Source: a virus (taxonomy: Duplodnaviria; Heunggongvirae; Uroviricota; Caudoviricetes). From it: 64,000 nt of DNA. Positions 1-64,000 of this stretch are shown piece after piece. Both the position numbers and the translations under genes were made by a program. The notes under the pieces are model-generated. The model saw only the letters and a program-made list of their open reading frames with translations. It was not told the DNA's origin and searched no databases. Each line of letters begins with the position of its first letter. Positions within the stretch are counted from its first letter, which is position 1. The stretch lies in the IMG/VR virus record IMGVR_UViG_3300032280_000361; one strand, given 5' to 3'.

Positions 1-8
1 TAACAAAT

Positions 9-272
9 CTATTTTAAAGATTCATTGATAGCATTTACATATGCTAGCTTTGATTGCATACCTAAGAATCTATCTACTTCTACACCATCTCTTTCAATGA
101 TTACAGTTGGTACTGAACGAATTCCATACTTACTAGATTCATCATATGCTTCATCTACATCATATTCTTCAAATTTAACATTTGAAAATTGACCTTTAAT
201 TTCGTTCATTACTGGAGCTAATGCTCTACACGGTCCACACCATGCTGCTGAAAATTTCTTAACCGTTATCAT
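9..272 (-). CDS. trxA: Thioredoxin
   Basis: WCGPC active site, SVPT cis-Pro loop; directly downstream of nrdA. Confidence 0.95.
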   Translation of the reverse strand: MITVKKFSAAWCGPCRALAPVMNEIKGQFSNVKFEEYDVDEAYDESSKYGIRSVPTVIIERDGVEVDRFLGMQSKLAYVNAINESLK

Positions 273-293
273 ATCTTTTCTTTTATTTAAATA

Positions 294-2075
294 TTATCCT
301 TCACAACTTACACATTCTGGGTCCATTGCTTTTGCCGCAATATCTCCTCTTAATACCGATTCAGTTCTCATATAGTAAAGTGTTTTTACACCCTGCTTCC
401 ATGCTTCTAAGTGAACTTGATTAATCCACTTTGGTTCTGCTATTGCAGGAAACGCTAAGTTTAGAGAAACTGCCTGGTCAATGTATTGTTGTCTAATACC
501 CGCTTGTCTTACTAAATCTAATTGATTAATTTCTTTGAATGTTTTAAATACATCCTTAACTGAGTTACATTTACCTTTATGAGATTCTTCAGTTACCTCA
601 CTACATTCAACTAACTTACCATCTAAAAAACACCACTCATCTAAGAAATCTAATCCTAATACAGAACCACCATCTTCTAAAATTTTATCCCACGTTTCTT
701 TTGTATCAAATCCAATTTTTTTCAATACTCTTCTCAATTCAGGATTTTTTCTGATGAAAGTTCCTTTTGATGTTTGTTCGGTAAATACGTTAGCTGCCCA
801 AGGTTCAATACCACTACTTACGTTACCACTCAACTTAGAGTTTGATACCGTAGGTGCTACTGCTCTTAGGTGAGTATTTCTGAATCCACTTTCTTTACAC
901 CACAGTGGTTCACCATATTCGTTTGCCAAATCTCTACTTGCTCTTTCAGATTCAATTTTAATTCCAGAGAAAATTTTACGAGTTTCAAATTGTGCTTGCA
1001 ATCCTTCAAATGGTAATCCTTTTTGTTGTAAATAAGTGTGCCATCCTAATACACCCAATCCTAATGCTCTACCTCTTTCAGCTGAACGAACTGAATTCTC
1101 AAATCCTTTCATATTCTTAGCTCTTTGCAAGAATTCTTCTAATACACCATCTAAGAAAATAGTAGATGTATAAACTAAATCAGTATCTTTCCACTCATCA
1201 TATTTTGCCAAATTCAAAGAACTTAAACAACAAACGAATGAATGTTGCTCATCAGTATGTAAAACGATTTCAGAGCAGATGTTAGTCATATGTACTTTCA
1301 ATCCGTTCTTTTTATACATTTCAGGATTTGCTTTGTTTACATTACCCTTATACATAATATATGGTTCACCGGTTGCTTTACGTTTCTGAAGTAACTTACC
1401 CCACTTTCTACGAGCTTCCGAATCTCCCTCTTCAACCTTCTTCATAAATCTATCACTAACTACAACACATTGATGTAAGTTTAATGATTGACGGTTTACA
1501 TCACCTTTAGGTTCTCTAATCTCTAAGAAATCTTCAAAGTCTTTATGTTCAATTTTAATGTTCACCGATGCTGCTCCTCTACGAACACTTCCTTGATTGG
1601 TTGCTAGTATGGTAGAATCGTATATCTTTGCAAATGGTACAATACCATCGGATGTTCCGTTGCCGGTAATTTTAGAACCCGCAGGTCGTATCATATTGAT
1701 TCCAATACCAACTCCACCTCCGTGCTTTGCTAATACCATCAATTCTAAGTTCTTAGAACCAATTTCAAAAATACTATCACCCACATCAATACCGAAACAA
1801 GAGATTGGTAAACCTCTATCCGTACCTGTGTTTGATAATACTGGCGTTGCTAAACATAACCAACCTTTCCAAATGTAATCAAAGAATTTTGTTGCCAATT
1901 GTGGTTTATCCAATCTCTTAGCAACTGCAGTAGCAACTCTCCAATATGCATCTTTTGGTTTTTCTCCTGCTTGCAAATATGTTTTGGATATAGTTTTTAC
2001 ATATATCTCATTGTTTCCCCAAGAAGGAAAATCGACATCAACTTCCCAACCGTATTCTTCTCCGTAATTTTTCAT
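294..2075 (-). CDS. nrdA: Class I ribonucleotide reductase alpha subunit, short form without ATP cone
   Basis: PISCF, NICSEI (thiyl Cys), APTVSNS, KTLYY, C-terminal CxxC (CVSCEG). Confidence 0.96.
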   Translation of the reverse strand: MKNYGEEYGWEVDVDFPSWGNNEIYVKTISKTYLQAGEKPKDAYWRVATAVAKRLDKPQLATKFFDYIWKGWLCLATPVLSNTGTDRGLPISCFGIDVGDSIFEIGSKNLELMVLAKHGGGVGIGINMIRPAGSKITGNGTSDGIVPFAKIYDSTILATNQGSVRRGAASVNIKIEHKDFEDFLEIREPKGDVNRQSLNLHQCVVVSDRFMKKVEEGDSEARRKWGKLLQKRKATGEPYIMYKGNVNKANPEMYKKNGLKVHMTNICSEIVLHTDEQHSFVCCLSSLNLAKYDEWKDTDLVYTSTIFLDGVLEEFLQRAKNMKGFENSVRSAERGRALGLGVLGWHTYLQQKGLPFEGLQAQFETRKIFSGIKIESERASRDLANEYGEPLWCKESGFRNTHLRAVAPTVSNSKLSGNVSSGIEPWAANVFTEQTSKGTFIRKNPELRRVLKKIGFDTKETWDKILEDGGSVLGLDFLDEWCFLDGKLVECSEVTEESHKGKCNSVKDVFKTFKEINQLDLVRQAGIRQQYIDQAVSLNLAFPAIAEPKWINQVHLEAWKQGVKTLYYMRTESVLRGDIAAKAMDPECVSCEG

Positions 2076-2084
2076 AAACTTTTT

Positions 2085-3098
2085 TTAAAATATATCATCC
2101 CAATTTTCTCCTTCACCTGCCTTACTATAATCAGTAGGTCTCATAGCAAAGAAATCTGTATGTGTTACTCCACCTGTAAGATGATAAAACCAATCTAATT
2201 CAGATGCTTTCTTTTCGTTAAACTCAAAGTAGTCATCTCCACCTTTAATTGGGTTATACCCCAACTCTCCTAATTTTTCATTAACTCTTTTTGTAATGAA
2301 TTCTTTTAGGTCATTCTTTTTAAGATTCTCTAAATCACCTTGTTCAAAAATTCTATCAATGAACTTATGCTCTAAATCTCTAATGATTTCAGCTGCTTTG
2401 TAGATATCAGCTTTAGCTTCTTCTAATAATTCAGGAAATTCATTACACATATGTCTGAATAATTGACAACCCATCTTTGAGTGTAAGGATTCATCTCTAA
2501 CACTCCACTTCATTTGTTGTCCAATTCCTTTTAATAGATTTCTCATTTGGAAAGAATATAGTACAGCGAATGATGAATACAATGCTACACCTTCTGCAAA
2601 TGCCGAAAATATAGCAAGTGAACGAGCAACCTCAACTCTGGCTTTGTGATTAGTATCCAAATCTTTTGGTGTCCAATCTGCGGTTGTATTCGTTAACAAC
2701 TCAAATCTTTCTTTCATAACTTCATCATGCATAAAGCCTGCGAAGTCATCCAATCCTAATGTTTCATTTAAGTATGAATACGCAACTGAATGGATTGTTT
2801 CCTGAGAACCAAATGCCATTGCCATTTGTCTAATCTCATGCTTTGGAAACCATTTGGTAACCATGCCTGTCCAATAATCCGATACGGCACATTCGGTTTG
2901 AGCAAATCCTAAAAGAATATTACCTACTAAATGTTTTTCTTCTTTTGTTAAATTTTCATTCCAATCCTTCACATCCCCTTGCATTGGTATTTCAGTATGT
3001 AACCAAAATGCCTGCATTTGTTTTAACCAACCTTCATTGTAGTAGTCTGGATATTCAAATGGTTTATAGGGGATTCTGTCCGTAAATAATTTGCTCAT
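2085..3098 (-). CDS. nrdB: Class I ribonucleotide reductase beta subunit
   Basis: ETIHSVAY, EGVALYSSF and RDESLH di-metal motifs; C-terminal DFF..RPTDY. Confidence 0.95.
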   Translation of the reverse strand: MSKLFTDRIPYKPFEYPDYYNEGWLKQMQAFWLHTEIPMQGDVKDWNENLTKEEKHLVGNILLGFAQTECAVSDYWTGMVTKWFPKHEIRQMAMAFGSQETIHSVAYSYLNETLGLDDFAGFMHDEVMKERFELLTNTTADWTPKDLDTNHKARVEVARSLAIFSAFAEGVALYSSFAVLYSFQMRNLLKGIGQQMKWSVRDESLHSKMGCQLFRHMCNEFPELLEEAKADIYKAAEIIRDLEHKFIDRIFEQGDLENLKKNDLKEFITKRVNEKLGELGYNPIKGGDDYFEFNEKKASELDWFYHLTGGVTHTDFFAMRPTDYSKAGEGENWDDIF

Positions 3099-3222
3099 AG
3101 TGTAATCTTAATTGTGTGTTTATTCAATAGGGTAAGAATAAATACATCACAATCTCTAAAAAATTTTCGGTTCTTTAGAAATCTTTTCTATCGTTTTTTC
3201 TTTAGTTTTCTTTAGAAAAATT

Positions 3223-3540
3223 TTAATTTTCTATTTCTTCGTCTGCCTGTTCTGTAGGCTCTTCCTCATCAAAGATTGGATATTCTGCAAATATAGTTGG
3301 AGTTATATCTACTCCTTCATCATTGGATATCTTTAAAGTTAAAATGTTTACATCGATATATTCAGCTGCTTCCAATTCAGTTAGACCAGATTGCATTAAT
3401 ACTTCTACAATTAAATCATAGTGATATACTATTTTAGTAGAAGTTACATCATATCCTACAATAGCATCATCTAATCCTTCTAAAATCGCCATACCGGTCG
3501 ATACATCATTAATAACATTTAGTTGTTCTTGTGTTAACAT
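3223..3540 (-). CDS. Conserved phage hypothetical protein
   Basis: 105-aa ORF with LEGLDDAIVG and EAAEYIDVN patterns typical of a small phage family; co-oriented. Confidence 0.75.
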   Translation of the reverse strand: MLTQEQLNVINDVSTGMAILEGLDDAIVGYDVTSTKIVYHYDLIVEVLMQSGLTELEAAEYIDVNILTLKISNDEGVDITPTIFAEYPIFDEEEPTEQADEEIEN

Positions 3541-3553
3541 ATAATATATTTTT

Positions 3554-4915
3554 TTATCCCATATTATCTACATACTTTTTATGTAGTAGTTGTTTTTGTA
3601 ATAACTCTCCATTTTTACTCTCTTTACTCGCTATAATTCCATTTGATGAATTAGCCGCATATACTTCAATGATACCTTTGTTAGTGTTCATCTTTGCAGG
3701 GAATGTTAATCCATCTGGCCCAAATCTGTTTTTCATAACATGAAATCTAGCGGTATCATTCAACTTATCAGTATCTTTTCTACTAACTGATATGATTAAA
3801 TCTGCGTTCATTACTTTTGCATAACTATCCGCAATTTTATCAGCGTGAATTACATCACTTTCAATCGCACTTCTATTAGTTTGGGATGCAGTCCAAATTG
3901 GTATTTGATACTCACCTCCCATTGCTCTTAAATCAATATAGATACCACCTTGTTCCTGATAATCTGAATTGTTCTTAGAGTTAACTGATACTAATAAATC
4001 AGCGTAGTCTATAATTATTAAATCGGGCTGAAATTTGGTTGAACGAACCATATCAATGTGTGCCGCAATTGTGTTTGCAGTAATACCTTTTGGTGGATAA
4101 TATTTAATCATCAATCCACCTTTTAGTTTATCTACCTTATCCTTAATCTGTTCTTTATTATCTCTTAACTCAGCTGATGGGATACCGGTAAAGATTGTAT
4201 CATATCTCTGACCAACATAGTTCTGTGTAAGTTCTAATGTATAATGTAATACATTCTTACCTTGTCTAACTGCTTCCGCACCAATGTGACAAAGAACCCA
4301 AGTCTTACCAACTCCAGATGGTGCAACGATTACTCCTAACTCACCAGGCCCTAATCCTCCATCTATTAACTCATCGATTACATCCCAATTCGTTTTAACA
4401 GTTCTTCTATTAACCTCTTCAAAACGAACTTCTATATCTTCTTTGTAATCTAATCCTAAATCATTTGATTGTCCAACTTTAACAGCATCTCTTACTAATT
4501 TTTCAATCTTATCAAATTGTCCCGTTTGTAATAGGTCAACTGAAGTAAGAATAACATTTTTAAAGTTTTGATTTTTACAAAATGTTACGAATTCATTCTT
4601 AACCCATTCAGAATCTCCACCACTTTGTTGTGCATAAATTGCTTTTAACTGAGTGAGAACATTTTGTTGAAGTGCTTTATCGGTGATTTTTTGTATTTCC
4701 GTTTTAAAGAAATCAGTAGTAGGAGTATTCTTATATTTGAAAAAGTATTTACGGGTTATATCAACTACCCATTTATTAGTATCAGATTCAAAATACTTTG
4801 TTTCCAAAATATCCGAAACTTGCTCTAAAAAAGGTCTATCTGTTACTAAATTAGTTACCACTTTTGTTTGGTAACTCTGCCCGTATTTTGCTAAATTATC
4901 TACCGCTTCACTCAT
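3554..4915 (-). CDS. Replicative helicase, T4 gp41/DnaB-like
   Basis: Walker A APSGVGKT, Walker B IIIDYAD, TASQTNR, KNRFG. Confidence 0.93.
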   Translation of the reverse strand: MSEAVDNLAKYGQSYQTKVVTNLVTDRPFLEQVSDILETKYFESDTNKWVVDITRKYFFKYKNTPTTDFFKTEIQKITDKALQQNVLTQLKAIYAQQSGGDSEWVKNEFVTFCKNQNFKNVILTSVDLLQTGQFDKIEKLVRDAVKVGQSNDLGLDYKEDIEVRFEEVNRRTVKTNWDVIDELIDGGLGPGELGVIVAPSGVGKTWVLCHIGAEAVRQGKNVLHYTLELTQNYVGQRYDTIFTGIPSAELRDNKEQIKDKVDKLKGGLMIKYYPPKGITANTIAAHIDMVRSTKFQPDLIIIDYADLLVSVNSKNNSDYQEQGGIYIDLRAMGGEYQIPIWTASQTNRSAIESDVIHADKIADSYAKVMNADLIISVSRKDTDKLNDTARFHVMKNRFGPDGLTFPAKMNTNKGIIEVYAANSSNGIIASKESKNGELLQKQLLHKKYVDNMG

Positions 4916-4919
4916 ACCA

Positions 4920-4951
4920 CAAATATAAGATTAAAATTTGGTATTTCCAAA
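4920..4951 (-). promoter_or_regulatory. Bacteroidota-type primary sigma promoter (-33/-7)
   Basis: Sense strand reads TTTG-N20-TATATTTG, an exact match to TTTG-N19-21-TAnnTTTG; helicase ATG is 4 nt downstream. Confidence 0.8.
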
Positions 4952-4954
4952 TTA

Positions 4955-5992
4955 TTATAAAACTAAATTACCGAATGATGACCTCAGCCAATCATTAACA
5001 TCTCCCCAATTTTGTAGTATCTTATATTTCATGCCAAACCCAATGAATTTCATTTTATCCAATGGTTCAACTGATTCAGTAAATCTGTCGTTTATTTTAA
5101 GTTTGGTAATCCCGCTAATATCCGGGTCTTCCAATTGCATTATTTGGAAGTTTCTTTCAATTATTTTTTTACTATCTAAAATGGTTTGAAAAACTTTGTA
5201 TTCCCCTTTTTGTTCTTCAGCTAATCTCATCAGTTCATCCACTGTCAATCTAGCATCGGTTTCCAATACAGGCAATCTTTTAAGAAGTGTTTTTAATCCA
5301 CATCCTTTTACACCATCTATGTTATCGGATTTATCACCATCCATTACTCTATACCATATAAAGTTTTCTGCGTGAACTCCGTATAATTCTTTTAATTTAT
5401 CCTTATCAATTTTCTGTTTCTTTAATGGATTCCAAACGTGGATATTCTCTGAAACTAATTGTAAGAAATCTTTATCAGATGAAAGAATTAATGCTCCTTC
5501 ATCTTCTTTGATAACTTGTTTAGCTAAATAACCAATTACATCATCTGCTTCTATGTTATCATAAATCATCGTAGTTACTGGCAATACACCTAAGATGTTA
5601 GCCAATGAACTCAATTGCCTTCTCAAACTTACCTGCTCATCTTCTTCACTCATCATATCATCATATTGACGATTGACTCTGAATTTAACTTTTCTATCCG
5701 CTTTGTAATTTGAGAATACTTCCTTTCTTTTTTGTGAACCCCCTTTACCATCAAATATTACTACTACTCTAGTAGGGTTCTCCTGTCGTATAACTGCTCC
5801 TAATGATTTTAGGAATCCAACCATACCACCGGTATGTTCTCCATCTTCGTTCATTGTTGGGTTTGTGCTCCAACAACGGAAGAACATATTTAAACCATCC
5901 ACAAATAACACCTTAGAATTTCTAGTTCTAAGGTGTTTAGTGGTATGTTCCAAATTTACTTCATCTAATAAATTCTTGTATTTGTTATTCAC
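4955..5992 (-). CDS. 5'-3' exonuclease / flap endonuclease (T4 RNase H-like)
   Basis: FVDG, FDG, YKADR, EADDVI, SSDKDFLQ, GDKSDNIDGVKGCG motifs; GTG start overlaps the recA stop. Confidence 0.93.
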   Translation of the reverse strand: MNNKYKNLLDEVNLEHTTKHLRTRNSKVLFVDGLNMFFRCWSTNPTMNEDGEHTGGMVGFLKSLGAVIRQENPTRVVVIFDGKGGSQKRKEVFSNYKADRKVKFRVNRQYDDMMSEEDEQVSLRRQLSSLANILGVLPVTTMIYDNIEADDVIGYLAKQVIKEDEGALILSSDKDFLQLVSENIHVWNPLKKQKIDKDKLKELYGVHAENFIWYRVMDGDKSDNIDGVKGCGLKTLLKRLPVLETDARLTVDELMRLAEEQKGEYKVFQTILDSKKIIERNFQIMQLEDPDISGITKLKINDRFTESVEPLDKMKFIGFGMKYKILQNWGDVNDWLRSSFGNLVL

Positions 5993-7110
5993 TATTCTAC
6001 TTCGTTTGGTAAATTTGTATCAACTTCCATTGCCTCAATATCGTATGTATCCTTTTTATATTGAAGAATAGTCGTCTCACAAATCTTTTTATAAATTTGG
6101 TCTCTTAACTCAGGTTTTTCTTGCATCATTACAATAAAATCCTTAGATTGGAATTTAATAACTTCGCCTGAATCAGTATCTACATACTCATACCAAGCTC
6201 CGCCTTGCTTAACTAACTTATTATCTTTCAATACAGTTAACCAGCTACCATAGTTATCGATACCTCTATCGAAATAGATTTCAAAATCCGCTGAACGAAG
6301 TGGTGGACCTAACCGATTCTTAACCACTTGTGCTCTTACTGAGATTCCTACAACTTTATCTGTTCCACCAATTTTAGTTTTGATTTGTCCAACGTTCTTC
6401 AATCTTAAACGAACCGATGCGTGGAAAGCCAAAGCCTTACCACCACTCGTTGTCCAAGGGTCACCGAACATTACTCCTAACTTTTGCCTTAATTGGTTTG
6501 TGAAGATAACTGCAATTTTCTGCCTACCAATTACATTGGTAATCTTTCTCATTGCCTTAGATATGATAATAGCTTTATCGGTTGCGTAACCGTCTTTATC
6601 ATAATCCGATTCCATTTCCTTCTTAGTAGAAGCCGCCGCAACGGAATCCACAACGATTGTTACTAATCTATCTTTGTCAGATGTTCTAACCTTTTCAATG
6701 ATTGTTTCAATTGTTTCAAAGATATCCTCAACTGTATCTACACTCACATATAGAAGTTTGGATACATCTACTCCAATTGCATCGAAGAACTCTCTACTTA
6801 CCGCAGTTTCAGTATCAATCAATACTGCAACTCCACCTTGCTTTTGAGTTTCCGCTAAGATGTGAGCAGAGAGTAATGATTTACCACTCTGCTCCAAACC
6901 TGTGATTTCAGTAATTCTACCAACAGGTATTCCACCATACGGGCGATTAGAAATAGCAACATCCATCATAGCTGCTCCGGTTGAAATCCATCCGTTTACA
7001 TTGGTTGGTGCCCCATCGGAATCATCATCTAAGAAGAAGGCGATTTTTTGGTCTTTATTTTTCTTGTTCAGACTATCGACCAGAATATCTGCTAAATCAG
7101 TTTTTGCCAT
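5992..7110 (-). CDS. recA: RecA/UvsX recombinase
   Basis: GLEQSGKS Walker A, IDTE, VVDSVAA, NQLRQK, GGKALAFHASVRL. Confidence 0.95.
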   Translation of the reverse strand: MAKTDLADILVDSLNKKNKDQKIAFFLDDDSDGAPTNVNGWISTGAAMMDVAISNRPYGGIPVGRITEITGLEQSGKSLLSAHILAETQKQGGVAVLIDTETAVSREFFDAIGVDVSKLLYVSVDTVEDIFETIETIIEKVRTSDKDRLVTIVVDSVAAASTKKEMESDYDKDGYATDKAIIISKAMRKITNVIGRQKIAVIFTNQLRQKLGVMFGDPWTTSGGKALAFHASVRLRLKNVGQIKTKIGGTDKVVGISVRAQVVKNRLGPPLRSADFEIYFDRGIDNYGSWLTVLKDNKLVKQGGAWYEYVDTDSGEVIKFQSKDFIVMMQEKPELRDQIYKKICETTILQYKKDTYDIEAMEVDTNLPNEVE

Positions 7111-7125
7111 AATTATAACTTGTTA

Positions 7126-8001
7126 TTATTTGAATAAATCTTCGAACGCATCCGCAACTTGTTGAGTTGTTTTGGATACAGGAGCCGATGGTGTTTCATC
7201 CCAAGGTAACTCTTGTTGAGTAGCCTTTTGTGGAATCTCATCATCTAATTGGTGAGGTTTCGTATCGAAATCAAACGAATCACTTACACTCTTTTCTGTT
7301 TTAGCCACAAGTGTTTCTTGTGTAGCAGATTGTGCACCTTCATCAGTTGTGTTTCCAGCTAACCAATTTTCTAAGATTTTCTTCAACTCATCATATGACA
7401 ATTCTGAGTAGATAGTGGTGATTTCTTTTTCGTTACCAATCAACTCCTTAATCTTCTCATCGTTCTCATGCAACTTAGTAGTTGTAGGTTTAACTCTGAT
7501 AGTAGTAGTTGGGTAAGATGCTCCACCTTCCGCTGCTGCGTAATCTACGACGATATCTCTACCACTAAAAGGGTCGGATAAATCACCGTAATCTGGGTCT
7601 GCGAAGTAACCCAATAATTCTTGATAAACTGTCTTACCGAATCCCCAAAACTTAACACCTTCACTTTCCTGACCTCTTACGATTACGGGAACAAAAGTTC
7701 TTAATTTTGGCTCCATTTTCTTAGCTTCGCGGTAATCATCCTTTCCACCCATTCTCTTAAGTTTTTCTGCAAACTCTACGATAGGGTCAGGTCTTCCGAA
7801 TGAAGCTGGTGATAAATAGGATTTGTTGTTGATGTTGTAGTGAAAATACAATTCAATAAAAGGAATATCCTTGTTGAATTTGTAAGGTACTAAACGGATT
7901 TGGTGTTTACCAACTGTTGGCTTCCATAGTGAGTCAGCCGTTTTCTGTGTGCCCTGAAGTTTGTTCAGACGGGCTCTGATTGCATCAATGTTTGTTGACA
8001 T
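7126..8001 (-). CDS. Single-stranded DNA-binding protein, gp32-like
   Basis: LWKP..G...IRLVP, KFWGFGKTVY, GRDI motifs; acidic tail ending FEDLFK; next to recA. Confidence 0.85.
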   Translation of the reverse strand: MSTNIDAIRARLNKLQGTQKTADSLWKPTVGKHQIRLVPYKFNKDIPFIELYFHYNINNKSYLSPASFGRPDPIVEFAEKLKRMGGKDDYREAKKMEPKLRTFVPVIVRGQESEGVKFWGFGKTVYQELLGYFADPDYGDLSDPFSGRDIVVDYAAAEGGASYPTTTIRVKPTTTKLHENDEKIKELIGNEKEITTIYSELSYDELKKILENWLAGNTTDEGAQSATQETLVAKTEKSVSDSFDFDTKPHQLDDEIPQKATQQELPWDETPSAPVSKTTQQVADAFEDLFK

Positions 8002-8046
8002 GCTTTATTTGTTTTATGGTTTAAAAATTAAGTTTAAGTTTATAGA

Positions 8047-8055
8047 TATAAATAT
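8047..8055 (-). promoter_or_regulatory. Candidate phage late promoter motif ATATTTATA
   Basis: Recurrent 9-mer, upstream of SSB. Confidence 0.55.
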
Positions 8056-8076
8056 CTACAAGTAATAAACTTAGAA

Positions 8077-8108
8077 CAAAGATACACTAATATATCGAAT
8101 ATTCCAAG
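8077..8108 (-). promoter_or_regulatory. Bacteroidota-type promoter
   Basis: CTTG-N20-TATCTTTG upstream of SSB. Confidence 0.7.
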
Positions 8109-8128
8109 CTTTTTTTAATATTTTTTTA

Positions 8129-8422
8129 CTAAAATATTTCTTCTTCTAACTCTCTGAGATTCAATTCATTACACCCTTTACTACTCTTACATTTTGTGTA
8201 AGCATCGTACAATTTCTTATGACGGTTGATTCGTTGAAGAACATACCACCCATCATCATTTGTGGTGTAAATAGATTCCCATAGAGTTAAATTCTCTGAA
8301 TATGGGTGTGGTTGATTTTGTGCCCAATTTTTGGCAGCAGTAAAACCTCGTGGGGTTGCGGGAAATTCTCCTTTAGGTGTAGGAGTAAAGAATGAGATGA
8401 TTTTGTTTAAAAACTTTTTCAT
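8129..8422 (-). CDS. Hypothetical protein
   Basis: 97-aa co-oriented ORF with its own upstream motifs. Confidence 0.7.
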   Translation of the reverse strand: MKKFLNKIISFFTPTPKGEFPATPRGFTAAKNWAQNQPHPYSENLTLWESIYTTNDDGWYVLQRINRHKKLYDAYTKCKSSKGCNELNLRELEEEIF

Positions 8423-8447
8423 GAAACGGAAGGAGTTGGGATTCCCC

Positions 8448-8456
8448 TATAAATAT
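8448..8456 (-). promoter_or_regulatory. Candidate late promoter motif ATATTTATA
   Basis: Recurrent 9-mer about 25 nt upstream of the ORF starting at 8422; a TATATTTG -7 box lies at 8460-8467. Confidence 0.6.
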
Positions 8457-8476
8457 ATACAAATATACGAAAACAA

Positions 8477-8887
8477 TTACTTTATCCAACCTATTTTTTT
8501 ACCTTCCTTTTTTCTCTCCGCCCACTCTTCTTCAGAGCCAGGAAATCTCCATGCCCATACTATCCAAAATAACATAAATCCACCAATACCAATAAGTGCC
8601 GCAGGTTTATGCAATGTAAATAATAGAATTGTATAACTAACAATCATAGTAGTTACCATTATCCATTTTACCTTTGTTGGGTAAATACTTTTTTCTTCCC
8701 AACGAATTAAATGTGGTGAAAATGTTGGATGTGTATGTAACCAATGATTTAACTTTGGTGAACTCTTAGCAAATGCCCATGCTGCTAATATAACGAATGT
8801 AGTCATTGGTACACCTGGAACTATTGCTCCTATGTATGCACATCCTACAAATACCAATCCTAATACTCTCCACAACCAAACTTTCAT
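8477..8887 (-). CDS. YbaN/DUF454-family inner membrane protein
   Basis: GAIVPGVPMTTFVILAAWAFAKSSPKLNHWL..HPTF signature, several hydrophobic helices. Confidence 0.85.
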   Translation of the reverse strand: MKVWLWRVLGLVFVGCAYIGAIVPGVPMTTFVILAAWAFAKSSPKLNHWLHTHPTFSPHLIRWEEKSIYPTKVKWIMVTTMIVSYTILLFTLHKPAALIGIGGFMLFWIVWAWRFPGSEEEWAERKKEGKKIGWIK

Positions 8888-8888
8888 T

Positions 8889-9062
8889 TTATTTATTTTT
8901 ATTTTTAAAAAATTCTTCTACCTTCTCCTCTAAAAAATTAATTGAATCGGAATCTCCTGTCCAACCCTCATATTTGATATAATATTCAATTAGGTTAGGA
9001 TTTTCTTCTAACCTCTGTTTTAGTTCACTTAATGTAGGTATGTATATGTTTATATAAGTCAT
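8889..9062 (-). CDS. Small hypothetical protein (57 aa), absent from the ORF track
   Basis: Manual translation MTYINIYIPTLSELKQRLEENPNLIEYYIKYEGWTGDSDSINFLEEKVEEFFKNKNK; TAATG overlap with the upstream stop; fills the gap exactly. Confidence 0.75.
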   Translation of the reverse strand: MTYINIYIPTLSELKQRLEENPNLIEYYIKYEGWTGDSDSINFLEEKVEEFFKNKNK

Positions 9063-9418
9063 TACTTAGCCCACTTTCCTCTGCTAACTAATTGTGCAAT
9101 GATTCCATATACAGATAAATCCTGATAAGTATCATCTATTGCTTCTCCCACATTATCTTGCTTACCTAATACCACTAATTGTTTTAATCTCTGAATCTTA
9201 TCATTCATTCTGAACCATAATCCCGTTTGAGATAATTTTCTTTCATCTTCGGTAACTAATGATGTTCCTACTGATATATTACCTGGTCCGTAATTTGATT
9301 GTTTTAAACAGAAGGTTTCATATCCTTCTATCATAATCTTTTTGTATTCCGCTGTCGTTTCCGGATACTCCTGCTCTATTTGAGCCACCACTTCTGGGTT
9401 CTTATAGTTGATTGTCAT
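9062..9418 (-). CDS. DUF1599 / nucleotide-modification-associated domain protein
   Basis: KQSNYG..NI, GLWFRMNDKIQRL and DTYQDLSVYGIIA pattern. Confidence 0.75.
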   Translation of the reverse strand: MTINYKNPEVVAQIEQEYPETTAEYKKIMIEGYETFCLKQSNYGPGNISVGTSLVTEDERKLSQTGLWFRMNDKIQRLKQLVVLGKQDNVGEAIDDTYQDLSVYGIIAQLVSRGKWAK

Positions 9419-9437
9419 AACATTTGGTTTATAAGTG

Positions 9438-9469
9438 TAAAGATAATAAGAAAATTTTACATTTCCAAA
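9438..9469 (-). promoter_or_regulatory. Bacteroidota-type promoter (variant -7 box)
   Basis: TTTG-N20-TATCTTTA upstream of the DUF1599 gene. Confidence 0.65.
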
Positions 9470-12400
9470 TTATTTTTTACATTTTACTATCCAAGTTGAA
9501 TAAGATACATTTATACCCGCTTTTCTCTTTCCGCTCGCATCACCTTTAATTTTGAGTTCTCCCGGATTTGGATTGAATTTAACACAGCACTTTTCATTTA
9601 TACCATCCAAAACTTCCATTGAAATTCTAGTTCGTGCACCGGTACCACTTTCTACAAATCTAACATTACCAAAGTTATTTGATTTAACGTCTTCATTGAA
9701 CATCATCTCAAATAACATCCCAGTCTTATTATATAATTTTAATCCTCTATCAAATTCAGCATCCATTTCCTCTTCCCCTAAACTATTTTGATATGATTTT
9801 TTAGCCTGCTGGTAAGCGGACGGTTTACCACCAATACCATTAATTGCTTTATTTTCTACATCAGAAACCATTCTTTCCGCTTGTTCAGCAGTTTTACCCT
9901 GTCCAATTAAAATTTCTATCATATGGGCTCTCTGTACTTTATAACCTTCTTCCGCTTTATCAATTGCTTCTTTTGAAGGTGGATAATCTCCATAAATAGC
10001 ATGATAGCTATCCATCATTGAATCTAATACTTCTTTTGTTTTTTCATTATTAAATGTACTTCCATCAGTTTTTGAAGGGCCGGCACTTGCACCACCCTTA
10101 CCCAATTTAATGCTTTCAGCATCACTATCAATAAATGAAATACTATTTGCAGAGTATTCATTTGCATAAAATTCCGCTAATTCTTCTGGAGTTGCGTTTT
10201 CCGGTGGGGTTTTTTGTTGATTAAATGAAACTATATCAACAGTTGGGAAGTTTGATGATGAAGGTAAAAATGCCTGATTTCCTTTTCCGATTTCATTCAT
10301 AAATACTAAAACTTCCGCTATATCAGGACCACCTGATGCTATATCTTTATCTCTTCTTATATTTTGTAATACATTTGTAAGTTTACCTAAATATTCTGCT
10401 GATGCTTTTTCTTTTTCCTCTGCACTCATAGAATCCCAATTCGGATTGTTTATGGGTGCGGATTTTTCTATCTCATCTATACTTTTAAATAAGTCTGCAT
10501 ATTTTTCTAAAATTTCTTCTTCAGATAATCCCGAATATTTTTTTATAGATTTTAATATACTTTTTCTAGTTTTATCTATTGTATTCTTAAGGGTCTTTTT
10601 TCTATTATCATTGGTATCAGTTGGACCATAATCCACCACTTCCATTTCACCATCTTTTGAAAGTTTATCAACCATTGTGTTTCCTCTTTCAATAGCAGCA
10701 ATTACTTTCCTAGCTTCTTCGTTTGCCTCCTCTTCAGAAGAACCTTGTTTAATAAATTGTTCAACTAAATTTGTTTGTTCTACTAAAGTTTTCTTATCCG
10801 GCACTGGTCTTTTAGTATAAGTAACCCCATCTACTGTTACGCTATTTCCATTTTCGGAAACTTCAAATTTTACTTTTCTGCGTTTTTTATTCATCTTATT
10901 TGCAGTCCAATCTTTTTTATTTACATACGCACCAGTTTGGGTTCTAATAGGTAATCCATATTTATTTACCATACTATCATTCCACTCCTCTGTTTTAGTA
11001 TCATAATCCTCAACCTTTTGAGGGTCTATATTCATTTGGATTTTTTCTCTTGAATTAGAATTAAAATCTCCTTCTGTTTTAGCTATATAAAGACCAATAT
11101 CATTTCCTCCTCCAACTCTAACCGCTAACCACTTACTTGCAATTTCTGAATTATTAGGGTCTACATCTTCTCCTTTAAGAATTTTGGCAATAGTATCTTT
11201 TAATATTTCTTTAGTTGAATCATCCGCTTCAGAATTATCGATATGTTTATTAGCCTCTGATATACGCTTTTTTATAACATCATCGCTTATTTTCAAATTA
11301 GTTCTTGCAGTTGCTACATCTACATTAGGAGTACCCTCTTCTTTAGCGTTTTGAACTTCTTTATTTGCTTCAGGTTGGTCTTTAACATCAATAGATTTAA
11401 CCATTACTTCTTTACCTGAGGGAGTTTTCATAGTTAAATTTTCTTCAAATAATAAATGTATAAATTTAATATTTTCTTCTATGAATACTTTATTAACTAC
11501 ACTTTCAGATTTCATATATTGAGCAGTTCCACCTTTTGTATCTGAATAGTATCCTCCGCCTAATGGATATATAACACCACCTTCTTTTTCATTAGGTTCT
11601 TTTGGTTTAGGTAACTCTCCATCTTTAGCATCTGCTTTTTTAGCTGCAATTCCCATATCTTCCGCAAACTTATTCGCCATTGGAATCGCATCTTTAATAT
11701 CCATATCGATTACCGTTGATTTCATTGGTATCGGATTATTAGGATTCTTAGCGTTATGTGCTACAATTGCAGCCCATCTATGATGTCCATCGATTACATA
11801 CCCATCTCTACTCACATATATTGGTGCAGTAATCTTTGGATGATTAGGGTCTTTCTCCAACGCTCCCATCATACCAATTACTTTACCACCAACTAAATCT
11901 TTCTGTGTTGCTTTTAGTTTATCAGCAGGTACTTCTGTTTGTAATACTTTGATGTTCTTCTCTTTCAACATCTCTCTGAATACTGGCTCTGTATCTACTT
12001 CGCCATCTTTATCCGTTTCCATTCCTGCTGCTCTACTACCATCCACTGCCTTTCCTTTGAATTGAGGCATTTCTTCTCTAGGTATTCCTTTATTATCATC
12101 ACAATATAAGTTGGTTCCAGGAATAGTAATATCACATAAGTTGATGTCCGGTGCAGGTTCTCCTTTAGCCTTTGCATCATCTAACATTTTACTAATCTTA
12201 CTTATATCGGTATTGAATTGGTTTAAATCGTTTGGAGAAATTCCATCTAATGCTTTACCATCTTTACTGAATGTTTCTTTATCAGCTTTCGGCATTTCAT
12301 CTGCAATTTTTTCAGGTTCAACTTTCTTAGTTTCAGTTTTTCTATCCGAACCTTTTTGCATCATCTTATCAACTAATTCAACATGACTCTCTCCTGCAAT

Positions 12401-14647
12401 TACAATTGGTATCTTACCTTTCGCTACTAATTCTTTTCTTTTCTCTATAATATTCTCATCTCTCGTATCATTGAACGCAACTTGAATATCATTTATTTTT
12501 GTTTCCTTATCACCATTATCCTCCGGAAATGCTAATCTGAATAATGTACCTCTATCACCACTTCCTTCTGGATTTTCTTCATTAGGTACTTCTCCCGATG
12601 GGTTATCAAAATTTTCTATTGGTGGGAATCCAGCTTCTTTAACCGCATCTTCTAAGAATTTTCTACCTTCATCATCTAAGAAATCTTTTGGTGACATTGT
12701 ATCAGTTCCCTCACCTTGCCCAATCATACTAGCCCAATTACCAGCTTTCACTTGTGAATGATTAAGACCAGTTTTCTCCATTTGTTTTTTATACAACTTA
12801 GATTGGTCATCATGTACATCTAACTCATCACCATCCCATGTATCAATTCCAGCTCCCAATTTCTCAAATCTCGGAGCTGCATAATCCATTTCATCGTTAA
12901 ATTCTAAATCTCCTTCATCATTTGTTGCACCACCCTCTCCTAAGAATACAATATTTTCCCATTCTTCTTGAGGAATAGTTGCTTTTATTTGGTCAATTAT
13001 ATCATCAACCATTTTGGTTTCACCATGAACGGTTCCAAACATCATTCCACCATCTTCAAATTCTATTGTTTGGATTTCTTTACCTGATTTTTTACCTTTA
13101 AATTTCTGTACTTTTGAATCAGTATCTTCATTAGCCGATTCTAATCTAGTAGGTTCTCCAACTGTACCTTTTCCAGAATCTTCTTGTTTATTCTTATCTA
13201 TCGTTTGTTGTGATTTAAATGCTCTGGCTTTAGCTTTATTCTGTGTACTTGCTTTAGGGTCATCTAAAACTAAATCAGGATTATCTTTTGGTAAAGTTTT
13301 TTCAGCTTCCTTTTCTTTGGTATCCAATGCTTTTGTAGCAGTATCAATCATAGATGCAGTATCCGGCTTATCATTATCAGATTCTCCATCAGTTGGTTCT
13401 TCTGAAGGTGTTTGATTGTTTAACTCAGCTTTTTCTTTATCTGTTAAAGGTCTTAAATTACCTTTATCATTTTTAAGCTCAGCTTGTCCTCCATCTTTAC
13501 TAGAATAATATCCACCTCCTAAGTGAAACTTACCCGGAAATTCTTTTGATTCACCCTTACCATCTTCTTCATTTAGTATTCTATTAAACAATTCATTTAA
13601 ATCTATTACTTCCGATTGTGGTTCGTTTGGTTTTTTCTTTTCGTTGTATGAATCAACCATAGACATCATTAATTCATCCGGTATATCCATATTCTCCATA
13701 TTATCAGCCACAGCATCCATAAAATCAGCTAACATTCTTTCATCATCTCCATCTGCTCCCGCAAATAAAGATGCTCTACCAACTCCAACTATAATAGTTT
13801 CGGCTACGGCGTGTGGTATCAATTCCATTGCAACGTGCTTAGCAAAATAAGCAGCTCCATGTGCCAATCCACCTCCCGCTGCAGCAAATAATGCAGTACT
13901 AGCTACCTTAATTCCAACTGATATTAATGCCTTCTTTTGTTCTTTTTCTAATGGTTTTCCACTTACCAAATTCTTAACGGCTGCACCAGCAGCTTTAAAT
14001 GTATGAACCTCATGCTTAAACCCATGAGCAATAGCATTTCTAGCACCTTTTACTTTATCTTTTAACGTATCCGCAAAACTTCTACGAGTTGGTGAACCAG
14101 GTTTATCTTCTCCTTTTTTGAAAAATTCCTTTTCTTTTTCACTCCATTTTTCTACTTTACTTTTCAATACATCCGCAGGTGTTTTAACTACGGGTGCAGT
14201 TTTCATAGGAGCAGGTGCTTCTACGGAAGAATCTTTTGGTTTTTCTACTGAAGGTGTTTCGGGTGAAGGTTGATTTGGTTTAGGAGTGTCGTTAGGCTTT
14301 TCCGCAGTAGGTGGTTTACTACCCTTTGAATCGAACTTAGCTTTTTCTTCAGGAGTTACGGGTCTTAGATTACCCTTATCGTTTTTAAATTCAGCTTCTC
14401 CTCCATCTTTAGAGGAGTAGTATCCTCCACCTAAATGGAATTTGCCTGCAAATAAACCAGATTCTTTTTCATTTTCCGCCTCATTTATAAACATCTCTTC
14501 CAACAACGGTTTAAGATGTCCATAACCCAATTCATCACATATTTCTAATAACGCAAAAACCTGCTCTCTATCCTTCATATTAGGGAATGGATATGTTACA
14601 GATAATTCTAAAAGAAGCTCATCTATGATTTTATTAATATCAGCCAT
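9470..14647 (-). CDS. Giant multidomain (polyvalent-like) protein with ParB/Srx-like domain
   Basis: 1725 aa; IYVSRDGYVIDGHHRWAA ParB motif; three LGGGYYS repeat modules; TraB-like and nuclease-like motifs. Confidence 0.8.
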   Translation of the reverse strand: MADINKIIDELLLELSVTYPFPNMKDREQVFALLEICDELGYGHLKPLLEEMFINEAENEKESGLFAGKFHLGGGYYSSKDGGEAEFKNDKGNLRPVTPEEKAKFDSKGSKPPTAEKPNDTPKPNQPSPETPSVEKPKDSSVEAPAPMKTAPVVKTPADVLKSKVEKWSEKEKEFFKKGEDKPGSPTRRSFADTLKDKVKGARNAIAHGFKHEVHTFKAAGAAVKNLVSGKPLEKEQKKALISVGIKVASTALFAAAGGGLAHGAAYFAKHVAMELIPHAVAETIIVGVGRASLFAGADGDDERMLADFMDAVADNMENMDIPDELMMSMVDSYNEKKKPNEPQSEVIDLNELFNRILNEEDGKGESKEFPGKFHLGGGYYSSKDGGQAELKNDKGNLRPLTDKEKAELNNQTPSEEPTDGESDNDKPDTASMIDTATKALDTKEKEAEKTLPKDNPDLVLDDPKASTQNKAKARAFKSQQTIDKNKQEDSGKGTVGEPTRLESANEDTDSKVQKFKGKKSGKEIQTIEFEDGGMMFGTVHGETKMVDDIIDQIKATIPQEEWENIVFLGEGGATNDEGDLEFNDEMDYAAPRFEKLGAGIDTWDGDELDVHDDQSKLYKKQMEKTGLNHSQVKAGNWASMIGQGEGTDTMSPKDFLDDEGRKFLEDAVKEAGFPPIENFDNPSGEVPNEENPEGSGDRGTLFRLAFPEDNGDKETKINDIQVAFNDTRDENIIEKRKELVAKGKIPIVIAGESHVELVDKMMQKGSDRKTETKKVEPEKIADEMPKADKETFSKDGKALDGISPNDLNQFNTDISKISKMLDDAKAKGEPAPDINLCDITIPGTNLYCDDNKGIPREEMPQFKGKAVDGSRAAGMETDKDGEVDTEPVFREMLKEKNIKVLQTEVPADKLKATQKDLVGGKVIGMMGALEKDPNHPKITAPIYVSRDGYVIDGHHRWAAIVAHNAKNPNNPIPMKSTVIDMDIKDAIPMANKFAEDMGIAAKKADAKDGELPKPKEPNEKEGGVIYPLGGGYYSDTKGGTAQYMKSESVVNKVFIEENIKFIHLLFEENLTMKTPSGKEVMVKSIDVKDQPEANKEVQNAKEEGTPNVDVATARTNLKISDDVIKKRISEANKHIDNSEADDSTKEILKDTIAKILKGEDVDPNNSEIASKWLAVRVGGGNDIGLYIAKTEGDFNSNSREKIQMNIDPQKVEDYDTKTEEWNDSMVNKYGLPIRTQTGAYVNKKDWTANKMNKKRRKVKFEVSENGNSVTVDGVTYTKRPVPDKKTLVEQTNLVEQFIKQGSSEEEANEEARKVIAAIERGNTMVDKLSKDGEMEVVDYGPTDTNDNRKKTLKNTIDKTRKSILKSIKKYSGLSEEEILEKYADLFKSIDEIEKSAPINNPNWDSMSAEEKEKASAEYLGKLTNVLQNIRRDKDIASGGPDIAEVLVFMNEIGKGNQAFLPSSSNFPTVDIVSFNQQKTPPENATPEELAEFYANEYSANSISFIDSDAESIKLGKGGASAGPSKTDGSTFNNEKTKEVLDSMMDSYHAIYGDYPPSKEAIDKAEEGYKVQRAHMIEILIGQGKTAEQAERMVSDVENKAINGIGGKPSAYQQAKKSYQNSLGEEEMDAEFDRGLKLYNKTGMLFEMMFNEDVKSNNFGNVRFVESGTGARTRISMEVLDGINEKCCVKFNPNPGELKIKGDASGKRKAGINVSYSTWIVKCKK

Positions 14648-14651
14648 AAAA

Positions 14652-15047
14652 TTAATTAAATTCTATTTTTTCAAAAATTCTAGTTGGAACTTTTCTAATT
14701 CCTTGTAAACCCGTTAATATAATACAATTTCTAAATTTATCCCAATCTAAAGAGAATGAGGTATCTAATACTCCTCCGTTTTCCTCTTTAATTAATTGAT
14801 TCAATGCATTGATTGTATATAGGGTATTCGATTGTTTCTTTCTATGTACCAATATAGTGTTGGATAACTGCTTATTTGGTCTGAACTCCACATCGATATT
14901 ATATGTAATATATAACTCATCTAAATTCGTCTTATTCTGTAGAATGTAGATGTAGTTATATACTATTTTATAATTTTCTCTAATTTGCTGTAATATATCC
15001 TGCAAAACTTCTTTATCCGTAAAGGTGCATAGTAACTGTGTTTTCAT
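14652..15047 (-). CDS. Conserved hypothetical protein
   Basis: 131 aa, LLCTFT and LVHRKKQSNTLYTINALN; lies between polA and the giant gene. Confidence 0.8.
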   Translation of the reverse strand: MKTQLLCTFTDKEVLQDILQQIRENYKIVYNYIYILQNKTNLDELYITYNIDVEFRPNKQLSNTILVHRKKQSNTLYTINALNQLIKEENGGVLDTSFSLDWDKFRNCIILTGLQGIRKVPTRIFEKIEFN

Positions 15048-15077
15048 CTAACGATTTATTTTATACTTTTTATCCTA

Positions 15078-15086
15078 TATAAGTAT
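15078..15086 (-). promoter_or_regulatory. Variant late motif ATACTTATA
   Basis: One mismatch to ATATTTATA; abuts the polA stop, about 30 nt upstream of 15047. Confidence 0.5.
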
Positions 15087-16324
15087 TAAATATTTCCGTA
15101 ACTATAATTTTTCTCCACCTTTGTAGGAGATATTCTATGTAAAACCTCCTCTATTTTAGATAAAAGTTCAATTTCGTTAGTATCAACATCAAATAAAAAA
15201 GAATCATATGTGTAAAGTACCAATTTTGTCTTAGTATTTTCTAATAGAATATTCAGTTGATGAAGTAGTAAAACGTTTTGTTCAGTCTCTAATGCCTGTA
15301 AATAATAGTTGAATACCTTTTGTGGGTTATGTTTATCTATCTTAGTGAAAGGTATTCGTTTTCCAAATCTAGTCTCAATAAACCCATTAACTATAAATTG
15401 GTTATAAAGTTTGATTATAAAATCATTTGTTTTTTGGAAAAATGGTATCTCTAAATTATGAACATCTATTCCACCATATAATTGTTGGAAAGTAATCTTC
15501 TTACTATTAAGGTAATCCTCTTCTGTTAATTCTTCTTTCCCAAAATATTGTCTCCCTAACCATTCATGTGCAGAACCTTCGGGTATAATCTCTCCTATCA
15601 ATTTTGCAATCAATCGAATATGATATCCATCAAAATCATATTGAACCAACTCTCCATTCTTACTAACGATAAAATCTCTACTACCATCCGATTTCTTAAG
15701 AGCAGAATAATTTACTCCTCCAAATGTATTCGAAGGTCTTCCTGTAGTAGTAAAATTATTGTAAAGAGAATACTCATATCCATATGTGGTAGGAATACCA
15801 TTTGCTTCGATTCTAAGGAACGATGGGATTGTATAATCATTATACCTAGCAAATCCATTTGAATCGATTCTAACGTACTTAGCGTTCTCCACAACGAACT
15901 CCACAACTCCTTTTAGAATAGTTGCAATTGGAATGAATGAAATATCACTTTTATCCCTATATCCATTGGTGAAAGATTGGTATATCATATCATACGCATA
16001 TGATTTAAATTCCATTAAGTGGTATGAAACATCTACACTTTTCCAATTTGTAATTTTGGTTTGGTGTAAGAACCATTTTGTATCAAAGATGTACTTAATC
16101 CTATCACTTCTTTCTAATATGGATAGGCTAACTGGCACACAATCATTGTGGTCTTCCATTATAACCCAACAATGTTCTCCTATAAACACAAAAACACCCA
16201 ACAGCTTATTGGCTATAGGGTGTTGTGTTCTATTTTTGAATAGTGGGAATATAACGGAATCTTTGGATGTATATTCATCCATAAATCGTGTCGCAATATC
16301 TTTATTTTCTACATAGTAAACCAT
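15086..16324 (-). CDS. Divergent, compact family A DNA polymerase
   Basis: TTTGRPS, motif A DFDGYHIRL, motif B KKITFQQLYG, NYYLQA, motif C YTYDS; ATG at 16324 preferred over the track TTG, which lies inside the -7 box. Confidence 0.85.
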   Translation of the reverse strand: MVYYVENKDIATRFMDEYTSKDSVIFPLFKNRTQHPIANKLLGVFVFIGEHCWVIMEDHNDCVPVSLSILERSDRIKYIFDTKWFLHQTKITNWKSVDVSYHLMEFKSYAYDMIYQSFTNGYRDKSDISFIPIATILKGVVEFVVENAKYVRIDSNGFARYNDYTIPSFLRIEANGIPTTYGYEYSLYNNFTTTGRPSNTFGGVNYSALKKSDGSRDFIVSKNGELVQYDFDGYHIRLIAKLIGEIIPEGSAHEWLGRQYFGKEELTEEDYLNSKKITFQQLYGGIDVHNLEIPFFQKTNDFIIKLYNQFIVNGFIETRFGKRIPFTKIDKHNPQKVFNYYLQALETEQNVLLLHQLNILLENTKTKLVLYTYDSFLFDVDTNEIELLSKIEEVLHRISPTKVEKNYSYGNI

Positions 16325-16330
16325 ATAGAA

Positions 16331-16362
16331 CAAATATACGAAAAATTTTTAAGAATTCCAAT
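16331..16362 (-). promoter_or_regulatory. Bacteroidota-type promoter
   Basis: ATTG-N20-TATATTTG, 6 nt before the polA ATG. Confidence 0.7.
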
Positions 16363-17125
16363 ATTTTTTTTGTAAAGGTTGCAATTCAATTGGCTCTCTC
16401 TTCATATGTGAACCCTGATTGAAGTATGCTCCCCTTTTAAGGTATCCTCCTAATAAATTTCTACGGAATCTGTTTGAATCGTTTGCCTCTGAACCATGTA
16501 CACAATGTGAGTGAAGTAGAACTACCTGTCCCTTTTTAAGAACTCCTTCTACTTTACGGAAATCATGTCCTTCTGGCATAATACAAGGTTTACCTCTTTC
16601 GTTTCTCCAAAAGTTAGGATTAGTTTTAGCTCTTTCCTCATCCACTTCGATTGGTAAAGTTGGTAAACGATGTGAACCTTCGTAGTTCCATACTGCTCCA
16701 TTACCCGCATCGTGATTATCTAATGCCAATGCAGTATTGATGATTTCATTGTGTCCGCATCCTGTATAGAACGCATTTTGGTGCATATCTCTACCTAATT
16801 GTCCTGGTGGTTTAAAATACGACCAAGTCTGCATACCAACAATTTCACCTCCCATAAGATATGAACATGCTTCGATAATCTTTGGGTGAACAAATAATCT
16901 CTCTATTTTTTCTGAGATTTTGTGTGGGTATGAAAACGGGTCCCACTCTCCCCACTCTTTACCATCTGGAGTAAGTGTTCCTTTTCTTTCCTGACGAAGT
17001 CTTTCTAACTCATCATTTATTTCATCACACTCTTCTTCGGTAAGTAATTCTAAGGTTGTAAATCCTCTGTATCGCCAATCAAACGTAATTTGTTGGACTT
17101 CTAAATCTGTAAGATGTTTGAACAT
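16349..17125 (-). CDS. PhyH-family Fe(II)/2-oxoglutarate dioxygenase
   Basis: YFKPPG, MHQN, ALALD...NG....GSH, VHGSEANDSNRFRR. Confidence 0.85.
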   Translation of the reverse strand: MFKHLTDLEVQQITFDWRYRGFTTLELLTEEECDEINDELERLRQERKGTLTPDGKEWGEWDPFSYPHKISEKIERLFVHPKIIEACSYLMGGEIVGMQTWSYFKPPGQLGRDMHQNAFYTGCGHNEIINTALALDNHDAGNGAVWNYEGSHRLPTLPIEVDEERAKTNPNFWRNERGKPCIMPEGHDFRKVEGVLKKGQVVLLHSHCVHGSEANDSNRFRRNLLGGYLKRGAYFNQGSHMKREPIELQPLQKKYWNS

Positions 17126-17146
17126 AACTTTGTTGTTTATTATAAC

Positions 17147-17180
17147 TATAAATATACGATGAATTATTTAATTTTCCAAA
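17147..17180 (-). promoter_or_regulatory. Composite host-type promoter and late motif
   Basis: TTTG-N20-TATATTTA overlapping ATATTTATA (17147-17155) upstream of the dioxygenase. Confidence 0.65.
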
Positions 17181-17193
17181 TAAATTTATTATT

Positions 17194-17583
17194 TTAATTA
17201 CCTCTGTAAAATTGTTTTAGATTAACTAAGTATAAATTTATATCCGGTAAAATCTTTATTGCTTCGGTAATAGACCTTCTATTTGAATTAATCACAGATG
17301 GTATCAAAGCTCCCTGAGTTGTGTATTCATCTTCTAAATTACCACTTATTCTCCAATTAATTTTTACTCCTCTGTAAAAATTAGAATTATTAAATTTATA
17401 AAATATCTCTTTATCTACTTCAAAAATAGGAGAACCTGATGTATCCCTCAATTGAACAAAATATCTTGTTATCACACCTTCATTGTAATTATCTTGAGTA
17501 GGTGAAGGAAAAAAAGTTCTAGGTATTTTTGTATTAATAACTACACTTTTTAGATTTTTATATTTTTTTATTAAATCATTCAT
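17194..17583 (-). CDS. Hypothetical baseplate-region protein
   Basis: 129 aa, PTQDNYNEGVITRYFV; coupled to the hub gene. Confidence 0.75.
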   Translation of the reverse strand: MNDLIKKYKNLKSVVINTKIPRTFFPSPTQDNYNEGVITRYFVQLRDTSGSPIFEVDKEIFYKFNNSNFYRGVKINWRISGNLEDEYTTQGALIPSVINSNRRSITEAIKILPDINLYLVNLKQFYRGN

Positions 17584-17587
17584 ATCA

Positions 17588-19729
17588 CTATCCTTTATAA
17601 AATGGTCTAAAACGTCCGGACACTTCTGTAATCCATTGTTTAGTATCTACTTTATGTGTAATCTCTTCTACCTGAAATGCACCTCTTTTATTATACTGAG
17701 GAGGTAATCCAATAACTCTATATAAATGTCCAACCTTAAATCCACTCATCCCTAATACAGTAAAACTAAATTCAACATCTAATGGTCTTCCAGTGTAAGC
17801 CTCACCCGTTCCTTTCACTCCATTCATATTTGTTCCAGTTTTTCTTACATCGGTAAATACCTTTTTATTAAGATACATTCCAGCTCTTCCCCATGCATCA
17901 ACATTATTTTCTTCAATTTGGTCTTTATCTATAAATTCAGGATTCATTATGATTTTTACATTTCTCCTCAAATCTTTCCATGCATTATCCTTTGTATCAT
18001 CAGCCTCTATTGTTTGGTCAGGTTTAGCTGTTTGAGTTTCTACATTTAATTTTTTAAGTATGTTATCTTTTTGATTAGAAAATAGACCAGTTAATTCATT
18101 AGGGTTAGATACCTTCCCATCGGTAGCTTTCTCCATATAAACCTTTGAAGACATTTCCTTAGATATAGTTAAATTAAAGTTACAATCTAAAAAGAAACTT
18201 TTTGTACCTATCATATTAAATTCAACGATACTACTTCCTCCGCTTGGATTTCTTAAATTTCCATCTGCAATAACTAATGTTCCTCCATTTTCAATTATCT
18301 GAAATCCCCACATACCATCAACTGCTTCACTCATTACACTTAATACCCCATCTAATACATCTTTAATAGGTCGGGTTACATCTCTCCATGCCTGAATTGC
18401 TACTTCCATATCAATGAATACATCTCCTATCCATCCACATGTTCCTGCAGCTATAGTTACACTTTCATTTCCTTTTGTGTATGTTTGACCACCTTCTCTA
18501 GGAAAACTTATTCCTCCTACCGATGTATCAATCGTAGCTGCTCCTTTTCCAGCTGGTGCAGATGCTACATAATATGGTTCATCATTTAAAAAGTTATAAG
18601 ATTTTTTATTTGGAATAAAAACTCTCTCATCGGTAGAAAATATACCTGAGAAAGAACTTATAAATATTTTTGGTGCATCTCTAGTTCCAATATCCATTGT
18701 AAAATCCGCTGGTGCACCTTCACCTGTTTCGAATTTTACTCTCATTTGATTTAATATTTCTATAAACATATAGAAACTCAAATATTTTTTACTCGTTATA
18801 GGGCTCTCCGAATCAGTTGCGGTCATTTGTTTTCCTTGCCATACCATATCACCGGAGAATGTGTTATTAAACATCCCCTTTGTTGTTTCAAATTTCGCCT
18901 CATCTAATGCTGATTCATTAAAATTTACAAAGTCACCTTTTGGATTAGCTTTAGCTACCGCAGCTAATACAGATGTAGTTCTAAATTCAGCAGGAAGTTG
19001 ATTAAAAAAATAAGAAACGTTTACTGCTGGGTCTTTTGCTTCTTCTTGTTGTGTTATAGTTTTACCTGGAACTACAACTGGCGATGGTTTCTCTGCTACA
19101 GTATCAACCTGCACTCCTTCCTGAGAATGATTCATAAGTATTTCTCCCATAGTTGTAATCTTACAACTAATGTTAAATTCCTCACCACTTATACCAGATT
19201 CTCCACCGGTTATAATGCCTACTAAATTATCATAACATCCTCCATTTGAACTTCGTATATCAAACAATGCATCTGGGTTTCTATTATATTTGTTTACATT
19301 ACCGGCATTAGCAGCAACCGGCCCTACACTTTTTCCTTTTGAAATAGAATAATTCCATCCCCATTGTACCATAATACTGATACCAGGTTCCATAAAATAT
19401 TTTTGCATTTCAGTAAGTTGCTCAGGAGTGAAACATTTAATTTTTAATGTTGCCATTCTTAATGTTCCCCTATTTGCAAAGTCAATTGAAAAATCTGTAA
19501 TGATTGGGTTTGGTCGGTACTTCATTTCCGATGTAGTATCATATGAAGGATTACCTCCTCCGAATATACTATCATACTTACCACTTGATAATGTAAATTG
19601 ACTTCCTAAATTAGAAGTTGCTGAAATCCAAGGTACTAGACGTGAAACTTTTATCGGGTCTATTCTAGCCTCCAATTCCTTTACAATATAATCATCTATT
19701 GATTTGTACCACGGAAACCCTACTGCCAT
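17588..19729 (-). CDS. Probable baseplate hub protein (gp27/VgrG N-like)
   Basis: Follows the LysM gene; C-terminal FTVLGMSGFKVG..FQVEEITHKV...WITEV pattern of hub proteins. Confidence 0.6.
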   Translation of the reverse strand: MAVGFPWYKSIDDYIVKELEARIDPIKVSRLVPWISATSNLGSQFTLSSGKYDSIFGGGNPSYDTTSEMKYRPNPIITDFSIDFANRGTLRMATLKIKCFTPEQLTEMQKYFMEPGISIMVQWGWNYSISKGKSVGPVAANAGNVNKYNRNPDALFDIRSSNGGCYDNLVGIITGGESGISGEEFNISCKITTMGEILMNHSQEGVQVDTVAEKPSPVVVPGKTITQQEEAKDPAVNVSYFFNQLPAEFRTTSVLAAVAKANPKGDFVNFNESALDEAKFETTKGMFNNTFSGDMVWQGKQMTATDSESPITSKKYLSFYMFIEILNQMRVKFETGEGAPADFTMDIGTRDAPKIFISSFSGIFSTDERVFIPNKKSYNFLNDEPYYVASAPAGKGAATIDTSVGGISFPREGGQTYTKGNESVTIAAGTCGWIGDVFIDMEVAIQAWRDVTRPIKDVLDGVLSVMSEAVDGMWGFQIIENGGTLVIADGNLRNPSGGSSIVEFNMIGTKSFFLDCNFNLTISKEMSSKVYMEKATDGKVSNPNELTGLFSNQKDNILKKLNVETQTAKPDQTIEADDTKDNAWKDLRRNVKIIMNPEFIDKDQIEENNVDAWGRAGMYLNKKVFTDVRKTGTNMNGVKGTGEAYTGRPLDVEFSFTVLGMSGFKVGHLYRVIGLPPQYNKRGAFQVEEITHKVDTKQWITEVSGRFRPFYKG

Positions 19730-19733
19730 AATT

Positions 19734-20012
19734 TTATAAATTATTTATTATCAAAAACTTATCCTTTGGAATTCTTAGTTGAATACCAGCTTCAACTCCT
19801 ATATTTACACCATTCAAATTATTTGCTTGTGCAATAATCCACCATAATCTACTATCGTTATAAAATTGATTAGCCAACAAATCCAATCTATCTGAATCTT
19901 GTGTGATAATATAGATATCATCATCTCTTTTTTCAATGGTAGTTGGAATATTAGTCTTCAATACTTTCTTACCATTTGCCAATTTTCGTATTCCTATTTT
20001 TTCGTATCTCAT
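19734..20012 (-). CDS. LysM-domain baseplate protein
   Basis: DRLDLLANQFYNDSRLWWIIAQANNL..GIQLRIP; start placed at ATG 20012 to avoid overlapping the upstream gene. Confidence 0.85.
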   Translation of the reverse strand: MRYEKIGIRKLANGKKVLKTNIPTTIEKRDDDIYIITQDSDRLDLLANQFYNDSRLWWIIAQANNLNGVNIGVEAGIQLRIPKDKFLIINNL

Positions 20013-20013
20013 A

Positions 20014-21978
20014 TTAAATAGTATTTTTATTAGCACTCTTACTAATAGGTTTACCATATCCATAAAGATTATTCTGAGTTGTATTTCTAGACTCAATAAA
20101 TGTTAATCCTATTGATGCGTTAACTATCTTAGGTAATTTATAATGGTCCATATTTAAATCACCCGAATTATAATTAATTTCTTTTTCCTTTGCTTTTATG
20201 TTAGAACTATTTGTTCCTTTATTATATACCTCATTATTCTCTACTTCAAACTTACCGATTTTTTGAGTTTTTTTAATACCACTTATAGATAATAGTTTAG
20301 AGTTATTATCTGCTCCAACATTAAATCTACTATTGAAATCAACAAACCTACCATCTTTTGTTTTTATTTTATCTCCTCCTAATTCCCATAGATTTTCCGA
20401 TTCATCTATTGAATATGATAAACTATCTATAAAACAAACTTTATCAACATATAGATTACCAAATGTAAAATATATTAAAGTAGGTTGAAATATACCACTT
20501 GCAGTATAAGAATCTGGATATGTACAATGTGAAATAAATTCTAATCTTCTCCACATTAATACTAACTCAGGTTGAGACATTGCATAACTCTTAAAATTAA
20601 AAGTTAATTTTCTCTCTACACTTGTAAAGTTATAAAAATTAAAAGGATGTCCTAACATTCTACTCGAATCCCATCCAGGTGAAAATGTTTCATTAAATCC
20701 TGTCACTACTGAACGTACATACACTGCACTTCCATCATTTACTTTTTGAAAACGTAGTGGTATCAAATCTACTTCAGAAATATCTGTACCATTTACTTTA
20801 ACAGTTTGTAATTCGGATTCTGTAAATTTACCGGTTTGATTTAATATATCTCTATCCGTATATAATCCTCTTCGTTTTCCTAATTCATTATTCAAAACTG
20901 CATCTTTGTTATAGATAGATTTTTTAGATGTGTCCTTTGAATATCGTGTTATTTGTTTTTCTTTTAATGTAGACGGTTTTAAAAATTCTAATAGTGTATT
21001 GTTTTTTAATTTACCTTCAAATAATGATTGGTTAGAACCCGTTGGTAAATAAGGATTTACAAATGTATTAAATTCTCCTAACTTCTGTTTAGTAGGTTCT
21101 CCGAATTTTTTATGAGTAGTATCTTCGGATAAAACTAATCCATATGTACTTTTATTTGACCATCTAACTTTTCCAAAAACTCCAGTTGTACCTTTTAATC
21201 CTTTTACATTCGATGTTGAAGTAATATCAATTTGGTTATATGAATTTGCTTCTGTAAGTTTAGCCATTGAAGTTTCATATGTATTTCCATCAAAATATTT
21301 TTGATTAAAAAATCCACCATAATTATCTAAACTACCCGATGTTATAGGTACAACTCTATTATTATTTCCTAATGTACTTCTAATCGCTCCTTTTGCCAAA
21401 CCTATACCACCTCCGATTACCTGCTTTGATGCCTGTTGGGGAGTTCCTCTAGCAGTATCATTTAGATATCTACCAATTAACGAACCTGCCGCATCTTTTT
21501 TTATCTTAGCAATTGTTTCGTTTGTTAAAGGCTCTTTTCCTTTTTGAAATGCTTCTTCTGCTCTCAATGATGATGGATATATCGTAGTAGGTATTCCTAA
21601 GAATTTATTTACCTTTCCAGCAAATCCATTTGAATTTTTTAATATTGATACTACTGCTGCGCTATCTTCATTTGTTTTAGCCGCAATCATACCTTGTATA
21701 AAAGAAGTTGTTTTTTGTTGTAATCTTACCGTATCAGTACCATATAAAGTAGGTTCATTTATAAATCTCCTAACTCTTAATCCAGTTGTTTCTTGTTCAA
21801 ACGCAGTTTCCTTTAATGGGTCATCAGTTCCTAACGCATTTCCCAAAAAATTACCTACTTTATTTTTTCTATCAATAAGAAATTGACCTCCCTGAGAAGT
21901 ACCACTTGTAGGAGGTGCCTGTGGTATTTGTTTTGATATTTTATTGCTTTCAAAAAGCTCTAATATTGATTTTCCCAT
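20014..21978 (-). CDS. Probable tail tube initiator / baseplate junction protein
   Basis: Between tape measure and LysM genes; C-terminal FNETFSPGW..ERKLTFNF..PTLIYFTFG..IDSLSYS tube-like fold pattern. Confidence 0.6.
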   Translation of the reverse strand: MGKSILELFESNKISKQIPQAPPTSGTSQGGQFLIDRKNKVGNFLGNALGTDDPLKETAFEQETTGLRVRRFINEPTLYGTDTVRLQQKTTSFIQGMIAAKTNEDSAAVVSILKNSNGFAGKVNKFLGIPTTIYPSSLRAEEAFQKGKEPLTNETIAKIKKDAAGSLIGRYLNDTARGTPQQASKQVIGGGIGLAKGAIRSTLGNNNRVVPITSGSLDNYGGFFNQKYFDGNTYETSMAKLTEANSYNQIDITSTSNVKGLKGTTGVFGKVRWSNKSTYGLVLSEDTTHKKFGEPTKQKLGEFNTFVNPYLPTGSNQSLFEGKLKNNTLLEFLKPSTLKEKQITRYSKDTSKKSIYNKDAVLNNELGKRRGLYTDRDILNQTGKFTESELQTVKVNGTDISEVDLIPLRFQKVNDGSAVYVRSVVTGFNETFSPGWDSSRMLGHPFNFYNFTSVERKLTFNFKSYAMSQPELVLMWRRLEFISHCTYPDSYTASGIFQPTLIYFTFGNLYVDKVCFIDSLSYSIDESENLWELGGDKIKTKDGRFVDFNSRFNVGADNNSKLLSISGIKKTQKIGKFEVENNEVYNKGTNSSNIKAKEKEINYNSGDLNMDHYKLPKIVNASIGLTFIESRNTTQNNLYGYGKPISKSANKNTI

Positions 21979-21980
21979 TA

Positions 21981-24455
21981 TTAACTTATTGGATTTCTAA
22001 CTGCGTTTGCTGCAATTTTTGCGTTCATTCTTTGACCATCTATATTAACTGCAATTTTACCGGCAGCCAAATCAGCTCTCATCCCTTGCATTTCAGCAAT
22101 CAATGAACTAACTAATGCCGCAGTTCCTCCTCCTTCTCCTCCACCGATTTGTCCAGCTAATGCCGAAGGGTTTTTAGATGCAATTAAGAAGTCTGCGGGG
22201 TCTGTTGATATAACCTGTCCATTTTGCATAACACCATCGTTAACGCTTTGTGTTTCTCCGCCACCTCCCGCTTCTTCTCCACCCATACCGAAGAAACCTT
22301 TAACCATTTCCCATCCTGATTGTATGGTACTTATAAAACTCATAATTGGTTCTACTAAATAAGTTTGTAAAAAACCACTTATCATATCTATACCGCCAAA
22401 TACGAAATCAAATAATATTGAAAATGCTCCAACTAAAACATCGATAGCTCCACCGATTACAGTACCTAATAATTCTCCTATAAATGAAAACACAGGAAGA
22501 ATAGGAGCAATACCTTCCATTATCTTATCTTTCAATTCTGTAAATTTAGCCATTAATGGTTCTAATTTTTCGCTTATAGTAGCTAACGGTTTCGATATGT
22601 TTTCCATAATAGCACTTGCAATTGCAAATATTGGTTTTACTATTGCCATAAGCAAATCCCACATAACTCTTAAAGGCATCAATGCTATGTTTAAAACTGA
22701 ACCTATTGTACTAAATACCGGCATTAACGTACTTTGTAACAAATCTATAATATCTGTTATTATCGGCATTAATACTTTTCCTAACGGCATTAACGCATCC
22801 ATAAACCCAGTACTTAATGCACTAGCTCCGTTCGATAATTTATCCATTTGGGATTGCATATCTTTTTGAGATGCCATTTTTTTATTTTGTAAATCCAAAT
22901 CAGCAGCACTTATTTGAGTTATATCTTTTCCAGCATCCATTAATGCATGTGCCGCTGCTAAACGACCTTCATCTAAGTTTCCGAATTGTTTTTGAATTCG
23001 TTGCATATTAACCAATTCCTCAACTGATTTACCGGTTGCCTTAGCTAATGCTTCTTTTGAGTACATATCCATTTTATTGATATCACCCACTTTCATCATT
23101 TCTTCCATTATGGCCTTTTCTTGCTCATATTGGTTTCCAGCAAATGCCGCAGCTCTCGCTTTTTCTAAGTTTATATCAGCACCTAGCATTGCACTTGCTT
23201 CTAATTCATTTGCAATACTACTTTCAAAATCTAATAACGATTCAGATGATTTTGCAGCACTCTCCAATGAAGAACCCATCGCAGCTAAACTAACTGCTGA
23301 TTTAGCTAATTCTTTTGGTGAACCTCTAAAATACTTAAGAGTATTTGCACTATTATCAGCAATATCCTTCATCACTTGTTGTGGAGCAACTCCTGCTAAC
23401 TTACTCATTTCAACAACTGACATACTCATTGATGCCGCCTGAGCTTCAGTTAATCCACCCAAGTTCTGCATCACTTTATTTACTTTGGAAGCTTCATCAA
23501 ATCCAACTCCAAAGTTTTTATTCATTATAATTAAAGATTCTACAGTTGATTTTGCAGGTTGTTGAATACCATCGAAAGCAGTTACAAAACTTGAAGCTGC
23601 TTTTCCTACATCTTCGGCCGTTGCCCCTAAATTTGCATATTCTACTGATACACTTGAAATTGTACTCTGTAATCCTTTTGTTTGTGAATTAAGTAATCCG
23701 GTTGTATCTCTAAATTGTTGAGCAGCCTTATCTATTTCCGAAAATCTTTTTACCCCTAATGCTAATGCACCAACAACCAATCCTATTATTACCAATGGTG
23801 ATGCAAACGCAGCCATTAATGATTGTCCCAATGCGGGTGCCGCGGCTCTTAACGAACCCATCATACCTAAATTATTATTCAATCCAGCTCTGAAATTTGT
23901 TACAAATCCTTGCGCTGCATTTCCTAATTTATTTTTAATCGCATCACCACCCATTGAAGCTACTTTGGATAACATTCCCCCAACTACTGGTATTTGATTT
24001 AATCCATTTGTTATTGTATCAAAAGAATCTGCAAATGATTGAGTTAAACTATCTGCAACATCTCTTACCTTTTCAGTAGCTGCTAATCTCTGCTGTTCAA
24101 TATTAAGTGTTTCCTCAGCTATTTCTAAAGCTCTTAGCATTTCTCTACCTATTACAGCATTTATACCAACATATGAACCAGCTACTCTTATTTTTTCACT
24201 TTCGATTTCTACCAATTTTTTTGCAACATCTTCGGATGATTCTAATTGAGTCATCGATGATTTTAAATCGTTATGATAGTCTTTTACTCTTCTACCTAAT
24301 GTTGTTCTATAATCAATTTCATTATCAATAGATTGTGCCGCTGCAGATGTCATAGACGCGGATATCTTAAGAGCTTCATTATATTCATTTTGAAGTCTTA
24401 TGTTTTCTTTTTGTCGTTCTGCTAATTGTTTCGCCTGGTCGTCTAATGATGCCAT
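21981..24455 (-). CDS. Tape measure protein
   Basis: 824 aa, helical Ala/Leu-rich with hydrophobic amphipathic repeats; canonical position after tube and chaperone. Confidence 0.85.
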   Translation of the reverse strand: MASLDDQAKQLAERQKENIRLQNEYNEALKISASMTSAAAQSIDNEIDYRTTLGRRVKDYHNDLKSSMTQLESSEDVAKKLVEIESEKIRVAGSYVGINAVIGREMLRALEIAEETLNIEQQRLAATEKVRDVADSLTQSFADSFDTITNGLNQIPVVGGMLSKVASMGGDAIKNKLGNAAQGFVTNFRAGLNNNLGMMGSLRAAAPALGQSLMAAFASPLVIIGLVVGALALGVKRFSEIDKAAQQFRDTTGLLNSQTKGLQSTISSVSVEYANLGATAEDVGKAASSFVTAFDGIQQPAKSTVESLIIMNKNFGVGFDEASKVNKVMQNLGGLTEAQAASMSMSVVEMSKLAGVAPQQVMKDIADNSANTLKYFRGSPKELAKSAVSLAAMGSSLESAAKSSESLLDFESSIANELEASAMLGADINLEKARAAAFAGNQYEQEKAIMEEMMKVGDINKMDMYSKEALAKATGKSVEELVNMQRIQKQFGNLDEGRLAAAHALMDAGKDITQISAADLDLQNKKMASQKDMQSQMDKLSNGASALSTGFMDALMPLGKVLMPIITDIIDLLQSTLMPVFSTIGSVLNIALMPLRVMWDLLMAIVKPIFAIASAIMENISKPLATISEKLEPLMAKFTELKDKIMEGIAPILPVFSFIGELLGTVIGGAIDVLVGAFSILFDFVFGGIDMISGFLQTYLVEPIMSFISTIQSGWEMVKGFFGMGGEEAGGGGETQSVNDGVMQNGQVISTDPADFLIASKNPSALAGQIGGGEGGGTAALVSSLIAEMQGMRADLAAGKIAVNIDGQRMNAKIAANAVRNPIS

Positions 24456-24473
24456 TGAGTCTATTATTATTTA

Positions 24474-24719
24474 TTATTTTATATTCAAAATAGCTTTATA
24501 ATGTGGTGGTATTGGTTTACCATCTTTTTGCAATTTTTCTACTTTATCTCTAATTTTTTGAATATCATTATCTAATTTTGTAGCCATAGCAATAAAATCC
24601 TTATCGTTAGATAATTTATTTACCATTACTTTTCCAAAGATATAATCAATAATACCTTCTCTTAGAGAATGTTTTTTACTTAAAGCTTCCTTAATACGAT
24701 TTATGTGAGTTATATTCAT
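24474..24719 (-). CDS. Hypothetical protein
   Basis: 81-aa ORF with its own late motif, immediately before the tape measure gene. Confidence 0.7.
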   Translation of the reverse strand: MNITHINRIKEALSKKHSLREGIIDYIFGKVMVNKLSNDKDFIAMATKLDNDIQKIRDKVEKLQKDGKPIPPHYKAILNIK

Positions 24720-24738
24720 TTGTGTATAAATTTACTAA

Positions 24739-24747
24739 TATAAATAT
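24739..24747 (-). promoter_or_regulatory. Candidate late promoter motif ATATTTATA
   Basis: Directly after a terminator, about 20 nt upstream of 24719. Confidence 0.65.
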
Positions 24748-24753
24748 CATTAT

Positions 24754-24784
24754 AAAAAAAATGAGAGTTAACGATTAACTCTCA
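24754..24784 (-). terminator. Intrinsic terminator
   Basis: TGAGAGTTAA-TCG-TTAACTCTCA 10-bp stem followed by T8; overlaps the stop at 24768-24770. Confidence 0.85.
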
Positions 24785-25007
24785 CTTTAGATAAATTAGG
24801 GCCCCTTGCAGGGCCGTTACTTTTTGATGCTTTTTCTGTTTGTTCTTTTTCCGTTTTTTTCGATTGTATTAATTTGTTATAATAAAAATTTCTTATATGA
24901 ACCGGCATTTGATATACATCCGAATATATAAAACCATTTCCATAATAACACAAATCGAATATTTGACTGTGTAAAATTACTGAATAATTACTCGGCAGGC
25001 CAAAAAA
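24768..25007 (-). CDS. Frameshift-accessed C-terminal extension of the tail assembly chaperone (GT-like)
   Basis: +1 frame opens right after TAG 25011-25013 and reads FFGLPSNYSVILHSQIFDLCYYGNGF..VYQMPVHIRNFY; no good start codon of its own. Confidence 0.7.
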   Translation of the reverse strand, partial: FFGLPSNYSVILHSQIFDLCYYGNGFIYSDVYQMPVHIRNFYYNKLIQSKKTEKEQTEKASKSNGPARGPNLSKVRVNR

Positions 25008-25749
25008 AGCCTACGCCCATCGGAATCGAGCGTACCTCCTTTTCTCCTGTTTCAGGACTTTCATATTCAAATTCCATTTTTACATCCGGAGAAATACTCT
25101 TAATGTATTCCCTAAATGCTCTAGTATCTTTAGCTAAAAATCTATTATTGATAAAATCTATAATTGATTTACTATCAGTTTTACCATCCACTTCCTGAAT
25201 CATATAACGATATCTAGTAGTTAATTCTGAACTTATACCTCCTTTATTGAATTTAGCTAATGCTTTAATATCCTCTTCAATCTTTTGCTCATCACCATGT
25301 GATAACAATTTAAATACTAAATTATTTCCAGATGGAGTAGTATATGGATATCGGTTATCTCTTCTCAATTTAGTTAAATCAATATCCTTTGTTTGAACTT
25401 TTGATAAATCTACATCTATTTTTTCCTTTTCTCCATTATCAGTAGTAAGTTCAATTGAATATAAAGGTCCATATCCTAAAATACGAGTAGCTAACATAAT
25501 AGCATTCTTATCACCTATTAGAATTTCATTTATATCAATATCCTTATCTACTATGATTGATTCAAATAATTTGTTTAATACGATACCTTTTTTAATTAAG
25601 TTCTGTGAAGTGAGAATTTCTTCCTCCCTAGCTGTCATATACTTAATCTCTATTGTACCCTTTGATAATGGGGATGTTTCTGGATACCCCTTTCCTTCAG
25701 ATGGAAGTGTTATAACCTCCGTTGCGAAATCGTACTTTTGTTCTGCCAT
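24988..25749 (-). CDS. Tail assembly chaperone / T4 gp26-like baseplate hub assembly protein
   Basis: ITLPSEG..YP..IKYMTAREEEIL, ends GFFWPAE; between tube and tape measure; start MAEQ at 25749. Confidence 0.8.
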   Translation of the reverse strand: MAEQKYDFATEVITLPSEGKGYPETSPLSKGTIEIKYMTAREEEILTSQNLIKKGIVLNKLFESIIVDKDIDINEILIGDKNAIMLATRILGYGPLYSIELTTDNGEKEKIDVDLSKVQTKDIDLTKLRRDNRYPYTTPSGNNLVFKLLSHGDEQKIEEDIKALAKFNKGGISSELTTRYRYMIQEVDGKTDSKSIIDFINNRFLAKDTRAFREYIKSISPDVKMEFEYESPETGEKEVRSIPMGVGFFWPAE

Positions 25750-25770
25750 AATAATAACTTGTTGTTTGTA

Positions 25771-25779
25771 TATAAATAT
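25771..25779 (-). promoter_or_regulatory. Candidate late promoter motif ATATTTATA
   Basis: After the tube terminator, about 21 nt upstream of the chaperone ATG. Confidence 0.65.
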
Positions 25780-25803
25780 ATATATCTTAATTTTCCAAAA
25801 AAC

Positions 25804-25832
25804 AAAAAACCCCCACCATTTCTGATGAGGGC
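25804..25832 (-). terminator. Intrinsic terminator after the tail tube gene
   Basis: GCCCTCATCA-GAAA-TGGTGGGGGT then a T tract. Confidence 0.8.
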
Positions 25833-25864
25833 TGTCCTTCGGTAGCATCCGTAAGGAATATTTT

Positions 25865-26356
25865 TTAGAATTCTAAGATTGCGTAATCATAAGTAAGTTC
25901 TAATACAATTGTAGTAGGGTCAGTAGCATTCGACCAATCCAAATCACCAAAGTTAGCTGAAGTGATAAATGCTCCTTTTAATTTCCACTGCTCAATCTTA
26001 TCACCTACTGGACCTAACATATAGAAATCCACATCCTTCTTATAGAACTCTGCGTATCCATCTCTACCTGTTAATGATTCGTGTGATGTTCTTACCCACT
26101 CCATTACTGCCTGTGCTCCAGAAGGAACAATTGGGTCGTAAAGTGTAATCTCTAACGTAGACCAATCACCTTTTCCTTTTAACTTTCTTTTGATGTTAAT
26201 ATGGTCTAATACCACAGGTTCAAAAGTGATTGTAGGTCTGTTACCAGCTTTCACTAAATATGAAGGGATACCGTCTATTTCGAAGATGAATCTATTTTTC
26301 ATCTTAGGTTCGAAATTGGTATAAAACATTTCGTTAAATTCTAATACTTCTGCCAT
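25865..26356 (-). CDS. Tail tube protein (gp19-like)
   Basis: FEPKMKNRF, LYDPIVPSGAQAVMEW, EQWKLKGAF, LTYDYA; follows the sheath gene. Confidence 0.9.
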   Translation of the reverse strand: MAEVLEFNEMFYTNFEPKMKNRFIFEIDGIPSYLVKAGNRPTITFEPVVLDHINIKRKLKGKGDWSTLEITLYDPIVPSGAQAVMEWVRTSHESLTGRDGYAEFYKKDVDFYMLGPVGDKIEQWKLKGAFITSANFGDLDWSNATDPTTIVLELTYDYAILEF

Positions 26357-26371
26357 TTTTTATTTCTTTTA

Positions 26372-26380
26372 TATAAATAT
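26372..26380 (-). promoter_or_regulatory. Candidate late promoter motif ATATTTATA
   Basis: About 15 nt upstream of the tube start. Confidence 0.65.
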
Positions 26381-26392
26381 CAATTATCGAAA

Positions 26393-28747
26393 TTATACAC
26401 TAAATGATGCTCCTGTCGGTAAGATGTTGAAATCAATTACGATGAATTCAGCCGTCTTAGAAGGTTGTAAAAACACAGAACCTTGTAATATGTTTCTGTC
26501 GATTACATCTGGTGTATTATTTGTCTCATCCATAACCACTCTAAATGCGTAAAGTCCTTGTCTTTGTTGAACTGCTTCTAAGTAAGGGTTTACAGTATTT
26601 AAGAATTTACTTCTTGTTTGTGCCGTATTTTGTTCGAACACTAAGAATCTAGAAGTAGATGCAACAAACTTCTTCAAGTTAATTAACAATCTTCTTACGT
26701 TGATTCTATCTAATGCAGATGCTTTATCTTGTAAAGTCTTCTGTCCAAATGCACTAATACCTTGTCCAGGGAATGTTGCGATTGGATTTACTTTACCTTC
26801 ATATAATGTATCTCTCTCTGATTGAGTTAATCTATTCAATACTTGAACTGCTCCAGCGATACCACCTCTATTTAAACCAGCTGGTGCGAACCACTCAGCG
26901 CCTAATCTATCATTTTGTGCATATGTACCTACCAATAATACTGATGGTGGAACTGCTACTAATTTGTTAGTATTTACATCAATTGTTTTAATCCATGGAT
27001 AGTAAGTAGCTACATAGTTTGAATCTTCTCCTGCCGCTTGCTCAACTGCTTCTGAAATTGATGATTGTGCTCTAGCAAAGTCTGCTATATAAAATACATC
27101 TTCTCTTTCTTGACAAATATCAATTGCTTTAGTTGTTACATATGGATGCCAATATCTAACAATACCAGGAGTAACTAATAAGTTAATATCATATTCATCA
27201 GGATTTTGAATAGCATTTAATGCTTTAGCATAAGCTACTGAACCACTTGTTAATGATGTTGAACAATTGAATCCTTGTGTATTAATACCAGTAATATCTT
27301 CTCCTTTGTTAATTAATATAGTTGGGTCAATTCCATCAAATCCACCTTGAAACGCTATTGTGAAATTTCTCATCGCAAGTTGTATTGAAGAATCTGAACC
27401 AGATAATTCAACTGAAGGTAATCCTAAACCATATCTACCCGCAGTTACACCTTTAGGGTTATCTAAACCAAATGAATAGTTAGCACCATTTCCAGCACCT
27501 ACAGGTATTGGTTTTAAATAGTTAAGGTTATTATCAGCTACGATTGCAGTTTCGAAATCAAATCCACTTGAGAATACTGATGAACTAAATGAAGCTGATG
27601 TATATGTTACAATTGGGAATAACGCAGTGTGGTCAGTTCCATCTGCCGCGATACAATTAACTGGCAATTCATACTTATCATGCCCAAACGGAATAGCAGT
27701 TACAGGATATGTAGTAGTTGATACTTCAACTCTAATAAACTTACTTCTATTTTCATAATCTCCTGCTTCAGTAATTTTACCTACTGAATCAATTGTTATA
27801 GTTTTATCACCAATTCTTCTTCCAATAAAATTTGGAGAAGTAGGGTCTAATGTTAAATTATTATATTGTTCTAATATTGTTTTTCTCTTATCTGTATCAC
27901 CAAATGCTCTTAATACTAAACTGAATGTTCCGTAATCTGAACCATTTGAAGATTTGATGTTAGAAATTTGAACTTTGAATCTTGTGTTCTCTGTGTTACC
28001 ATCTGATACAGTGTGAACTCTAAATAAATTGTATCTAGTTGTTCCATTATATGTCTGTGATTGGATATATGGAGTAGAAGCGTATGTAGCATCTGAAGTG
28101 AAATCTTGGTCTGCTAATGTTTCTGAATCTGTTGCAAAAACTACATCACCATCAATAGTTGAAGCTGATAAGAAAGTTTTAGTATGGTCAAAATAAGTGT
28201 AAGAGTATGCTAATCTGTTAAATGAAGGTGAAGTTCCTAATACATCATCAATTGAATCTGCTGAACTCTTTTTCATATCCATTCTATATTGATTACCTGA
28301 ACCAGTAATAGAGAATACTCCAAACTCAGATGCACCAACCAATGTACTATTAGCTATAGTGAACGATGAAGAATTTGCAGATGAACTATGTGCCAATACT
28401 GCTATCATTTGTCTGTTCACAACTCCGTTAACATCTGGAGTAGTATCACGTGCAATAACTGCTAATGAACCCTTCTGTTTGTAACCACCAATTCCACCAA
28501 CTCTTACAACAGTTACAGCACCAGCATCTCTTAGATAGTTCTGAACTGCATATCCTGTGTAGTAATCTGTTGGAGTACCGAAAATACTTTCATACTCAGC
28601 CTGTGTTGTTATTAAAGTAGGAATGAAAGCTGGTCCTTTTTCAGTTGGTCCAACTATCGCTGCTCCTATTTGCGATATACCTTGTGGTAAGAAAGAAAGG
28701 TCGTTTTCTCTCGTAAATACCCCAGGTGATACAATTTTTTCTGCCAT
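26393..28747 (-). CDS. Tail sheath protein (gp18-like)
   Basis: SPGVFTREND, WFAPAGLNRG, GQKTLQ, DRINVRRL, FEQN, AEFIVIDF. Confidence 0.97.
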   Translation of the reverse strand: MAEKIVSPGVFTRENDLSFLPQGISQIGAAIVGPTEKGPAFIPTLITTQAEYESIFGTPTDYYTGYAVQNYLRDAGAVTVVRVGGIGGYKQKGSLAVIARDTTPDVNGVVNRQMIAVLAHSSSANSSSFTIANSTLVGASEFGVFSITGSGNQYRMDMKKSSADSIDDVLGTSPSFNRLAYSYTYFDHTKTFLSASTIDGDVVFATDSETLADQDFTSDATYASTPYIQSQTYNGTTRYNLFRVHTVSDGNTENTRFKVQISNIKSSNGSDYGTFSLVLRAFGDTDKRKTILEQYNNLTLDPTSPNFIGRRIGDKTITIDSVGKITEAGDYENRSKFIRVEVSTTTYPVTAIPFGHDKYELPVNCIAADGTDHTALFPIVTYTSASFSSSVFSSGFDFETAIVADNNLNYLKPIPVGAGNGANYSFGLDNPKGVTAGRYGLGLPSVELSGSDSSIQLAMRNFTIAFQGGFDGIDPTILINKGEDITGINTQGFNCSTSLTSGSVAYAKALNAIQNPDEYDINLLVTPGIVRYWHPYVTTKAIDICQEREDVFYIADFARAQSSISEAVEQAAGEDSNYVATYYPWIKTIDVNTNKLVAVPPSVLLVGTYAQNDRLGAEWFAPAGLNRGGIAGAVQVLNRLTQSERDTLYEGKVNPIATFPGQGISAFGQKTLQDKASALDRINVRRLLINLKKFVASTSRFLVFEQNTAQTRSKFLNTVNPYLEAVQQRQGLYAFRVVMDETNNTPDVIDRNILQGSVFLQPSKTAEFIVIDFNILPTGASFSV

Positions 28748-28782
28748 GTTATCTTTATTTAAAAATTTTTAGATTTCCTCTA

Positions 28783-28791
28783 TATAAATAT
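28783..28791 (-). promoter_or_regulatory. Candidate late promoter motif ATATTTATA
   Basis: About 35 nt upstream of the sheath start. Confidence 0.65.
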
Positions 28792-28811
28792 CAAAAGAAA
28801 CTTCCAAAATA

Positions 28812-29063
28812 TTACTGAATAGGTTTAAATTCTCCGGTAATCAAATCTATATTCCCTTCTCCGTAATTATTTTTTAATTTTTCGAATAATACTTCCTCTT
28901 TTTTCTGAATTTCTTTAAGGGTGATGTAGTTTGGTCCGTTCTCTTCTTCCAATTCTTTTATTCTCGATTGAATAGAACCAATACTTGCAAAGATGTTTGC
29001 AAATTCATTTCGTAACTGAACTATTTCATCTAGTTCATCTTGAGATAACTTTTTGTTTTCCAT
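28812..29063 (-). CDS. Small coiled-coil hypothetical protein
   Basis: 83 aa, heptad pattern, ends YGEGNIDLITGEF. Confidence 0.75.
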   Translation of the reverse strand: MENKKLSQDELDEIVQLRNEFANIFASIGSIQSRIKELEEENGPNYITLKEIQKKEEVLFEKLKNNYGEGNIDLITGEFKPIQ

Positions 29064-29095
29064 TTTTTTATTTTGTTTTAATTATGGTATATATC

Positions 29096-29104
29096 TATAA
29101 ATAT
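29096..29104 (-). promoter_or_regulatory. Candidate late promoter motif ATATTTATA
   Basis: Overlaps the upstream stop codon; about 32 nt before 29063. Confidence 0.6.
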
Positions 29105-29289
29105 TACGATATTTCCGTAACCTTATATTTAGCTCCAAAATTATCCAAACTTTCTAATTCTTCCTTCTTTTCGGTAGCTTCCACCTCTGTTTCGAAGAGT
29201 TCAACCCCATCAAAAGTATAATCTTTAGAAACATAAATCCTTTCGATTACATTTCCTTCACTTACTAATTGTTTTGTTATTTTAAACAT
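29104..29289 (-). CDS. Small hypothetical protein
   Basis: 61-aa co-oriented ORF closing the fibre/GT/Hint operon. Confidence 0.7.
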   Translation of the reverse strand: MFKITKQLVSEGNVIERIYVSKDYTFDGVELFETEVEATEKKEELESLDNFGAKYKVTEIS

Positions 29290-29303
29290 ATTATATTATT
29301 TTA

Positions 29304-30602
29304 TTATCCTGTTGCAGTTGAGCCGAACCCACTTTGTAATCCTGCGAAGTTTGTTTTAGCTCTTGCAAAAATAGTAGAACCCGTCTTATAATTTAAAGTA
29401 TTAGAACTATATGCAGTAAAAGTTGCTAATATAGAACTAAATCCACTATCAGATGCTATTTGTATATCATAAGAGAAGTTTGCAGTAATCGCGGTTGAAC
29501 CAGGAGAAACTACTGCTGAATTCGTACTTAATGTTAAAGCCTTATATGCATCTCCACCAATAGTTGTTCCGGCAATCGATATAGTTGGATTGGTTGATAT
29601 TGAATACCCCGCTAATGAGTTTGCACCCTTATTGTGGGTAACGAATCCATTTACTATGTATGTATCCACATCTTCAACATCTATCGATACAACCTCTAAT
29701 GTGGATGATTGAACCTCATTCGCAATTATCTCTACTTCCTCTATTTGGTTCTCACCCAATACTTTTATTAATCTATCTCCAGGTTGAAGTAATCCTAATG
29801 GTTTGAATTTATAAACTTCTTCGTTTATATCAAATATCATCATAGGATGCTCACCATTTCCTCTAACATCACCTTTATCAGTTCGTATTATATTCCATCT
29901 ATCCACAAATGTATATGCAACATCCTTTACATAAGCAGGAACTAATATTCCTCCTGGTGTATAATATTCCCAATCATAAAAATTGAAATCATTCACTTGT
30001 TGAAAATGCGGAGGGAAGTATGCTTTTACAACATCCTCTTCTACTAAATCACCTGCTTTTTTAAATGTACCATCCCACATCTCAATCATCTCATCTAAAT
30101 GTAAACATAATCCACTAGCTCCCGCATAATCATCTACGTTGTAAATGGTTTTTGTCATAGCTACATTATAGCTAGATGCATGGTCGTTATAAAGGTCTCT
30201 AAATGTTGCAGTTAGTGTTCTAGCAGTTGGTGCAGCTAATGTAGATGAATTACCTACAGCGTTTGCAGTTACCGTTGGGTTATACGGAGGAAGCGATTGA
30301 ATTGTAAACTCTGCCCCTACTGATAAACTCCATGTGAAATTATTATATTGAGAACCAACTCTACTTAGGAATCTAGTTCCAGCATTTGTAAAGGTCATAT
30401 TAAATGTTTCCGCAGTTGATTCCTTTACATATGTGAATCCTGATATACTTGGAAATACCCCATCTATTGTGAAATCCGAAAATGCAATTGGACCGGTTGT
30501 TGTTCCTGCCGCAGTAGCAATGGAGTAGTTAGAAGTAGCCGTATTACCTGTCGCTGCTTTTAAATTCGATAATTCTAAATTGTCTCCCTGAACTCTAGGC
30601 AT
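29304..30602 (-). CDS. Hint (intein-like/BIL) domain-containing probable virion protein
   Basis: Internal CLHLDE...NGEHP...SIDVEDVDTYIVNGFVTHN; Thr/Ser-rich beta-type flanks. Confidence 0.85.
   Translation of the reverse strand: MPRVQGDNLELSNLKAATGNTATSNYSIATAAGTTTGPIAFSDFTIDGVFPSISGFTYVKESTAETFNMTFTNAGTRFLSRVGSQYNNFTWSLSVGAEFTIQSLPPYNPTVTANAVGNSSTLAAPTARTLTATFRDLYNDHASSYNVAMTKTIYNVDDYAGASGLCLHLDEMIEMWDGTFKKAGDLVEEDVVKAYFPPHFQQVNDFNFYDWEYYTPGGILVPAYVKDVAYTFVDRWNIIRTDKGDVRGNGEHPMMIFDINEEVYKFKPLGLLQPGDRLIKVLGENQIEEVEIIANEVQSSTLEVVSIDVEDVDTYIVNGFVTHNKGANSLAGYSISTNPTISIAGTTIGGDAYKALTLSTNSAVVSPGSTAITANFSYDIQIASDSGFSSILATFTAYSSNTLNYKTGSTIFARAKTNFAGLQSGFGSTATG
29631..30107 (-). other. Hint domain (159 aa, Cys1 to His-Asn, +1 residue Lys)
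   Basis: Blocks A, B, F and G recognisable; no homing endonuclease; no +1 Cys/Ser/Thr. Confidence 0.8.
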
Positions 30603-31608
30603 TATATAATTTTGTTAATTGTTCTCTCCAACTTTGTTTTGTATTGAAACGTTGTGCTAATAAATATTTAAATTTATCAAACTCCTCTTTTTTCTCTTCA
30701 TATGTGAGATACCCAATACTATCATAAATATCTTTAAATTCTTCTTTAGTACTAGCTCTAAATTTATAAGGTATATCTTCACACCAATCTTTTGATATGA
30801 TAGGTAATTTACCCCAATCTAAACTTTTAAATATGGAGAAGCCAAATGGCTCAGCAGAAAATGCACAATGAGATATACCCCAATCCATACCATAATATAT
30901 TTCTTCAAATGGGCTTTCATATTGGATTTGTTTTAAGTTCTTAAAGTTTATATCAGTTGTATGTTTCCAAGTCTTCTGAAAGGTTCTTATATTCGTAAAC
31001 ATAAATCCTCCCAATTGGTCTAAATAATGTGGGTTTTTTCTACTCTCACATCTCGCAGTAAATCCTATTAAGTTTGAATCAGATAATTCTTTATTATGAA
31101 TGAATTCGTAATAAGATGGGATACTAACTGCTCCTTCAAACTTCTCACCTTTCAATTCGTATAATCCTATCCATACTTTGTTTTTAGCATAAGATAGTAT
31201 TTCAGTTTCCCACTTTTGAGAATAATAAGGAGTCCAACCAAATGGTAAATCACTTATACCGGTTTCTACTACAACCTTATCTAAACAATTATGGATTATA
31301 TAAGAATGTATTTTATCCCTATTCTCTTCTATTAATTCCAAAGGAGTGTAGTGAGCATGTAATATATTAACTCTCCTACACTCTCTAAACTTTTCTTCAA
31401 AAATATCTCTGTGATTTCCGTTCTCATCATTATACCAATAGTGTTCGATTGGTATATCAAAATTAAAATCAGTTGGTTTAGTTCTATAAATAAGTAAAAC
31501 TGGCTGAGTGTTTAAGTCTTTACTTACCTCACTCAACCAGTTGTTTACCCAAATATCTACTCCCGTACTGATTTTACCTATTCCTGTGGTAAAATAAACA
31601 TCGTACAT
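30595..31608 (-). CDS. GT-B fold glycosyltransferase (GT4-like)
   Basis: IGFTARCESRKN and EPFGFSIFKSLDWGKLPII resemble the GT4 GRxxxxK and ExFG...G.P motifs. Confidence 0.65.
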   Translation of the reverse strand: MYDVYFTTGIGKISTGVDIWVNNWLSEVSKDLNTQPVLLIYRTKPTDFNFDIPIEHYWYNDENGNHRDIFEEKFRECRRVNILHAHYTPLELIEENRDKIHSYIIHNCLDKVVVETGISDLPFGWTPYYSQKWETEILSYAKNKVWIGLYELKGEKFEGAVSIPSYYEFIHNKELSDSNLIGFTARCESRKNPHYLDQLGGFMFTNIRTFQKTWKHTTDINFKNLKQIQYESPFEEIYYGMDWGISHCAFSAEPFGFSIFKSLDWGKLPIISKDWCEDIPYKFRASTKEEFKDIYDSIGYLTYEEKKEEFDKFKYLLAQRFNTKQSWREQLTKLYNA

Positions 31609-31609
31609 C

Positions 31610-34600
31610 TTATAACCCTCTTGCTCTTTTTAAATTTTCTACTTCTGATTTTAAGTTATCGATTTGTACTTGTTGCTCTTTCATACCTTCGATAAGAAGT
31701 GCAACTAACTTATCATACTTAACCGCTTTATATCCACTTTCTCTCGTTTGAACTAATTCTGGAAGTATCTCCTCAATTTCTTGTGCAATAACTCCGATAT
31801 CATGTCCTTCGTGTCCATGTAATTCAACGTTTGAAATCCAATCAAATTCGTATCCACCTATTCTTAATACCTTAGCCAATGCGTTTGGTATATTTTTGAT
31901 GTTCTCTTTAAATCTTCTATCCGATGAAGAGTAAGCTACGATATCATTTGCCGCATCGATTCTACCACTTGTTGCACTCGCCGCTACTCCAACTCCTAAT
32001 GAACCAACTCTAAAGTCAGCCGCAGTATGGATGTTTTGAGGTAATGATAATGATGCAGTAAATGCTCCGGTTGCGGTTACACCTCCTACGGTAATCTGAT
32101 TAGCAGTTCCTGTTATGTTACTTGCTCTAGATAATGTTGGGATAACTAATGAAGCAACACCGGTTGATGGATTTATTGATACCTCTCCACTTACCCAGTT
32201 AGCAACAGTTACTCTAGCTCCATTAGTAAAGTGTGTAGAACCAGTATTCAATGAAACAACATCTGCTCCAACTGATATACCATCTCCTGCTCCTACCGCT
32301 AAAGTATGAGCAACACCTTCTCCACTTGTCGCACCACCGGTTAAACCAGCTCCAGGATTAATAGTTGCAACATAATCTCCTGTCGTATCAGTTCCTAATG
32401 CAATTGAATTAGCTGCGATTGTTGCAGTACCATCAGTTGCAATAGTAACATCTCCTTTGATATAAGATACAACCGCTTGTTGAGAACCTGATTGGAAATG
32501 AATTGATTGTGTATCAATTGCGAATGTAGTATCCGTTTGATTCTTAAATACTGAACCACTAATACCACTACCCGCAGTTACATAATATTGTAAATTTCCT
32601 TTGTATTCTCCTGCAGTTACTTCTCCTCTGAAATTAGAAGCAGAAGCACTTACGAATCCACTTGCACTCATATTAAGAGAAGCGGTTATTGAACCTGTTA
32701 CTCTTAAGTTATTAGAGAACCATGCAGTAGAACCTGTGATTGGTCCAACGAATGATGAAGAACCATAAAAGCCTTCACCTTCTATTCTTAATCCACTTGC
32801 GGTTATTACACCACTTGCAGAAATATTACTATTGAATGTAGAAGCTCCATCATGTATAGAAGTTCCCGTTGTTCTAAAGTTTCCGTTTATTTGTGCACCA
32901 CTACCTGATATAGCACCACTCGCAGAAATTGTACTTCTTACGGTTGTAGCACCAATAATCAATGCAGTTCCATCAAATTGAACATTTGATAATGCTCTAA
33001 TTTCACCTGCTGACCAAACCCCACTACCTGTGATACCCTTACTTGCAGAGATGTATTCTTTACCACTTATGTTTCCAACAACTTCTAATGCTCCACTTAT
33101 GTTTGTAGCGTTTTGTACAAATAATGCAGATGCACTAATTGTATTACTCGCAGATATCGCACCTCTTATCGAAGTTGCACCTTCTACAAATAATGCTCCA
33201 CCACTAATGTTTCCACTCGCTGATATATGATTTAATGATGCAGTTTGTGCTACCAATATAGTTGATGAAGTAATTGCTCCATTTACAAACAATCCACTAC
33301 CTAATCTCATATTAGTTTCAGCATTCGACCATGAGAAGAATACGTTAGCACCACTTATGAATAAACCTGCTCCGTTTGCAGCAACCGATGTAGTTGAACC
33401 ACTAGCGATTTCAATTAAACGGTCTTCAATTTTTAAATCTGAAATTTGAAGTTGAGTTGTTGTACCCAATACATTCAAATCACCTTGTATAGTTGTTACA
33501 GATGAAACACCTGTTCCTGCAACGGTTATAGCATTTTTCAATGAAGAAGAATAAACTTCTAACGCACCGGTTGCTTGGTTAACTTGATTTCTAAATGTTA
33601 CTAAGTTGATACCATTTATAGTACTCGCATTAAAATCACCATTTACAGTAAAGTTCTTATCTAAGTACATATATTGCTCAGGATGGTCCCAATAGAAATT
33701 AACATTAGCACCACTTATGAATAAACCTGCTTTATCTGATTGAGCAGAAGTTGTAGAACCACTATTTATTTCAATTTGCTTATCCTTAACTTGTAATCTA
33801 TCAACTCTTAATTCACCTAATGTACCTCTAACTTGTAAGTTATTAAATACAATTAAATCACCATTACTTTCAGATATCGCACTTCTTAATGATGAAGTAT
33901 ATGCGTTTATTGATGAAGAGAAATTATTATGTGAAGGTGCGAATTCTCTAATTAAAGTTCCATCAACAGTTCCTCTTACTTCAATATTGTTATCAGAGTA
34001 AAGTGTATCAGAGAAATTTAAACTTTGAGAAGCGTGCGACCAAGTTACATATGCATCCGCACCACTAATGTAGAAACCTGCACCATCTGCCGCAGCTGAG
34101 TTCAATGAACCACTTGCGATTTCGATGAATTTATCTACTATCTTAACATCACCAACTTCTAATAATACTTTAGAACCAGTTACTCTTAATGTACCATGTA
34201 CTATTAAATCGTTTCCGTTTGTATTAATAGCTTGTTTTAATGAAGCAGAGTATGAGTTTAATCCACTCAATGCCAAATTAGTAGAAGCAGTGAATTGGTT
34301 AACCGAACCAGAGTATTCAAATCCGTATTCTCTAACTTGTATAGAAGAACTTACTACTTGTTCATAATTTATTTTTTTCTTAACACCTTCTTCAAAGTGT
34401 AAAGATTGTGTTGCAATTTTTACAGTAGCCGATGCACTACCATTATAGTTAAAGTAATCAAATCCACCTGCATCACCACCGGTAATAGCAAATGCCAAAT
34501 CAGCAGCTCCAGTAAATGAACCTGTGAATGAACCGGTTAAAAATCCGTTTCCACTAAATGAACCTGTTGCACTTAATGAGTTAAATACTGATAATGATGT

Positions 34601-37600
34601 TCCTTGAATAGAACCTGTCAATCTACCACCAATAGAACCGGTTACTACTAAATTATTTGTCATTCTTACTACAACTCCGTTATCGGTCATTGTAGAAGAT
34701 GTTAAGTTGTTACCAGTATATTGAATTACAGGAATAGTTCCCATTGGTAATCCTTCTTCATTACCATATGTTCCACCGTTAACAGGTCCTCCTATCATTA
34801 AAGATGAAGAACGTCCATCATTTTGTGCGATTACCCAGTTATCATCTACACCATCATAGAATAATGATGCCGATGCATACACGTTGTTTGGAGGAGTACC
34901 CCCCACAACAGAACCAGAATCCCATACAATCAATCCACCGAATCTAACTACAGGAGAAAACTCTCTTACCGCAATTGTATTTTCCGCAATATCTAAGTTA
35001 GATGCAGTAATTGCTGTAATAGTTGTACTACCCTTTACATCAAAGTTACCATAGATTGTTAAGTTACCTGATATTTGAGCGTTTTTCGCAACACCTATAC
35101 CTCCACTTACTACTAAAGCTCCAGCGTACCAATCGTTTGATTGTATTTCGCTACCTATTACAGTTCTCTCTAATTCATATGAAGCAATTGCTCCTGTTAA
35201 TGATTGAGAAACCGCTTGTCCTCCATCACCACCATACCATATCCAATCTTTTGGAAGGTTAGGTAATTGGAAATAAGTTCCAGGATGTTCTACTAATAAT
35301 TCACCATCGTTAATATTGATTCTACCTACTACAGCGATGTTCTGTACATAGAATGAACCGGTAGGTAGCTGAGTTGTTAATCCTCCATTAGGTCCAACAT
35401 ATAGTTGTTGTCCAGATGTTAATGCAGTTGTATCATAGTTTGTTAAGATACCCAATGCAGTTAATGAACCTGAACCACTTTCTAATAAATTATCCGCTGA
35501 TAAACCAACGGCTGGCATTTTATTCAATTGAGATGAAGAAGCAGGTCCAACTATTGTTAATCCCGTTCCTACATCAAATCCTTTTATATATAATGGAGTA
35601 CCTTTTGCAATCGGTCCACCATTTCCTATGTTTACAATACCAATAGAAGTTCTATCTGTGAAACCAAAGAAGATTCCACCTGCTCCATCACTTCTTAAAA
35701 TCTTACCTACACCTTGTGAATCACTATTTGGATATCTTAATCCACTTGCAGTAAAAGGTGCTTGTATATTTGCGTATTTAAATACATCTAATCCACCACT
35801 TAAAATAGTTGAACCACTTACAGATAAATTTCCACTTACTTCAACCGTCGGGCCTAAGTTTGTAGAATTTAAGATGAATAGGTTTCCACTTATTCTAGTA
35901 TCTAATTTGATATCAACGTTTCCACTAACAGTCAAATTACCACTTACAATTTGATTACCCTTAAATGTATTTGAACCGGTTGTTGCAGATGTAGCTAATA
36001 AGAATCTAACTGATTCACTAACACTCTGAGAGAATGCAGTAAATTGAGCTCCATCTGTAGATTGTGATGCAAATACACCAAATACTACTTCGATTGGTTG
36101 ACCATTACCACCCGTCAATCCGTTTCTTACTAATGAGGTTGATACTTCTAATGAAGTTATTGAATGTGTTACAATTAAATCTCTGCCTAATGAACGCGAT
36201 ACAATTTTAGAACCACTTAATGTGTTCGTTACAATCGTATCAATTGTATTTCTAAATTGTGTTCCATAAGCCGCACTACCACTCTTAGCTAATACTTGAT
36301 TATCAGTACCAGTTGCCGCAATAGTTCTAGTATCAACATACGTTTTAACCGCTTGTTGTGAAGGAACGGTATCTCTACCAGGAATACCCTGTGAGTTTAA
36401 TAATGTATCGTTATCAGATGCCTCATTGATTACAATACCTACCGGTACTCCATTTCTTCTGAATGGTCCAATTGATGATAAACCTGATAATGAGAACTGA
36501 TTCGCATCAATTGTTACCGCACCTGTCAATTGGTCTACTTTAAAGAATCTACCAACTTTTAAGTTACCTCTGTTATCAATTGTTACCGCAAATACTTTTC
36601 CAGGTTCAATCATTACAACCTCTTGTGATGAATCTGGAATACCACCATATTCAGGAATTGCATTATAAGTGATACCTGCTCCAACGTATTCTAATACAAG
36701 ACCTCCCGTTGATATGTTTGATAATTGAAAGAAATTAGCATTATCTCCTGCGTTAACGAAAAATACTGCAGGGAATGTTTCGATAAAGAACTCATCTGGT
36801 TCTACAGTTGTATTAATATCCGTTACTAAGTAATCAGCACCATTTAACTTCATCAAAGAAGAGAAGTCAATATTTCTTTGTTGTCCCTGGAATGAACCGG
36901 TAACTCTAACAAAGATATTAGCCAAACCACTTAATACTGCGGTTGCCTCTGCTCTAACTCCTCCAGGAGTACTAGGTAATGCAATAGAAACTGATGGTAT
37001 AGATGTGTATCCACTACCACTACTTTCTAAGTTTAATGCTACTACTTGTCCAGAAGTTACTAACGCAGAACCACTTGCTCCACTTCCTCCACCTCCACTA
37101 ATTGTAACAACCGGTGCTGTGGTGTATCCACTACCAGGAATAGTTACAGTGAAACCAGCTACATTTGAAGTACCCGCTGATAATACTAATGCACTTGTAT
37201 ATGTGTCTCTATAATTTCTTTTTGATATAATTCCTTGCAGACCAAAGTCAACTACGGAGTTAGAAATGTTTGCAAATCCACCACCGGATGTTTTAAATCC
37301 AAAAGTACAATATGTGGTAAACATAGATACGAACTGAGCGTATCCCGTATTACAAACGTGGTGTCCAGGTCCTCCCTGATTAACTTGCGTAAATGCCGCC
37401 GCAACCATTGAACGAAGTGGAGAACGAGGTGATGCTTCTCTACAACAATTACCATCCACTCTCATACCACCACCAGCACCGGTGTTATCTACACCTAAAT
37501 CTTCCAAATCATAAGGAAGAGGTACTAATGCAGAAATCTTTTCTCCGTTAAAATTAAAAGGTCCTGTGATTGCAGTTGAGTTCCAAACATATGGAGATGC

Positions 37601-40249
37601 CTGAATAAAAGGTCTTTGATTTTCCGGAGCAGGGATTGAAATATGTGGTCTCTCATTAGAAACGTATCCACTACCTGAGTTTACATAAGTTAATCCAACG
37701 ATTTTACCATTTGAAATAACAGGTGTAAATTCAGCTCTGATTGAACCACTTTCAGGTGGAGAATCAGGTTCCTCTACCATAATATTTACAGAAGCGGTAT
37801 AACCAATAGGAGAATACAACACAACCGGATTTGTAATTTTACCAGATTGAATCGTATAATCGATAATAGCAGAAGGGAAAGCTACAGTATAAGCTGGTCT
37901 TTGTAAATCTAAGAATCTTACTGAATCTATATAATCCGCACTATGTACATGAAAGTAATCCAATTTAGGGTTCTTCGCATATAATAATGATTGTTTTAAT
38001 GTATCACCTTTAATCGCAACTCCAGGAGGAATTACAATAGGGTTATCTTCTATATAAGTTCCAGTCTCTACAAATATAGTTGCATTATAGTTTAAAAATG
38101 GATTGAACCAAGGTGCAAATGTATTTGTTACATATTCATCTTTAGAAACTTTCTGTGCAATAGCACCCGCATATAAAATACCAGCTACCGTCTCCGTTAA
38201 TTGAGTTCCAGGAACTAAAGATGCATTTCCATATGCATTTGTATAGTAAGATGTACCTGCATTAATTGCCTGTTCGTTACCACCATAGATTAAATCTACA
38301 ATAACACAATCAGTAATTAAACCAACGTCTCTAACACATTTAGATGAACTATAAATTAAATTAGGGAATGATGAAGAAATAAGTCCTACAGTCTGTTCTC
38401 CTAAGAATGTTTTGTTCATTTCCAATAAGGAAACTGCATTCTTTTTATTTGTAGAAAGTTTAGCAACTACATTACCCACAACTGTCTCCTTAGCTATTCT
38501 AGCTCCGTATGAAAGAGAAGTTACCGTCTCAACTAATTGATTATTTATAACACCCGCACCATTTCCATATACACCATCATAATATGCTTTACCATTTATA
38601 ATAGATTGTTGGTTACCACCAAATATTAAATCAGTTGCAACACCATCTATAATATATCCAGTATCTCTTCTACATTTATCTCTATCGTATGTAAATGGTG
38701 TCCCAGTCTGGTCTTTACCTTTTATATAAACATGCTCAATGAAGTAGATTATCTCTTCTTGAATTAATGCTTTATTTCCTAATAACGCAGCTTTTGCATT
38801 TGATTTAGCAGTAGTTGGTGCGGAAATCGCTCCGTTTACCGAAATAATTTGAGCCATTCTACTTGCATAAAGAATAGCTGCTATTGTTTGGTCCTTTTGA
38901 GTATTTGCTACTCCACTTCCTCCGAATTGAATGGCTCCAAAGTTACCATTATAATATGATATACCTGCCTCAACCGTTCTTTGGTTTCCTCCGAATACTA
39001 AATCATCTAATACGGCATCTATAAGTAAACCAACATCTCTTTTACATCTTAAACTATTATAATCAAAGAAAGGAAAAACAGCATTTAAATATTCAACTGT
39101 TTCATCCTGTATAAACCCTTTATTTTTTAATATTAATGTTCTAGCATTTAATTTATTCGTATCTGTAGATATTGCTTCTGAATTATTAACAACCACTGGA
39201 GCACTTCCTAATCCTCCGTTAATAATAGATGTAATAACTGCAAATGATGAACTGATTGAGGATGATACTGCATTAGTACCACCTGTTCCAGTTATCTGAA
39301 CATTTGTAGAAAGTTTTACAGGTGTTCTACCATTTTCTACTAATGCAGGAACTGCACCCAATCCATTACCTAATATATTTATTACGGTTGCAAACGAAGA
39401 ACTTACTGATGAAGATTCTGCGTTTCCACCATATCCATCGTAAAAACTTTGTGAGGTGTTACCAACTAATACTAATTCAGTTGCACCATTTTTTACTTCA
39501 GCTGGAGTTACTCCCAGTCCACCTGCTAATATTTCAGCAACAGTTGCATATGATTGTGAAATAGCAGAAGCTTCAGTTGCAGAACCACTATTTCCAGACC
39601 CACTAACTTGTGAAGCGGATATTTGATAATTGCTGTATATACTTTGTACTGCCGCTTTAACTGATTTAAATGCAGTTGCAGGTGATTTACCTCTATGAGG
39701 AGTTATTAAAATATCACTACCATATTCCGCAACATAAATTCTTCTAGATTCTTCAGGAAAAATAATTTGAGAAGCTGATATTTGATTTAATGTTATGTTT
39801 AATGAAGCAGTATATGTAGATTTTGCCGAACCAGTTAATACTGCATTCGCACTTACATCTCCTCCTAATATAAATCTTTGTTTCTCTAAAGAATTAACTC
39901 TCTGTTCTACTGAAGCGGAGAAAGGTCCTTTTAGAGTACCACTTACATATACATCTTGAATGAAAGTTGAATCTCTTGTTACAGTTATACTACCCGTTAT
40001 TACCGATGTTCCGATTTGTTTTGAAGAACCCGAAAGTAAAAAACTACCGGTGATTTCATGTGTACTAGCGGTGTTAATACCTAGTTGAGTATTTCCTGAT
40101 GCGAATAATGATTCACTTACCACCAAAGATGATGAAAAGAATATAGTATCATTAGTCATCAGTATTTCGTTATTTCCTAATACTGATATACCAAGTGTAC
40201 CACTTGCTACTAAACTTACTCCCGAACTTTGTTTACCTATTACTTTCAT
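31610..40249 (-). CDS. Giant tail fibre/spike with C-terminal intramolecular chaperone (peptidase S74)
   Basis: 2879 aa; SSDRRFKENI..IGVIAQEIEEILPELV..YKAVKYDKLVALLIEG plus terminal coiled coil; internal beta repeats. Confidence 0.9.
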   Translation of the reverse strand: MKVIGKQSSGVSLVASGTLGISVLGNNEILMTNDTIFFSSSLVVSESLFASGNTQLGINTASTHEITGSFLLSGSSKQIGTSVITGSITVTRDSTFIQDVYVSGTLKGPFSASVEQRVNSLEKQRFILGGDVSANAVLTGSAKSTYTASLNITLNQISASQIIFPEESRRIYVAEYGSDILITPHRGKSPATAFKSVKAAVQSIYSNYQISASQVSGSGNSGSATEASAISQSYATVAEILAGGLGVTPAEVKNGATELVLVGNTSQSFYDGYGGNAESSSVSSSFATVINILGNGLGAVPALVENGRTPVKLSTNVQITGTGGTNAVSSSISSSFAVITSIINGGLGSAPVVVNNSEAISTDTNKLNARTLILKNKGFIQDETVEYLNAVFPFFDYNSLRCKRDVGLLIDAVLDDLVFGGNQRTVEAGISYYNGNFGAIQFGGSGVANTQKDQTIAAILYASRMAQIISVNGAISAPTTAKSNAKAALLGNKALIQEEIIYFIEHVYIKGKDQTGTPFTYDRDKCRRDTGYIIDGVATDLIFGGNQQSIINGKAYYDGVYGNGAGVINNQLVETVTSLSYGARIAKETVVGNVVAKLSTNKKNAVSLLEMNKTFLGEQTVGLISSSFPNLIYSSSKCVRDVGLITDCVIVDLIYGGNEQAINAGTSYYTNAYGNASLVPGTQLTETVAGILYAGAIAQKVSKDEYVTNTFAPWFNPFLNYNATIFVETGTYIEDNPIVIPPGVAIKGDTLKQSLLYAKNPKLDYFHVHSADYIDSVRFLDLQRPAYTVAFPSAIIDYTIQSGKITNPVVLYSPIGYTASVNIMVEEPDSPPESGSIRAEFTPVISNGKIVGLTYVNSGSGYVSNERPHISIPAPENQRPFIQASPYVWNSTAITGPFNFNGEKISALVPLPYDLEDLGVDNTGAGGGMRVDGNCCREASPRSPLRSMVAAAFTQVNQGGPGHHVCNTGYAQFVSMFTTYCTFGFKTSGGGFANISNSVVDFGLQGIISKRNYRDTYTSALVLSAGTSNVAGFTVTIPGSGYTTAPVVTISGGGGSGASGSALVTSGQVVALNLESSGSGYTSIPSVSIALPSTPGGVRAEATAVLSGLANIFVRVTGSFQGQQRNIDFSSLMKLNGADYLVTDINTTVEPDEFFIETFPAVFFVNAGDNANFFQLSNISTGGLVLEYVGAGITYNAIPEYGGIPDSSQEVVMIEPGKVFAVTIDNRGNLKVGRFFKVDQLTGAVTIDANQFSLSGLSSIGPFRRNGVPVGIVINEASDNDTLLNSQGIPGRDTVPSQQAVKTYVDTRTIAATGTDNQVLAKSGSAAYGTQFRNTIDTIVTNTLSGSKIVSRSLGRDLIVTHSITSLEVSTSLVRNGLTGGNGQPIEVVFGVFASQSTDGAQFTAFSQSVSESVRFLLATSATTGSNTFKGNQIVSGNLTVSGNVDIKLDTRISGNLFILNSTNLGPTVEVSGNLSVSGSTILSGGLDVFKYANIQAPFTASGLRYPNSDSQGVGKILRSDGAGGIFFGFTDRTSIGIVNIGNGGPIAKGTPLYIKGFDVGTGLTIVGPASSSQLNKMPAVGLSADNLLESGSGSLTALGILTNYDTTALTSGQQLYVGPNGGLTTQLPTGSFYVQNIAVVGRININDGELLVEHPGTYFQLPNLPKDWIWYGGDGGQAVSQSLTGAIASYELERTVIGSEIQSNDWYAGALVVSGGIGVAKNAQISGNLTIYGNFDVKGSTTITAITASNLDIAENTIAVREFSPVVRFGGLIVWDSGSVVGGTPPNNVYASASLFYDGVDDNWVIAQNDGRSSSLMIGGPVNGGTYGNEEGLPMGTIPVIQYTGNNLTSSTMTDNGVVVRMTNNLVVTGSIGGRLTGSIQGTSLSVFNSLSATGSFSGNGFLTGSFTGSFTGAADLAFAITGGDAGGFDYFNYNGSASATVKIATQSLHFEEGVKKKINYEQVVSSSIQVREYGFEYSGSVNQFTASTNLALSGLNSYSASLKQAINTNGNDLIVHGTLRVTGSKVLLEVGDVKIVDKFIEIASGSLNSAAADGAGFYISGADAYVTWSHASQSLNFSDTLYSDNNIEVRGTVDGTLIREFAPSHNNFSSSINAYTSSLRSAISESNGDLIVFNNLQVRGTLGELRVDRLQVKDKQIEINSGSTTSAQSDKAGLFISGANVNFYWDHPEQYMYLDKNFTVNGDFNASTINGINLVTFRNQVNQATGALEVYSSSLKNAITVAGTGVSSVTTIQGDLNVLGTTTQLQISDLKIEDRLIEIASGSTTSVAANGAGLFISGANVFFSWSNAETNMRLGSGLFVNGAITSSTILVAQTASLNHISASGNISGGALFVEGATSIRGAISASNTISASALFVQNATNISGALEVVGNISGKEYISASKGITGSGVWSAGEIRALSNVQFDGTALIIGATTVRSTISASGAISGSGAQINGNFRTTGTSIHDGASTFNSNISASGVITASGLRIEGEGFYGSSSFVGPITGSTAWFSNNLRVTGSITASLNMSASGFVSASASNFRGEVTAGEYKGNLQYYVTAGSGISGSVFKNQTDTTFAIDTQSIHFQSGSQQAVVSYIKGDVTIATDGTATIAANSIALGTDTTGDYVATINPGAGLTGGATSGEGVAHTLAVGAGDGISVGADVVSLNTGSTHFTNGARVTVANWVSGEVSINPSTGVASLVIPTLSRASNITGTANQITVGGVTATGAFTASLSLPQNIHTAADFRVGSLGVGVAASATSGRIDAANDIVAYSSSDRRFKENIKNIPNALAKVLRIGGYEFDWISNVELHGHEGHDIGVIAQEIEEILPELVQTRESGYKAVKYDKLVALLIEGMKEQQVQIDNLKSEVENLKRARGL

Positions 40250-40279
40250 TTAAGAAAAGAATTTTATTTTATTTATTTA

Positions 40280-40612
40280 TTACCCTTGTTCCAAAACTGA
40301 TACAATCGCATCAAATGCTGTAGCGGATGAACCTGTTATAGAAAGAAAATCTCCCGTCTCTAATACTAATTTTTGGTCTCCACCAAATAAAACTAATGTA
40401 GAATTTTCTGCAACTATAAAATCTTTGATTACATGCGCAATATCTCCAGTAGAAACATCATGTGCTTTTACAGTCAATTGTACATCCGATGCAACTATGT
40501 TAGCAACCGATACTCCGATTACCGTAGCGGTTCTTCCAGCTGGACAAGTATATGCTACTGCACCACTCGTTCCTATTCCACTTTCTAAGCTATTTTTAAA
40601 AAAGTTTGCCAT
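40280..40612 (-). CDS. Small virion structural protein
   Basis: MANFFKN...KLVLETGD, beta-rich; between two fibre genes. Confidence 0.7.
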   Translation of the reverse strand: MANFFKNSLESGIGTSGAVAYTCPAGRTATVIGVSVANIVASDVQLTVKAHDVSTGDIAHVIKDFIVAENSTLVLFGGDQKLVLETGDFLSITGSSATAFDAIVSVLEQG

Positions 40613-40649
40613 ATGTTTTTAATTATATATAATTATTAAAATCTTATTT

Positions 40650-43316
40650 TTATCCTAATGCAATTGCCAATGCAACCGCAGTATCTATAACATTATCCCC
40701 TAATATTAAAATATTCCCAGATACGTTTAAATCTTTATTAAGATTCATTCTAGTATTAGGATGGTCCCAGCTAAATTGTATAGGTGTAGTAGGCCCTAAA
40801 ATCGTTAAACCCGCATCAGCAGATTGTAATGATGATAATGAACCACTCGCTATAATAATATTCTTATCTTCAATTTGTAAGTTAGAAACCTGAAGTTGTG
40901 TAACATCTCCTAATATTTCAAGATTTCCATCAACTTGTAAGTTTCCACTTACTCTCATATTCTTTTCAAAGAAAGAATACTCTTTAACAGTTAATGAAGA
41001 ACTTAATTCAGTATTACCACTTACAAATAATCCTCCTGTAATTGAAGTAGAACCTGTTACTCTTAATACATTATTTAATCCTACCGCTCCACTAACATTT
41101 AATGTAGAATGTAAAGCAGTTGCACCATTTGATTTTAGTGTTCCGTTTACTACCTCATTACCAAATATAGTTAAGTTACCGGATATCGCTGCATTATTAG
41201 CAATATTAAGATTATTACCACCTGAAATATTGTTGTTTACAATTAGATGTTGGATAGAAGCGGTGTTTGTAATAGTAACATTTCCTAAGTTTATATTACC
41301 ATATACATCTAAGTTTCCACTTACTTCTAAATTACCAGTTAAGTATGTAGATGCAGAAACTTGTAAACCAAATCCACTAATAGAATCTCCTTCGATTTTC
41401 AATCCCTTATTAAGAAACATTCTATCACCAACTTCTCTATAAACAAATTGAGCACTAGCTCCACTTATAAATAAACCAGCTCCTTCTACTTGAGAAGGTA
41501 TTGTAGAACCACTTCCAATTTCAATTAATTTAGCTTCAGCAGAAACTCTACTTACTCCTAAATAAACTGAATTACCTCTTACGGTTAAATCTCCCGCTAT
41601 AGATGCACTACCTTCAATTAATCCACTTGCACTTGTCGCTAAATCTCCAATATTTACAACACCTAAAATAGTTGTTGAACCGGTTACATAAAGTGAAGAT
41701 GAAACGTTTACTAATCCAAATGATGCGGTATTAAAGTTTTGAATATTACCTGCATTATTACCAGTACCATTTATTAAAACATTAGTTGTATTAGTAGTTA
41801 ATCCACCTGCTAATATTGTAGAACCCGTTACCGATAAATTTGATGTTAATTGAGTTCTACTATTTAAAGCGATACCATTAGTTGCTCCAATGTTTACTCT
41901 TACCGATGTATTATCTCCAGGAGTTGCATATGCTATGTTAACTGAACCTGCGCTTCCTCCTCCGTTTGATACAACTATACCACTACTCGTTACGCCTGTG
42001 GTTATCTGTGAATCTAAAACACCATCTGTACTTTGATTTCTTAATACTATTTTACCAGGTGCCCCAGCAATAATAGGAGAGTTATCATCATCAAATATTA
42101 TACTAGCATTTCTAAATGGTGATATTCTCTTATGTAAAATTTCTAAAGTACTTCCTGAATATTCTTGTGAAAATGCACCACTAATACTTGTGATACCTGT
42201 TTGTGAATTACTTCCAATAAATAATGCTCCACTAATTTGTGTTGTTCCTATATTTCCTGCATTAAGAAGAACACTACCGGTTACGGTTAATCCATTACCA
42301 ACCGAAGCACTTCCCTCCGCTCTTAAATCTTGACTAATATTAATTCTACCATTTGCACCTAATACACTTAGTTGATTATTAAGTGTAGTTGCACCATCAA
42401 CTTGTAATGTTTGTGTTAATATCGCAGATGAACCTGATACTTGTCCTAATACATGCAATGTTCCACTTGAGAATACATTACCATTAGTACCTTCTACAAT
42501 GAATTTACCATTACCAATATTAAATTGTTCCTGTGCGTTGAAATATCTAATACCGGACATATTTACCAAAGAACCTCCTTGAGTAAATACCAATCCATTA
42601 TCTGCTGCGGATGGATTAAACGATGGATTTAAGTTAGCAAATGTACCACTAACCATAAATAAATTTCCACCGGAAGATGAAATGTTACTCTTTAATATAA
42701 TACCAGTAGTTCCACTTACATAAAGGTTACCACTTGCAAAAGTATTACCCGTATTTGGTTCTACCCAAAATCTATCTTGTGAACCAGAACCTAATCTTAA
42801 TTTTGCTCCCTCAATGTATTCGAAATCGTTTGATGCAGTTAATTGATTTGCCGCATTAACATATACGATATTATTAGGTGCATCCACTCCTGCTAATGCA
42901 GCTAATGAAAGTGAACCTAAATAGGCAGTTCTCCAATATTTTGTAATTGTTCCTAAATCGTAACTCGCTGATTCATTTGGAATAAGGTCTGAAGTGAAAT
43001 CTGCTACAACGGTTACGGAATCAGTATTATTATCTCCTAATTTAAGACTACCACTAATAGTAACATCTCCTCTAAAGTAAGCATTAGAAGCAGTAATATT
43101 TCCTGTCACCGAAAGTGAACCGGAGTTTTCGTAAATAGATGAACTCCCCCATACATTAACACCTGCTATGCCTGTATTTAATTTAACGAGGGTTACCTCT
43201 TCACTCCCACTTGCTCCGAATTGAACGGTTTGTAAGGTTGAATTAAAGAAAGGTTCACCATATTGTAGTGTACCCTTAGTTCCGTTATTACCCCTTCTTA
43301 TCTGTAATAATGCCAT
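40650..43316 (-). CDS. Tail fibre-like protein with Mtd-type N-terminal anchor
   Basis: MALLQIRRG..LQYGEP N-terminus, SGS/TGS beta repeats, ends AVALAIALG. Confidence 0.75.
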   Translation of the reverse strand: MALLQIRRGNNGTKGTLQYGEPFFNSTLQTVQFGASGSEEVTLVKLNTGIAGVNVWGSSSIYENSGSLSVTGNITASNAYFRGDVTISGSLKLGDNNTDSVTVVADFTSDLIPNESASYDLGTITKYWRTAYLGSLSLAALAGVDAPNNIVYVNAANQLTASNDFEYIEGAKLRLGSGSQDRFWVEPNTGNTFASGNLYVSGTTGIILKSNISSSGGNLFMVSGTFANLNPSFNPSAADNGLVFTQGGSLVNMSGIRYFNAQEQFNIGNGKFIVEGTNGNVFSSGTLHVLGQVSGSSAILTQTLQVDGATTLNNQLSVLGANGRINISQDLRAEGSASVGNGLTVTGSVLLNAGNIGTTQISGALFIGSNSQTGITSISGAFSQEYSGSTLEILHKRISPFRNASIIFDDDNSPIIAGAPGKIVLRNQSTDGVLDSQITTGVTSSGIVVSNGGGSAGSVNIAYATPGDNTSVRVNIGATNGIALNSRTQLTSNLSVTGSTILAGGLTTNTTNVLINGTGNNAGNIQNFNTASFGLVNVSSSLYVTGSTTILGVVNIGDLATSASGLIEGSASIAGDLTVRGNSVYLGVSRVSAEAKLIEIGSGSTIPSQVEGAGLFISGASAQFVYREVGDRMFLNKGLKIEGDSISGFGLQVSASTYLTGNLEVSGNLDVYGNINLGNVTITNTASIQHLIVNNNISGGNNLNIANNAAISGNLTIFGNEVVNGTLKSNGATALHSTLNVSGAVGLNNVLRVTGSTSITGGLFVSGNTELSSSLTVKEYSFFEKNMRVSGNLQVDGNLEILGDVTQLQVSNLQIEDKNIIIASGSLSSLQSADAGLTILGPTTPIQFSWDHPNTRMNLNKDLNVSGNILILGDNVIDTAVALAIALG

Positions 43317-43346
43317 TTATCTGTAGTTGTAGATTTCTTATACTTC

Positions 43347-43355
43347 TATAAATAT
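43347..43355 (-). promoter_or_regulatory. Candidate late promoter motif ATATTTATA
   Basis: About 30 nt upstream of 43316. Confidence 0.65.
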
Positions 43356-43371
43356 AACTCTTTCGAATTAT

Positions 43372-44184
43372 CTAATATTTGCTCCCACTCCCAAACTCCG
43401 TTTCCTCAGATGTATCATTGAGTGAAAGTCTACCATTCATATCATAACCATCTCCTCCTTGTAATAAAACCTCATTAGTTACCACAACCTTTCTAATTGT
43501 AAATCCTTTTTGTGTAGTAGGAACATTATCAGCTCTCTTAGGTAATAGATAAGCATTAACTGTCATAGTGAATGTAGTTCTTATTATTCTCTCTGTTCCC
43601 GCTCCTACTTCTTGTTGATTATCAAAGTTATCAATCATAACTCTGAATTTATATCTATCATCTTCACCCCAATATCTATCTGTAAAATATTGGAATTGTT
43701 CTATAATTTTATTGTTATGTTCTGTAAAGTTTGTCCATACCATTACTTCATAACTAACAGTTACATAGTCCGGCATCTTTACATCATAAGTTTCATATCT
43801 TTTTTTAAACTCCGAATTTAATAAAGAGAAACGGTCGTATGCATTTTTTTGTGAAAACTTTCTAATAGTTGGATATGTAATTTTATCATCCTTTAAGAAC
43901 TTCATTGTTTCATTCTTAGCAAATGAATTTCTCTTAAACATAATAAGTGGGATTTGAATTTTTCCCAATTTATCTTTTAAGTATCCATCTTTTTGTGCAC
44001 CTTTCCATCTTTCCGCATTTCCATAAATCAATGGAACTTTAACCTTAGATTTGTTTTGTTCAATTTCAGGAATTACATGCTTTTCCATATAGGATGCAAT
44101 AGTACTATCAATATCAATTAATGATAGTGAGAACATTTCTTGTTCACCCTGCTTTACTATTTTTGAAAAGTTTTTATCTGCCAT
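43372..44184 (-). CDS. Tail terminator / sheath stabiliser (gp15-like)
   Basis: VPLIYGNAERW, QIPLIMFKR, PDYVTVSYEV; follows the two neck genes. Confidence 0.7.
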   Translation of the reverse strand: MADKNFSKIVKQGEQEMFSLSLIDIDSTIASYMEKHVIPEIEQNKSKVKVPLIYGNAERWKGAQKDGYLKDKLGKIQIPLIMFKRNSFAKNETMKFLKDDKITYPTIRKFSQKNAYDRFSLLNSEFKKRYETYDVKMPDYVTVSYEVMVWTNFTEHNNKIIEQFQYFTDRYWGEDDRYKFRVMIDNFDNQQEVGAGTERIIRTTFTMTVNAYLLPKRADNVPTTQKGFTIRKVVVTNEVLLQGGDGYDMNGRLSLNDTSEETEFGSGSKY

Positions 44185-44639
44185 TATCTTACTCTTTCTT
44201 CTAAATTGATGCCACTATTTCTAGTAACGAATGTTTCACATATAACAGAGAACTTATTTTGATATCCGCCACCTATCCATTGGTCTTCATTAACATTTGA
44301 TACCTCATAATATGAACCATCTAATAAAATAATATCACCAACTTCAGGATAAAAATTTGCTTCAATTAAAGTATGTCTATTGAAACGGAAATTAGAAGTT
44401 CTACCCGCATCTGGACCGAATCCTTCATAGTTAGTTTCAGTTTCTCCTCTTTCAATTACAGAATAAGTTTCCATTCCTCTATAGTATTGTTTATCTAAAC
44501 TTTCACCATAAAGATTGTATGAAGTTTCTGCCGAATTGATTTTAAATAATGTAACCAATGTTTCGATTACATCATTAACCATTTCAGTAGAAATTTGTTC
44601 GAAAAATTTTATATCCCTTGCGGAGTTAAATCGTGGCAT
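44184..44639 (-). CDS. Neck / head closure protein (gp14-like)
   Basis: NLYGES, YPEVGDII, YYEVSNV; position after the gp13-like gene. Confidence 0.7.
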   Translation of the reverse strand: MPRFNSARDIKFFEQISTEMVNDVIETLVTLFKINSAETSYNLYGESLDKQYYRGMETYSVIERGETETNYEGFGPDAGRTSNFRFNRHTLIEANFYPEVGDIILLDGSYYEVSNVNEDQWIGGGYQNKFSVICETFVTRNSGINLEERVR

Positions 44640-44640
44640 A

Positions 44641-45798
44641 TTATCCTACATATATTGCTAAAGGTGCTTTCTGCAACATCTCCATTTGTTGTTGTGCTTC
44701 AGCAGCTTTATTTTCAAAAATCTTCTTTCTTGAAACCTCATCTAAATTCTCTCTTAAGATAGTAATTAGATTTTCTTTTTCGGTTGTTGCTTCCGCTCTT
44801 AATTGTGCACCATCCAATGTAGTTTCTCCACCTGGAATAGGAATAGTATTATACTTTTCTCTAATTGCACCCAATAATTCCTTACATAAAGCTAATGTAT
44901 ATTTTCTAATCCACTGTCTTCCCACATCGTTAATTCTTTGATATGGAGTAAAATCATATTTGATATTAGAATAATCTGAAATAACACCATCTCTTATCCC
45001 TAATGAATTTGTATCAAACTCATCCCTCACATAGTATTCAAAATAAATTCTGTTATCATACGATGGATACGGGAATATTTGTAAGTTTCCGTTTGTTATA
45101 TTAAATGTGTGTGCGGATTTTCTTATCTGGTCATTAAACTCAATAGCCTGAACCCTCAAAAGGTCTTCATAGAACGGCATTAATACGAATTGGGTAGCAG
45201 TACTGAACGAACTAAATCCGAACTCCTGAGTGATGTTTAAAGTACCCATACCACTAACTGCATAAGGGTCAAAGAAACGAGCTAATGCAGGTTTTGGTTC
45301 GAAGTAAACTTTTGTTACTTCAATTCTTTTTCCACTCTCACTTACCTCTCCCCATAAAGTTTTTAAATCATACGATTGAGTATATGCAGTTGCATCCACC
45401 CAACCTCTTTTAATATCAGCATTTCCCCCCACACCTGCAACAGTTCCATAAGCATCGGAAATTCTTATTGTTTGATTTAAGAAAGAACCCTCTACTAATT
45501 TACCGGTATAATTAGAACCCGTACCTTGCCCCATTAATTGAGGTAAGTTGTTTCGTATGTTAAATTGATTTACTTGAGCAGAGTATTCCGATGTTGCTTC
45601 TTCAAAACAAGCATATAATTGCTCATCTATTAATTCCACATCTATAATAGGATACCCCAATCTTCTCACACACCAAAGGGCTACTTTAGGTGCATCGTTT
45701 GAAAAATGGTAATCATTATCGTATATTTCGAATGGAGTCATTCCAGGAAAGAACGATGATGAACCAGGATAATGATTTATTGTTGAGTTTACTGACAT
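44641..45798 (-). CDS. Neck protein (gp13-like)
   Basis: RRLGYPIIDVEL, WIRKYTLALCKELLG..R.KY..IPIPGGETTLDG. Confidence 0.88.
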   Translation of the reverse strand: MSVNSTINHYPGSSSFFPGMTPFEIYDNDYHFSNDAPKVALWCVRRLGYPIIDVELIDEQLYACFEEATSEYSAQVNQFNIRNNLPQLMGQGTGSNYTGKLVEGSFLNQTIRISDAYGTVAGVGGNADIKRGWVDATAYTQSYDLKTLWGEVSESGKRIEVTKVYFEPKPALARFFDPYAVSGMGTLNITQEFGFSSFSTATQFVLMPFYEDLLRVQAIEFNDQIRKSAHTFNITNGNLQIFPYPSYDNRIYFEYYVRDEFDTNSLGIRDGVISDYSNIKYDFTPYQRINDVGRQWIRKYTLALCKELLGAIREKYNTIPIPGGETTLDGAQLRAEATTEKENLITILRENLDEVSRKKIFENKAAEAQQQMEMLQKAPLAIYVG

Positions 45799-45817
45799 CT
45801 ATATAAGAGTTTACTCA

Positions 45818-45826
45818 TATAAATAT
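45818..45826 (-). promoter_or_regulatory. Candidate late promoter motif ATATTTATA
   Basis: About 19 nt upstream of the neck gene. Confidence 0.65.
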
Positions 45827-45849
45827 TCAGTTTGTTAAATAAAGAAGTT

Positions 45850-46236
45850 TTAAACCAATCTGATTTTCAGAGTTCCGTTTGTATGATACACTCCTCCCAA
45901 AGGAACTCCCTGAGAAGCCGCTGCTATATCCGTAGCATAGTTGGATGCGGTAATTGAACCTAATAGGAATGCAGCCGGTGCATTTTCGGAATCAATTCTT
46001 ACTTGAGCCCTAGCTCCGGTTGCATAAAGATGGTTAAATGAGGATGTTAACCCAAATTGAGCACTTCCTGTTACGGTTAATGAACCACTAATAGTTTCAT
46101 CTCCGATAAATATGTTTGAACCAGTTGTTGCTCTAAATTCTATACTTGAGGTAATAGCAGCAAAGTTACCATCCATTTGTTCGATAGATAACTTATCCGA
46201 TAAATTCTTTCGTAGTGTTACTCCGCTAATTGCCAT
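45850..46236 (-). CDS. Short fibre/decoration protein, paralogue B
   Basis: N-term TLRKNLSDKLSIEQMDGNF, C-term NYATDIAAASQGVPLGGVYH...KIRL. Confidence 0.7.
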   Translation of the reverse strand: MAISGVTLRKNLSDKLSIEQMDGNFAAITSSIEFRATTGSNIFIGDETISGSLTVTGSAQFGLTSSFNHLYATGARAQVRIDSENAPAAFLLGSITASNYATDIAAASQGVPLGGVYHTNGTLKIRLV

Positions 46237-46246
46237 TTATAATAAA

Positions 46247-46669
46247 TTAAGTTAATCTAATTCTAACTGCTCCTGCATTGTGATACATACCACCGATTGC
46301 AATTCCGCCTGCCGCAGCTGCTGCATCGTTAGCGTAGTTTGAACCTAACACAGAATTTCCACTACCACTTGCAATCACTGCTCCTAAGAAGTTTGCTGAA
46401 CCCGAGTGAACGGATGAACCAGATACACTAAATGCTCCGGTTACGAATAAAGCACCACTTGTTATTAATCCTGCACCACCTACACCATTTGCTCCTACTA
46501 ATAAGTTAGGAAACGCTACAACTGATTGTGATACTCTTGTGTTTAACGTAGTAACATTTGTTGTTGCGGTTTCAGCACTTGATGTAATAACAGAGAAGTT
46601 ATTATCCAATTCTGTGATTGTTAGTTTACTACCTTTTATTACTCGTAATGTTATACCTGCTAATGCCAT
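46247..46669 (-). CDS. Short fibre/decoration protein, paralogue A
   Basis: N-term TLRVIKGSKLTITELDNNF, C-term NYANDAAAAAGGIAIGGMYH...RIRL. Confidence 0.7.
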   Translation of the reverse strand: MALAGITLRVIKGSKLTITELDNNFSVITSSAETATTNVTTLNTRVSQSVVAFPNLLVGANGVGGAGLITSGALFVTGAFSVSGSSVHSGSANFLGAVIASGSGNSVLGSNYANDAAAAAGGIAIGGMYHNAGAVRIRLT

Positions 46670-46696
46670 TTTATTTTATTTTATTCTGTGTCTTTG

Positions 46697-46705
46697 TATA
46701 AATAT
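46697..46705 (-). promoter_or_regulatory. Candidate late promoter motif ATATTTATA
   Basis: About 27 nt upstream of 46669. Confidence 0.65.
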
Positions 46706-46713
46706 ATAACTTA

Positions 46714-49700
46714 TTAGAAAACATAATCCGAATCCGCTCCACTTACAACTGATATATCGAAGTAATCATCAGCGTAAAGTGTTTCATCCAACCAAACCGG
46801 AGTAACATATCTTCTTTTATTAGAACCTTGTCCAACGAAGTATTCTAAATATTCATCAGGTGTTCTTATCCACGCCCCACTTGAAGTATTATCAGTTGTG
46901 AAAGATGAACTCCATGCTTGAGCCTCAGTTAATCTATATATCGCATCTGCAGGATTGTTTGAACCCGTTGCTTTAAGATTTGTAGTGTTTCTTGTAAGAG
47001 AACCGGTAATTTCTAAACCTCCAGATATTATGATAGAATCGGTCATTGAATCTCCAATAAGAACAGGCTCACCTTTTACAGAGAATCCTCCTGTTACCGC
47101 TAATCCACCCGTTATATTAACATACGAATCAAAGGTTGCACTACCACTTATATCTAATGTTCCACTTACTGCAAAGTTTCCACTAACTCTAGTACTTCCA
47201 CTTATTGCTAAAGCTCCACCTACTGAAAGTGAACCGGTTACATTTGTAGAACCCGTTACGTTTAAGTGTGAGAATGATGCAGTATTATTTACTCTTAATG
47301 ATGAAGATATAATCGTAGAACCAGTTACTATCAATGAACCTGTTATACCAACTGCTCCACTAACATTTAATGTTGAATGAAGTGTAGTTATACCATCTAC
47401 TTTTAATGAACCAGATGTTCTAATATTTCCCGTTGCATCATCTATTTCAAATGTTCCACCGCCTACTTTGAATGTTACTCCATTATAAGTAAAGTTTGCA
47501 CTATCAACTAAAGTATCGGTTGAATCCACATAAGGAATTCTACTCATACTTAAATCGTTTATCGCTAAACTCTTAACTCTTGTAGAACCCGATATAGCAG
47601 TTATGTTTGAATTAAAGAATGTATCACTATCTACTCTTAAATTTAATGTGTTTAATCTAGTTTCATCTACTACCGCGTTTCCACCTGCACCAATTGTTAT
47701 TTGTGTAGTATCAATATCAACCACTCCATTAATTCTAGTTAACCCCTCAACTCTTAAAGAAGAAGCGGTTACAGCTGAAGATGCTGAAATTGTAGTTCCG
47801 ATGAAGTTACCACTTACTGAAGTATTTTGTACAACTTGTAAGTTTCCACTAACTGCTTCATTTCCTGTTATCCAAACACTTCCTGTGAAATATGAACCAC
47901 TTCCATTTTGCCCCGCATTTACTCTCAATGAACCGGTGATTTGAACACCACCATCATAATGTGCAGTATATCCTCCTGCTAAGTAATCACCTACTTTAAT
48001 ATCACCACCAACATATGCGTTTGATACATAATCATTATCAGATACAAATAATATTGAATCTATTCTAGTTGCACCATTTTGAACGGTAAAGTTTCCAGAT
48101 GGTACACCTCTTAAATCTATGGTAGTACTTCCGGTTAAAGATGTATTTCCTGATACTATTAAAGTTCCACTAACCGCTTGCTTTCCACTAACTGATGATG
48201 TTAATAACGCACCATAGTCAACGAATTGTGTAGATGAACTTACTAACCCATTATTAGCTCTAATATGTCCACTATGTGTAGCCGCAGTAATTGTAGCCGA
48301 AGATGAAATATTTCCAACTACATAAACTGAACCGGTGAAATTATGATTATCGGTTGCATCATTACCAAAGGTAGTTGAACCACTACTAAATGAAGTAGTC
48401 ATATAAGTTACAGAAGAACTTACTATATAGCTTTGTGCTACTATATTTCCACTTACAATTAAATCATTACTAATATTAACGTTTCCTAAAAGTCTTAGGT
48501 TACTACCTGTTACAGATATCGCTCCTTTTAATGAAGAAGTATAAGTGTTAACCGATGAAGTAAATGTGTTTATTATCGAACCTGTTGCAATTACACTTGC
48601 ACTAAACGTATTAAGTGATGAAGTGAATGTATTAATTATTGAACCACTTGCTCTAACTGATGCAGAGAATGAATTTATACTTGATGTAAATGTATTAATT
48701 AATGAACCTGTCGCAATTACACTTGCACTAAATGTATTCAACGATTGAGTTGAGTTATTTAGAGATTGAGTTGTATTGTATAATGAACTTGTAATTATGT
48801 TTAAAGATGCAGTTGCTACCTGAGAAGCATTTATAGATGCCATCGATGCACTTAATAATCCAATAGATGAACTTACTGAACTACTTAATGAAGAAGTTGC
48901 AGTATTAATTGATTCGCTTATTGAACTTGTGAAATTACTGAATCCTGTTGTTCCACTTACATTTGTTTGAATTGAAGAACTAAATGCTCCATTGAATATT
49001 CCTATAAATGAAGATGCACTAACTACTCCAGATGCAGTTATAGATGAATTAACATTTAACCAAACTGGATTAGCAACCGGGTCACTTGCACTAGCATATA
49101 AATTTATTTGACCATAGAAATTTGAAGTACCATTTATGGTTTGGTTATCACCATAAGTGTTACCAAATGTATGATTACCATCAAAGTTAGATTCTGTTAC
49201 ATAATAAGTTGATGTACTTACAATATATTGTTGTGCTATAATATTTCCGCTAACATATAAATTACCACTATTAATATACAAATCAGTTCCACTTGTTGTT
49301 ATAGCATTTTTTAATGAAGAAGTATATGTGTTTAAATTATTTATTAAAGCCGCTTGTGAATTATTTGTAGCTAACGAAGCTGATGCTGATATAGCTAATG
49401 CACTAGCCGATGTAAATAAACTTGCGGTTGTTACATGCAAAGAAGTTGTGTATGAACTTTGCACAAATCCTGTTCCAGTTACAAGCGAATTAATTCTAGT
49501 TGTAATACTAGCTGAAGTATGTTGTATTTTATCATTTATACTAGATGATAAAAATGCAGTAGTAACTGCTATACTCGCTGATATTCCATTTGAAGGATTC
49601 CAAATTGAAGATGATAATGATGAACCAGATGAATATAATATCGCGGTTGTAGTTGCAACTGAACTACTATATGCTACTAATTCCGCATCGGTTGCATATC

Positions 49701-52353
49701 CACTATCTAAATTAGCTATTGCCGCTAAACTTTGACTAATTCTACTTTCAAATGATGCCGATATTCCAGGAAACACATTCGTGGTAAAATTACTACTTTG
49801 AGAAATACTTGCACTAAATTGATTTATTTTTGTATCAAAGTAAGTTCCAGACGCTTCTAATGCTACTATTCTAACACTCTGTGATACAACCGAACCGGAA
49901 ACAGTTGAGATTGATGCAGTATATTGTTCTAACGAATTAACTCTTGCACCAATACCAGTTCCACCACCTCCGCCGATTTCAACTGATATGGAAGCAATTC
50001 TATTATCAAATGAAGCACTTGCAGTTGCAAATGTTCCAGTATTACCAATCCAAGTTACTATACTGGCAGTGAATCCACGCAATGCACTATCTTGAAGTTG
50101 TAAACTAAATATAGAAGCTGATACAACTGATGCGGATGCAAAGGTTGCACTAGCTGAAGCGTTTAAAGCGTTTAACTGAATAATAGTACTTCCAGTAGTA
50201 CTTATAAAATTTGCAAATGTTGAACCAATTCCTGTTATAGCACCTGCCTGAGCACTATTTGTAATCGCAGATAAGGATGCACTTGTTTCTAACGCAGTTA
50301 TTCTAGTTCCGGTTGCACCACCTCCTAATGAAGATGATAAACTTAATATTCTACTATCAACTGATGTACTGAATGGTAAATAAGTTGAACCAGTAAATGT
50401 ATTTAAAGATGCAGTTGTTGTATGAATAGAATTTAAACTATTACTTACAGATGCACTAAATGTATTTTGTGAATTGTTTACACTATTAATTGTAGCGATT
50501 GATGCAGAGAATGAACTACTTGCTATTAATAAACTAGAACTTATAGTATTGAATGAACCACTTAATTGTGATAACTCAACTCCATCAACTAATCCACTAA
50601 CTGCAATATCACCCGTTACACTAATTCCTTTGTTTATTGCAATTTTAGATAAGTTATTATTCCAATCTATTCTTGCATCTGCACCACTAATATAAATACC
50701 AGCTCCATCTGCCATCGCAGTGGTAGTCGAACCACTTGCTATTTCTATAAGTTTATCAGCTACTTTTAAGTTAGTTGTGTTAAGAGATATTTGAGTTCCT
50801 TGTACAACAAAGTTTCCTAATATTGTTGTTACTCCACCTGTCACATCTATTGCCGTTTTTAATGATGCAGTATATGTGTTTAAACTTGCAGTTGCAGTAT
50901 TAACTGAAGATGTATGTATATTTAGGCTTGCAGTTGTTGAATTAACACTTGCACTAAATGAATTATGTGAACCACTACTTACTTCCAATGCATCTATTCT
51001 ACTCTTCGCAGATGATGCTGATGTAGCTAATGAACTACCACTACTTACTAAACTAGAAGTAAGTGTATTCAAACTTGCGGTTGTGGAATTAACACTTGCA
51101 GTAAATATATTAACTGAAGCTGAAGTATTTTCTAATTGAGTTAATCTAGTTAGAACAGCTGATGCTGAATTTGCTAAAGAAGATGCTGATACTTCTAAAC
51201 TACCACTTCTAATATTAAGAGCAGTAATTGAAGTATTCGCACTTGCAGTAAATGTATTTAATGAAGCAGTTGCAGTATTAACTGAACTACTAAATGTATT
51301 CACACTTGCACTAAATGAATTTAACGGAGAAATATTTATAGCCTCTCCCCAACTTGATGATGCAGCTTCAATTGAATTTAATCTACTATTAGCCGAAGAT
51401 GTAAACGCACTCAATGAAGCAGTTATAGAAAGAATAGAACCTGTCAATGCTTCTACTAAATCCAATCTACTTTCATGATTTGAAGTGGATACAAATAAAC
51501 TATGTGTTGCCGCTTCTAATGAATTTATTCTACCATCATCTACAGATGTACTTACGAATAATGCTAATAAATCCGATGTTATACTTCCAGATTTTATTTC
51601 CAATGAAGTTAATCTGTTATCAATTGAACCTGTTTTTGTGTTCAATGATGCGGTTACTAAATTTATTGATGCAGTTGTAGAATTAACAGATGCAGTATGT
51701 GCGTTATGTAATAATCTTATACTACTACTTGCCGCCTCTAATGATGCTAATCTAGGTTCTACAATAGAAGATGTATAACTTTCATAGTTTGATTTACTTA
51801 AGAAAGGTGTTACTACAATACTTCCAAATTTAGAATTAATTGTTTCGGTTACACTTCCACTCAATGAACCAATTGATGAACTCAAATTAGCTACTGAATG
51901 TGATATTGATTGCGAAAGTGATGAACTGAATGTTGAGTATCCCGTTGTATTAGCCAAAGTTACATCCTGAGATGCAGTCAATATTCTTGAACCAATTACA
52001 TTTATTGTTCCACCACTAACGATTAAACTTCCTGTTATAGTAGTCGAACCCGATATATTCATAGAACCACTAAATGAAGCTGGTCCGATGTTTATTAAAG
52101 TATTTGAACCGGATAAAATAAATGAACCAGTTACGATTACATTACCATTTATTGCTTGTTGCCCAACCCAATTATTACTACCACTTGATGATAATATAGT
52201 CCCTCCCGCATTTATAACTGTCCCATCGGAAAGTGTTATGATTAAATTAGAACCAGAGAATGCTGCGGATACTACATGAGCTCCTGTCAAACCTCTTGTT
52301 CCTGCGGTTGCTACTGTTAATTGTGGTGAGTTATTTACTAATGTTACAGACAT
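46714..52353 (-). CDS. Long Ser/Thr-rich fibre protein (coiled-coil plus beta repeats)
   Basis: 1879 aa; LNTFTAS-type heptads alternate with VSGS/TGS beta repeats; shares a module with the other fibres. Confidence 0.75.
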   Translation of the reverse strand: MSVTLVNNSPQLTVATAGTRGLTGAHVVSAAFSGSNLIITLSDGTVINAGGTILSSSGSNNWVGQQAINGNVIVTGSFILSGSNTLINIGPASFSGSMNISGSTTITGSLIVSGGTINVIGSRILTASQDVTLANTTGYSTFSSSLSQSISHSVANLSSSIGSLSGSVTETINSKFGSIVVTPFLSKSNYESYTSSIVEPRLASLEAASSSIRLLHNAHTASVNSTTASINLVTASLNTKTGSIDNRLTSLEIKSGSITSDLLALFVSTSVDDGRINSLEAATHSLFVSTSNHESRLDLVEALTGSILSITASLSAFTSSANSRLNSIEAASSSWGEAINISPLNSFSASVNTFSSSVNTATASLNTFTASANTSITALNIRSGSLEVSASSLANSASAVLTRLTQLENTSASVNIFTASVNSTTASLNTLTSSLVSSGSSLATSASSAKSRIDALEVSSGSHNSFSASVNSTTASLNIHTSSVNTATASLNTYTASLKTAIDVTGGVTTILGNFVVQGTQISLNTTNLKVADKLIEIASGSTTTAMADGAGIYISGADARIDWNNNLSKIAINKGISVTGDIAVSGLVDGVELSQLSGSFNTISSSLLIASSSFSASIATINSVNNSQNTFSASVSNSLNSIHTTTASLNTFTGSTYLPFSTSVDSRILSLSSSLGGGATGTRITALETSASLSAITNSAQAGAITGIGSTFANFISTTGSTIIQLNALNASASATFASASVVSASIFSLQLQDSALRGFTASIVTWIGNTGTFATASASFDNRIASISVEIGGGGGTGIGARVNSLEQYTASISTVSGSVVSQSVRIVALEASGTYFDTKINQFSASISQSSNFTTNVFPGISASFESRISQSLAAIANLDSGYATDAELVAYSSSVATTTAILYSSGSSLSSSIWNPSNGISASIAVTTAFLSSSINDKIQHTSASITTRINSLVTGTGFVQSSYTTSLHVTTASLFTSASALAISASASLATNNSQAALINNLNTYTSSLKNAITTSGTDLYINSGNLYVSGNIIAQQYIVSTSTYYVTESNFDGNHTFGNTYGDNQTINGTSNFYGQINLYASASDPVANPVWLNVNSSITASGVVSASSFIGIFNGAFSSSIQTNVSGTTGFSNFTSSISESINTATSSLSSSVSSSIGLLSASMASINASQVATASLNIITSSLYNTTQSLNNSTQSLNTFSASVIATGSLINTFTSSINSFSASVRASGSIINTFTSSLNTFSASVIATGSIINTFTSSVNTYTSSLKGAISVTGSNLRLLGNVNISNDLIVSGNIVAQSYIVSSSVTYMTTSFSSGSTTFGNDATDNHNFTGSVYVVGNISSSATITAATHSGHIRANNGLVSSSTQFVDYGALLTSSVSGKQAVSGTLIVSGNTSLTGSTTIDLRGVPSGNFTVQNGATRIDSILFVSDNDYVSNAYVGGDIKVGDYLAGGYTAHYDGGVQITGSLRVNAGQNGSGSYFTGSVWITGNEAVSGNLQVVQNTSVSGNFIGTTISASSAVTASSLRVEGLTRINGVVDIDTTQITIGAGGNAVVDETRLNTLNLRVDSDTFFNSNITAISGSTRVKSLAINDLSMSRIPYVDSTDTLVDSANFTYNGVTFKVGGGTFEIDDATGNIRTSGSLKVDGITTLHSTLNVSGAVGITGSLIVTGSTIISSSLRVNNTASFSHLNVTGSTNVTGSLSVGGALAISGSTRVSGNFAVSGTLDISGSATFDSYVNITGGLAVTGGFSVKGEPVLIGDSMTDSIIISGGLEITGSLTRNTTNLKATGSNNPADAIYRLTEAQAWSSSFTTDNTSSGAWIRTPDEYLEYFVGQGSNKRRYVTPVWLDETLYADDYFDISVVSGADSDYVF
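48553..48741 (-). repeat. Three degenerate 63-nt tandem coding repeats
   Basis: LNTFSASVIATGSLINTFTSS / INSFSASVRASGSIINTFTSS / LNTFSASVIATGSIINTFTSS. Confidence 0.8.
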
Positions 52354-52354
52354 C

Positions 52355-52732
52355 TTATCGGGTTACATTTTTTGACAATTTCACTTGTCCTTCTAATAAT
52401 CTCGTAACCTCATTACCACTTACCATTTCTAAATCATAGTAAGCAGTATCAAAATTTAATAAAGAAGAGGTAGCTGCTGAAATGTATATTCCAATAGAAC
52501 CACTTTGAACCGCAGTTACTCCATCAGAGCCACTCATATTTAATCCAGTTCCATCTGTTTGACGTGATGAACTTAGTGATAAATAAACGGTCTCAGATGT
52601 AGCGGATGGTCTGATTTGCATTCTCCCACCATATCCAGAAAGGTTTACACTCCCAGTCTCATCTTGCCATGTGACCTGTATGTTTGTAGTTGCCCCCTGC
52701 TCTATGATAAAGGAATATCTTGCTGCTGCCAT
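52355..52732 (-). CDS. Fibre-associated adaptor protein (BppU N-like)
   Basis: IEQGAT..NLSGY..RMQIR..YYDLEM..RLLEGQV; coupled to the fibre gene. Confidence 0.65.
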   Translation of the reverse strand: MAAARYSFIIEQGATTNIQVTWQDETGSVNLSGYGGRMQIRPSATSETVYLSLSSSRQTDGTGLNMSGSDGVTAVQSGSIGIYISAATSSLLNFDTAYYDLEMVSGNEVTRLLEGQVKLSKNVTR

Positions 52733-52750
52733 TAATGTTCTTCTTTAATA

Positions 52751-52759
52751 TATAAATAT
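52751..52759 (-). promoter_or_regulatory. Candidate late promoter motif ATATTTATA
   Basis: About 18 nt upstream of 52732. Confidence 0.65.
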
Positions 52760-52770
52760 TACAAATCCTA

Positions 52771-53142
52771 TTAACCTAAATTAATCAATTTGTATTTAGT
52801 TGAGTATAACAAAGTAGCTATATTATCTATATCATTTTGCATCCAACTATGTTGTAACTTCTTATCTTTTCTAGCAGCTTCTAAGTATGCACAAAGTTTA
52901 GTAAAATAATTAATGATATTGTTTTTTTCTGCATTATTATCTACACCTTTTACATCTTTATACTCAATTAAACCATACATACCTTGATACGATTCAATCA
53001 ATCCATCTATTAGGGGTACTATTTCTGTGTAATATCCTTCCAACGCTAAGTGTAATGATAATGCCCCTGTTCCCTTAACCCTCGTATGAAACACATGAGC
53101 TTGGGTTCTGCTGTGTAAAAATACCGAAGCCAATTCTTCCAT
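52771..53142 (-). CDS. Ferritin/Dps-like four-helix protein (DUF5856-like)
   Basis: QAHVFH...HLALEGYY...DGLIESYQG...STKYKL. Confidence 0.7.
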   Translation of the reverse strand: MEELASVFLHSRTQAHVFHTRVKGTGALSLHLALEGYYTEIVPLIDGLIESYQGMYGLIEYKDVKGVDNNAEKNNIINYFTKLCAYLEAARKDKKLQHSWMQNDIDNIATLLYSTKYKLINLG

Positions 53143-53166
53143 TTATATTAAATTTAATTATACATC

Positions 53167-53175
53167 TATAAATAT
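53167..53175 (-). promoter_or_regulatory. Candidate late promoter motif ATATTTATA
   Basis: Overlaps the methyltransferase TGA; about 24 nt upstream of 53142. Confidence 0.65.
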
Positions 53176-53822
53176 CACTTCCTAATTAAAAAAGAGTTTG
53201 GAAATATCTGAATCTTGTGATTTGGTATATTTTCTCTCTCAATCAACTCATTCATTGCTTTTAAAACTGATGGATATGCATCTATATCATCTCCTCCTAA
53301 GTATCCACCTACCTTAACTCTACTCCACCAATTATTCATATCTAACTTAACTATCTCATAATTGTGGTCTCCATCTATGTAAACAAATTGTAAGGATTCC
53401 TCATCATACCATTTCCACAACCATCTACTATCACCTATCATAAGATTAATATACTCATCTACTCCACATAATCGATAGTGGGCTTTGATTAACTCATCAA
53501 TTGGAATATCCTTAAGTTGTTCTGAAAATCTGTAATCGTAAAATGATTTTGGATGGTCTCCTCTCCTTACATCCGCATCTATCTGCCAAAGAGAATCTAT
53601 TGTATCGAAATGTATCTTTTTTCCGCTTTCTTTTATAAGAGAAGCCATAAAGATTGTAGATTGACCGAAAAATGTTCCAATCTCTACTATTGAATCCCCA
53701 TCATTTAATTCTTTGAATACTAATCCGTAGATATCTTCTGCACAACCAATCCATCCAGGCACATCTTCATAGGTTTTGATTTTACCTATTTCGTACTTAT
53801 CCTTTATTGTATGTAACCTCAT
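53175..53822 (-). CDS. Class I SAM-dependent methyltransferase (Methyltransf_24-like)
   Basis: VEIGTFFGQS, IGDS, FVYIDGDHNYE, GGYLGGDD; start moved to ATG 53822 because the track ORF runs through the terminator. Confidence 0.85.
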   Translation of the reverse strand: MRLHTIKDKYEIGKIKTYEDVPGWIGCAEDIYGLVFKELNDGDSIVEIGTFFGQSTIFMASLIKESGKKIHFDTIDSLWQIDADVRRGDHPKSFYDYRFSEQLKDIPIDELIKAHYRLCGVDEYINLMIGDSRWLWKWYDEESLQFVYIDGDHNYEIVKLDMNNWWSRVKVGGYLGGDDIDAYPSVLKAMNELIERENIPNHKIQIFPNSFLIRK

Positions 53823-53842
53823 AAATTTAAATATAAAGACAC

Positions 53843-53868
53843 AAAAAAAGGGGTGATTTCTCACCCCT
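53843..53868 (-). terminator. Intrinsic terminator after the major capsid gene
   Basis: AGGGGTGA-GAAA-TCACCCCT followed by T6. Confidence 0.9.
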
Positions 53869-53907
53869 CTCTTTTATTATGTAAGTTTAACTTAACCTAA
53901 TCTGAGA

Positions 53908-55548
53908 TTAGATGTTAGCCAAATCTTTAACATAGATTCTACCATAGAATTCCGGTCTTACGATTTTCTTAGCATATCTAGTCATAACACCTCTACGCGG
54001 AGTAAAGTTGTCTGGGTCGTACACTAATGGAGTCATAATCAATGGAACGTATGGAGCATATACCGCACCTGTCTCTAAGAAGTTAGAACCTTTGAATCCT
54101 AACAATATTTGGTTAGAAGTCATATAAGGATTCTTATAAACAGTGTATCTGTTAGAGATTGAACCTACTACAGAAACACCTGCTGCGAATTGTAATGCAT
54201 CTTTCTCAGCATTCACGTGGAATCCTGGAATTGATTCTAAAATAGTACATACATCTGGAGATGCAACGATAAAGTTAGCTCCACCTCTCATTGTTAATTG
54301 ATGTATCTTGTTAGATACTTTGTTCAATTTAACACCTAAAGTCTGGAACCATGTAGCTTTTTGGTATGCTAAAGATGAGTTACCACCTGTCCAAGTACCT
54401 GCAGAAGCATTGTACTCTTCACCAACAGTTGCTGACCAATAATCAACAGTCAATGCGTTAACTTGTAACATATCTAAGATTTCTAAATCAATCTCTAAAG
54501 AGATGTACTCAGATAACATAGAAGTTAATTCAGCTTCAGCATCGATTGAGTGGTAAGCGTTTAAGTCTTGTGCCAACTCAGGAGTCCATACTGCTTTCAA
54601 CTTACGAGTCTTAGCAACAATAGATTCACTCTTTAATTCTAAATCAATCTCTGGAATGTTTAAGTTTGTACCACTTAATTGGTTTGCACCATTTGCAACT
54701 GGAGATTGGTCTTCGAAATCACCTCTTTGGTAAGAGATTGGTTGAGTTTGGAACTTAACAGTAGTGATTGTAGTTACTGTAGCTGAACCAGTTGTTGGTA
54801 AAGCTGCACCTCTTACTACGAATGAAATGTTGTTTCCAGCATAATCATGTGCAGTGAAAGCAGGGTAAACCTGTGCGATATCAGTATCAGTTAATTCAAT
54901 TAACTTAGCTGCTTCAATATCAACGTTAGATAACGCAGAAGAAGAGATTGTTAATTTCTTAAAGTTAGCAGATGAAGATGCGTTTGTGTTGAATGATGCA
55001 GAGAAACTCGCATCGAATCCAAAATCAGCCCAAGATGCAGATGCAATTCTTGCACTTACAGTTGATGCAGATGAAGTTGGTGCTAATGAGAAACCATAAG
55101 CTCCTTCACCATACAAACCACCTTGTGCCAATTCAGTTCTACCGAACTTAGAACCAGTACCATATAAAGAATCTCCGATAGTTTTACCACCTTTTGTTGA
55201 ACCATATTTGAAATCCATAAAGAAAATCAAACCTGAAGGTAAGTTCATTGGTTGAACTGAAACGAATTCCTTCGCTGCGATTTCACCAAAAATTCTTCTT
55301 ACCAATGGTAAAGCAACACCACTCCACTCTTCCGAACCTTGTCCGTTAGCGTTAGTAGCTGATGATTCTTGTAATAATTGTTGTGCTTGGTTTTCCAAAA
55401 GCACTGCCATTGAATGTTGGTCTCTATCTTTAAGGCCTTCTAACAAACCAGTCTTAGACCATTTTGTTTTCAATCCTCTTGTTTGCTCCAACATAACAGC
55501 TTGAGGGTTTTTCGCCTCTAATAATGATTTAACATTAAAGTTTGCCAT
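53908..55548 (-). CDS. Major capsid protein (T4 gp23-like)
   Basis: LLENQ, PLVRR, VQPM..PSGLIF, AKTRKLKA.WTPELAQDLNAYH, YAPYVPL, MTRY. Confidence 0.97.
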   Translation of the reverse strand: MANFNVKSLLEAKNPQAVMLEQTRGLKTKWSKTGLLEGLKDRDQHSMAVLLENQAQQLLQESSATNANGQGSEEWSGVALPLVRRIFGEIAAKEFVSVQPMNLPSGLIFFMDFKYGSTKGGKTIGDSLYGTGSKFGRTELAQGGLYGEGAYGFSLAPTSSASTVSARIASASWADFGFDASFSASFNTNASSSANFKKLTISSSALSNVDIEAAKLIELTDTDIAQVYPAFTAHDYAGNNISFVVRGAALPTTGSATVTTITTVKFQTQPISYQRGDFEDQSPVANGANQLSGTNLNIPEIDLELKSESIVAKTRKLKAVWTPELAQDLNAYHSIDAEAELTSMLSEYISLEIDLEILDMLQVNALTVDYWSATVGEEYNASAGTWTGGNSSLAYQKATWFQTLGVKLNKVSNKIHQLTMRGGANFIVASPDVCTILESIPGFHVNAEKDALQFAAGVSVVGSISNRYTVYKNPYMTSNQILLGFKGSNFLETGAVYAPYVPLIMTPLVYDPDNFTPRRGVMTRYAKKIVRPEFYGRIYVKDLANI

Positions 55549-55578
55549 TTTGTTATTTTTTTAAATTTTTTTGTTCAA

Positions 55579-56661
55579 TTACTTGATAATACCAGCTAAT
55601 TTTTTGAATCTATCTGATGCAGAATTATCTTCAGAGATAATTTGCTTTGGTGCAGTAGAAGCCGCTGGCTTTGATGCATAACTTTCTGTAATTTTAGAAG
55701 TTGTTTTCTTAGCTACCCCATTACCAAATTTAAATGATTCTGCGATAGTAGAGAATACCAACTTAACTTCTCTTACATTTTTAGTTCTATCTAATGTTTC
55801 AACAACTTTAGATTTTTGTTCGTTTGTTAAATTGAATGAACGGAACAATTTGTTCACATACAATAATTTAGCATTCAAAAGGTTTACTTCGTTGATTGTA
55901 CCTTTTAAAGATTTGATTACGCTGATTGCTTCACCTAATTCAGATTGAACTGTTTTTAATTCTGCTTTCAATGCATCTAATTCTTCTTCAGAGTGCTCTT
56001 CTTCAGTAGCAACAGGTGCTTCTTCTGTAGGCTCATCTCCGTATCCCATTTCTCTTAGAATTTCATCTAAGTCAATTTCATCTTCTTCAGCTACCGGCTC
56101 TTCTGCTGGTGCTTCAGTTGGTTCAGCTACAGGAGCTGCTTCCTCTTCTTCACCTTCAGTTGTTGCGTATGATTCTTCATCATCAGCTGCTGCTTCTAAT
56201 TCTTTGATAATTTCATCGATTTCAGAGTCAACGTCATCCATTTCCTCTTCTTCGTTTACCGCTGTATCAGGAGTTGCTCCTGTTACATCATCTTCTTCTT
56301 CACCTTCTGTGATTCCTGCTACTTTCTCAGCATTCTCATCTTCTGAACCAACTTCTGCAGAGATTTTATCTACATCTGCTGCTGCTAATTCATCTGATTC
56401 CGCTGCTGAACTGAAAGCTTTAGTTGCTGGCATTTTAGTACCATCACCACCACCGATTTCTGAAGATACATCATTCTCTTGAGTCAATTCTACTTCTTCT
56501 TCACTTTCATCGCCTTCTAATTCCTCTTGTAATTTTTTAGAAAGCATAGATTGTAATTTAGGAGTAAAAGCCTCTTCAAGAGCGATTTTTGCGTTTGCTA
56601 ACGCCGTTTCACGGACAGCCTTAGCATCCGCGATTGCTTCTTTCAAAAGTTTACTATTCAT
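55579..56661 (-). CDS. Prohead scaffolding/core protein
   Basis: Very acidic coiled-coil protein just before the capsid gene; ends RFKKLAGI. Confidence 0.8.
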   Translation of the reverse strand: MNSKLLKEAIADAKAVRETALANAKIALEEAFTPKLQSMLSKKLQEELEGDESEEEVELTQENDVSSEIGGGDGTKMPATKAFSSAAESDELAAADVDKISAEVGSEDENAEKVAGITEGEEEDDVTGATPDTAVNEEEEMDDVDSEIDEIIKELEAAADDEESYATTEGEEEEAAPVAEPTEAPAEEPVAEEDEIDLDEILREMGYGDEPTEEAPVATEEEHSEEELDALKAELKTVQSELGEAISVIKSLKGTINEVNLLNAKLLYVNKLFRSFNLTNEQKSKVVETLDRTKNVREVKLVFSTIAESFKFGNGVAKKTTSKITESYASKPAASTAPKQIISEDNSASDRFKKLAGIIK

Positions 56662-56678
56662 TTTACTTTTTGATTGTG

Positions 56679-56755
56679 TTAGGCTAATGAGTGTGTGCCT
56701 AAATAAGATTATTTGATTATATGTGATTCCATATGAGATGGAATATTCGAATCAA
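56679..56755 (-). promoter_or_regulatory. Structured 5' leader of the scaffold-capsid transcript
   Basis: Nested TTGATT/AATCAA plus ATTCCAT/ATGGAAT stems, then a TTAGGC/GCCTAA hairpin; variant late motif ATACTTATA at 56761-56769. Confidence 0.5.
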
Positions 56756-56786
56756 TTACATATAAGTATATAACAGTTATAGAAAA

Positions 56787-57002
56787 CTAAAGAAAATCAA
56801 AATTATTTTTTCTTTTTGCTTTTTCTTTCTGTAATCTTTTCTTAACAGAAGGTTTTAAAAATTCCTTCCTATCACGCAATTCCTGCGTTATTTTTAGTTT
56901 AAAAACTTTATTTTTGTAATCTTTAAGAGCCTTTTCTACATTACGATGACTCTCTTCTTTGGATGAACCCTGCTTAACTTTTATTACAATTCGTGCTGGC
57001 AT
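56787..57002 (-). CDS. rpsU: Phage-encoded 30S ribosomal protein bS21
   Basis: NVEKALKDYKNK...ELRDRKEFLKPSVKKR bS21 signature; between protease and scaffold. Confidence 0.88.
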   Translation of the reverse strand: MPARIVIKVKQGSSKEESHRNVEKALKDYKNKVFKLKITQELRDRKEFLKPSVKKRLQKEKAKRKNNFDFL

Positions 57003-57003
57003 A

Positions 57004-57609
57004 TTATGCTAACTCTTCTATAATTTCTCTAATTAAGTGTTGAGTTTTACACCACTTTCCACATACATCTGTTCCGTATGTTTCGTTAATTGGTTGTTTA
57101 TTAGATACTGATTCATTTAGGTTTTCCATAAATGCACCTTGAGTTGATGGGTTAGATACAAAATCCCACCCAATCAATTCAAAATCTTCAGCCACCATTA
57201 CTTTATTATCTCCAATGGATTGAACTGAGCCCATACCTCTACTTGAGATACCTAAACGGATTCCCGCTTTTAATAATTCCTTTAATATGTTACCAGATGG
57301 AGTTGGTAATATCTCTACGACACCTACCACATCATCTCCTTTCCAATAGCATTCTCTTATGTTATGGGATACATTCTTCAAACTAACTACAGATGATTCA
57401 GGATGGTCTAATTCTCCCAATGCTCTCTTCTCTGTAATAAGTTGTTGATATTTTTTAACTTCTCTTTCTAATATGTCTTTAGGATACACTCTACCATTTT
57501 GGTTTTGAGCATCCGCTCTTTGTAATACACCTTTAACCAAAACTACTCCGTTTTCGTCTTCGTTAATCTTTCCCTCAAATAATTTTGTTTCTATTAAAAG
57601 TGATTTCAT
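57004..57609 (-). CDS. Prohead core protease (T4 gp21-like)
   Basis: NQNGRVYP, ALGELDHP, LGISSRGMGS, WDFVSNPS. Confidence 0.95.
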   Translation of the reverse strand: MKSLLIETKLFEGKINEDENGVVLVKGVLQRADAQNQNGRVYPKDILEREVKKYQQLITEKRALGELDHPESSVVSLKNVSHNIRECYWKGDDVVGVVEILPTPSGNILKELLKAGIRLGISSRGMGSVQSIGDNKVMVAEDFELIGWDFVSNPSTQGAFMENLNESVSNKQPINETYGTDVCGKWCKTQHLIREIIEELA

Positions 57610-57618
57610 TTTAATTAT

Positions 57619-58626
57619 TTAGTTTAATACACCAATTGCAATATCACCAACTACTCTTTCTGGACCATTTGCATGCTTTTTATTCACAATTGCAATAAGT
57701 GTACCAGATACTTTAATCATATACATTGGAATCATAGAAGTTGAAAAATCATATTTGATACCAGCTTTTCTTAATTCAGCACCTACATTCATAAAAGATA
57801 ATGCGTTCTTAACAGCTGCTTCAATCTTATCTAAATCAGCATCGTATTTTCCTTCGTTTACGGATTCTTTGAATATTTTTGTTATTACACCACCATCTAC
57901 ATAATCAGGTAGCATTTTATCTAAATCTTCAGCCGAAACCATTTTTAATTTTTCAATTTTATCAGCAAATCCTTTTGTTTCCTTATGATTTCTCATTCTA
58001 TCAGCAATAACTTTAGCATCAACTTTTTTAGTAGGAAATGCTTCGTTTACTGATTTTCCTTCTGATAAATCCCATTGTTTTTTAGTCATTATACTATGTC
58101 CACCGGTACTTTTCATAACCCATGCTTTCGCTTGATTACCTGATTTGAATGTTTTGACCAATTTTGGGCCTTTCGGAGTTTTTTCAAGTCCAACCCATTC
58201 TCCATCTTCCATTGCTTCGTTTACCTTTGTAATATTATACATCTTGCCCGCGCCACTCTTAACTAAAGTTTCACCTTCTTTACTTAATATTTTAGTTTGA
58301 GGTAAGTGTTGTTCACCTTCAGTTTTTGCACCAGCTCTTAATTTAGATAAATCATCACCATCAACTTTTCCGTTTTTATTCAAATCTATTTTTTGTTGCT
58401 TAGCAGTTAGTTCATCTTCTTTAAGTGTTTGTAATCTCTCCGATACACCTTTCCAAGTATCTTCTACTTTATTGAAGAATGCTTTCTTTTCTTCATCTGA
58501 TTTGAATTCATCTGGTGAAGATACACCATGCTTCTTTAGCATAGCTTTAAAGAATGATTGATAATCTTTTTCTTCTTGTAATACTTCTCCAACGATAGTT
58601 CTTAATTGCTCTCTAGTTATTTTCAT
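57619..58626 (-). CDS. Probable head-internal protein with EF-hand-like loop and repeated VNE motifs
   Basis: DLNKNGKVDGDD loop; KVNEA, SVNEA, SVNEG. Confidence 0.65.
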   Translation of the reverse strand: MKITREQLRTIVGEVLQEEKDYQSFFKAMLKKHGVSSPDEFKSDEEKKAFFNKVEDTWKGVSERLQTLKEDELTAKQQKIDLNKNGKVDGDDLSKLRAGAKTEGEQHLPQTKILSKEGETLVKSGAGKMYNITKVNEAMEDGEWVGLEKTPKGPKLVKTFKSGNQAKAWVMKSTGGHSIMTKKQWDLSEGKSVNEAFPTKKVDAKVIADRMRNHKETKGFADKIEKLKMVSAEDLDKMLPDYVDGGVITKIFKESVNEGKYDADLDKIEAAVKNALSFMNVGAELRKAGIKYDFSTSMIPMYMIKVSGTLIAIVNKKHANGPERVVGDIAIGVLN

Positions 58627-58639
58627 AGGGATTCCTAAT

Positions 58640-59095
58640 TTATTTTCTTAAGGTGGTTACATTTTTACCAATATTAGATAACCTTTCCTTTATTCTATAA
58701 ATATGGTGATTAGTTCTTTTCCAAAAGTTTTCACCTTTTAGAGAGTTCTCTTTTTTAATTTTACCATACCACTCTAAGAATTTCTCAATTTCGTCTATTT
58801 TTCTACGGATTTCCCTAACACCTAATCCAATCTTTTGATTTGGAGTCATTGTTTGGTCTAATCTTAATTTCTGAAATCTATTTTCGTTAACCGCAGAATA
58901 ACCGGTTAGCCCAGCCATTCTTTTTACATACCCTGCTTTGTGAGTACCATTATTAGAAAATGCTCTAGGAGTATCATATCCTGCTACATCTCCTGTAACA
59001 GTTACTTCCTTCTTTAATTTTTCCTCTTCCTCTTTTTCAATTTCGGAAAGGATTTCTCTAATACTATTTTTTAACGCTTCTAGCTGAGTTGACAT
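58640..59095 (-). CDS. Conserved head-region hypothetical protein
   Basis: TGDVAGYDTPRAF motif; contains an ATATTTATA copy at 58696-58704. Confidence 0.75.
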   Translation of the reverse strand: MSTQLEALKNSIREILSEIEKEEEEKLKKEVTVTGDVAGYDTPRAFSNNGTHKAGYVKRMAGLTGYSAVNENRFQKLRLDQTMTPNQKIGLGVREIRRKIDEIEKFLEWYGKIKKENSLKGENFWKRTNHHIYRIKERLSNIGKNVTTLRK

Positions 59096-59942
59096 TTTTA
59101 ACTTCTTTTAATAATTCGTATGTAAGCATTAAAACTGAAACTTGTTTTTCTTGATTCTCTTTAAGGAACTTATCTGATTTATAAAGTTTAATCATTTCTG
59201 ATATCTTAATCTTAGTTACCTTATCAGTAATAGTTTTTGATTCCTTTACTAAATTATTCAATACTTTTTTAGTTTCCTCTTCTATGAATTTTGGGAATGC
59301 AGAAGTATTAGTAACGTTGTTTATGAATTCTCTCAATAAACCTTTTTGAGAATCATCTAATTTAGAATACTTTTTATTGAAGCTTTCTATTAATAATTTA
59401 TAAGTTAACAATCTCAAATCTTCTGATTGTTGTTTGAATGATTCATATAATGTATCAGATGCTTTCGTTGAGATTCTTTTGTTTACAATGTGCTCTAATA
59501 TAGTATTATTAGAATCAATAAAATCTCTAATCTCAACCTTTCTACCTAATGTTTTGGTTTCAAATACCTTATAAACAGAAGCTAATAATTTATAATTCTG
59601 TAGGTTTGATGATAGGAATTTATCTAAATCATACGATTCCTTTATTGTTTTAATAAGATTATACTTTTCTTTATTTAGTTTATTCTCATCTAACTTTACT
59701 CTTTCCTTAGCCACTTCTTCTAAGAATAACTTAGCATCATCAATCGAAGAATACTTTTCTTTAACGATTTGATTGTATAATTTCAATTCTTTAGCCAACT
59801 CTTTGTTTGAACTAAAAAATTCCTTTATAATCTTCTCAGACACATTTTTTGTCGAATTTGATAATACCTCTTGCGTAATTTGCTTGACAAGTAGTTCAAA
59901 CAAAATAGCGGTATTCTTAAACTTTGAGTGTTTAACTTTCAT
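59064..59942 (-). CDS. Conserved head-region helical protein
   Basis: MKVKHSKFKNTAILFELLVKQIT; directly after the portal gene. Confidence 0.8.
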   Translation of the reverse strand: MKVKHSKFKNTAILFELLVKQITQEVLSNSTKNVSEKIIKEFFSSNKELAKELKLYNQIVKEKYSSIDDAKLFLEEVAKERVKLDENKLNKEKYNLIKTIKESYDLDKFLSSNLQNYKLLASVYKVFETKTLGRKVEIRDFIDSNNTILEHIVNKRISTKASDTLYESFKQQSEDLRLLTYKLLIESFNKKYSKLDDSQKGLLREFINNVTNTSAFPKFIEEETKKVLNNLVKESKTITDKVTKIKISEMIKLYKSDKFLKENQEKQVSVLMLTYELLKEVKNVNSARSVKK

Positions 59943-59986
59943 CAGAATTTATTATTTTTCTTTACTATATATGTAAATATTACTTC

Positions 59987-59995
59987 TATAAATAT
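59987..59995 (-). promoter_or_regulatory. Candidate late promoter motif ATATTTATA
   Basis: About 44 nt upstream of 59942. Confidence 0.65.
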
Positions 59996-60019
59996 TAGGA
60001 AACTTTGAATAAGTGATTT

Positions 60020-61939
60020 TTACACATCTGGTAAGATATTTTTATCATCTAATAGTGAACCAGTATCATCACTTAATCCATCTATACCTTCGTTTATAAT
60101 CTTTTTACCCGCTTTTCTTTCGTTATTTGATTTAATTTTATTTCTTATTGCATCTCTTAATTTCTTATCTTTATCGGAAATACCCTTAAGTTTTTCACCG
60201 ATTCTCTTATGTCGAGTTTCTCTTCCAAAATTACGAGTTATATCACCTTTACCTAATGGGTCTCTTCCAAACGCATTATCATCTGTACCATTGTTACCTG
60301 TCATTTGAGGTCTACCACCTAATTCACCATTCTCAGCACTAGCATCAGCTGCTTCCTGTGTAGGTTGTTCATCAGAAGGTTCAGCCATCATACCCGTTTC
60401 AGGTTGTTCTCCTTCAGCCGGTTGCTCACCTTCTGCTGGTTGTTCTCCACCTGGTTGTTGAGGTTCTTCTTCGTATGGGTCTACTCCTTCTTGTTCAATC
60501 TTATTTAATCGGTTTAAATCGAATGTATCATAAACTACATTTGTTCTTTCTTCATCTATTTCTTCAGTAGAAAGTTTAAATATGTTTTGATAAATCCAAT
60601 CATTAGATAACAACTTTAATGCTTTCATATCAGTTGCCAATCTAACTTTCTCAGCCCATAGATTTATTTTCTCTTGCTCATAGATTGTAGATGGGTTAGT
60701 TAATTCCAATTTGAAATCAACCGCATCCATACCCTCAACTCCTTGTGCAATTAAATGTGCAATAGCTATCTGTGTTAATTCAGATACCACTACTCTTTGG
60801 ATTCTCTCAATAGTTCTAGCAAAACGAATATCTTCCGCTGCTAATGTAGCTTTACCATTGATATCCTCTTCGTATCCTAAGAAAGCCTTTGGAACTTTAA
60901 GTGCCGCAAATAGTTTAGCTTTTAAGTAATCAATATCCTCAATAGCAGTATATTGTAATCCACTTAATGTATCAATCTGAGTACCACTATCACCACCTCT
61001 TACAGGCATAAAGAAATCCTCTGTGATGTTCATCATATTATACTTAAGATTGTAATCTCCAGTCTTTTGGTCTTGAAAAGGAGTTTTCTTAATCTTATTG
61101 ATAATCTTCTGCATATAGTTATCAACCTCTTGAGGAGGAATGTTACCTATATCAATTTTGAATATTCTTTTTTCAGGTGCTCTCATAATACGATGTATCA
61201 TCATCGCATCTTCCATCAATGTAATTTGTTTCCACAATCTTCTTGCATTCTCCAACATTGATTTACCATAAGGTAAGTAGTTTGTATCTGAATACAAACG
61301 GAAGTGAGCCATTTCAAAGTTATCATACTCATGCTTACCAAACTTATCTGGGTCAACGGTGAATTTGATACCTTGTTGTTTTCTATTAATTCTTTGAGGG
61401 TCATTTAAACCTTCAGTTCTAGTTACATAATAAACTGATTGAGGGTGTACGTTTATAACACCTTCTCCTTCCGCAATCTCTAATGTAATAAAACAATCAC
61501 CATATTTACATAGGTTTCTAACCCACGGCCAAAGATTAAACTCTATGTTCATAGTATCATAGAATAAATTCTCTAATACCTCTTTAACTTGTTGGTTTTC
61601 TGTTTTTATAGTAAGAACATCCCCATATTCATTTTTTGTAGTAGATTCATCCGCATAGATATCCAATGCTGATGATAGAATTGGGTCATTATCCATTGCA
61701 TCATAATCTAAAAATAACTCTCTACGAATTACTTGATATGATAATTGTGTCTGATATACATCTTGAGTGTACCCAGTTTGTAATCTATAAAATCTATCTT
61801 TTAAAGATTTAAGGTTTGTTACTTGCTGACTGTTTTCAGTATCTACGACCCTAGTCTTATTACCTTCTTTTTTAACAACTACTCCGGTAGAAAATACCTT
61901 TCGTAATCTATCAAAAAAAGAATTGTTTTGTTCTGCCAT
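60020..61939 (-). CDS. Portal protein (T4 gp20-like)
   Basis: LMEDAMMIHRIMRAPEKRIFKIDIGN, EDFFMPVRG, ALKVPK, DIRFAR. Confidence 0.96.
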   Translation of the reverse strand: MAEQNNSFFDRLRKVFSTGVVVKKEGNKTRVVDTENSQQVTNLKSLKDRFYRLQTGYTQDVYQTQLSYQVIRRELFLDYDAMDNDPILSSALDIYADESTTKNEYGDVLTIKTENQQVKEVLENLFYDTMNIEFNLWPWVRNLCKYGDCFITLEIAEGEGVINVHPQSVYYVTRTEGLNDPQRINRKQQGIKFTVDPDKFGKHEYDNFEMAHFRLYSDTNYLPYGKSMLENARRLWKQITLMEDAMMIHRIMRAPEKRIFKIDIGNIPPQEVDNYMQKIINKIKKTPFQDQKTGDYNLKYNMMNITEDFFMPVRGGDSGTQIDTLSGLQYTAIEDIDYLKAKLFAALKVPKAFLGYEEDINGKATLAAEDIRFARTIERIQRVVVSELTQIAIAHLIAQGVEGMDAVDFKLELTNPSTIYEQEKINLWAEKVRLATDMKALKLLSNDWIYQNIFKLSTEEIDEERTNVVYDTFDLNRLNKIEQEGVDPYEEEPQQPGGEQPAEGEQPAEGEQPETGMMAEPSDEQPTQEAADASAENGELGGRPQMTGNNGTDDNAFGRDPLGKGDITRNFGRETRHKRIGEKLKGISDKDKKLRDAIRNKIKSNNERKAGKKIINEGIDGLSDDTGSLLDDKNILPDV

Positions 61940-62034
61940 TTTTTTATTTATTTTCTATAATCCTTAAAACTATACTATATATACATATATATAATAAAAT
62001 TACTCTAAAAACACTATTATATAGGTAAACTTAA

Positions 62035-62043
62035 TATAAATAT
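62035..62043 (-). promoter_or_regulatory. Candidate late promoter motif ATATTTATA
   Basis: Overlaps the terminase stop; about 95 nt upstream of the portal start. Confidence 0.55.
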
Positions 62044-63629
62044 TAAAATAACCACCTTACATCTTCTTTTTCCATACCTAAATCCATTTCATATGGATTT
62101 CTTTGGAAACTTTGATGATTATATACTCCAGCATCCACTGCAGTTGATGAAAAAGAGTTCAATCCTTGTTTAACTAAATCCATTCTTTCTTGTCTTAAAC
62201 GTAGCGCGGTATCCCTCACCCATAACCCAATTGCCAAACACATTGTTAAGTCATCATTATATCCCCTCATAGCTTCCGCTCTGTTTGTGAACCATATAAA
62301 GGTAAATAACTCATCTATTGTTCTAATCGATTGTATTATTACAGATTTTTCTCTAAAGTATTCATCCAATTTAGATATCATAAGAGGACGAGTTTTAGCT
62401 GATGTTGTGAATCCTGCTACCTGTCTTCTCTCTTCTGCTCCTAATTTATTGGTGTATTGTTTTTCTACATCAATATATTTGTAATCTGATGTTTGATAAT
62501 ACACATTATTATACCCCCTATCTATTACTTGTTGTAGCGCTGCCCATCCAATATTTGCGTTCTCAATTACTAATAACGCATTGTTATAATCCGTTGCTAC
62601 AGAAACTAAGAAGTTACCAAATTCTTTTGTATCTATCTTACCTCTATATTCCGCAACCTGTACATTGTTAACCACATCCATAACGTGGAAAGCTGAGTAA
62701 TCCGATGCATCACCTCTGGCAACGTCGGCTACTACCATATATGATTTGTTATAATCAGGATAATCCCATTTCCAATAATTTCCATCCCATCCACCTTTTT
62801 CAACCGGGTCTTTAACAAATGTTTCCTTATACCACATTAAGATTTCAGGAGATATTACCGTATCACCAGAAGATATAAAGTCACAATCACACTCTTGTGC
62901 TGCCAACTTCGCTCCCAATACTTTTGTTTGTTCATCTCTCCATTTTTGGTCTCTCTCAGGATGCAATGTCCAATGTAGATAGATTGGGTTGAACTCATTC
63001 GTTCCTTCCTCTGAACCTACCCATTGTTTATGAAACCAATTACCCACACCATTCGGTGTAGAAAGTGCTATACAACTACCACCCGTTGATAGGGCCGGAG
63101 TTGCTGATGCCCAAATCTCATTAATATCCGGAACGAATGCCGCTTCATCGACAACCAATAGGGATAAGGCTTCCGAACGACCTGCATCAGGTGAGGATGG
63201 AATAGCCTTTACTTGCGAACCATTTACTAATCGTAATGAGAGTTTGTTATCTTCTTGTGTTGCTACCTTTAACCAACTCGGTAAGTTATCGTACATAACC
63301 CTTACCTTTGTTACTAAGTTCTTAGCAACCTCCTGTTTAATCGCAATAACAAGTACGTTATAATCTTGATTGAATATCATCTTCCACAAAGAATAACCAG
63401 CGGTTAGTGTGGAGATACCCGTTTGACGGGATTTAAGAACTAAGTTGTATCTATGGTCTTTAAATTGTAATAAAGTTTTTTCCTGATATGGAAACAACTC
63501 AAATCTTAACTTACCTTTTGTAGGATGTTGAATCTTACAATACTTGCGCATGAAATATACGGGGTCTGCCGCACATTTAACATACTCTTGTCGTATTACA
63601 TCCTTTAAAGATAATTGTTTATCTTGCAT
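62043..63629 (-). CDS. Terminase large subunit (T4 gp17-like)
   Basis: LKSRQTGIST Walker A, LLVVDEAAF Walker B, STPNG, ADVARG..DYS nuclease, NDDL. Confidence 0.97.
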   Translation of the reverse strand: MQDKQLSLKDVIRQEYVKCAADPVYFMRKYCKIQHPTKGKLRFELFPYQEKTLLQFKDHRYNLVLKSRQTGISTLTAGYSLWKMIFNQDYNVLVIAIKQEVAKNLVTKVRVMYDNLPSWLKVATQEDNKLSLRLVNGSQVKAIPSSPDAGRSEALSLLVVDEAAFVPDINEIWASATPALSTGGSCIALSTPNGVGNWFHKQWVGSEEGTNEFNPIYLHWTLHPERDQKWRDEQTKVLGAKLAAQECDCDFISSGDTVISPEILMWYKETFVKDPVEKGGWDGNYWKWDYPDYNKSYMVVADVARGDASDYSAFHVMDVVNNVQVAEYRGKIDTKEFGNFLVSVATDYNNALLVIENANIGWAALQQVIDRGYNNVYYQTSDYKYIDVEKQYTNKLGAEERRQVAGFTTSAKTRPLMISKLDEYFREKSVIIQSIRTIDELFTFIWFTNRAEAMRGYNDDLTMCLAIGLWVRDTALRLRQERMDLVKQGLNSFSSTAVDAGVYNHQSFQRNPYEMDLGMEKEDVRWLF

Positions 63630-64000
63630 TAAAATAATCTATTTAGTATCGGATTATCTACCCCTCTCACTTTTCCCTCGTATATAACTATATCCTCCTC
63701 TAATTCTGATAATCCTTTTTCGATATTAGCAATTTCTTCCTCCATTTCCGCTTTCATTTCATCCATTGATTTTGGTAAATACCATATCTCAATTCTTCCA
63801 TCCTCTAAAACCTGCTCATAATGTGGTTTCAATTCTTTGATACCATCCTCAATTTGAGCCTTTGCTTCTTTAGCCATATCAATCGCTCTTCCAAATAATC
63901 TGTAGTTTTTATAATCATCGTGGATATTTAATTTTTCAGCTTCAGTATCCATTTCCACATTACAATCTATACAAAATCCAGATTCTTTGATTAATATTTT
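63629..64000 (-). CDS. Hypothetical protein, 5'-truncated by the window edge, with CxxC
   Basis: Frame stays open to 64000 (KILIKESGFCIDCNVEM...); TAATG overlap with terminase. Confidence 0.7.
   Translation of the reverse strand, partial: KILIKESGFCIDCNVEMDTEAEKLNIHDDYKNYRLFGRAIDMAKEAKAQIEDGIKELKPHYEQVLEDGRIEIWYLPKSMDEMKAEMEEEIANIEKGLSELEEDIVIYEGKVRGVDNPILNRLF

Follow-up and report, generated by a model that had tools for sequence, protein, structure and literature searches.

Why should a phage keep, among its replication genes, a protein of 1725 residues in which a short tag recurs three times, each time beside a motif of the kind cut by the head proteases of T4-like phages? The question is raised by the window, i.e. 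the whole stretch of 64,000 nucleotides analysed here, whose source is a distant relative of T4, an uncultured aquatic T4-like myovirus. The tag always stands beside a head-protease cutting motif, and from this both loading into the capsid and cutting into units can be inferred. Judged from its sequence, the protein may therefore be a modular 'polyvalent' cargo polyprotein that is packaged in the prohead, cut by the S77 protease and injected as separate units; we consider this a serious possibility, although we would stop short of calling it probable.

The giant gene and its setting

The following features of the window, all on the minus strand, are referred to below. A downward arrow marks the bond after the Glu of an L/I-x-E site.

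9470..14647, (-): whole open reading frame, 1725 aa; stop codon 9470-9472
14480..14647, (-): N leader, aa 1-56; predicted three-helix bundle with six L/I-x-E sites, ending I-N-E56↓A
14330..14473, (-): tag 1 (type 1/2), aa 59-106; core GKFHLGGGYYSSKDGGEAEFKNDKGNLRPVTPEEKAKF
13613..14200, (-): module B, aa 150-345; helical, low model confidence
13418..13612, (-): tag 2 with upstream helix, aa 346-410; includes L350-N-E352 and L358-N-E360↓E
12323..13156, (-): module C, aa 498-775; alpha/beta domain, pLDDT 85-92
11612..12322, (-): module D, aa 776-1012; probable ParB/sulfiredoxin-fold core at about aa 896-1003
11423..11611, (-): tag 3 (type 3), aa 1013-1075; GGVIYPLGGGYYSDTKGGTAQY, then F-I-E-E1058 and L-F-E1068↓E
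9473..11422, (-): module E, aa 1076-1725 (650 aa); large alpha/beta unit, no recognised fold
14652..15047, (-): o131, a 131-aa ORF and first gene of the operon, 4 nt upstream of the giant gene
15078..15097, (-): promoter-like element GGAAATATTTAATACTTATA, upstream of the o131/giant operon
57004..57609, (-): prohead protease, candidate processing enzyme; Pfam Peptidase_S77 and phrog_207

The reading frame given in a preliminary description of this DNA was confirmed, and the protein has full-length colinear orthologs at 38-95 % identity. The order along the chain is leader, tag 1, B, tag 2, C, D, tag 3, E, which makes at least five cargo or leader modules and three tags in one polypeptide, with two confidently folded domains and one large confident unit. 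When the whole protein was searched against Pfam, NCBIfam and PHROGs, nothing scored above cut-off except phrog_2859, the function of which is not known; neither LPD nor any other Pfam family reached its cut-off. Against the sequences of the PDB, neither a profile of aa 1-1110 nor module E obtained an E value better than 0.4. The same genome encodes a prohead protease of the S77 (gp21) type at 57004-57609, which matches Pfam Peptidase_S77 with E 1.7e-29 and 103 bits (cut-off 27) and phrog_207 with E 8e-52.

The giant gene begins 2.9 kb beyond the last ORF of the tail/baseplate block (17588-19729), on the replication side of the genome. Its companion o131, for which no Pfam or PHROG match was found, adjoins the giant gene in all relatives; it lies upstream in window-type loci (e.g. 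L007, L010, L012, L014 and L016) and downstream in L022, L025 and L027, where it is 70-72 % identical. The downstream neighbour of the giant gene, o118, scores 24.9 bits against DUF1599 ('nucleotide modification associated domain 1'), for which the cut-off is 25.

Structural genes of this phage are preceded on the gene strand by TATTTATA, which lies at most 70 nt from the start in 13 of the 48 listed genes. The T4 late motif TATAAATA was also tried and was rejected: against an expectation of 15.1 it had 22 matches, with 20 falling on the non-coding strand, so that the true motif, read along the gene strand, is TATTTATA. No TATTTATA was found upstream of the o131/giant operon. The element GGAAATATTTAATACTTATA found there is conserved in 9/9 relatives, even where the flanks have diverged. 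The site at 15078 had been described as a late-type motif; this did not hold, since the sequence at 15078-15097 matches GGAAAT-N8-CTTATA, the replication-side pattern and not the TATTTATA of structural genes. The pattern occurs three times in the window, the other two occurrences preceding the helicase gene and o118; 0.64 occurrences were expected, and three were reached in 3 of 100 shuffles. An operon that lacks TATTTATA and carries an element resembling those of the helicase and o118 argues for non-late expression, in terms of promoter classes that are themselves inferred from sequence. Read-through into the giant gene from the TATTTATA at 17147 is possible, as no terminator-like site lies between that position and the gene.

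This setting suits a different explanation, which we regard as possible but on the whole doubtful, namely that the protein is not packaged at all. It would then be an intracellular multi-domain protein of early or middle infection, engaged in counter-defence or in DNA/nucleotide metabolism, with the tags as structural connectors and the L-x-E motifs kept as parts of helices. The position among replication genes, the operon element of the GGAAAT...CTTATW class (helicase, o118) instead of the TATTTATA class, and the nearness of o118 to the DUF1599 cut-off all speak in its favour. It leaves unexplained the L/I-x-E-rich leaders found on every full-length relative and on every separate tagged gene, the conservation maxima at P3 and P1 with a variable P2, and the giants with the same modules that stand beside terminase behind TATTTATA in other phages.

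Tags, leader and candidate cutting sites

The preliminary description reported a repeated GGGYYS module with a degenerate third copy, and three copies are indeed present, with GGGYY at aa 73, 377 and 1030 (window 14455-14333, 13543-13421 and 11584-11462, respectively). A six-frame scan found no GGGYY elsewhere in the window, and we found no mention of 'GGGYYS' in the literature. Copies 1 and 2 were said to differ mostly at synonymous sites; over 43 codons they have 34 identical residues, 17 of which are written with different synonymous codons, and 9 residues that differ, while 32 of 129 nt differ. Tag 1 was modelled with low confidence as three short strands and a helix (pLDDT about 50-59).

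The L/I-x-E sites stand at fixed distances from the tags. I54-N-E56↓A comes before copy 1 and L358-N-E360↓E before copy 2, the Glu being in both exactly 17 residues ahead of GGG, and I1056-E-E1058 and L1066-F-E1068↓E come after copy 3. The association of Glu sites with each copy, which had been claimed earlier, extends beyond chance to the relatives: [LI]xE ends 12-30 residues upstream in 86/87 distinct type-1/2 tags, compared to 16 % of random windows, and at exactly -17 in 65 of these 87, and it is found at +38 in 58/59 type-3 tags, compared to 21 % of random windows, all of these being counts from related sequences and not from independent events. The LLFE at +35..+38 after the type-3 tag is 76-100 % conserved (68 distinct tags). 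At the tag sites L/I at P3 (75 %) and Glu at P1 (70 %) form local conservation maxima and P2 is variable; at tag 3 the P2 residue is invariant too. Of the two sites of tag 2, L350-N-E352 is kept in 23/24 and L358-N-E360 in 16/24 orthologs, and site 1066 of tag 3 is kept in 21/24; around sites 350 and 1066 the local identity is only 0.55-0.68. On these alignments the tag appears to be a conserved mini-module of about 45-65 aa, to the extended form of which an L/I-x-E at a fixed offset is integral.

Along the whole protein 24 L/I-x-E sites were counted and 19.2 were expected, so there is no overall enrichment, and the density in module E is ordinary. At the joint between C and D and in both long linkers no conserved L/I-x-E site was found among the 24 orthologs, and not every joint would thus be cut. 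The sites fall at the ends of predicted helices, so that their conservation could also have structural reasons, as it would if the protein were never packaged.

The leader has six L/I-x-E sites in the first 58 aa (L/I at 8, 12, 33, 48, 49 and 54), where about 0.7 would be expected, and this is the highest count among the 48 ORFs of the window. Sites 49 and 54 are kept in 24/24 orthologs; all members of the family have a homologous leader, with 5.1-5.6 sites on average. Its helices are modelled at residues 2-18, 27-40 and 43-55 (block pLDDT 53-83). Proteases of the T4 family are described as cutting after Glu, and the N-terminal targeting propeptides as being 7-65 aa long with redundant sites (PMC9026906, PMC5694885). 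In the window, L/I-x-E occurs within the first 20 aa in 14 of the 48 ORFs, including the giant gene and 6/6 head-cluster genes from portal to MCP (o292, o151, o335, protease, scaffold and MCP). In the MCP, the propeptide region contains LLE↓A, LLE↓G, LLE↓N and LQE↓S; the first residues of the protease itself are MKSLLIE↓T. The L/I at P3 attributed to the protease of this phage derives solely from these head proteins' own sequences, and the P3 preference is described as varying among S77-type proteases, with A-x-E in SPN3US. A profile of the leader family showed no homology to the head-core proteins of the window, the best score being that of the scaffold (E 0.01, 7.6 bits).

Leader enrichment is the strongest of these signals and, together with the C/D joint and the linkers that lack sites, it would also fit a protein that is packaged yet not cut apart. 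The leader alone would be removed and one large chain would travel, as with T4 Alt or the virion RNA polymerase of N4, the latter being described as packaged unprocessed (PMC5512222), and the internal sites would be buried or unused. We consider this rather unlikely, because the internal junctions copy the boundary between leader and tag of the separate genes with the same -17 offset, and because sites 350 and 1066 are kept (23/24 and 21/24) amid sequence of such low identity.

Cargo modules and their exchange among relatives

Module B follows a Pro/Thr/Ser-rich linker (aa 107-149) and holds the only two hydrophobic stretches of the protein, at aa about 239-262 and 271-298 (hydropathy maximum 1.66). 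It is present in 36 relatives and missing from 16 that are otherwise colinear, and it also occurs as a stand-alone gene consisting of leader, tag and B.

Module D matches phrog_2859 with E 7e-19. Its model resembles sulfiredoxin (Srx) 1xw4 with a Foldseek probability of 0.91 and TMt 0.55, and Srx 6ky4 with Z 6.3 and rmsd 3.2 over 83 aligned residues, and over aa about 896-1003 at least 14 further chains of Srx, ParB, Noc, PadC or SerK scored Z 4.4-6.0. Such values are middling yet consistent, and module D is, as modelled, a domain of the ParB/Srx alpha+beta fold. D953-G-H-H-R957 is invariant in 44/44 sequences, and we take this DGHHR (953-957) to be the GxxR/DGxHR box of the family. There was no Pfam ParBc match at E<=1, and the score against NCBIfam SerK, 15.6 bits, is far under the cut-off of 380. 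ParB/Srx folds include kinases such as SerK, which would agree with an unpackaged protein working inside the cell. A 3867-aa protein of Klebsiella phage ZX1, encoded where the structural genes end, matches the ParB-like part, and in the phage collection no cultured phage was found to share more than this part.

Module E was modelled with good confidence (aa 1101-1725, pLDDT 84.3, pTM 0.81). Neither pdb nor BFVD contained a Foldseek match at E<=0.001; the best BFVD rows were uncharacterised phage proteins of 427-467 aa (probability 0.75-0.93, TM<=0.32), and VIA wide returned generic helical bundles alone (Z<=8.8). The nearest named clusters in the Atlas are the restriction endonucleases PF11463 (0.86) and PF09556 (0.84). 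E1445, D1471 and S1512-x-K1514 were considered as a PD-(D/E)xK set and rejected, as the order of secondary structures does not fit and no other support was obtained.

Module C, which was absent from the preliminary description, has a fold that resembles those of TIKI, ChaN and erythromycin-esterase proteins, although the match of the model is middling. Compared to ChaN (2g5g) it gave Z 8.1 and rmsd 4.3 over 159 aligned residues, which places ChaN at ranks 2-3, tied, among 48,161 chains; BcR135 (2rad/3b55) gave Z 4.6/4.4 over 149/143 residues, and the C-terminal domain of FolC gave a higher Z of 9.1 over 99 residues. H541 (GTVHG), E571 (GEGG) and H755 (GESH) are invariant in 44/44 sequences and each follows a beta strand; a Thr (GTVH) takes the position where the first Glu of the 2His/2Glu set described for RRSP (PMC6254334) would sit. 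None of 10 C modules matched Pfam TraB_PrgY_gumN at E<=10, and none of the 10 had any Pfam match, while in the Atlas TraB/PrgY/GumN merely ranks 24th with a score of 0.77.

The presence of a TIKI/ChaN-like hydrolase fold makes self-processing a rival to cutting by the head protease. Module C, with its His-Glu-His residues, would then cleave the protein, in cis or in trans, in the tags or close to them, as the zincin-like peptidase does in other polyvalent proteins; these are described as usually bringing their own peptidase (PMC5512222), and the TIKI family is described as including endopeptidases with a 2His/2Glu site (PMC6254334). The similarity to ChaN and BcR135, the three invariant residues and the position of tag 3, which directly follows C or C-D in most architectures, would all agree with such a role, but we think it improbable, given that B, D or E occur in separate tagged genes without module C, that the fold match and the Pfam and Atlas results for TraB/TIKI are as modest as given above, and that the TIKI family also holds esterases and non-enzymes such as ChaN.

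The preliminary description had asked whether cargo domains swap across phages, and they do: BLAST and HMM maps of 121 relatives revealed 29 module architectures, in which modules swap, permute and drop out. The order N-T1-B-T2-C-D-T3-E was found in 36, the same without B-T2 in 16, and the order D-C-T3 in 25. Amino-acid identity is 95-100 % in the flanking genes and 39-92 % in the giant gene. At the nucleotide level, breakpoints were located at 14316, just past tag 1, at 11584, where tag 3 starts, and at the gene end. Divergent alleles replace module E in near-identical genomes, and in locus L016 no nucleotide match to the window was found between 11584 and 9479. The giant gene is a hypervariable island in which modules change places, disappear or are swapped, the breakpoints of recombination falling at the tags.

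The earlier claim that the protein is built of tag-delimited units also stands, and the same units exist elsewhere as separate tagged genes. In other phages these consist of a short L-x-E leader, the tag and one cargo, which is B, D or E; N+tag+E, for instance, is found as separate proteins of 734-792 aa. Leaders of such genes include MKILTLLSE↓, MKLKVLLE↓ and MRLNKILKE↓. Among proteins with an N-proximal tag, one or more sites precede the tag in 25/27, and in 23/27 a site is reached by residue 20. Giants sharing module B or C adjoin terminase in L018 and L030-L032, and those in L018, L031 and L032 lie directly upstream of terminase and portal, behind TATTTATA. The stand-alone tagged protein P0133 had no match in viral contigs, the A5 profile of separate tagged genes recovered giant orthologs alone, and a scan of metagenomes yielded a single contig, 1195 bp long, which encloses a whole stand-alone tagged gene and no neighbours. 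In the nearest genome record, G001 (73 kb, 37 % complete), the tags are confined to its giant gene. Pfam searches of 28 relatives and tag-bearing proteins gave just CTP_transf_like, at 22.2 bits (cut-off 21) in P0165, and DUF6752 below threshold.

Predicted packaging and delivery

If the protein is a packaged and processed cargo polyprotein, the N-terminal leader would act like a capsid-targeting propeptide of T4, by which the protein enters the core of the prohead. The S77 protease (57004-57609) would strip the leader and cut after E56, E352/E360 and E1058/E1068, which would yield three units: tag1-B, tag2-C-D-tag3 and E. The first may be a membrane-active hairpin, and the second would combine a TIKI-like hydrolase with an NTP-binding or nuclease domain of the ParB/Srx fold. 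Travelling out of the head together with the DNA, the units would come into play in the first moments of infection, their most likely task being counter-defence or the takeover of the host, a role that the hypervariability of the giant gene between near-identical genomes would fit.

The protein has several features in common with the polyvalent proteins (Iyer, Burroughs, Anand, de Souza, Aravind 2017, PMC5512222), which are described there as phage or conjugative-element polypeptides that each combine 2-15 unrelated domains, for example a DdrB-like ParB or an MPTase, and that are encoded next to structural or late genes of the virion. They are likewise giant and multi-domain, with a ParB-superfamily domain and several domains that cannot be assigned; extreme mosaicism of domain order is common to them, with up to 50 combinations for Helicobacter jhp1044, and for them too DNA-borne delivery and processing into units are predicted (PMC5512222). 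Unlike them, the 1725-aa protein was not found to have a zincin-like MPTase, methylase, helicase or ART domain, and its processing is predicted to use prohead-protease-type sites on the repeated GGGYYS tag. 'TIKI', 'TraB' and 'linker' do not occur in the main text of PMC5512222; the LPD domains of its supplement could include B, C, E or the tag. In the available portions of the literature that combines 'polyvalent protein' and 'prohead protease' we did not find the tagged arrangement described.

Closer parallels to the predicted processing are provided by the internal proteins IPI-III and Alt of T4, as they are presented in PMC9026906. Both T4 and the window phage have an S77 protease in the genome, and in both the leaders end in hydrophobic-x-Glu, with 8-17 aa in the separate tagged genes compared to 10 aa in T4 IPIII. 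Redundant propeptide sites and cargo made up of unrelated enzymes are common to the T4 internal proteins and the window family, and T4 Alt is trimmed at both ends (PMC9026906), which tag 3 would allow here likewise. The cargo of T4 consists of single units of 8-76 kDa (PMC9026906), whereas here several units share one 190-kDa chain with internal junction sites; also unlike T4, a conserved tag would stay on each mature unit, and a helical leader of 56 aa is found on the long form. P1 DdrB/DarB and the N4 virion RNA polymerase are further examples of large head-carried proteins delivered with the DNA, and DdrB is described as having a ParB-type domain and as being proteolytically processed ahead of packaging (PMC5512222). 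In the phage collection the 1725-aa protein has no sequence match to P1 DdrB/DarB or N4 vRNAP.

More tentatively, GGGYYS together with L/I-x-E may form a portable junction. Any protein with a leader or junction site followed by the tag would be loaded into the prohead and released by the protease, and cargo could be fused, split, permuted or exchanged at the tags without losing delivery; the tag itself would be a handle for retention or ejection. This would concern a clade of aquatic T4-like phages, in which the junction would serve as a plug-in system for injected effectors.

The modules described here are mostly new to Pfam and comprise a TIKI-like putative hydrolase, a probable ParB/Srx domain, a hydrophobic hairpin and a 650-aa unit without known fold. 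If the proposed packaging and processing are true, the T4-like phages in natural waters are equipped with extensive and rapidly evolving sets of injected proteins, and the presence of a hypervariable island within near-identical genomes would be explained. The organising rule, leader or junction site, then tag, then cargo, would be readable from sequence alone, so that the head cargo of uncultured phages, likely including counter-defence enzymes, would become predictable. A single gene built by this rule would also be a natural way to load several foreign proteins into T4-type capsids.

Gene neighbourhood and expression of the giant gene

The 1725-aa ORF at 9470-14647 (-), singled out in the preliminary description, is a real gene. 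Its product, here called the giant, is read as leader N, tag 1, module B, tag 2, modules C and D, tag 3 and module E, the tags being GGGYYS mini-modules, and has no Pfam family at threshold. Our preferred reading, held tentatively and built on sequence comparison, is that the giant is a polyvalent cargo protein targeted to the capsid and processed by the head protease, which would release it as three units, tag 1-B, tag 2-C-D-tag 3 and E.

Judged from PHROG and Pfam scans of the window ORFs other than the giant, the source phage is a distant T4-type myovirus. The genes all lie on one strand and include terminase, portal, S77 prohead protease, scaffold-like protein and major capsid protein, followed by sheath, tube and baseplate proteins. 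After the tail genes come PhyH, an ORF weakly resembling family-A polymerase, o131, the giant gene itself and o118; genes for a DUF454 protein, gp32-like SSB, UvsX, exonuclease, DnaB-type helicase and ribonucleotide reductase lie beyond these. The closest capsid proteins (47-55% identity) are those of Microcystis phage Mel-JY01, Flavobacterium phage immuto and an uncultured phage with a 484-kb record.

Features around the giant gene and the protease
57004-57609, -, prohead protease (Peptidase_S77, E 1.7e-29, Pfam)
14652-15047, -, o131, 131 aa, without family
9062-9418, -, o118, directly downstream of the giant; DUF1599 ('nucleotide modification associated domain 1'), 24.9 bits, cut-off 25
15078-15097, -, GGAAAT-N6-16-CTTATW site before the o131/giant operon
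9445-9466, -, the same pattern before o118
4924-4948, -, the same pattern before the helicase gene

o131 always adjoins the giant, upstream in the clade of the window and downstream in the D-C clade (L022, L025, L027; 70-72% identity), and could be its partner or chaperone. The 415-aa polymerase-like ORF (15086-16333, -, TTG start) resembles the C-terminal part of family-A DNA polymerase only below threshold (21.9 bits, cut-off 34.3), an oddity in a T4-like phage; its identity is 94-97% among close relatives and about 32% among distant relatives. Between the protease and the scaffold-like gene lies a 342-nt gap (56662-57003) with no listed ORF of at least 80 aa, where a small head-core gene may hide. 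The structural block holds two more giant ORFs, of 2879 aa (31610-40249, -), with fibre and baseplate-wedge-type matches, and of 1879 aa (46714-52353, -), which shares a C-terminal domain (phrog_7964/5070) with an 888-aa ORF (40650-43316).

The T4 motif TATAAATA has 22 matches in the window, and since 20 of them fall on the non-coding strand, the motif read along the genes is TATTTATA, an 8-mer reverse-complementary to TATAAATA in its + strand spelling. TATTTATA stands within 70 nt of the start, at distances of 20-45 nt upstream, in 13 of the 48 listed genes (+ strand positions 8047, 8448, 17147, 24739, 26372, 28783, 29096, 43347, 45818, 46697, 52751, 53167 and 59987). Ten of these genes belong to the structural block and the remaining three are gp32, o97 and PhyH; TATTTATA is probably the late-type promoter of the phage. 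The motif scan of the window did not find it before o131 or the giant gene. The late-type motif previously placed at 15078 was not confirmed: the site belongs to GGAAATATTTAATACTTATA, a pattern other than the structural-gene TATTTATA, and GGAAATATTTAATACTTATA is kept upstream of o131 in 9/9 relatives, even with differing flanks. GGAAAT-N6-16-CTTATW, a second promoter-like class, has just three occurrences in the window, all of them on the gene strand (0.64 expected; 3 of 100 shuffles reach three), a count that is weak evidence because the pattern was defined after the sites had been seen. The gene strand has no terminator-like site between the TATTTATA at 17147 and position 8967, so that late read-through from 17147 into the giant gene is possible. 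Gene position and promoter class favour another reading, that the giant is a non-packaged, intracellular multi-domain protein, which we regard as rather unlikely.

Tags, protease-type motifs and separate genes

As described earlier, the giant has three GGGYY copies (aa 73, 377 and 1030), and scanning all six frames gave none elsewhere in the 64-kb window. The claim that copies 1 and 2 differ largely at synonymous sites also held: 34 of 43 residues are identical and 9 differ, and because 17 of those 34 use different synonymous codons, the duplication is old and has been kept at the protein level. T4's own cleavage motif is L/I-x-E. Motifs of this type stand, as had been noted, before copies 1 and 2 (I54-N-E56↓A and L358-N-E360↓E, each Glu exactly 17 residues ahead of GGG) and after copy 3 (I1056-E-E1058 and L1066-F-E1068↓E). 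Over the whole giant they are not enriched (24 sites against 19.2 expected).

Among related sequences, from which all these counts derive, 86 of 87 distinct type-1/2 tags (those like tags 1 and 2) have [LI]xE ending 12-30 residues upstream, 65 of them exactly at -17, compared with 16% of random windows of the same proteins. Type-3 tags have the motif at +38 in 58 of 59 cases, against 21% of random windows. Upstream of type-1/2 tags the local conservation maxima are P3 (L/I, 75%), P1 (Glu, 70%) and P1' (Ala/Glu, 74%), with P2 variable. At type-3 tags L-L-F-E is conserved at 76-100% and P2 is invariant as well, so a structural reason for that conservation is possible. Judged by these counts, tag and protease-type motif are one unit. 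Across the 24 colinear orthologs, conserved sites are absent from the C-D joint and from the two long linkers.

Retention of sites in 24 colinear orthologs (site named by its L/I position)
Site 49: 24/24
Site 54: 24/24
Site 350: 23/24
Site 1066: 21/24
Site 358: 16/24
Site 1056: 12/24

Searching 1.84 billion representatives with a profile built from 25 tags yielded just 53 clusters, many of them smaller proteins composed of a short leader, a tag and one cargo. Where the tag is N-proximal (27 proteins), at least one site precedes it in 25 (by residue 20 in 23), the two others being fragment-like. A contig of 1195 bp carries one stand-alone tag-B gene as a complete ORF. The junctions inside the giant thus reproduce the leader-tag boundary of independent genes, which is the strongest argument for the predicted cutting at the junctions.

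Tagged units as separate genes
Four proteins, 339-378 aa: leader (e.g. MKILTLLSE↓, MKLKVLLE↓), tag, linker, module B
One protein, 365 aa: leader, tag, module D
Proteins of 734-792 aa: N leader, tag, module E
Several proteins: cargo outside the named modules

With six L/I-x-E motifs in its first 58 residues, the giant is at the top of the 48 window ORFs, followed by the protease (5), o83 (4) and the scaffold, o654, o105 and capsid protein (3 each). The leader is homologous throughout the family, whatever module order follows, and has on average 5.1-5.6 sites; the rest of the chain has 9-10 per 1000 aa. Fourteen of the 48 ORFs, including the giant and all six head-cluster genes (o292 to capsid protein), have a site among residues 1-20. 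The N-terminal region of the capsid protein contains LLE↓A, LLE↓G, LLE↓N and LQE↓S, and the protease starts MKSLLIE↓T. These parallel T4, where, in passages of PMC9026906, the N-terminal LIE of gp21 fits its own logo and propeptides have 7-65 residues. The T4-family proteases treated in passages of PMC5694885 all cut after Glu, while the P3 preference varies (A-x-E in SPN3US). Packaging with removal of the leader alone seems improbable to us.

Module folds, shuffling and variability

A model of aa 1-1110 (44-sequence alignment, mean pLDDT 61) shows the leader as a three-helix bundle and, at low confidence, each tag as three short strands plus a helix and module B, which bears the only two hydrophobic stretches of the giant, as helical. 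Module C (aa about 500-765) reached pLDDT 85-92 and module D (aa about 776-1000) 75-89. Module D resembles sulfiredoxin and many ParB-N, Noc, PadC and SerK chains (best Foldseek probability 0.91, TMt 0.55; VIA Z 4.4-6.3), has an invariant DGHHR and matches phrog_2859. In tblastn it matched two phage proteins, one of 155 aa from Vibrio phage Bakedbeans and the 3867-aa 'PLxRFG protein' of Klebsiella phage ZX1, encoded where the structural genes of ZX1 end. Module E (aa 1101-1725, modelled at pLDDT 84, pTM 0.81) has no convincing neighbour in structure searches.

The best long alignments of module C were with ChaN (Z 8.1, rmsd 4.3, 159 aligned), a Tetrahymena complex-IV subunit (Z 8.0-8.4, 174-185 aligned) and BcR135 (Z 4.4-4.6, 143-149 aligned). 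Passages of PMC6254334 place ChaN and BcR135 in the TIKI superfamily, whose active forms use His/Glu residues. H541, E571 and H755 are invariant in 44/44 sequences, each preceded by a beta strand in the model. The C-terminal domain of FolC (Z 9.1 over 99 residues) counts against a TIKI-like assignment, the Pfam TraB model matched none of ten C modules, and Atlas support is weak; from the model, the assignment appears about evenly balanced. Self-processing of the giant through such a module is very doubtful.

Of 7999 scored candidates, 449 proteins were homologous at E<=0.001; 120 of these and the query were mapped by BLAST and module HMMs. The swapping of cargo domains across phages that the preliminary description had envisaged was borne out, with 29 architectures in these 121 proteins: N-T1-B-T2-C-D-T3-E in 36, the same without exactly the B-T2 unit in 16, x-D-C-T3-x in 25, and in the remainder C-T3-D-B and similar orders, with E exchanged for other C-termini of up to 1607 aa. 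Module B or C also occurs alone, in different giant ORFs opening with a cytidylyltransferase-like (GRFQPFHKGHY) domain (L018 8483-13738, L028-L036, and P0165, the giant of a relative); these start MNELSxYLVE/QILLE, followed by the domain and then B or C. In L018 and L030-L032 they immediately precede terminase and portal genes, and TATTTATA stands just ahead of their start in L018, L031 and L032.

In loci of the same gene order the flanking proteins are 95-100% identical (o131 98-100%, o118 97-98%, UvsX 97-100%), and the giant only 39-92%, with lengths of 1395-1724 aa. Nucleotide matches break at 14316 (just past tag 1), at 11584 (start of tag 3) and at the gene end, and the E region of L016 and L012 has zero nucleotide match to the window. 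A second variable block upstream (17588-24455, -), with o713, o654, o129 and an 824-aa tape-measure-like ORF, is only about 50% identical (34-55%) to L007, L012, L014 and L016, genomes in which the replication genes are 95-100% identical; this tail/baseplate-side block is likely linked to host range.

The 'GGGYYS' string was not found in the literature searched. The nearest concept is that of polyvalent proteins, in passages of Iyer et al. 2017 (PMC5512222), and the nearest mechanism that of T4 CTS/gp21 head cargo, in passages of PMC9026906. Unlike the proteins described there, the giant joins several units in one chain that has junction sites within it, has no zincin peptidase and has the putative TIKI-like module instead; the conserved tag would remain on its mature units, and these units interchange between fused and separate-gene forms.
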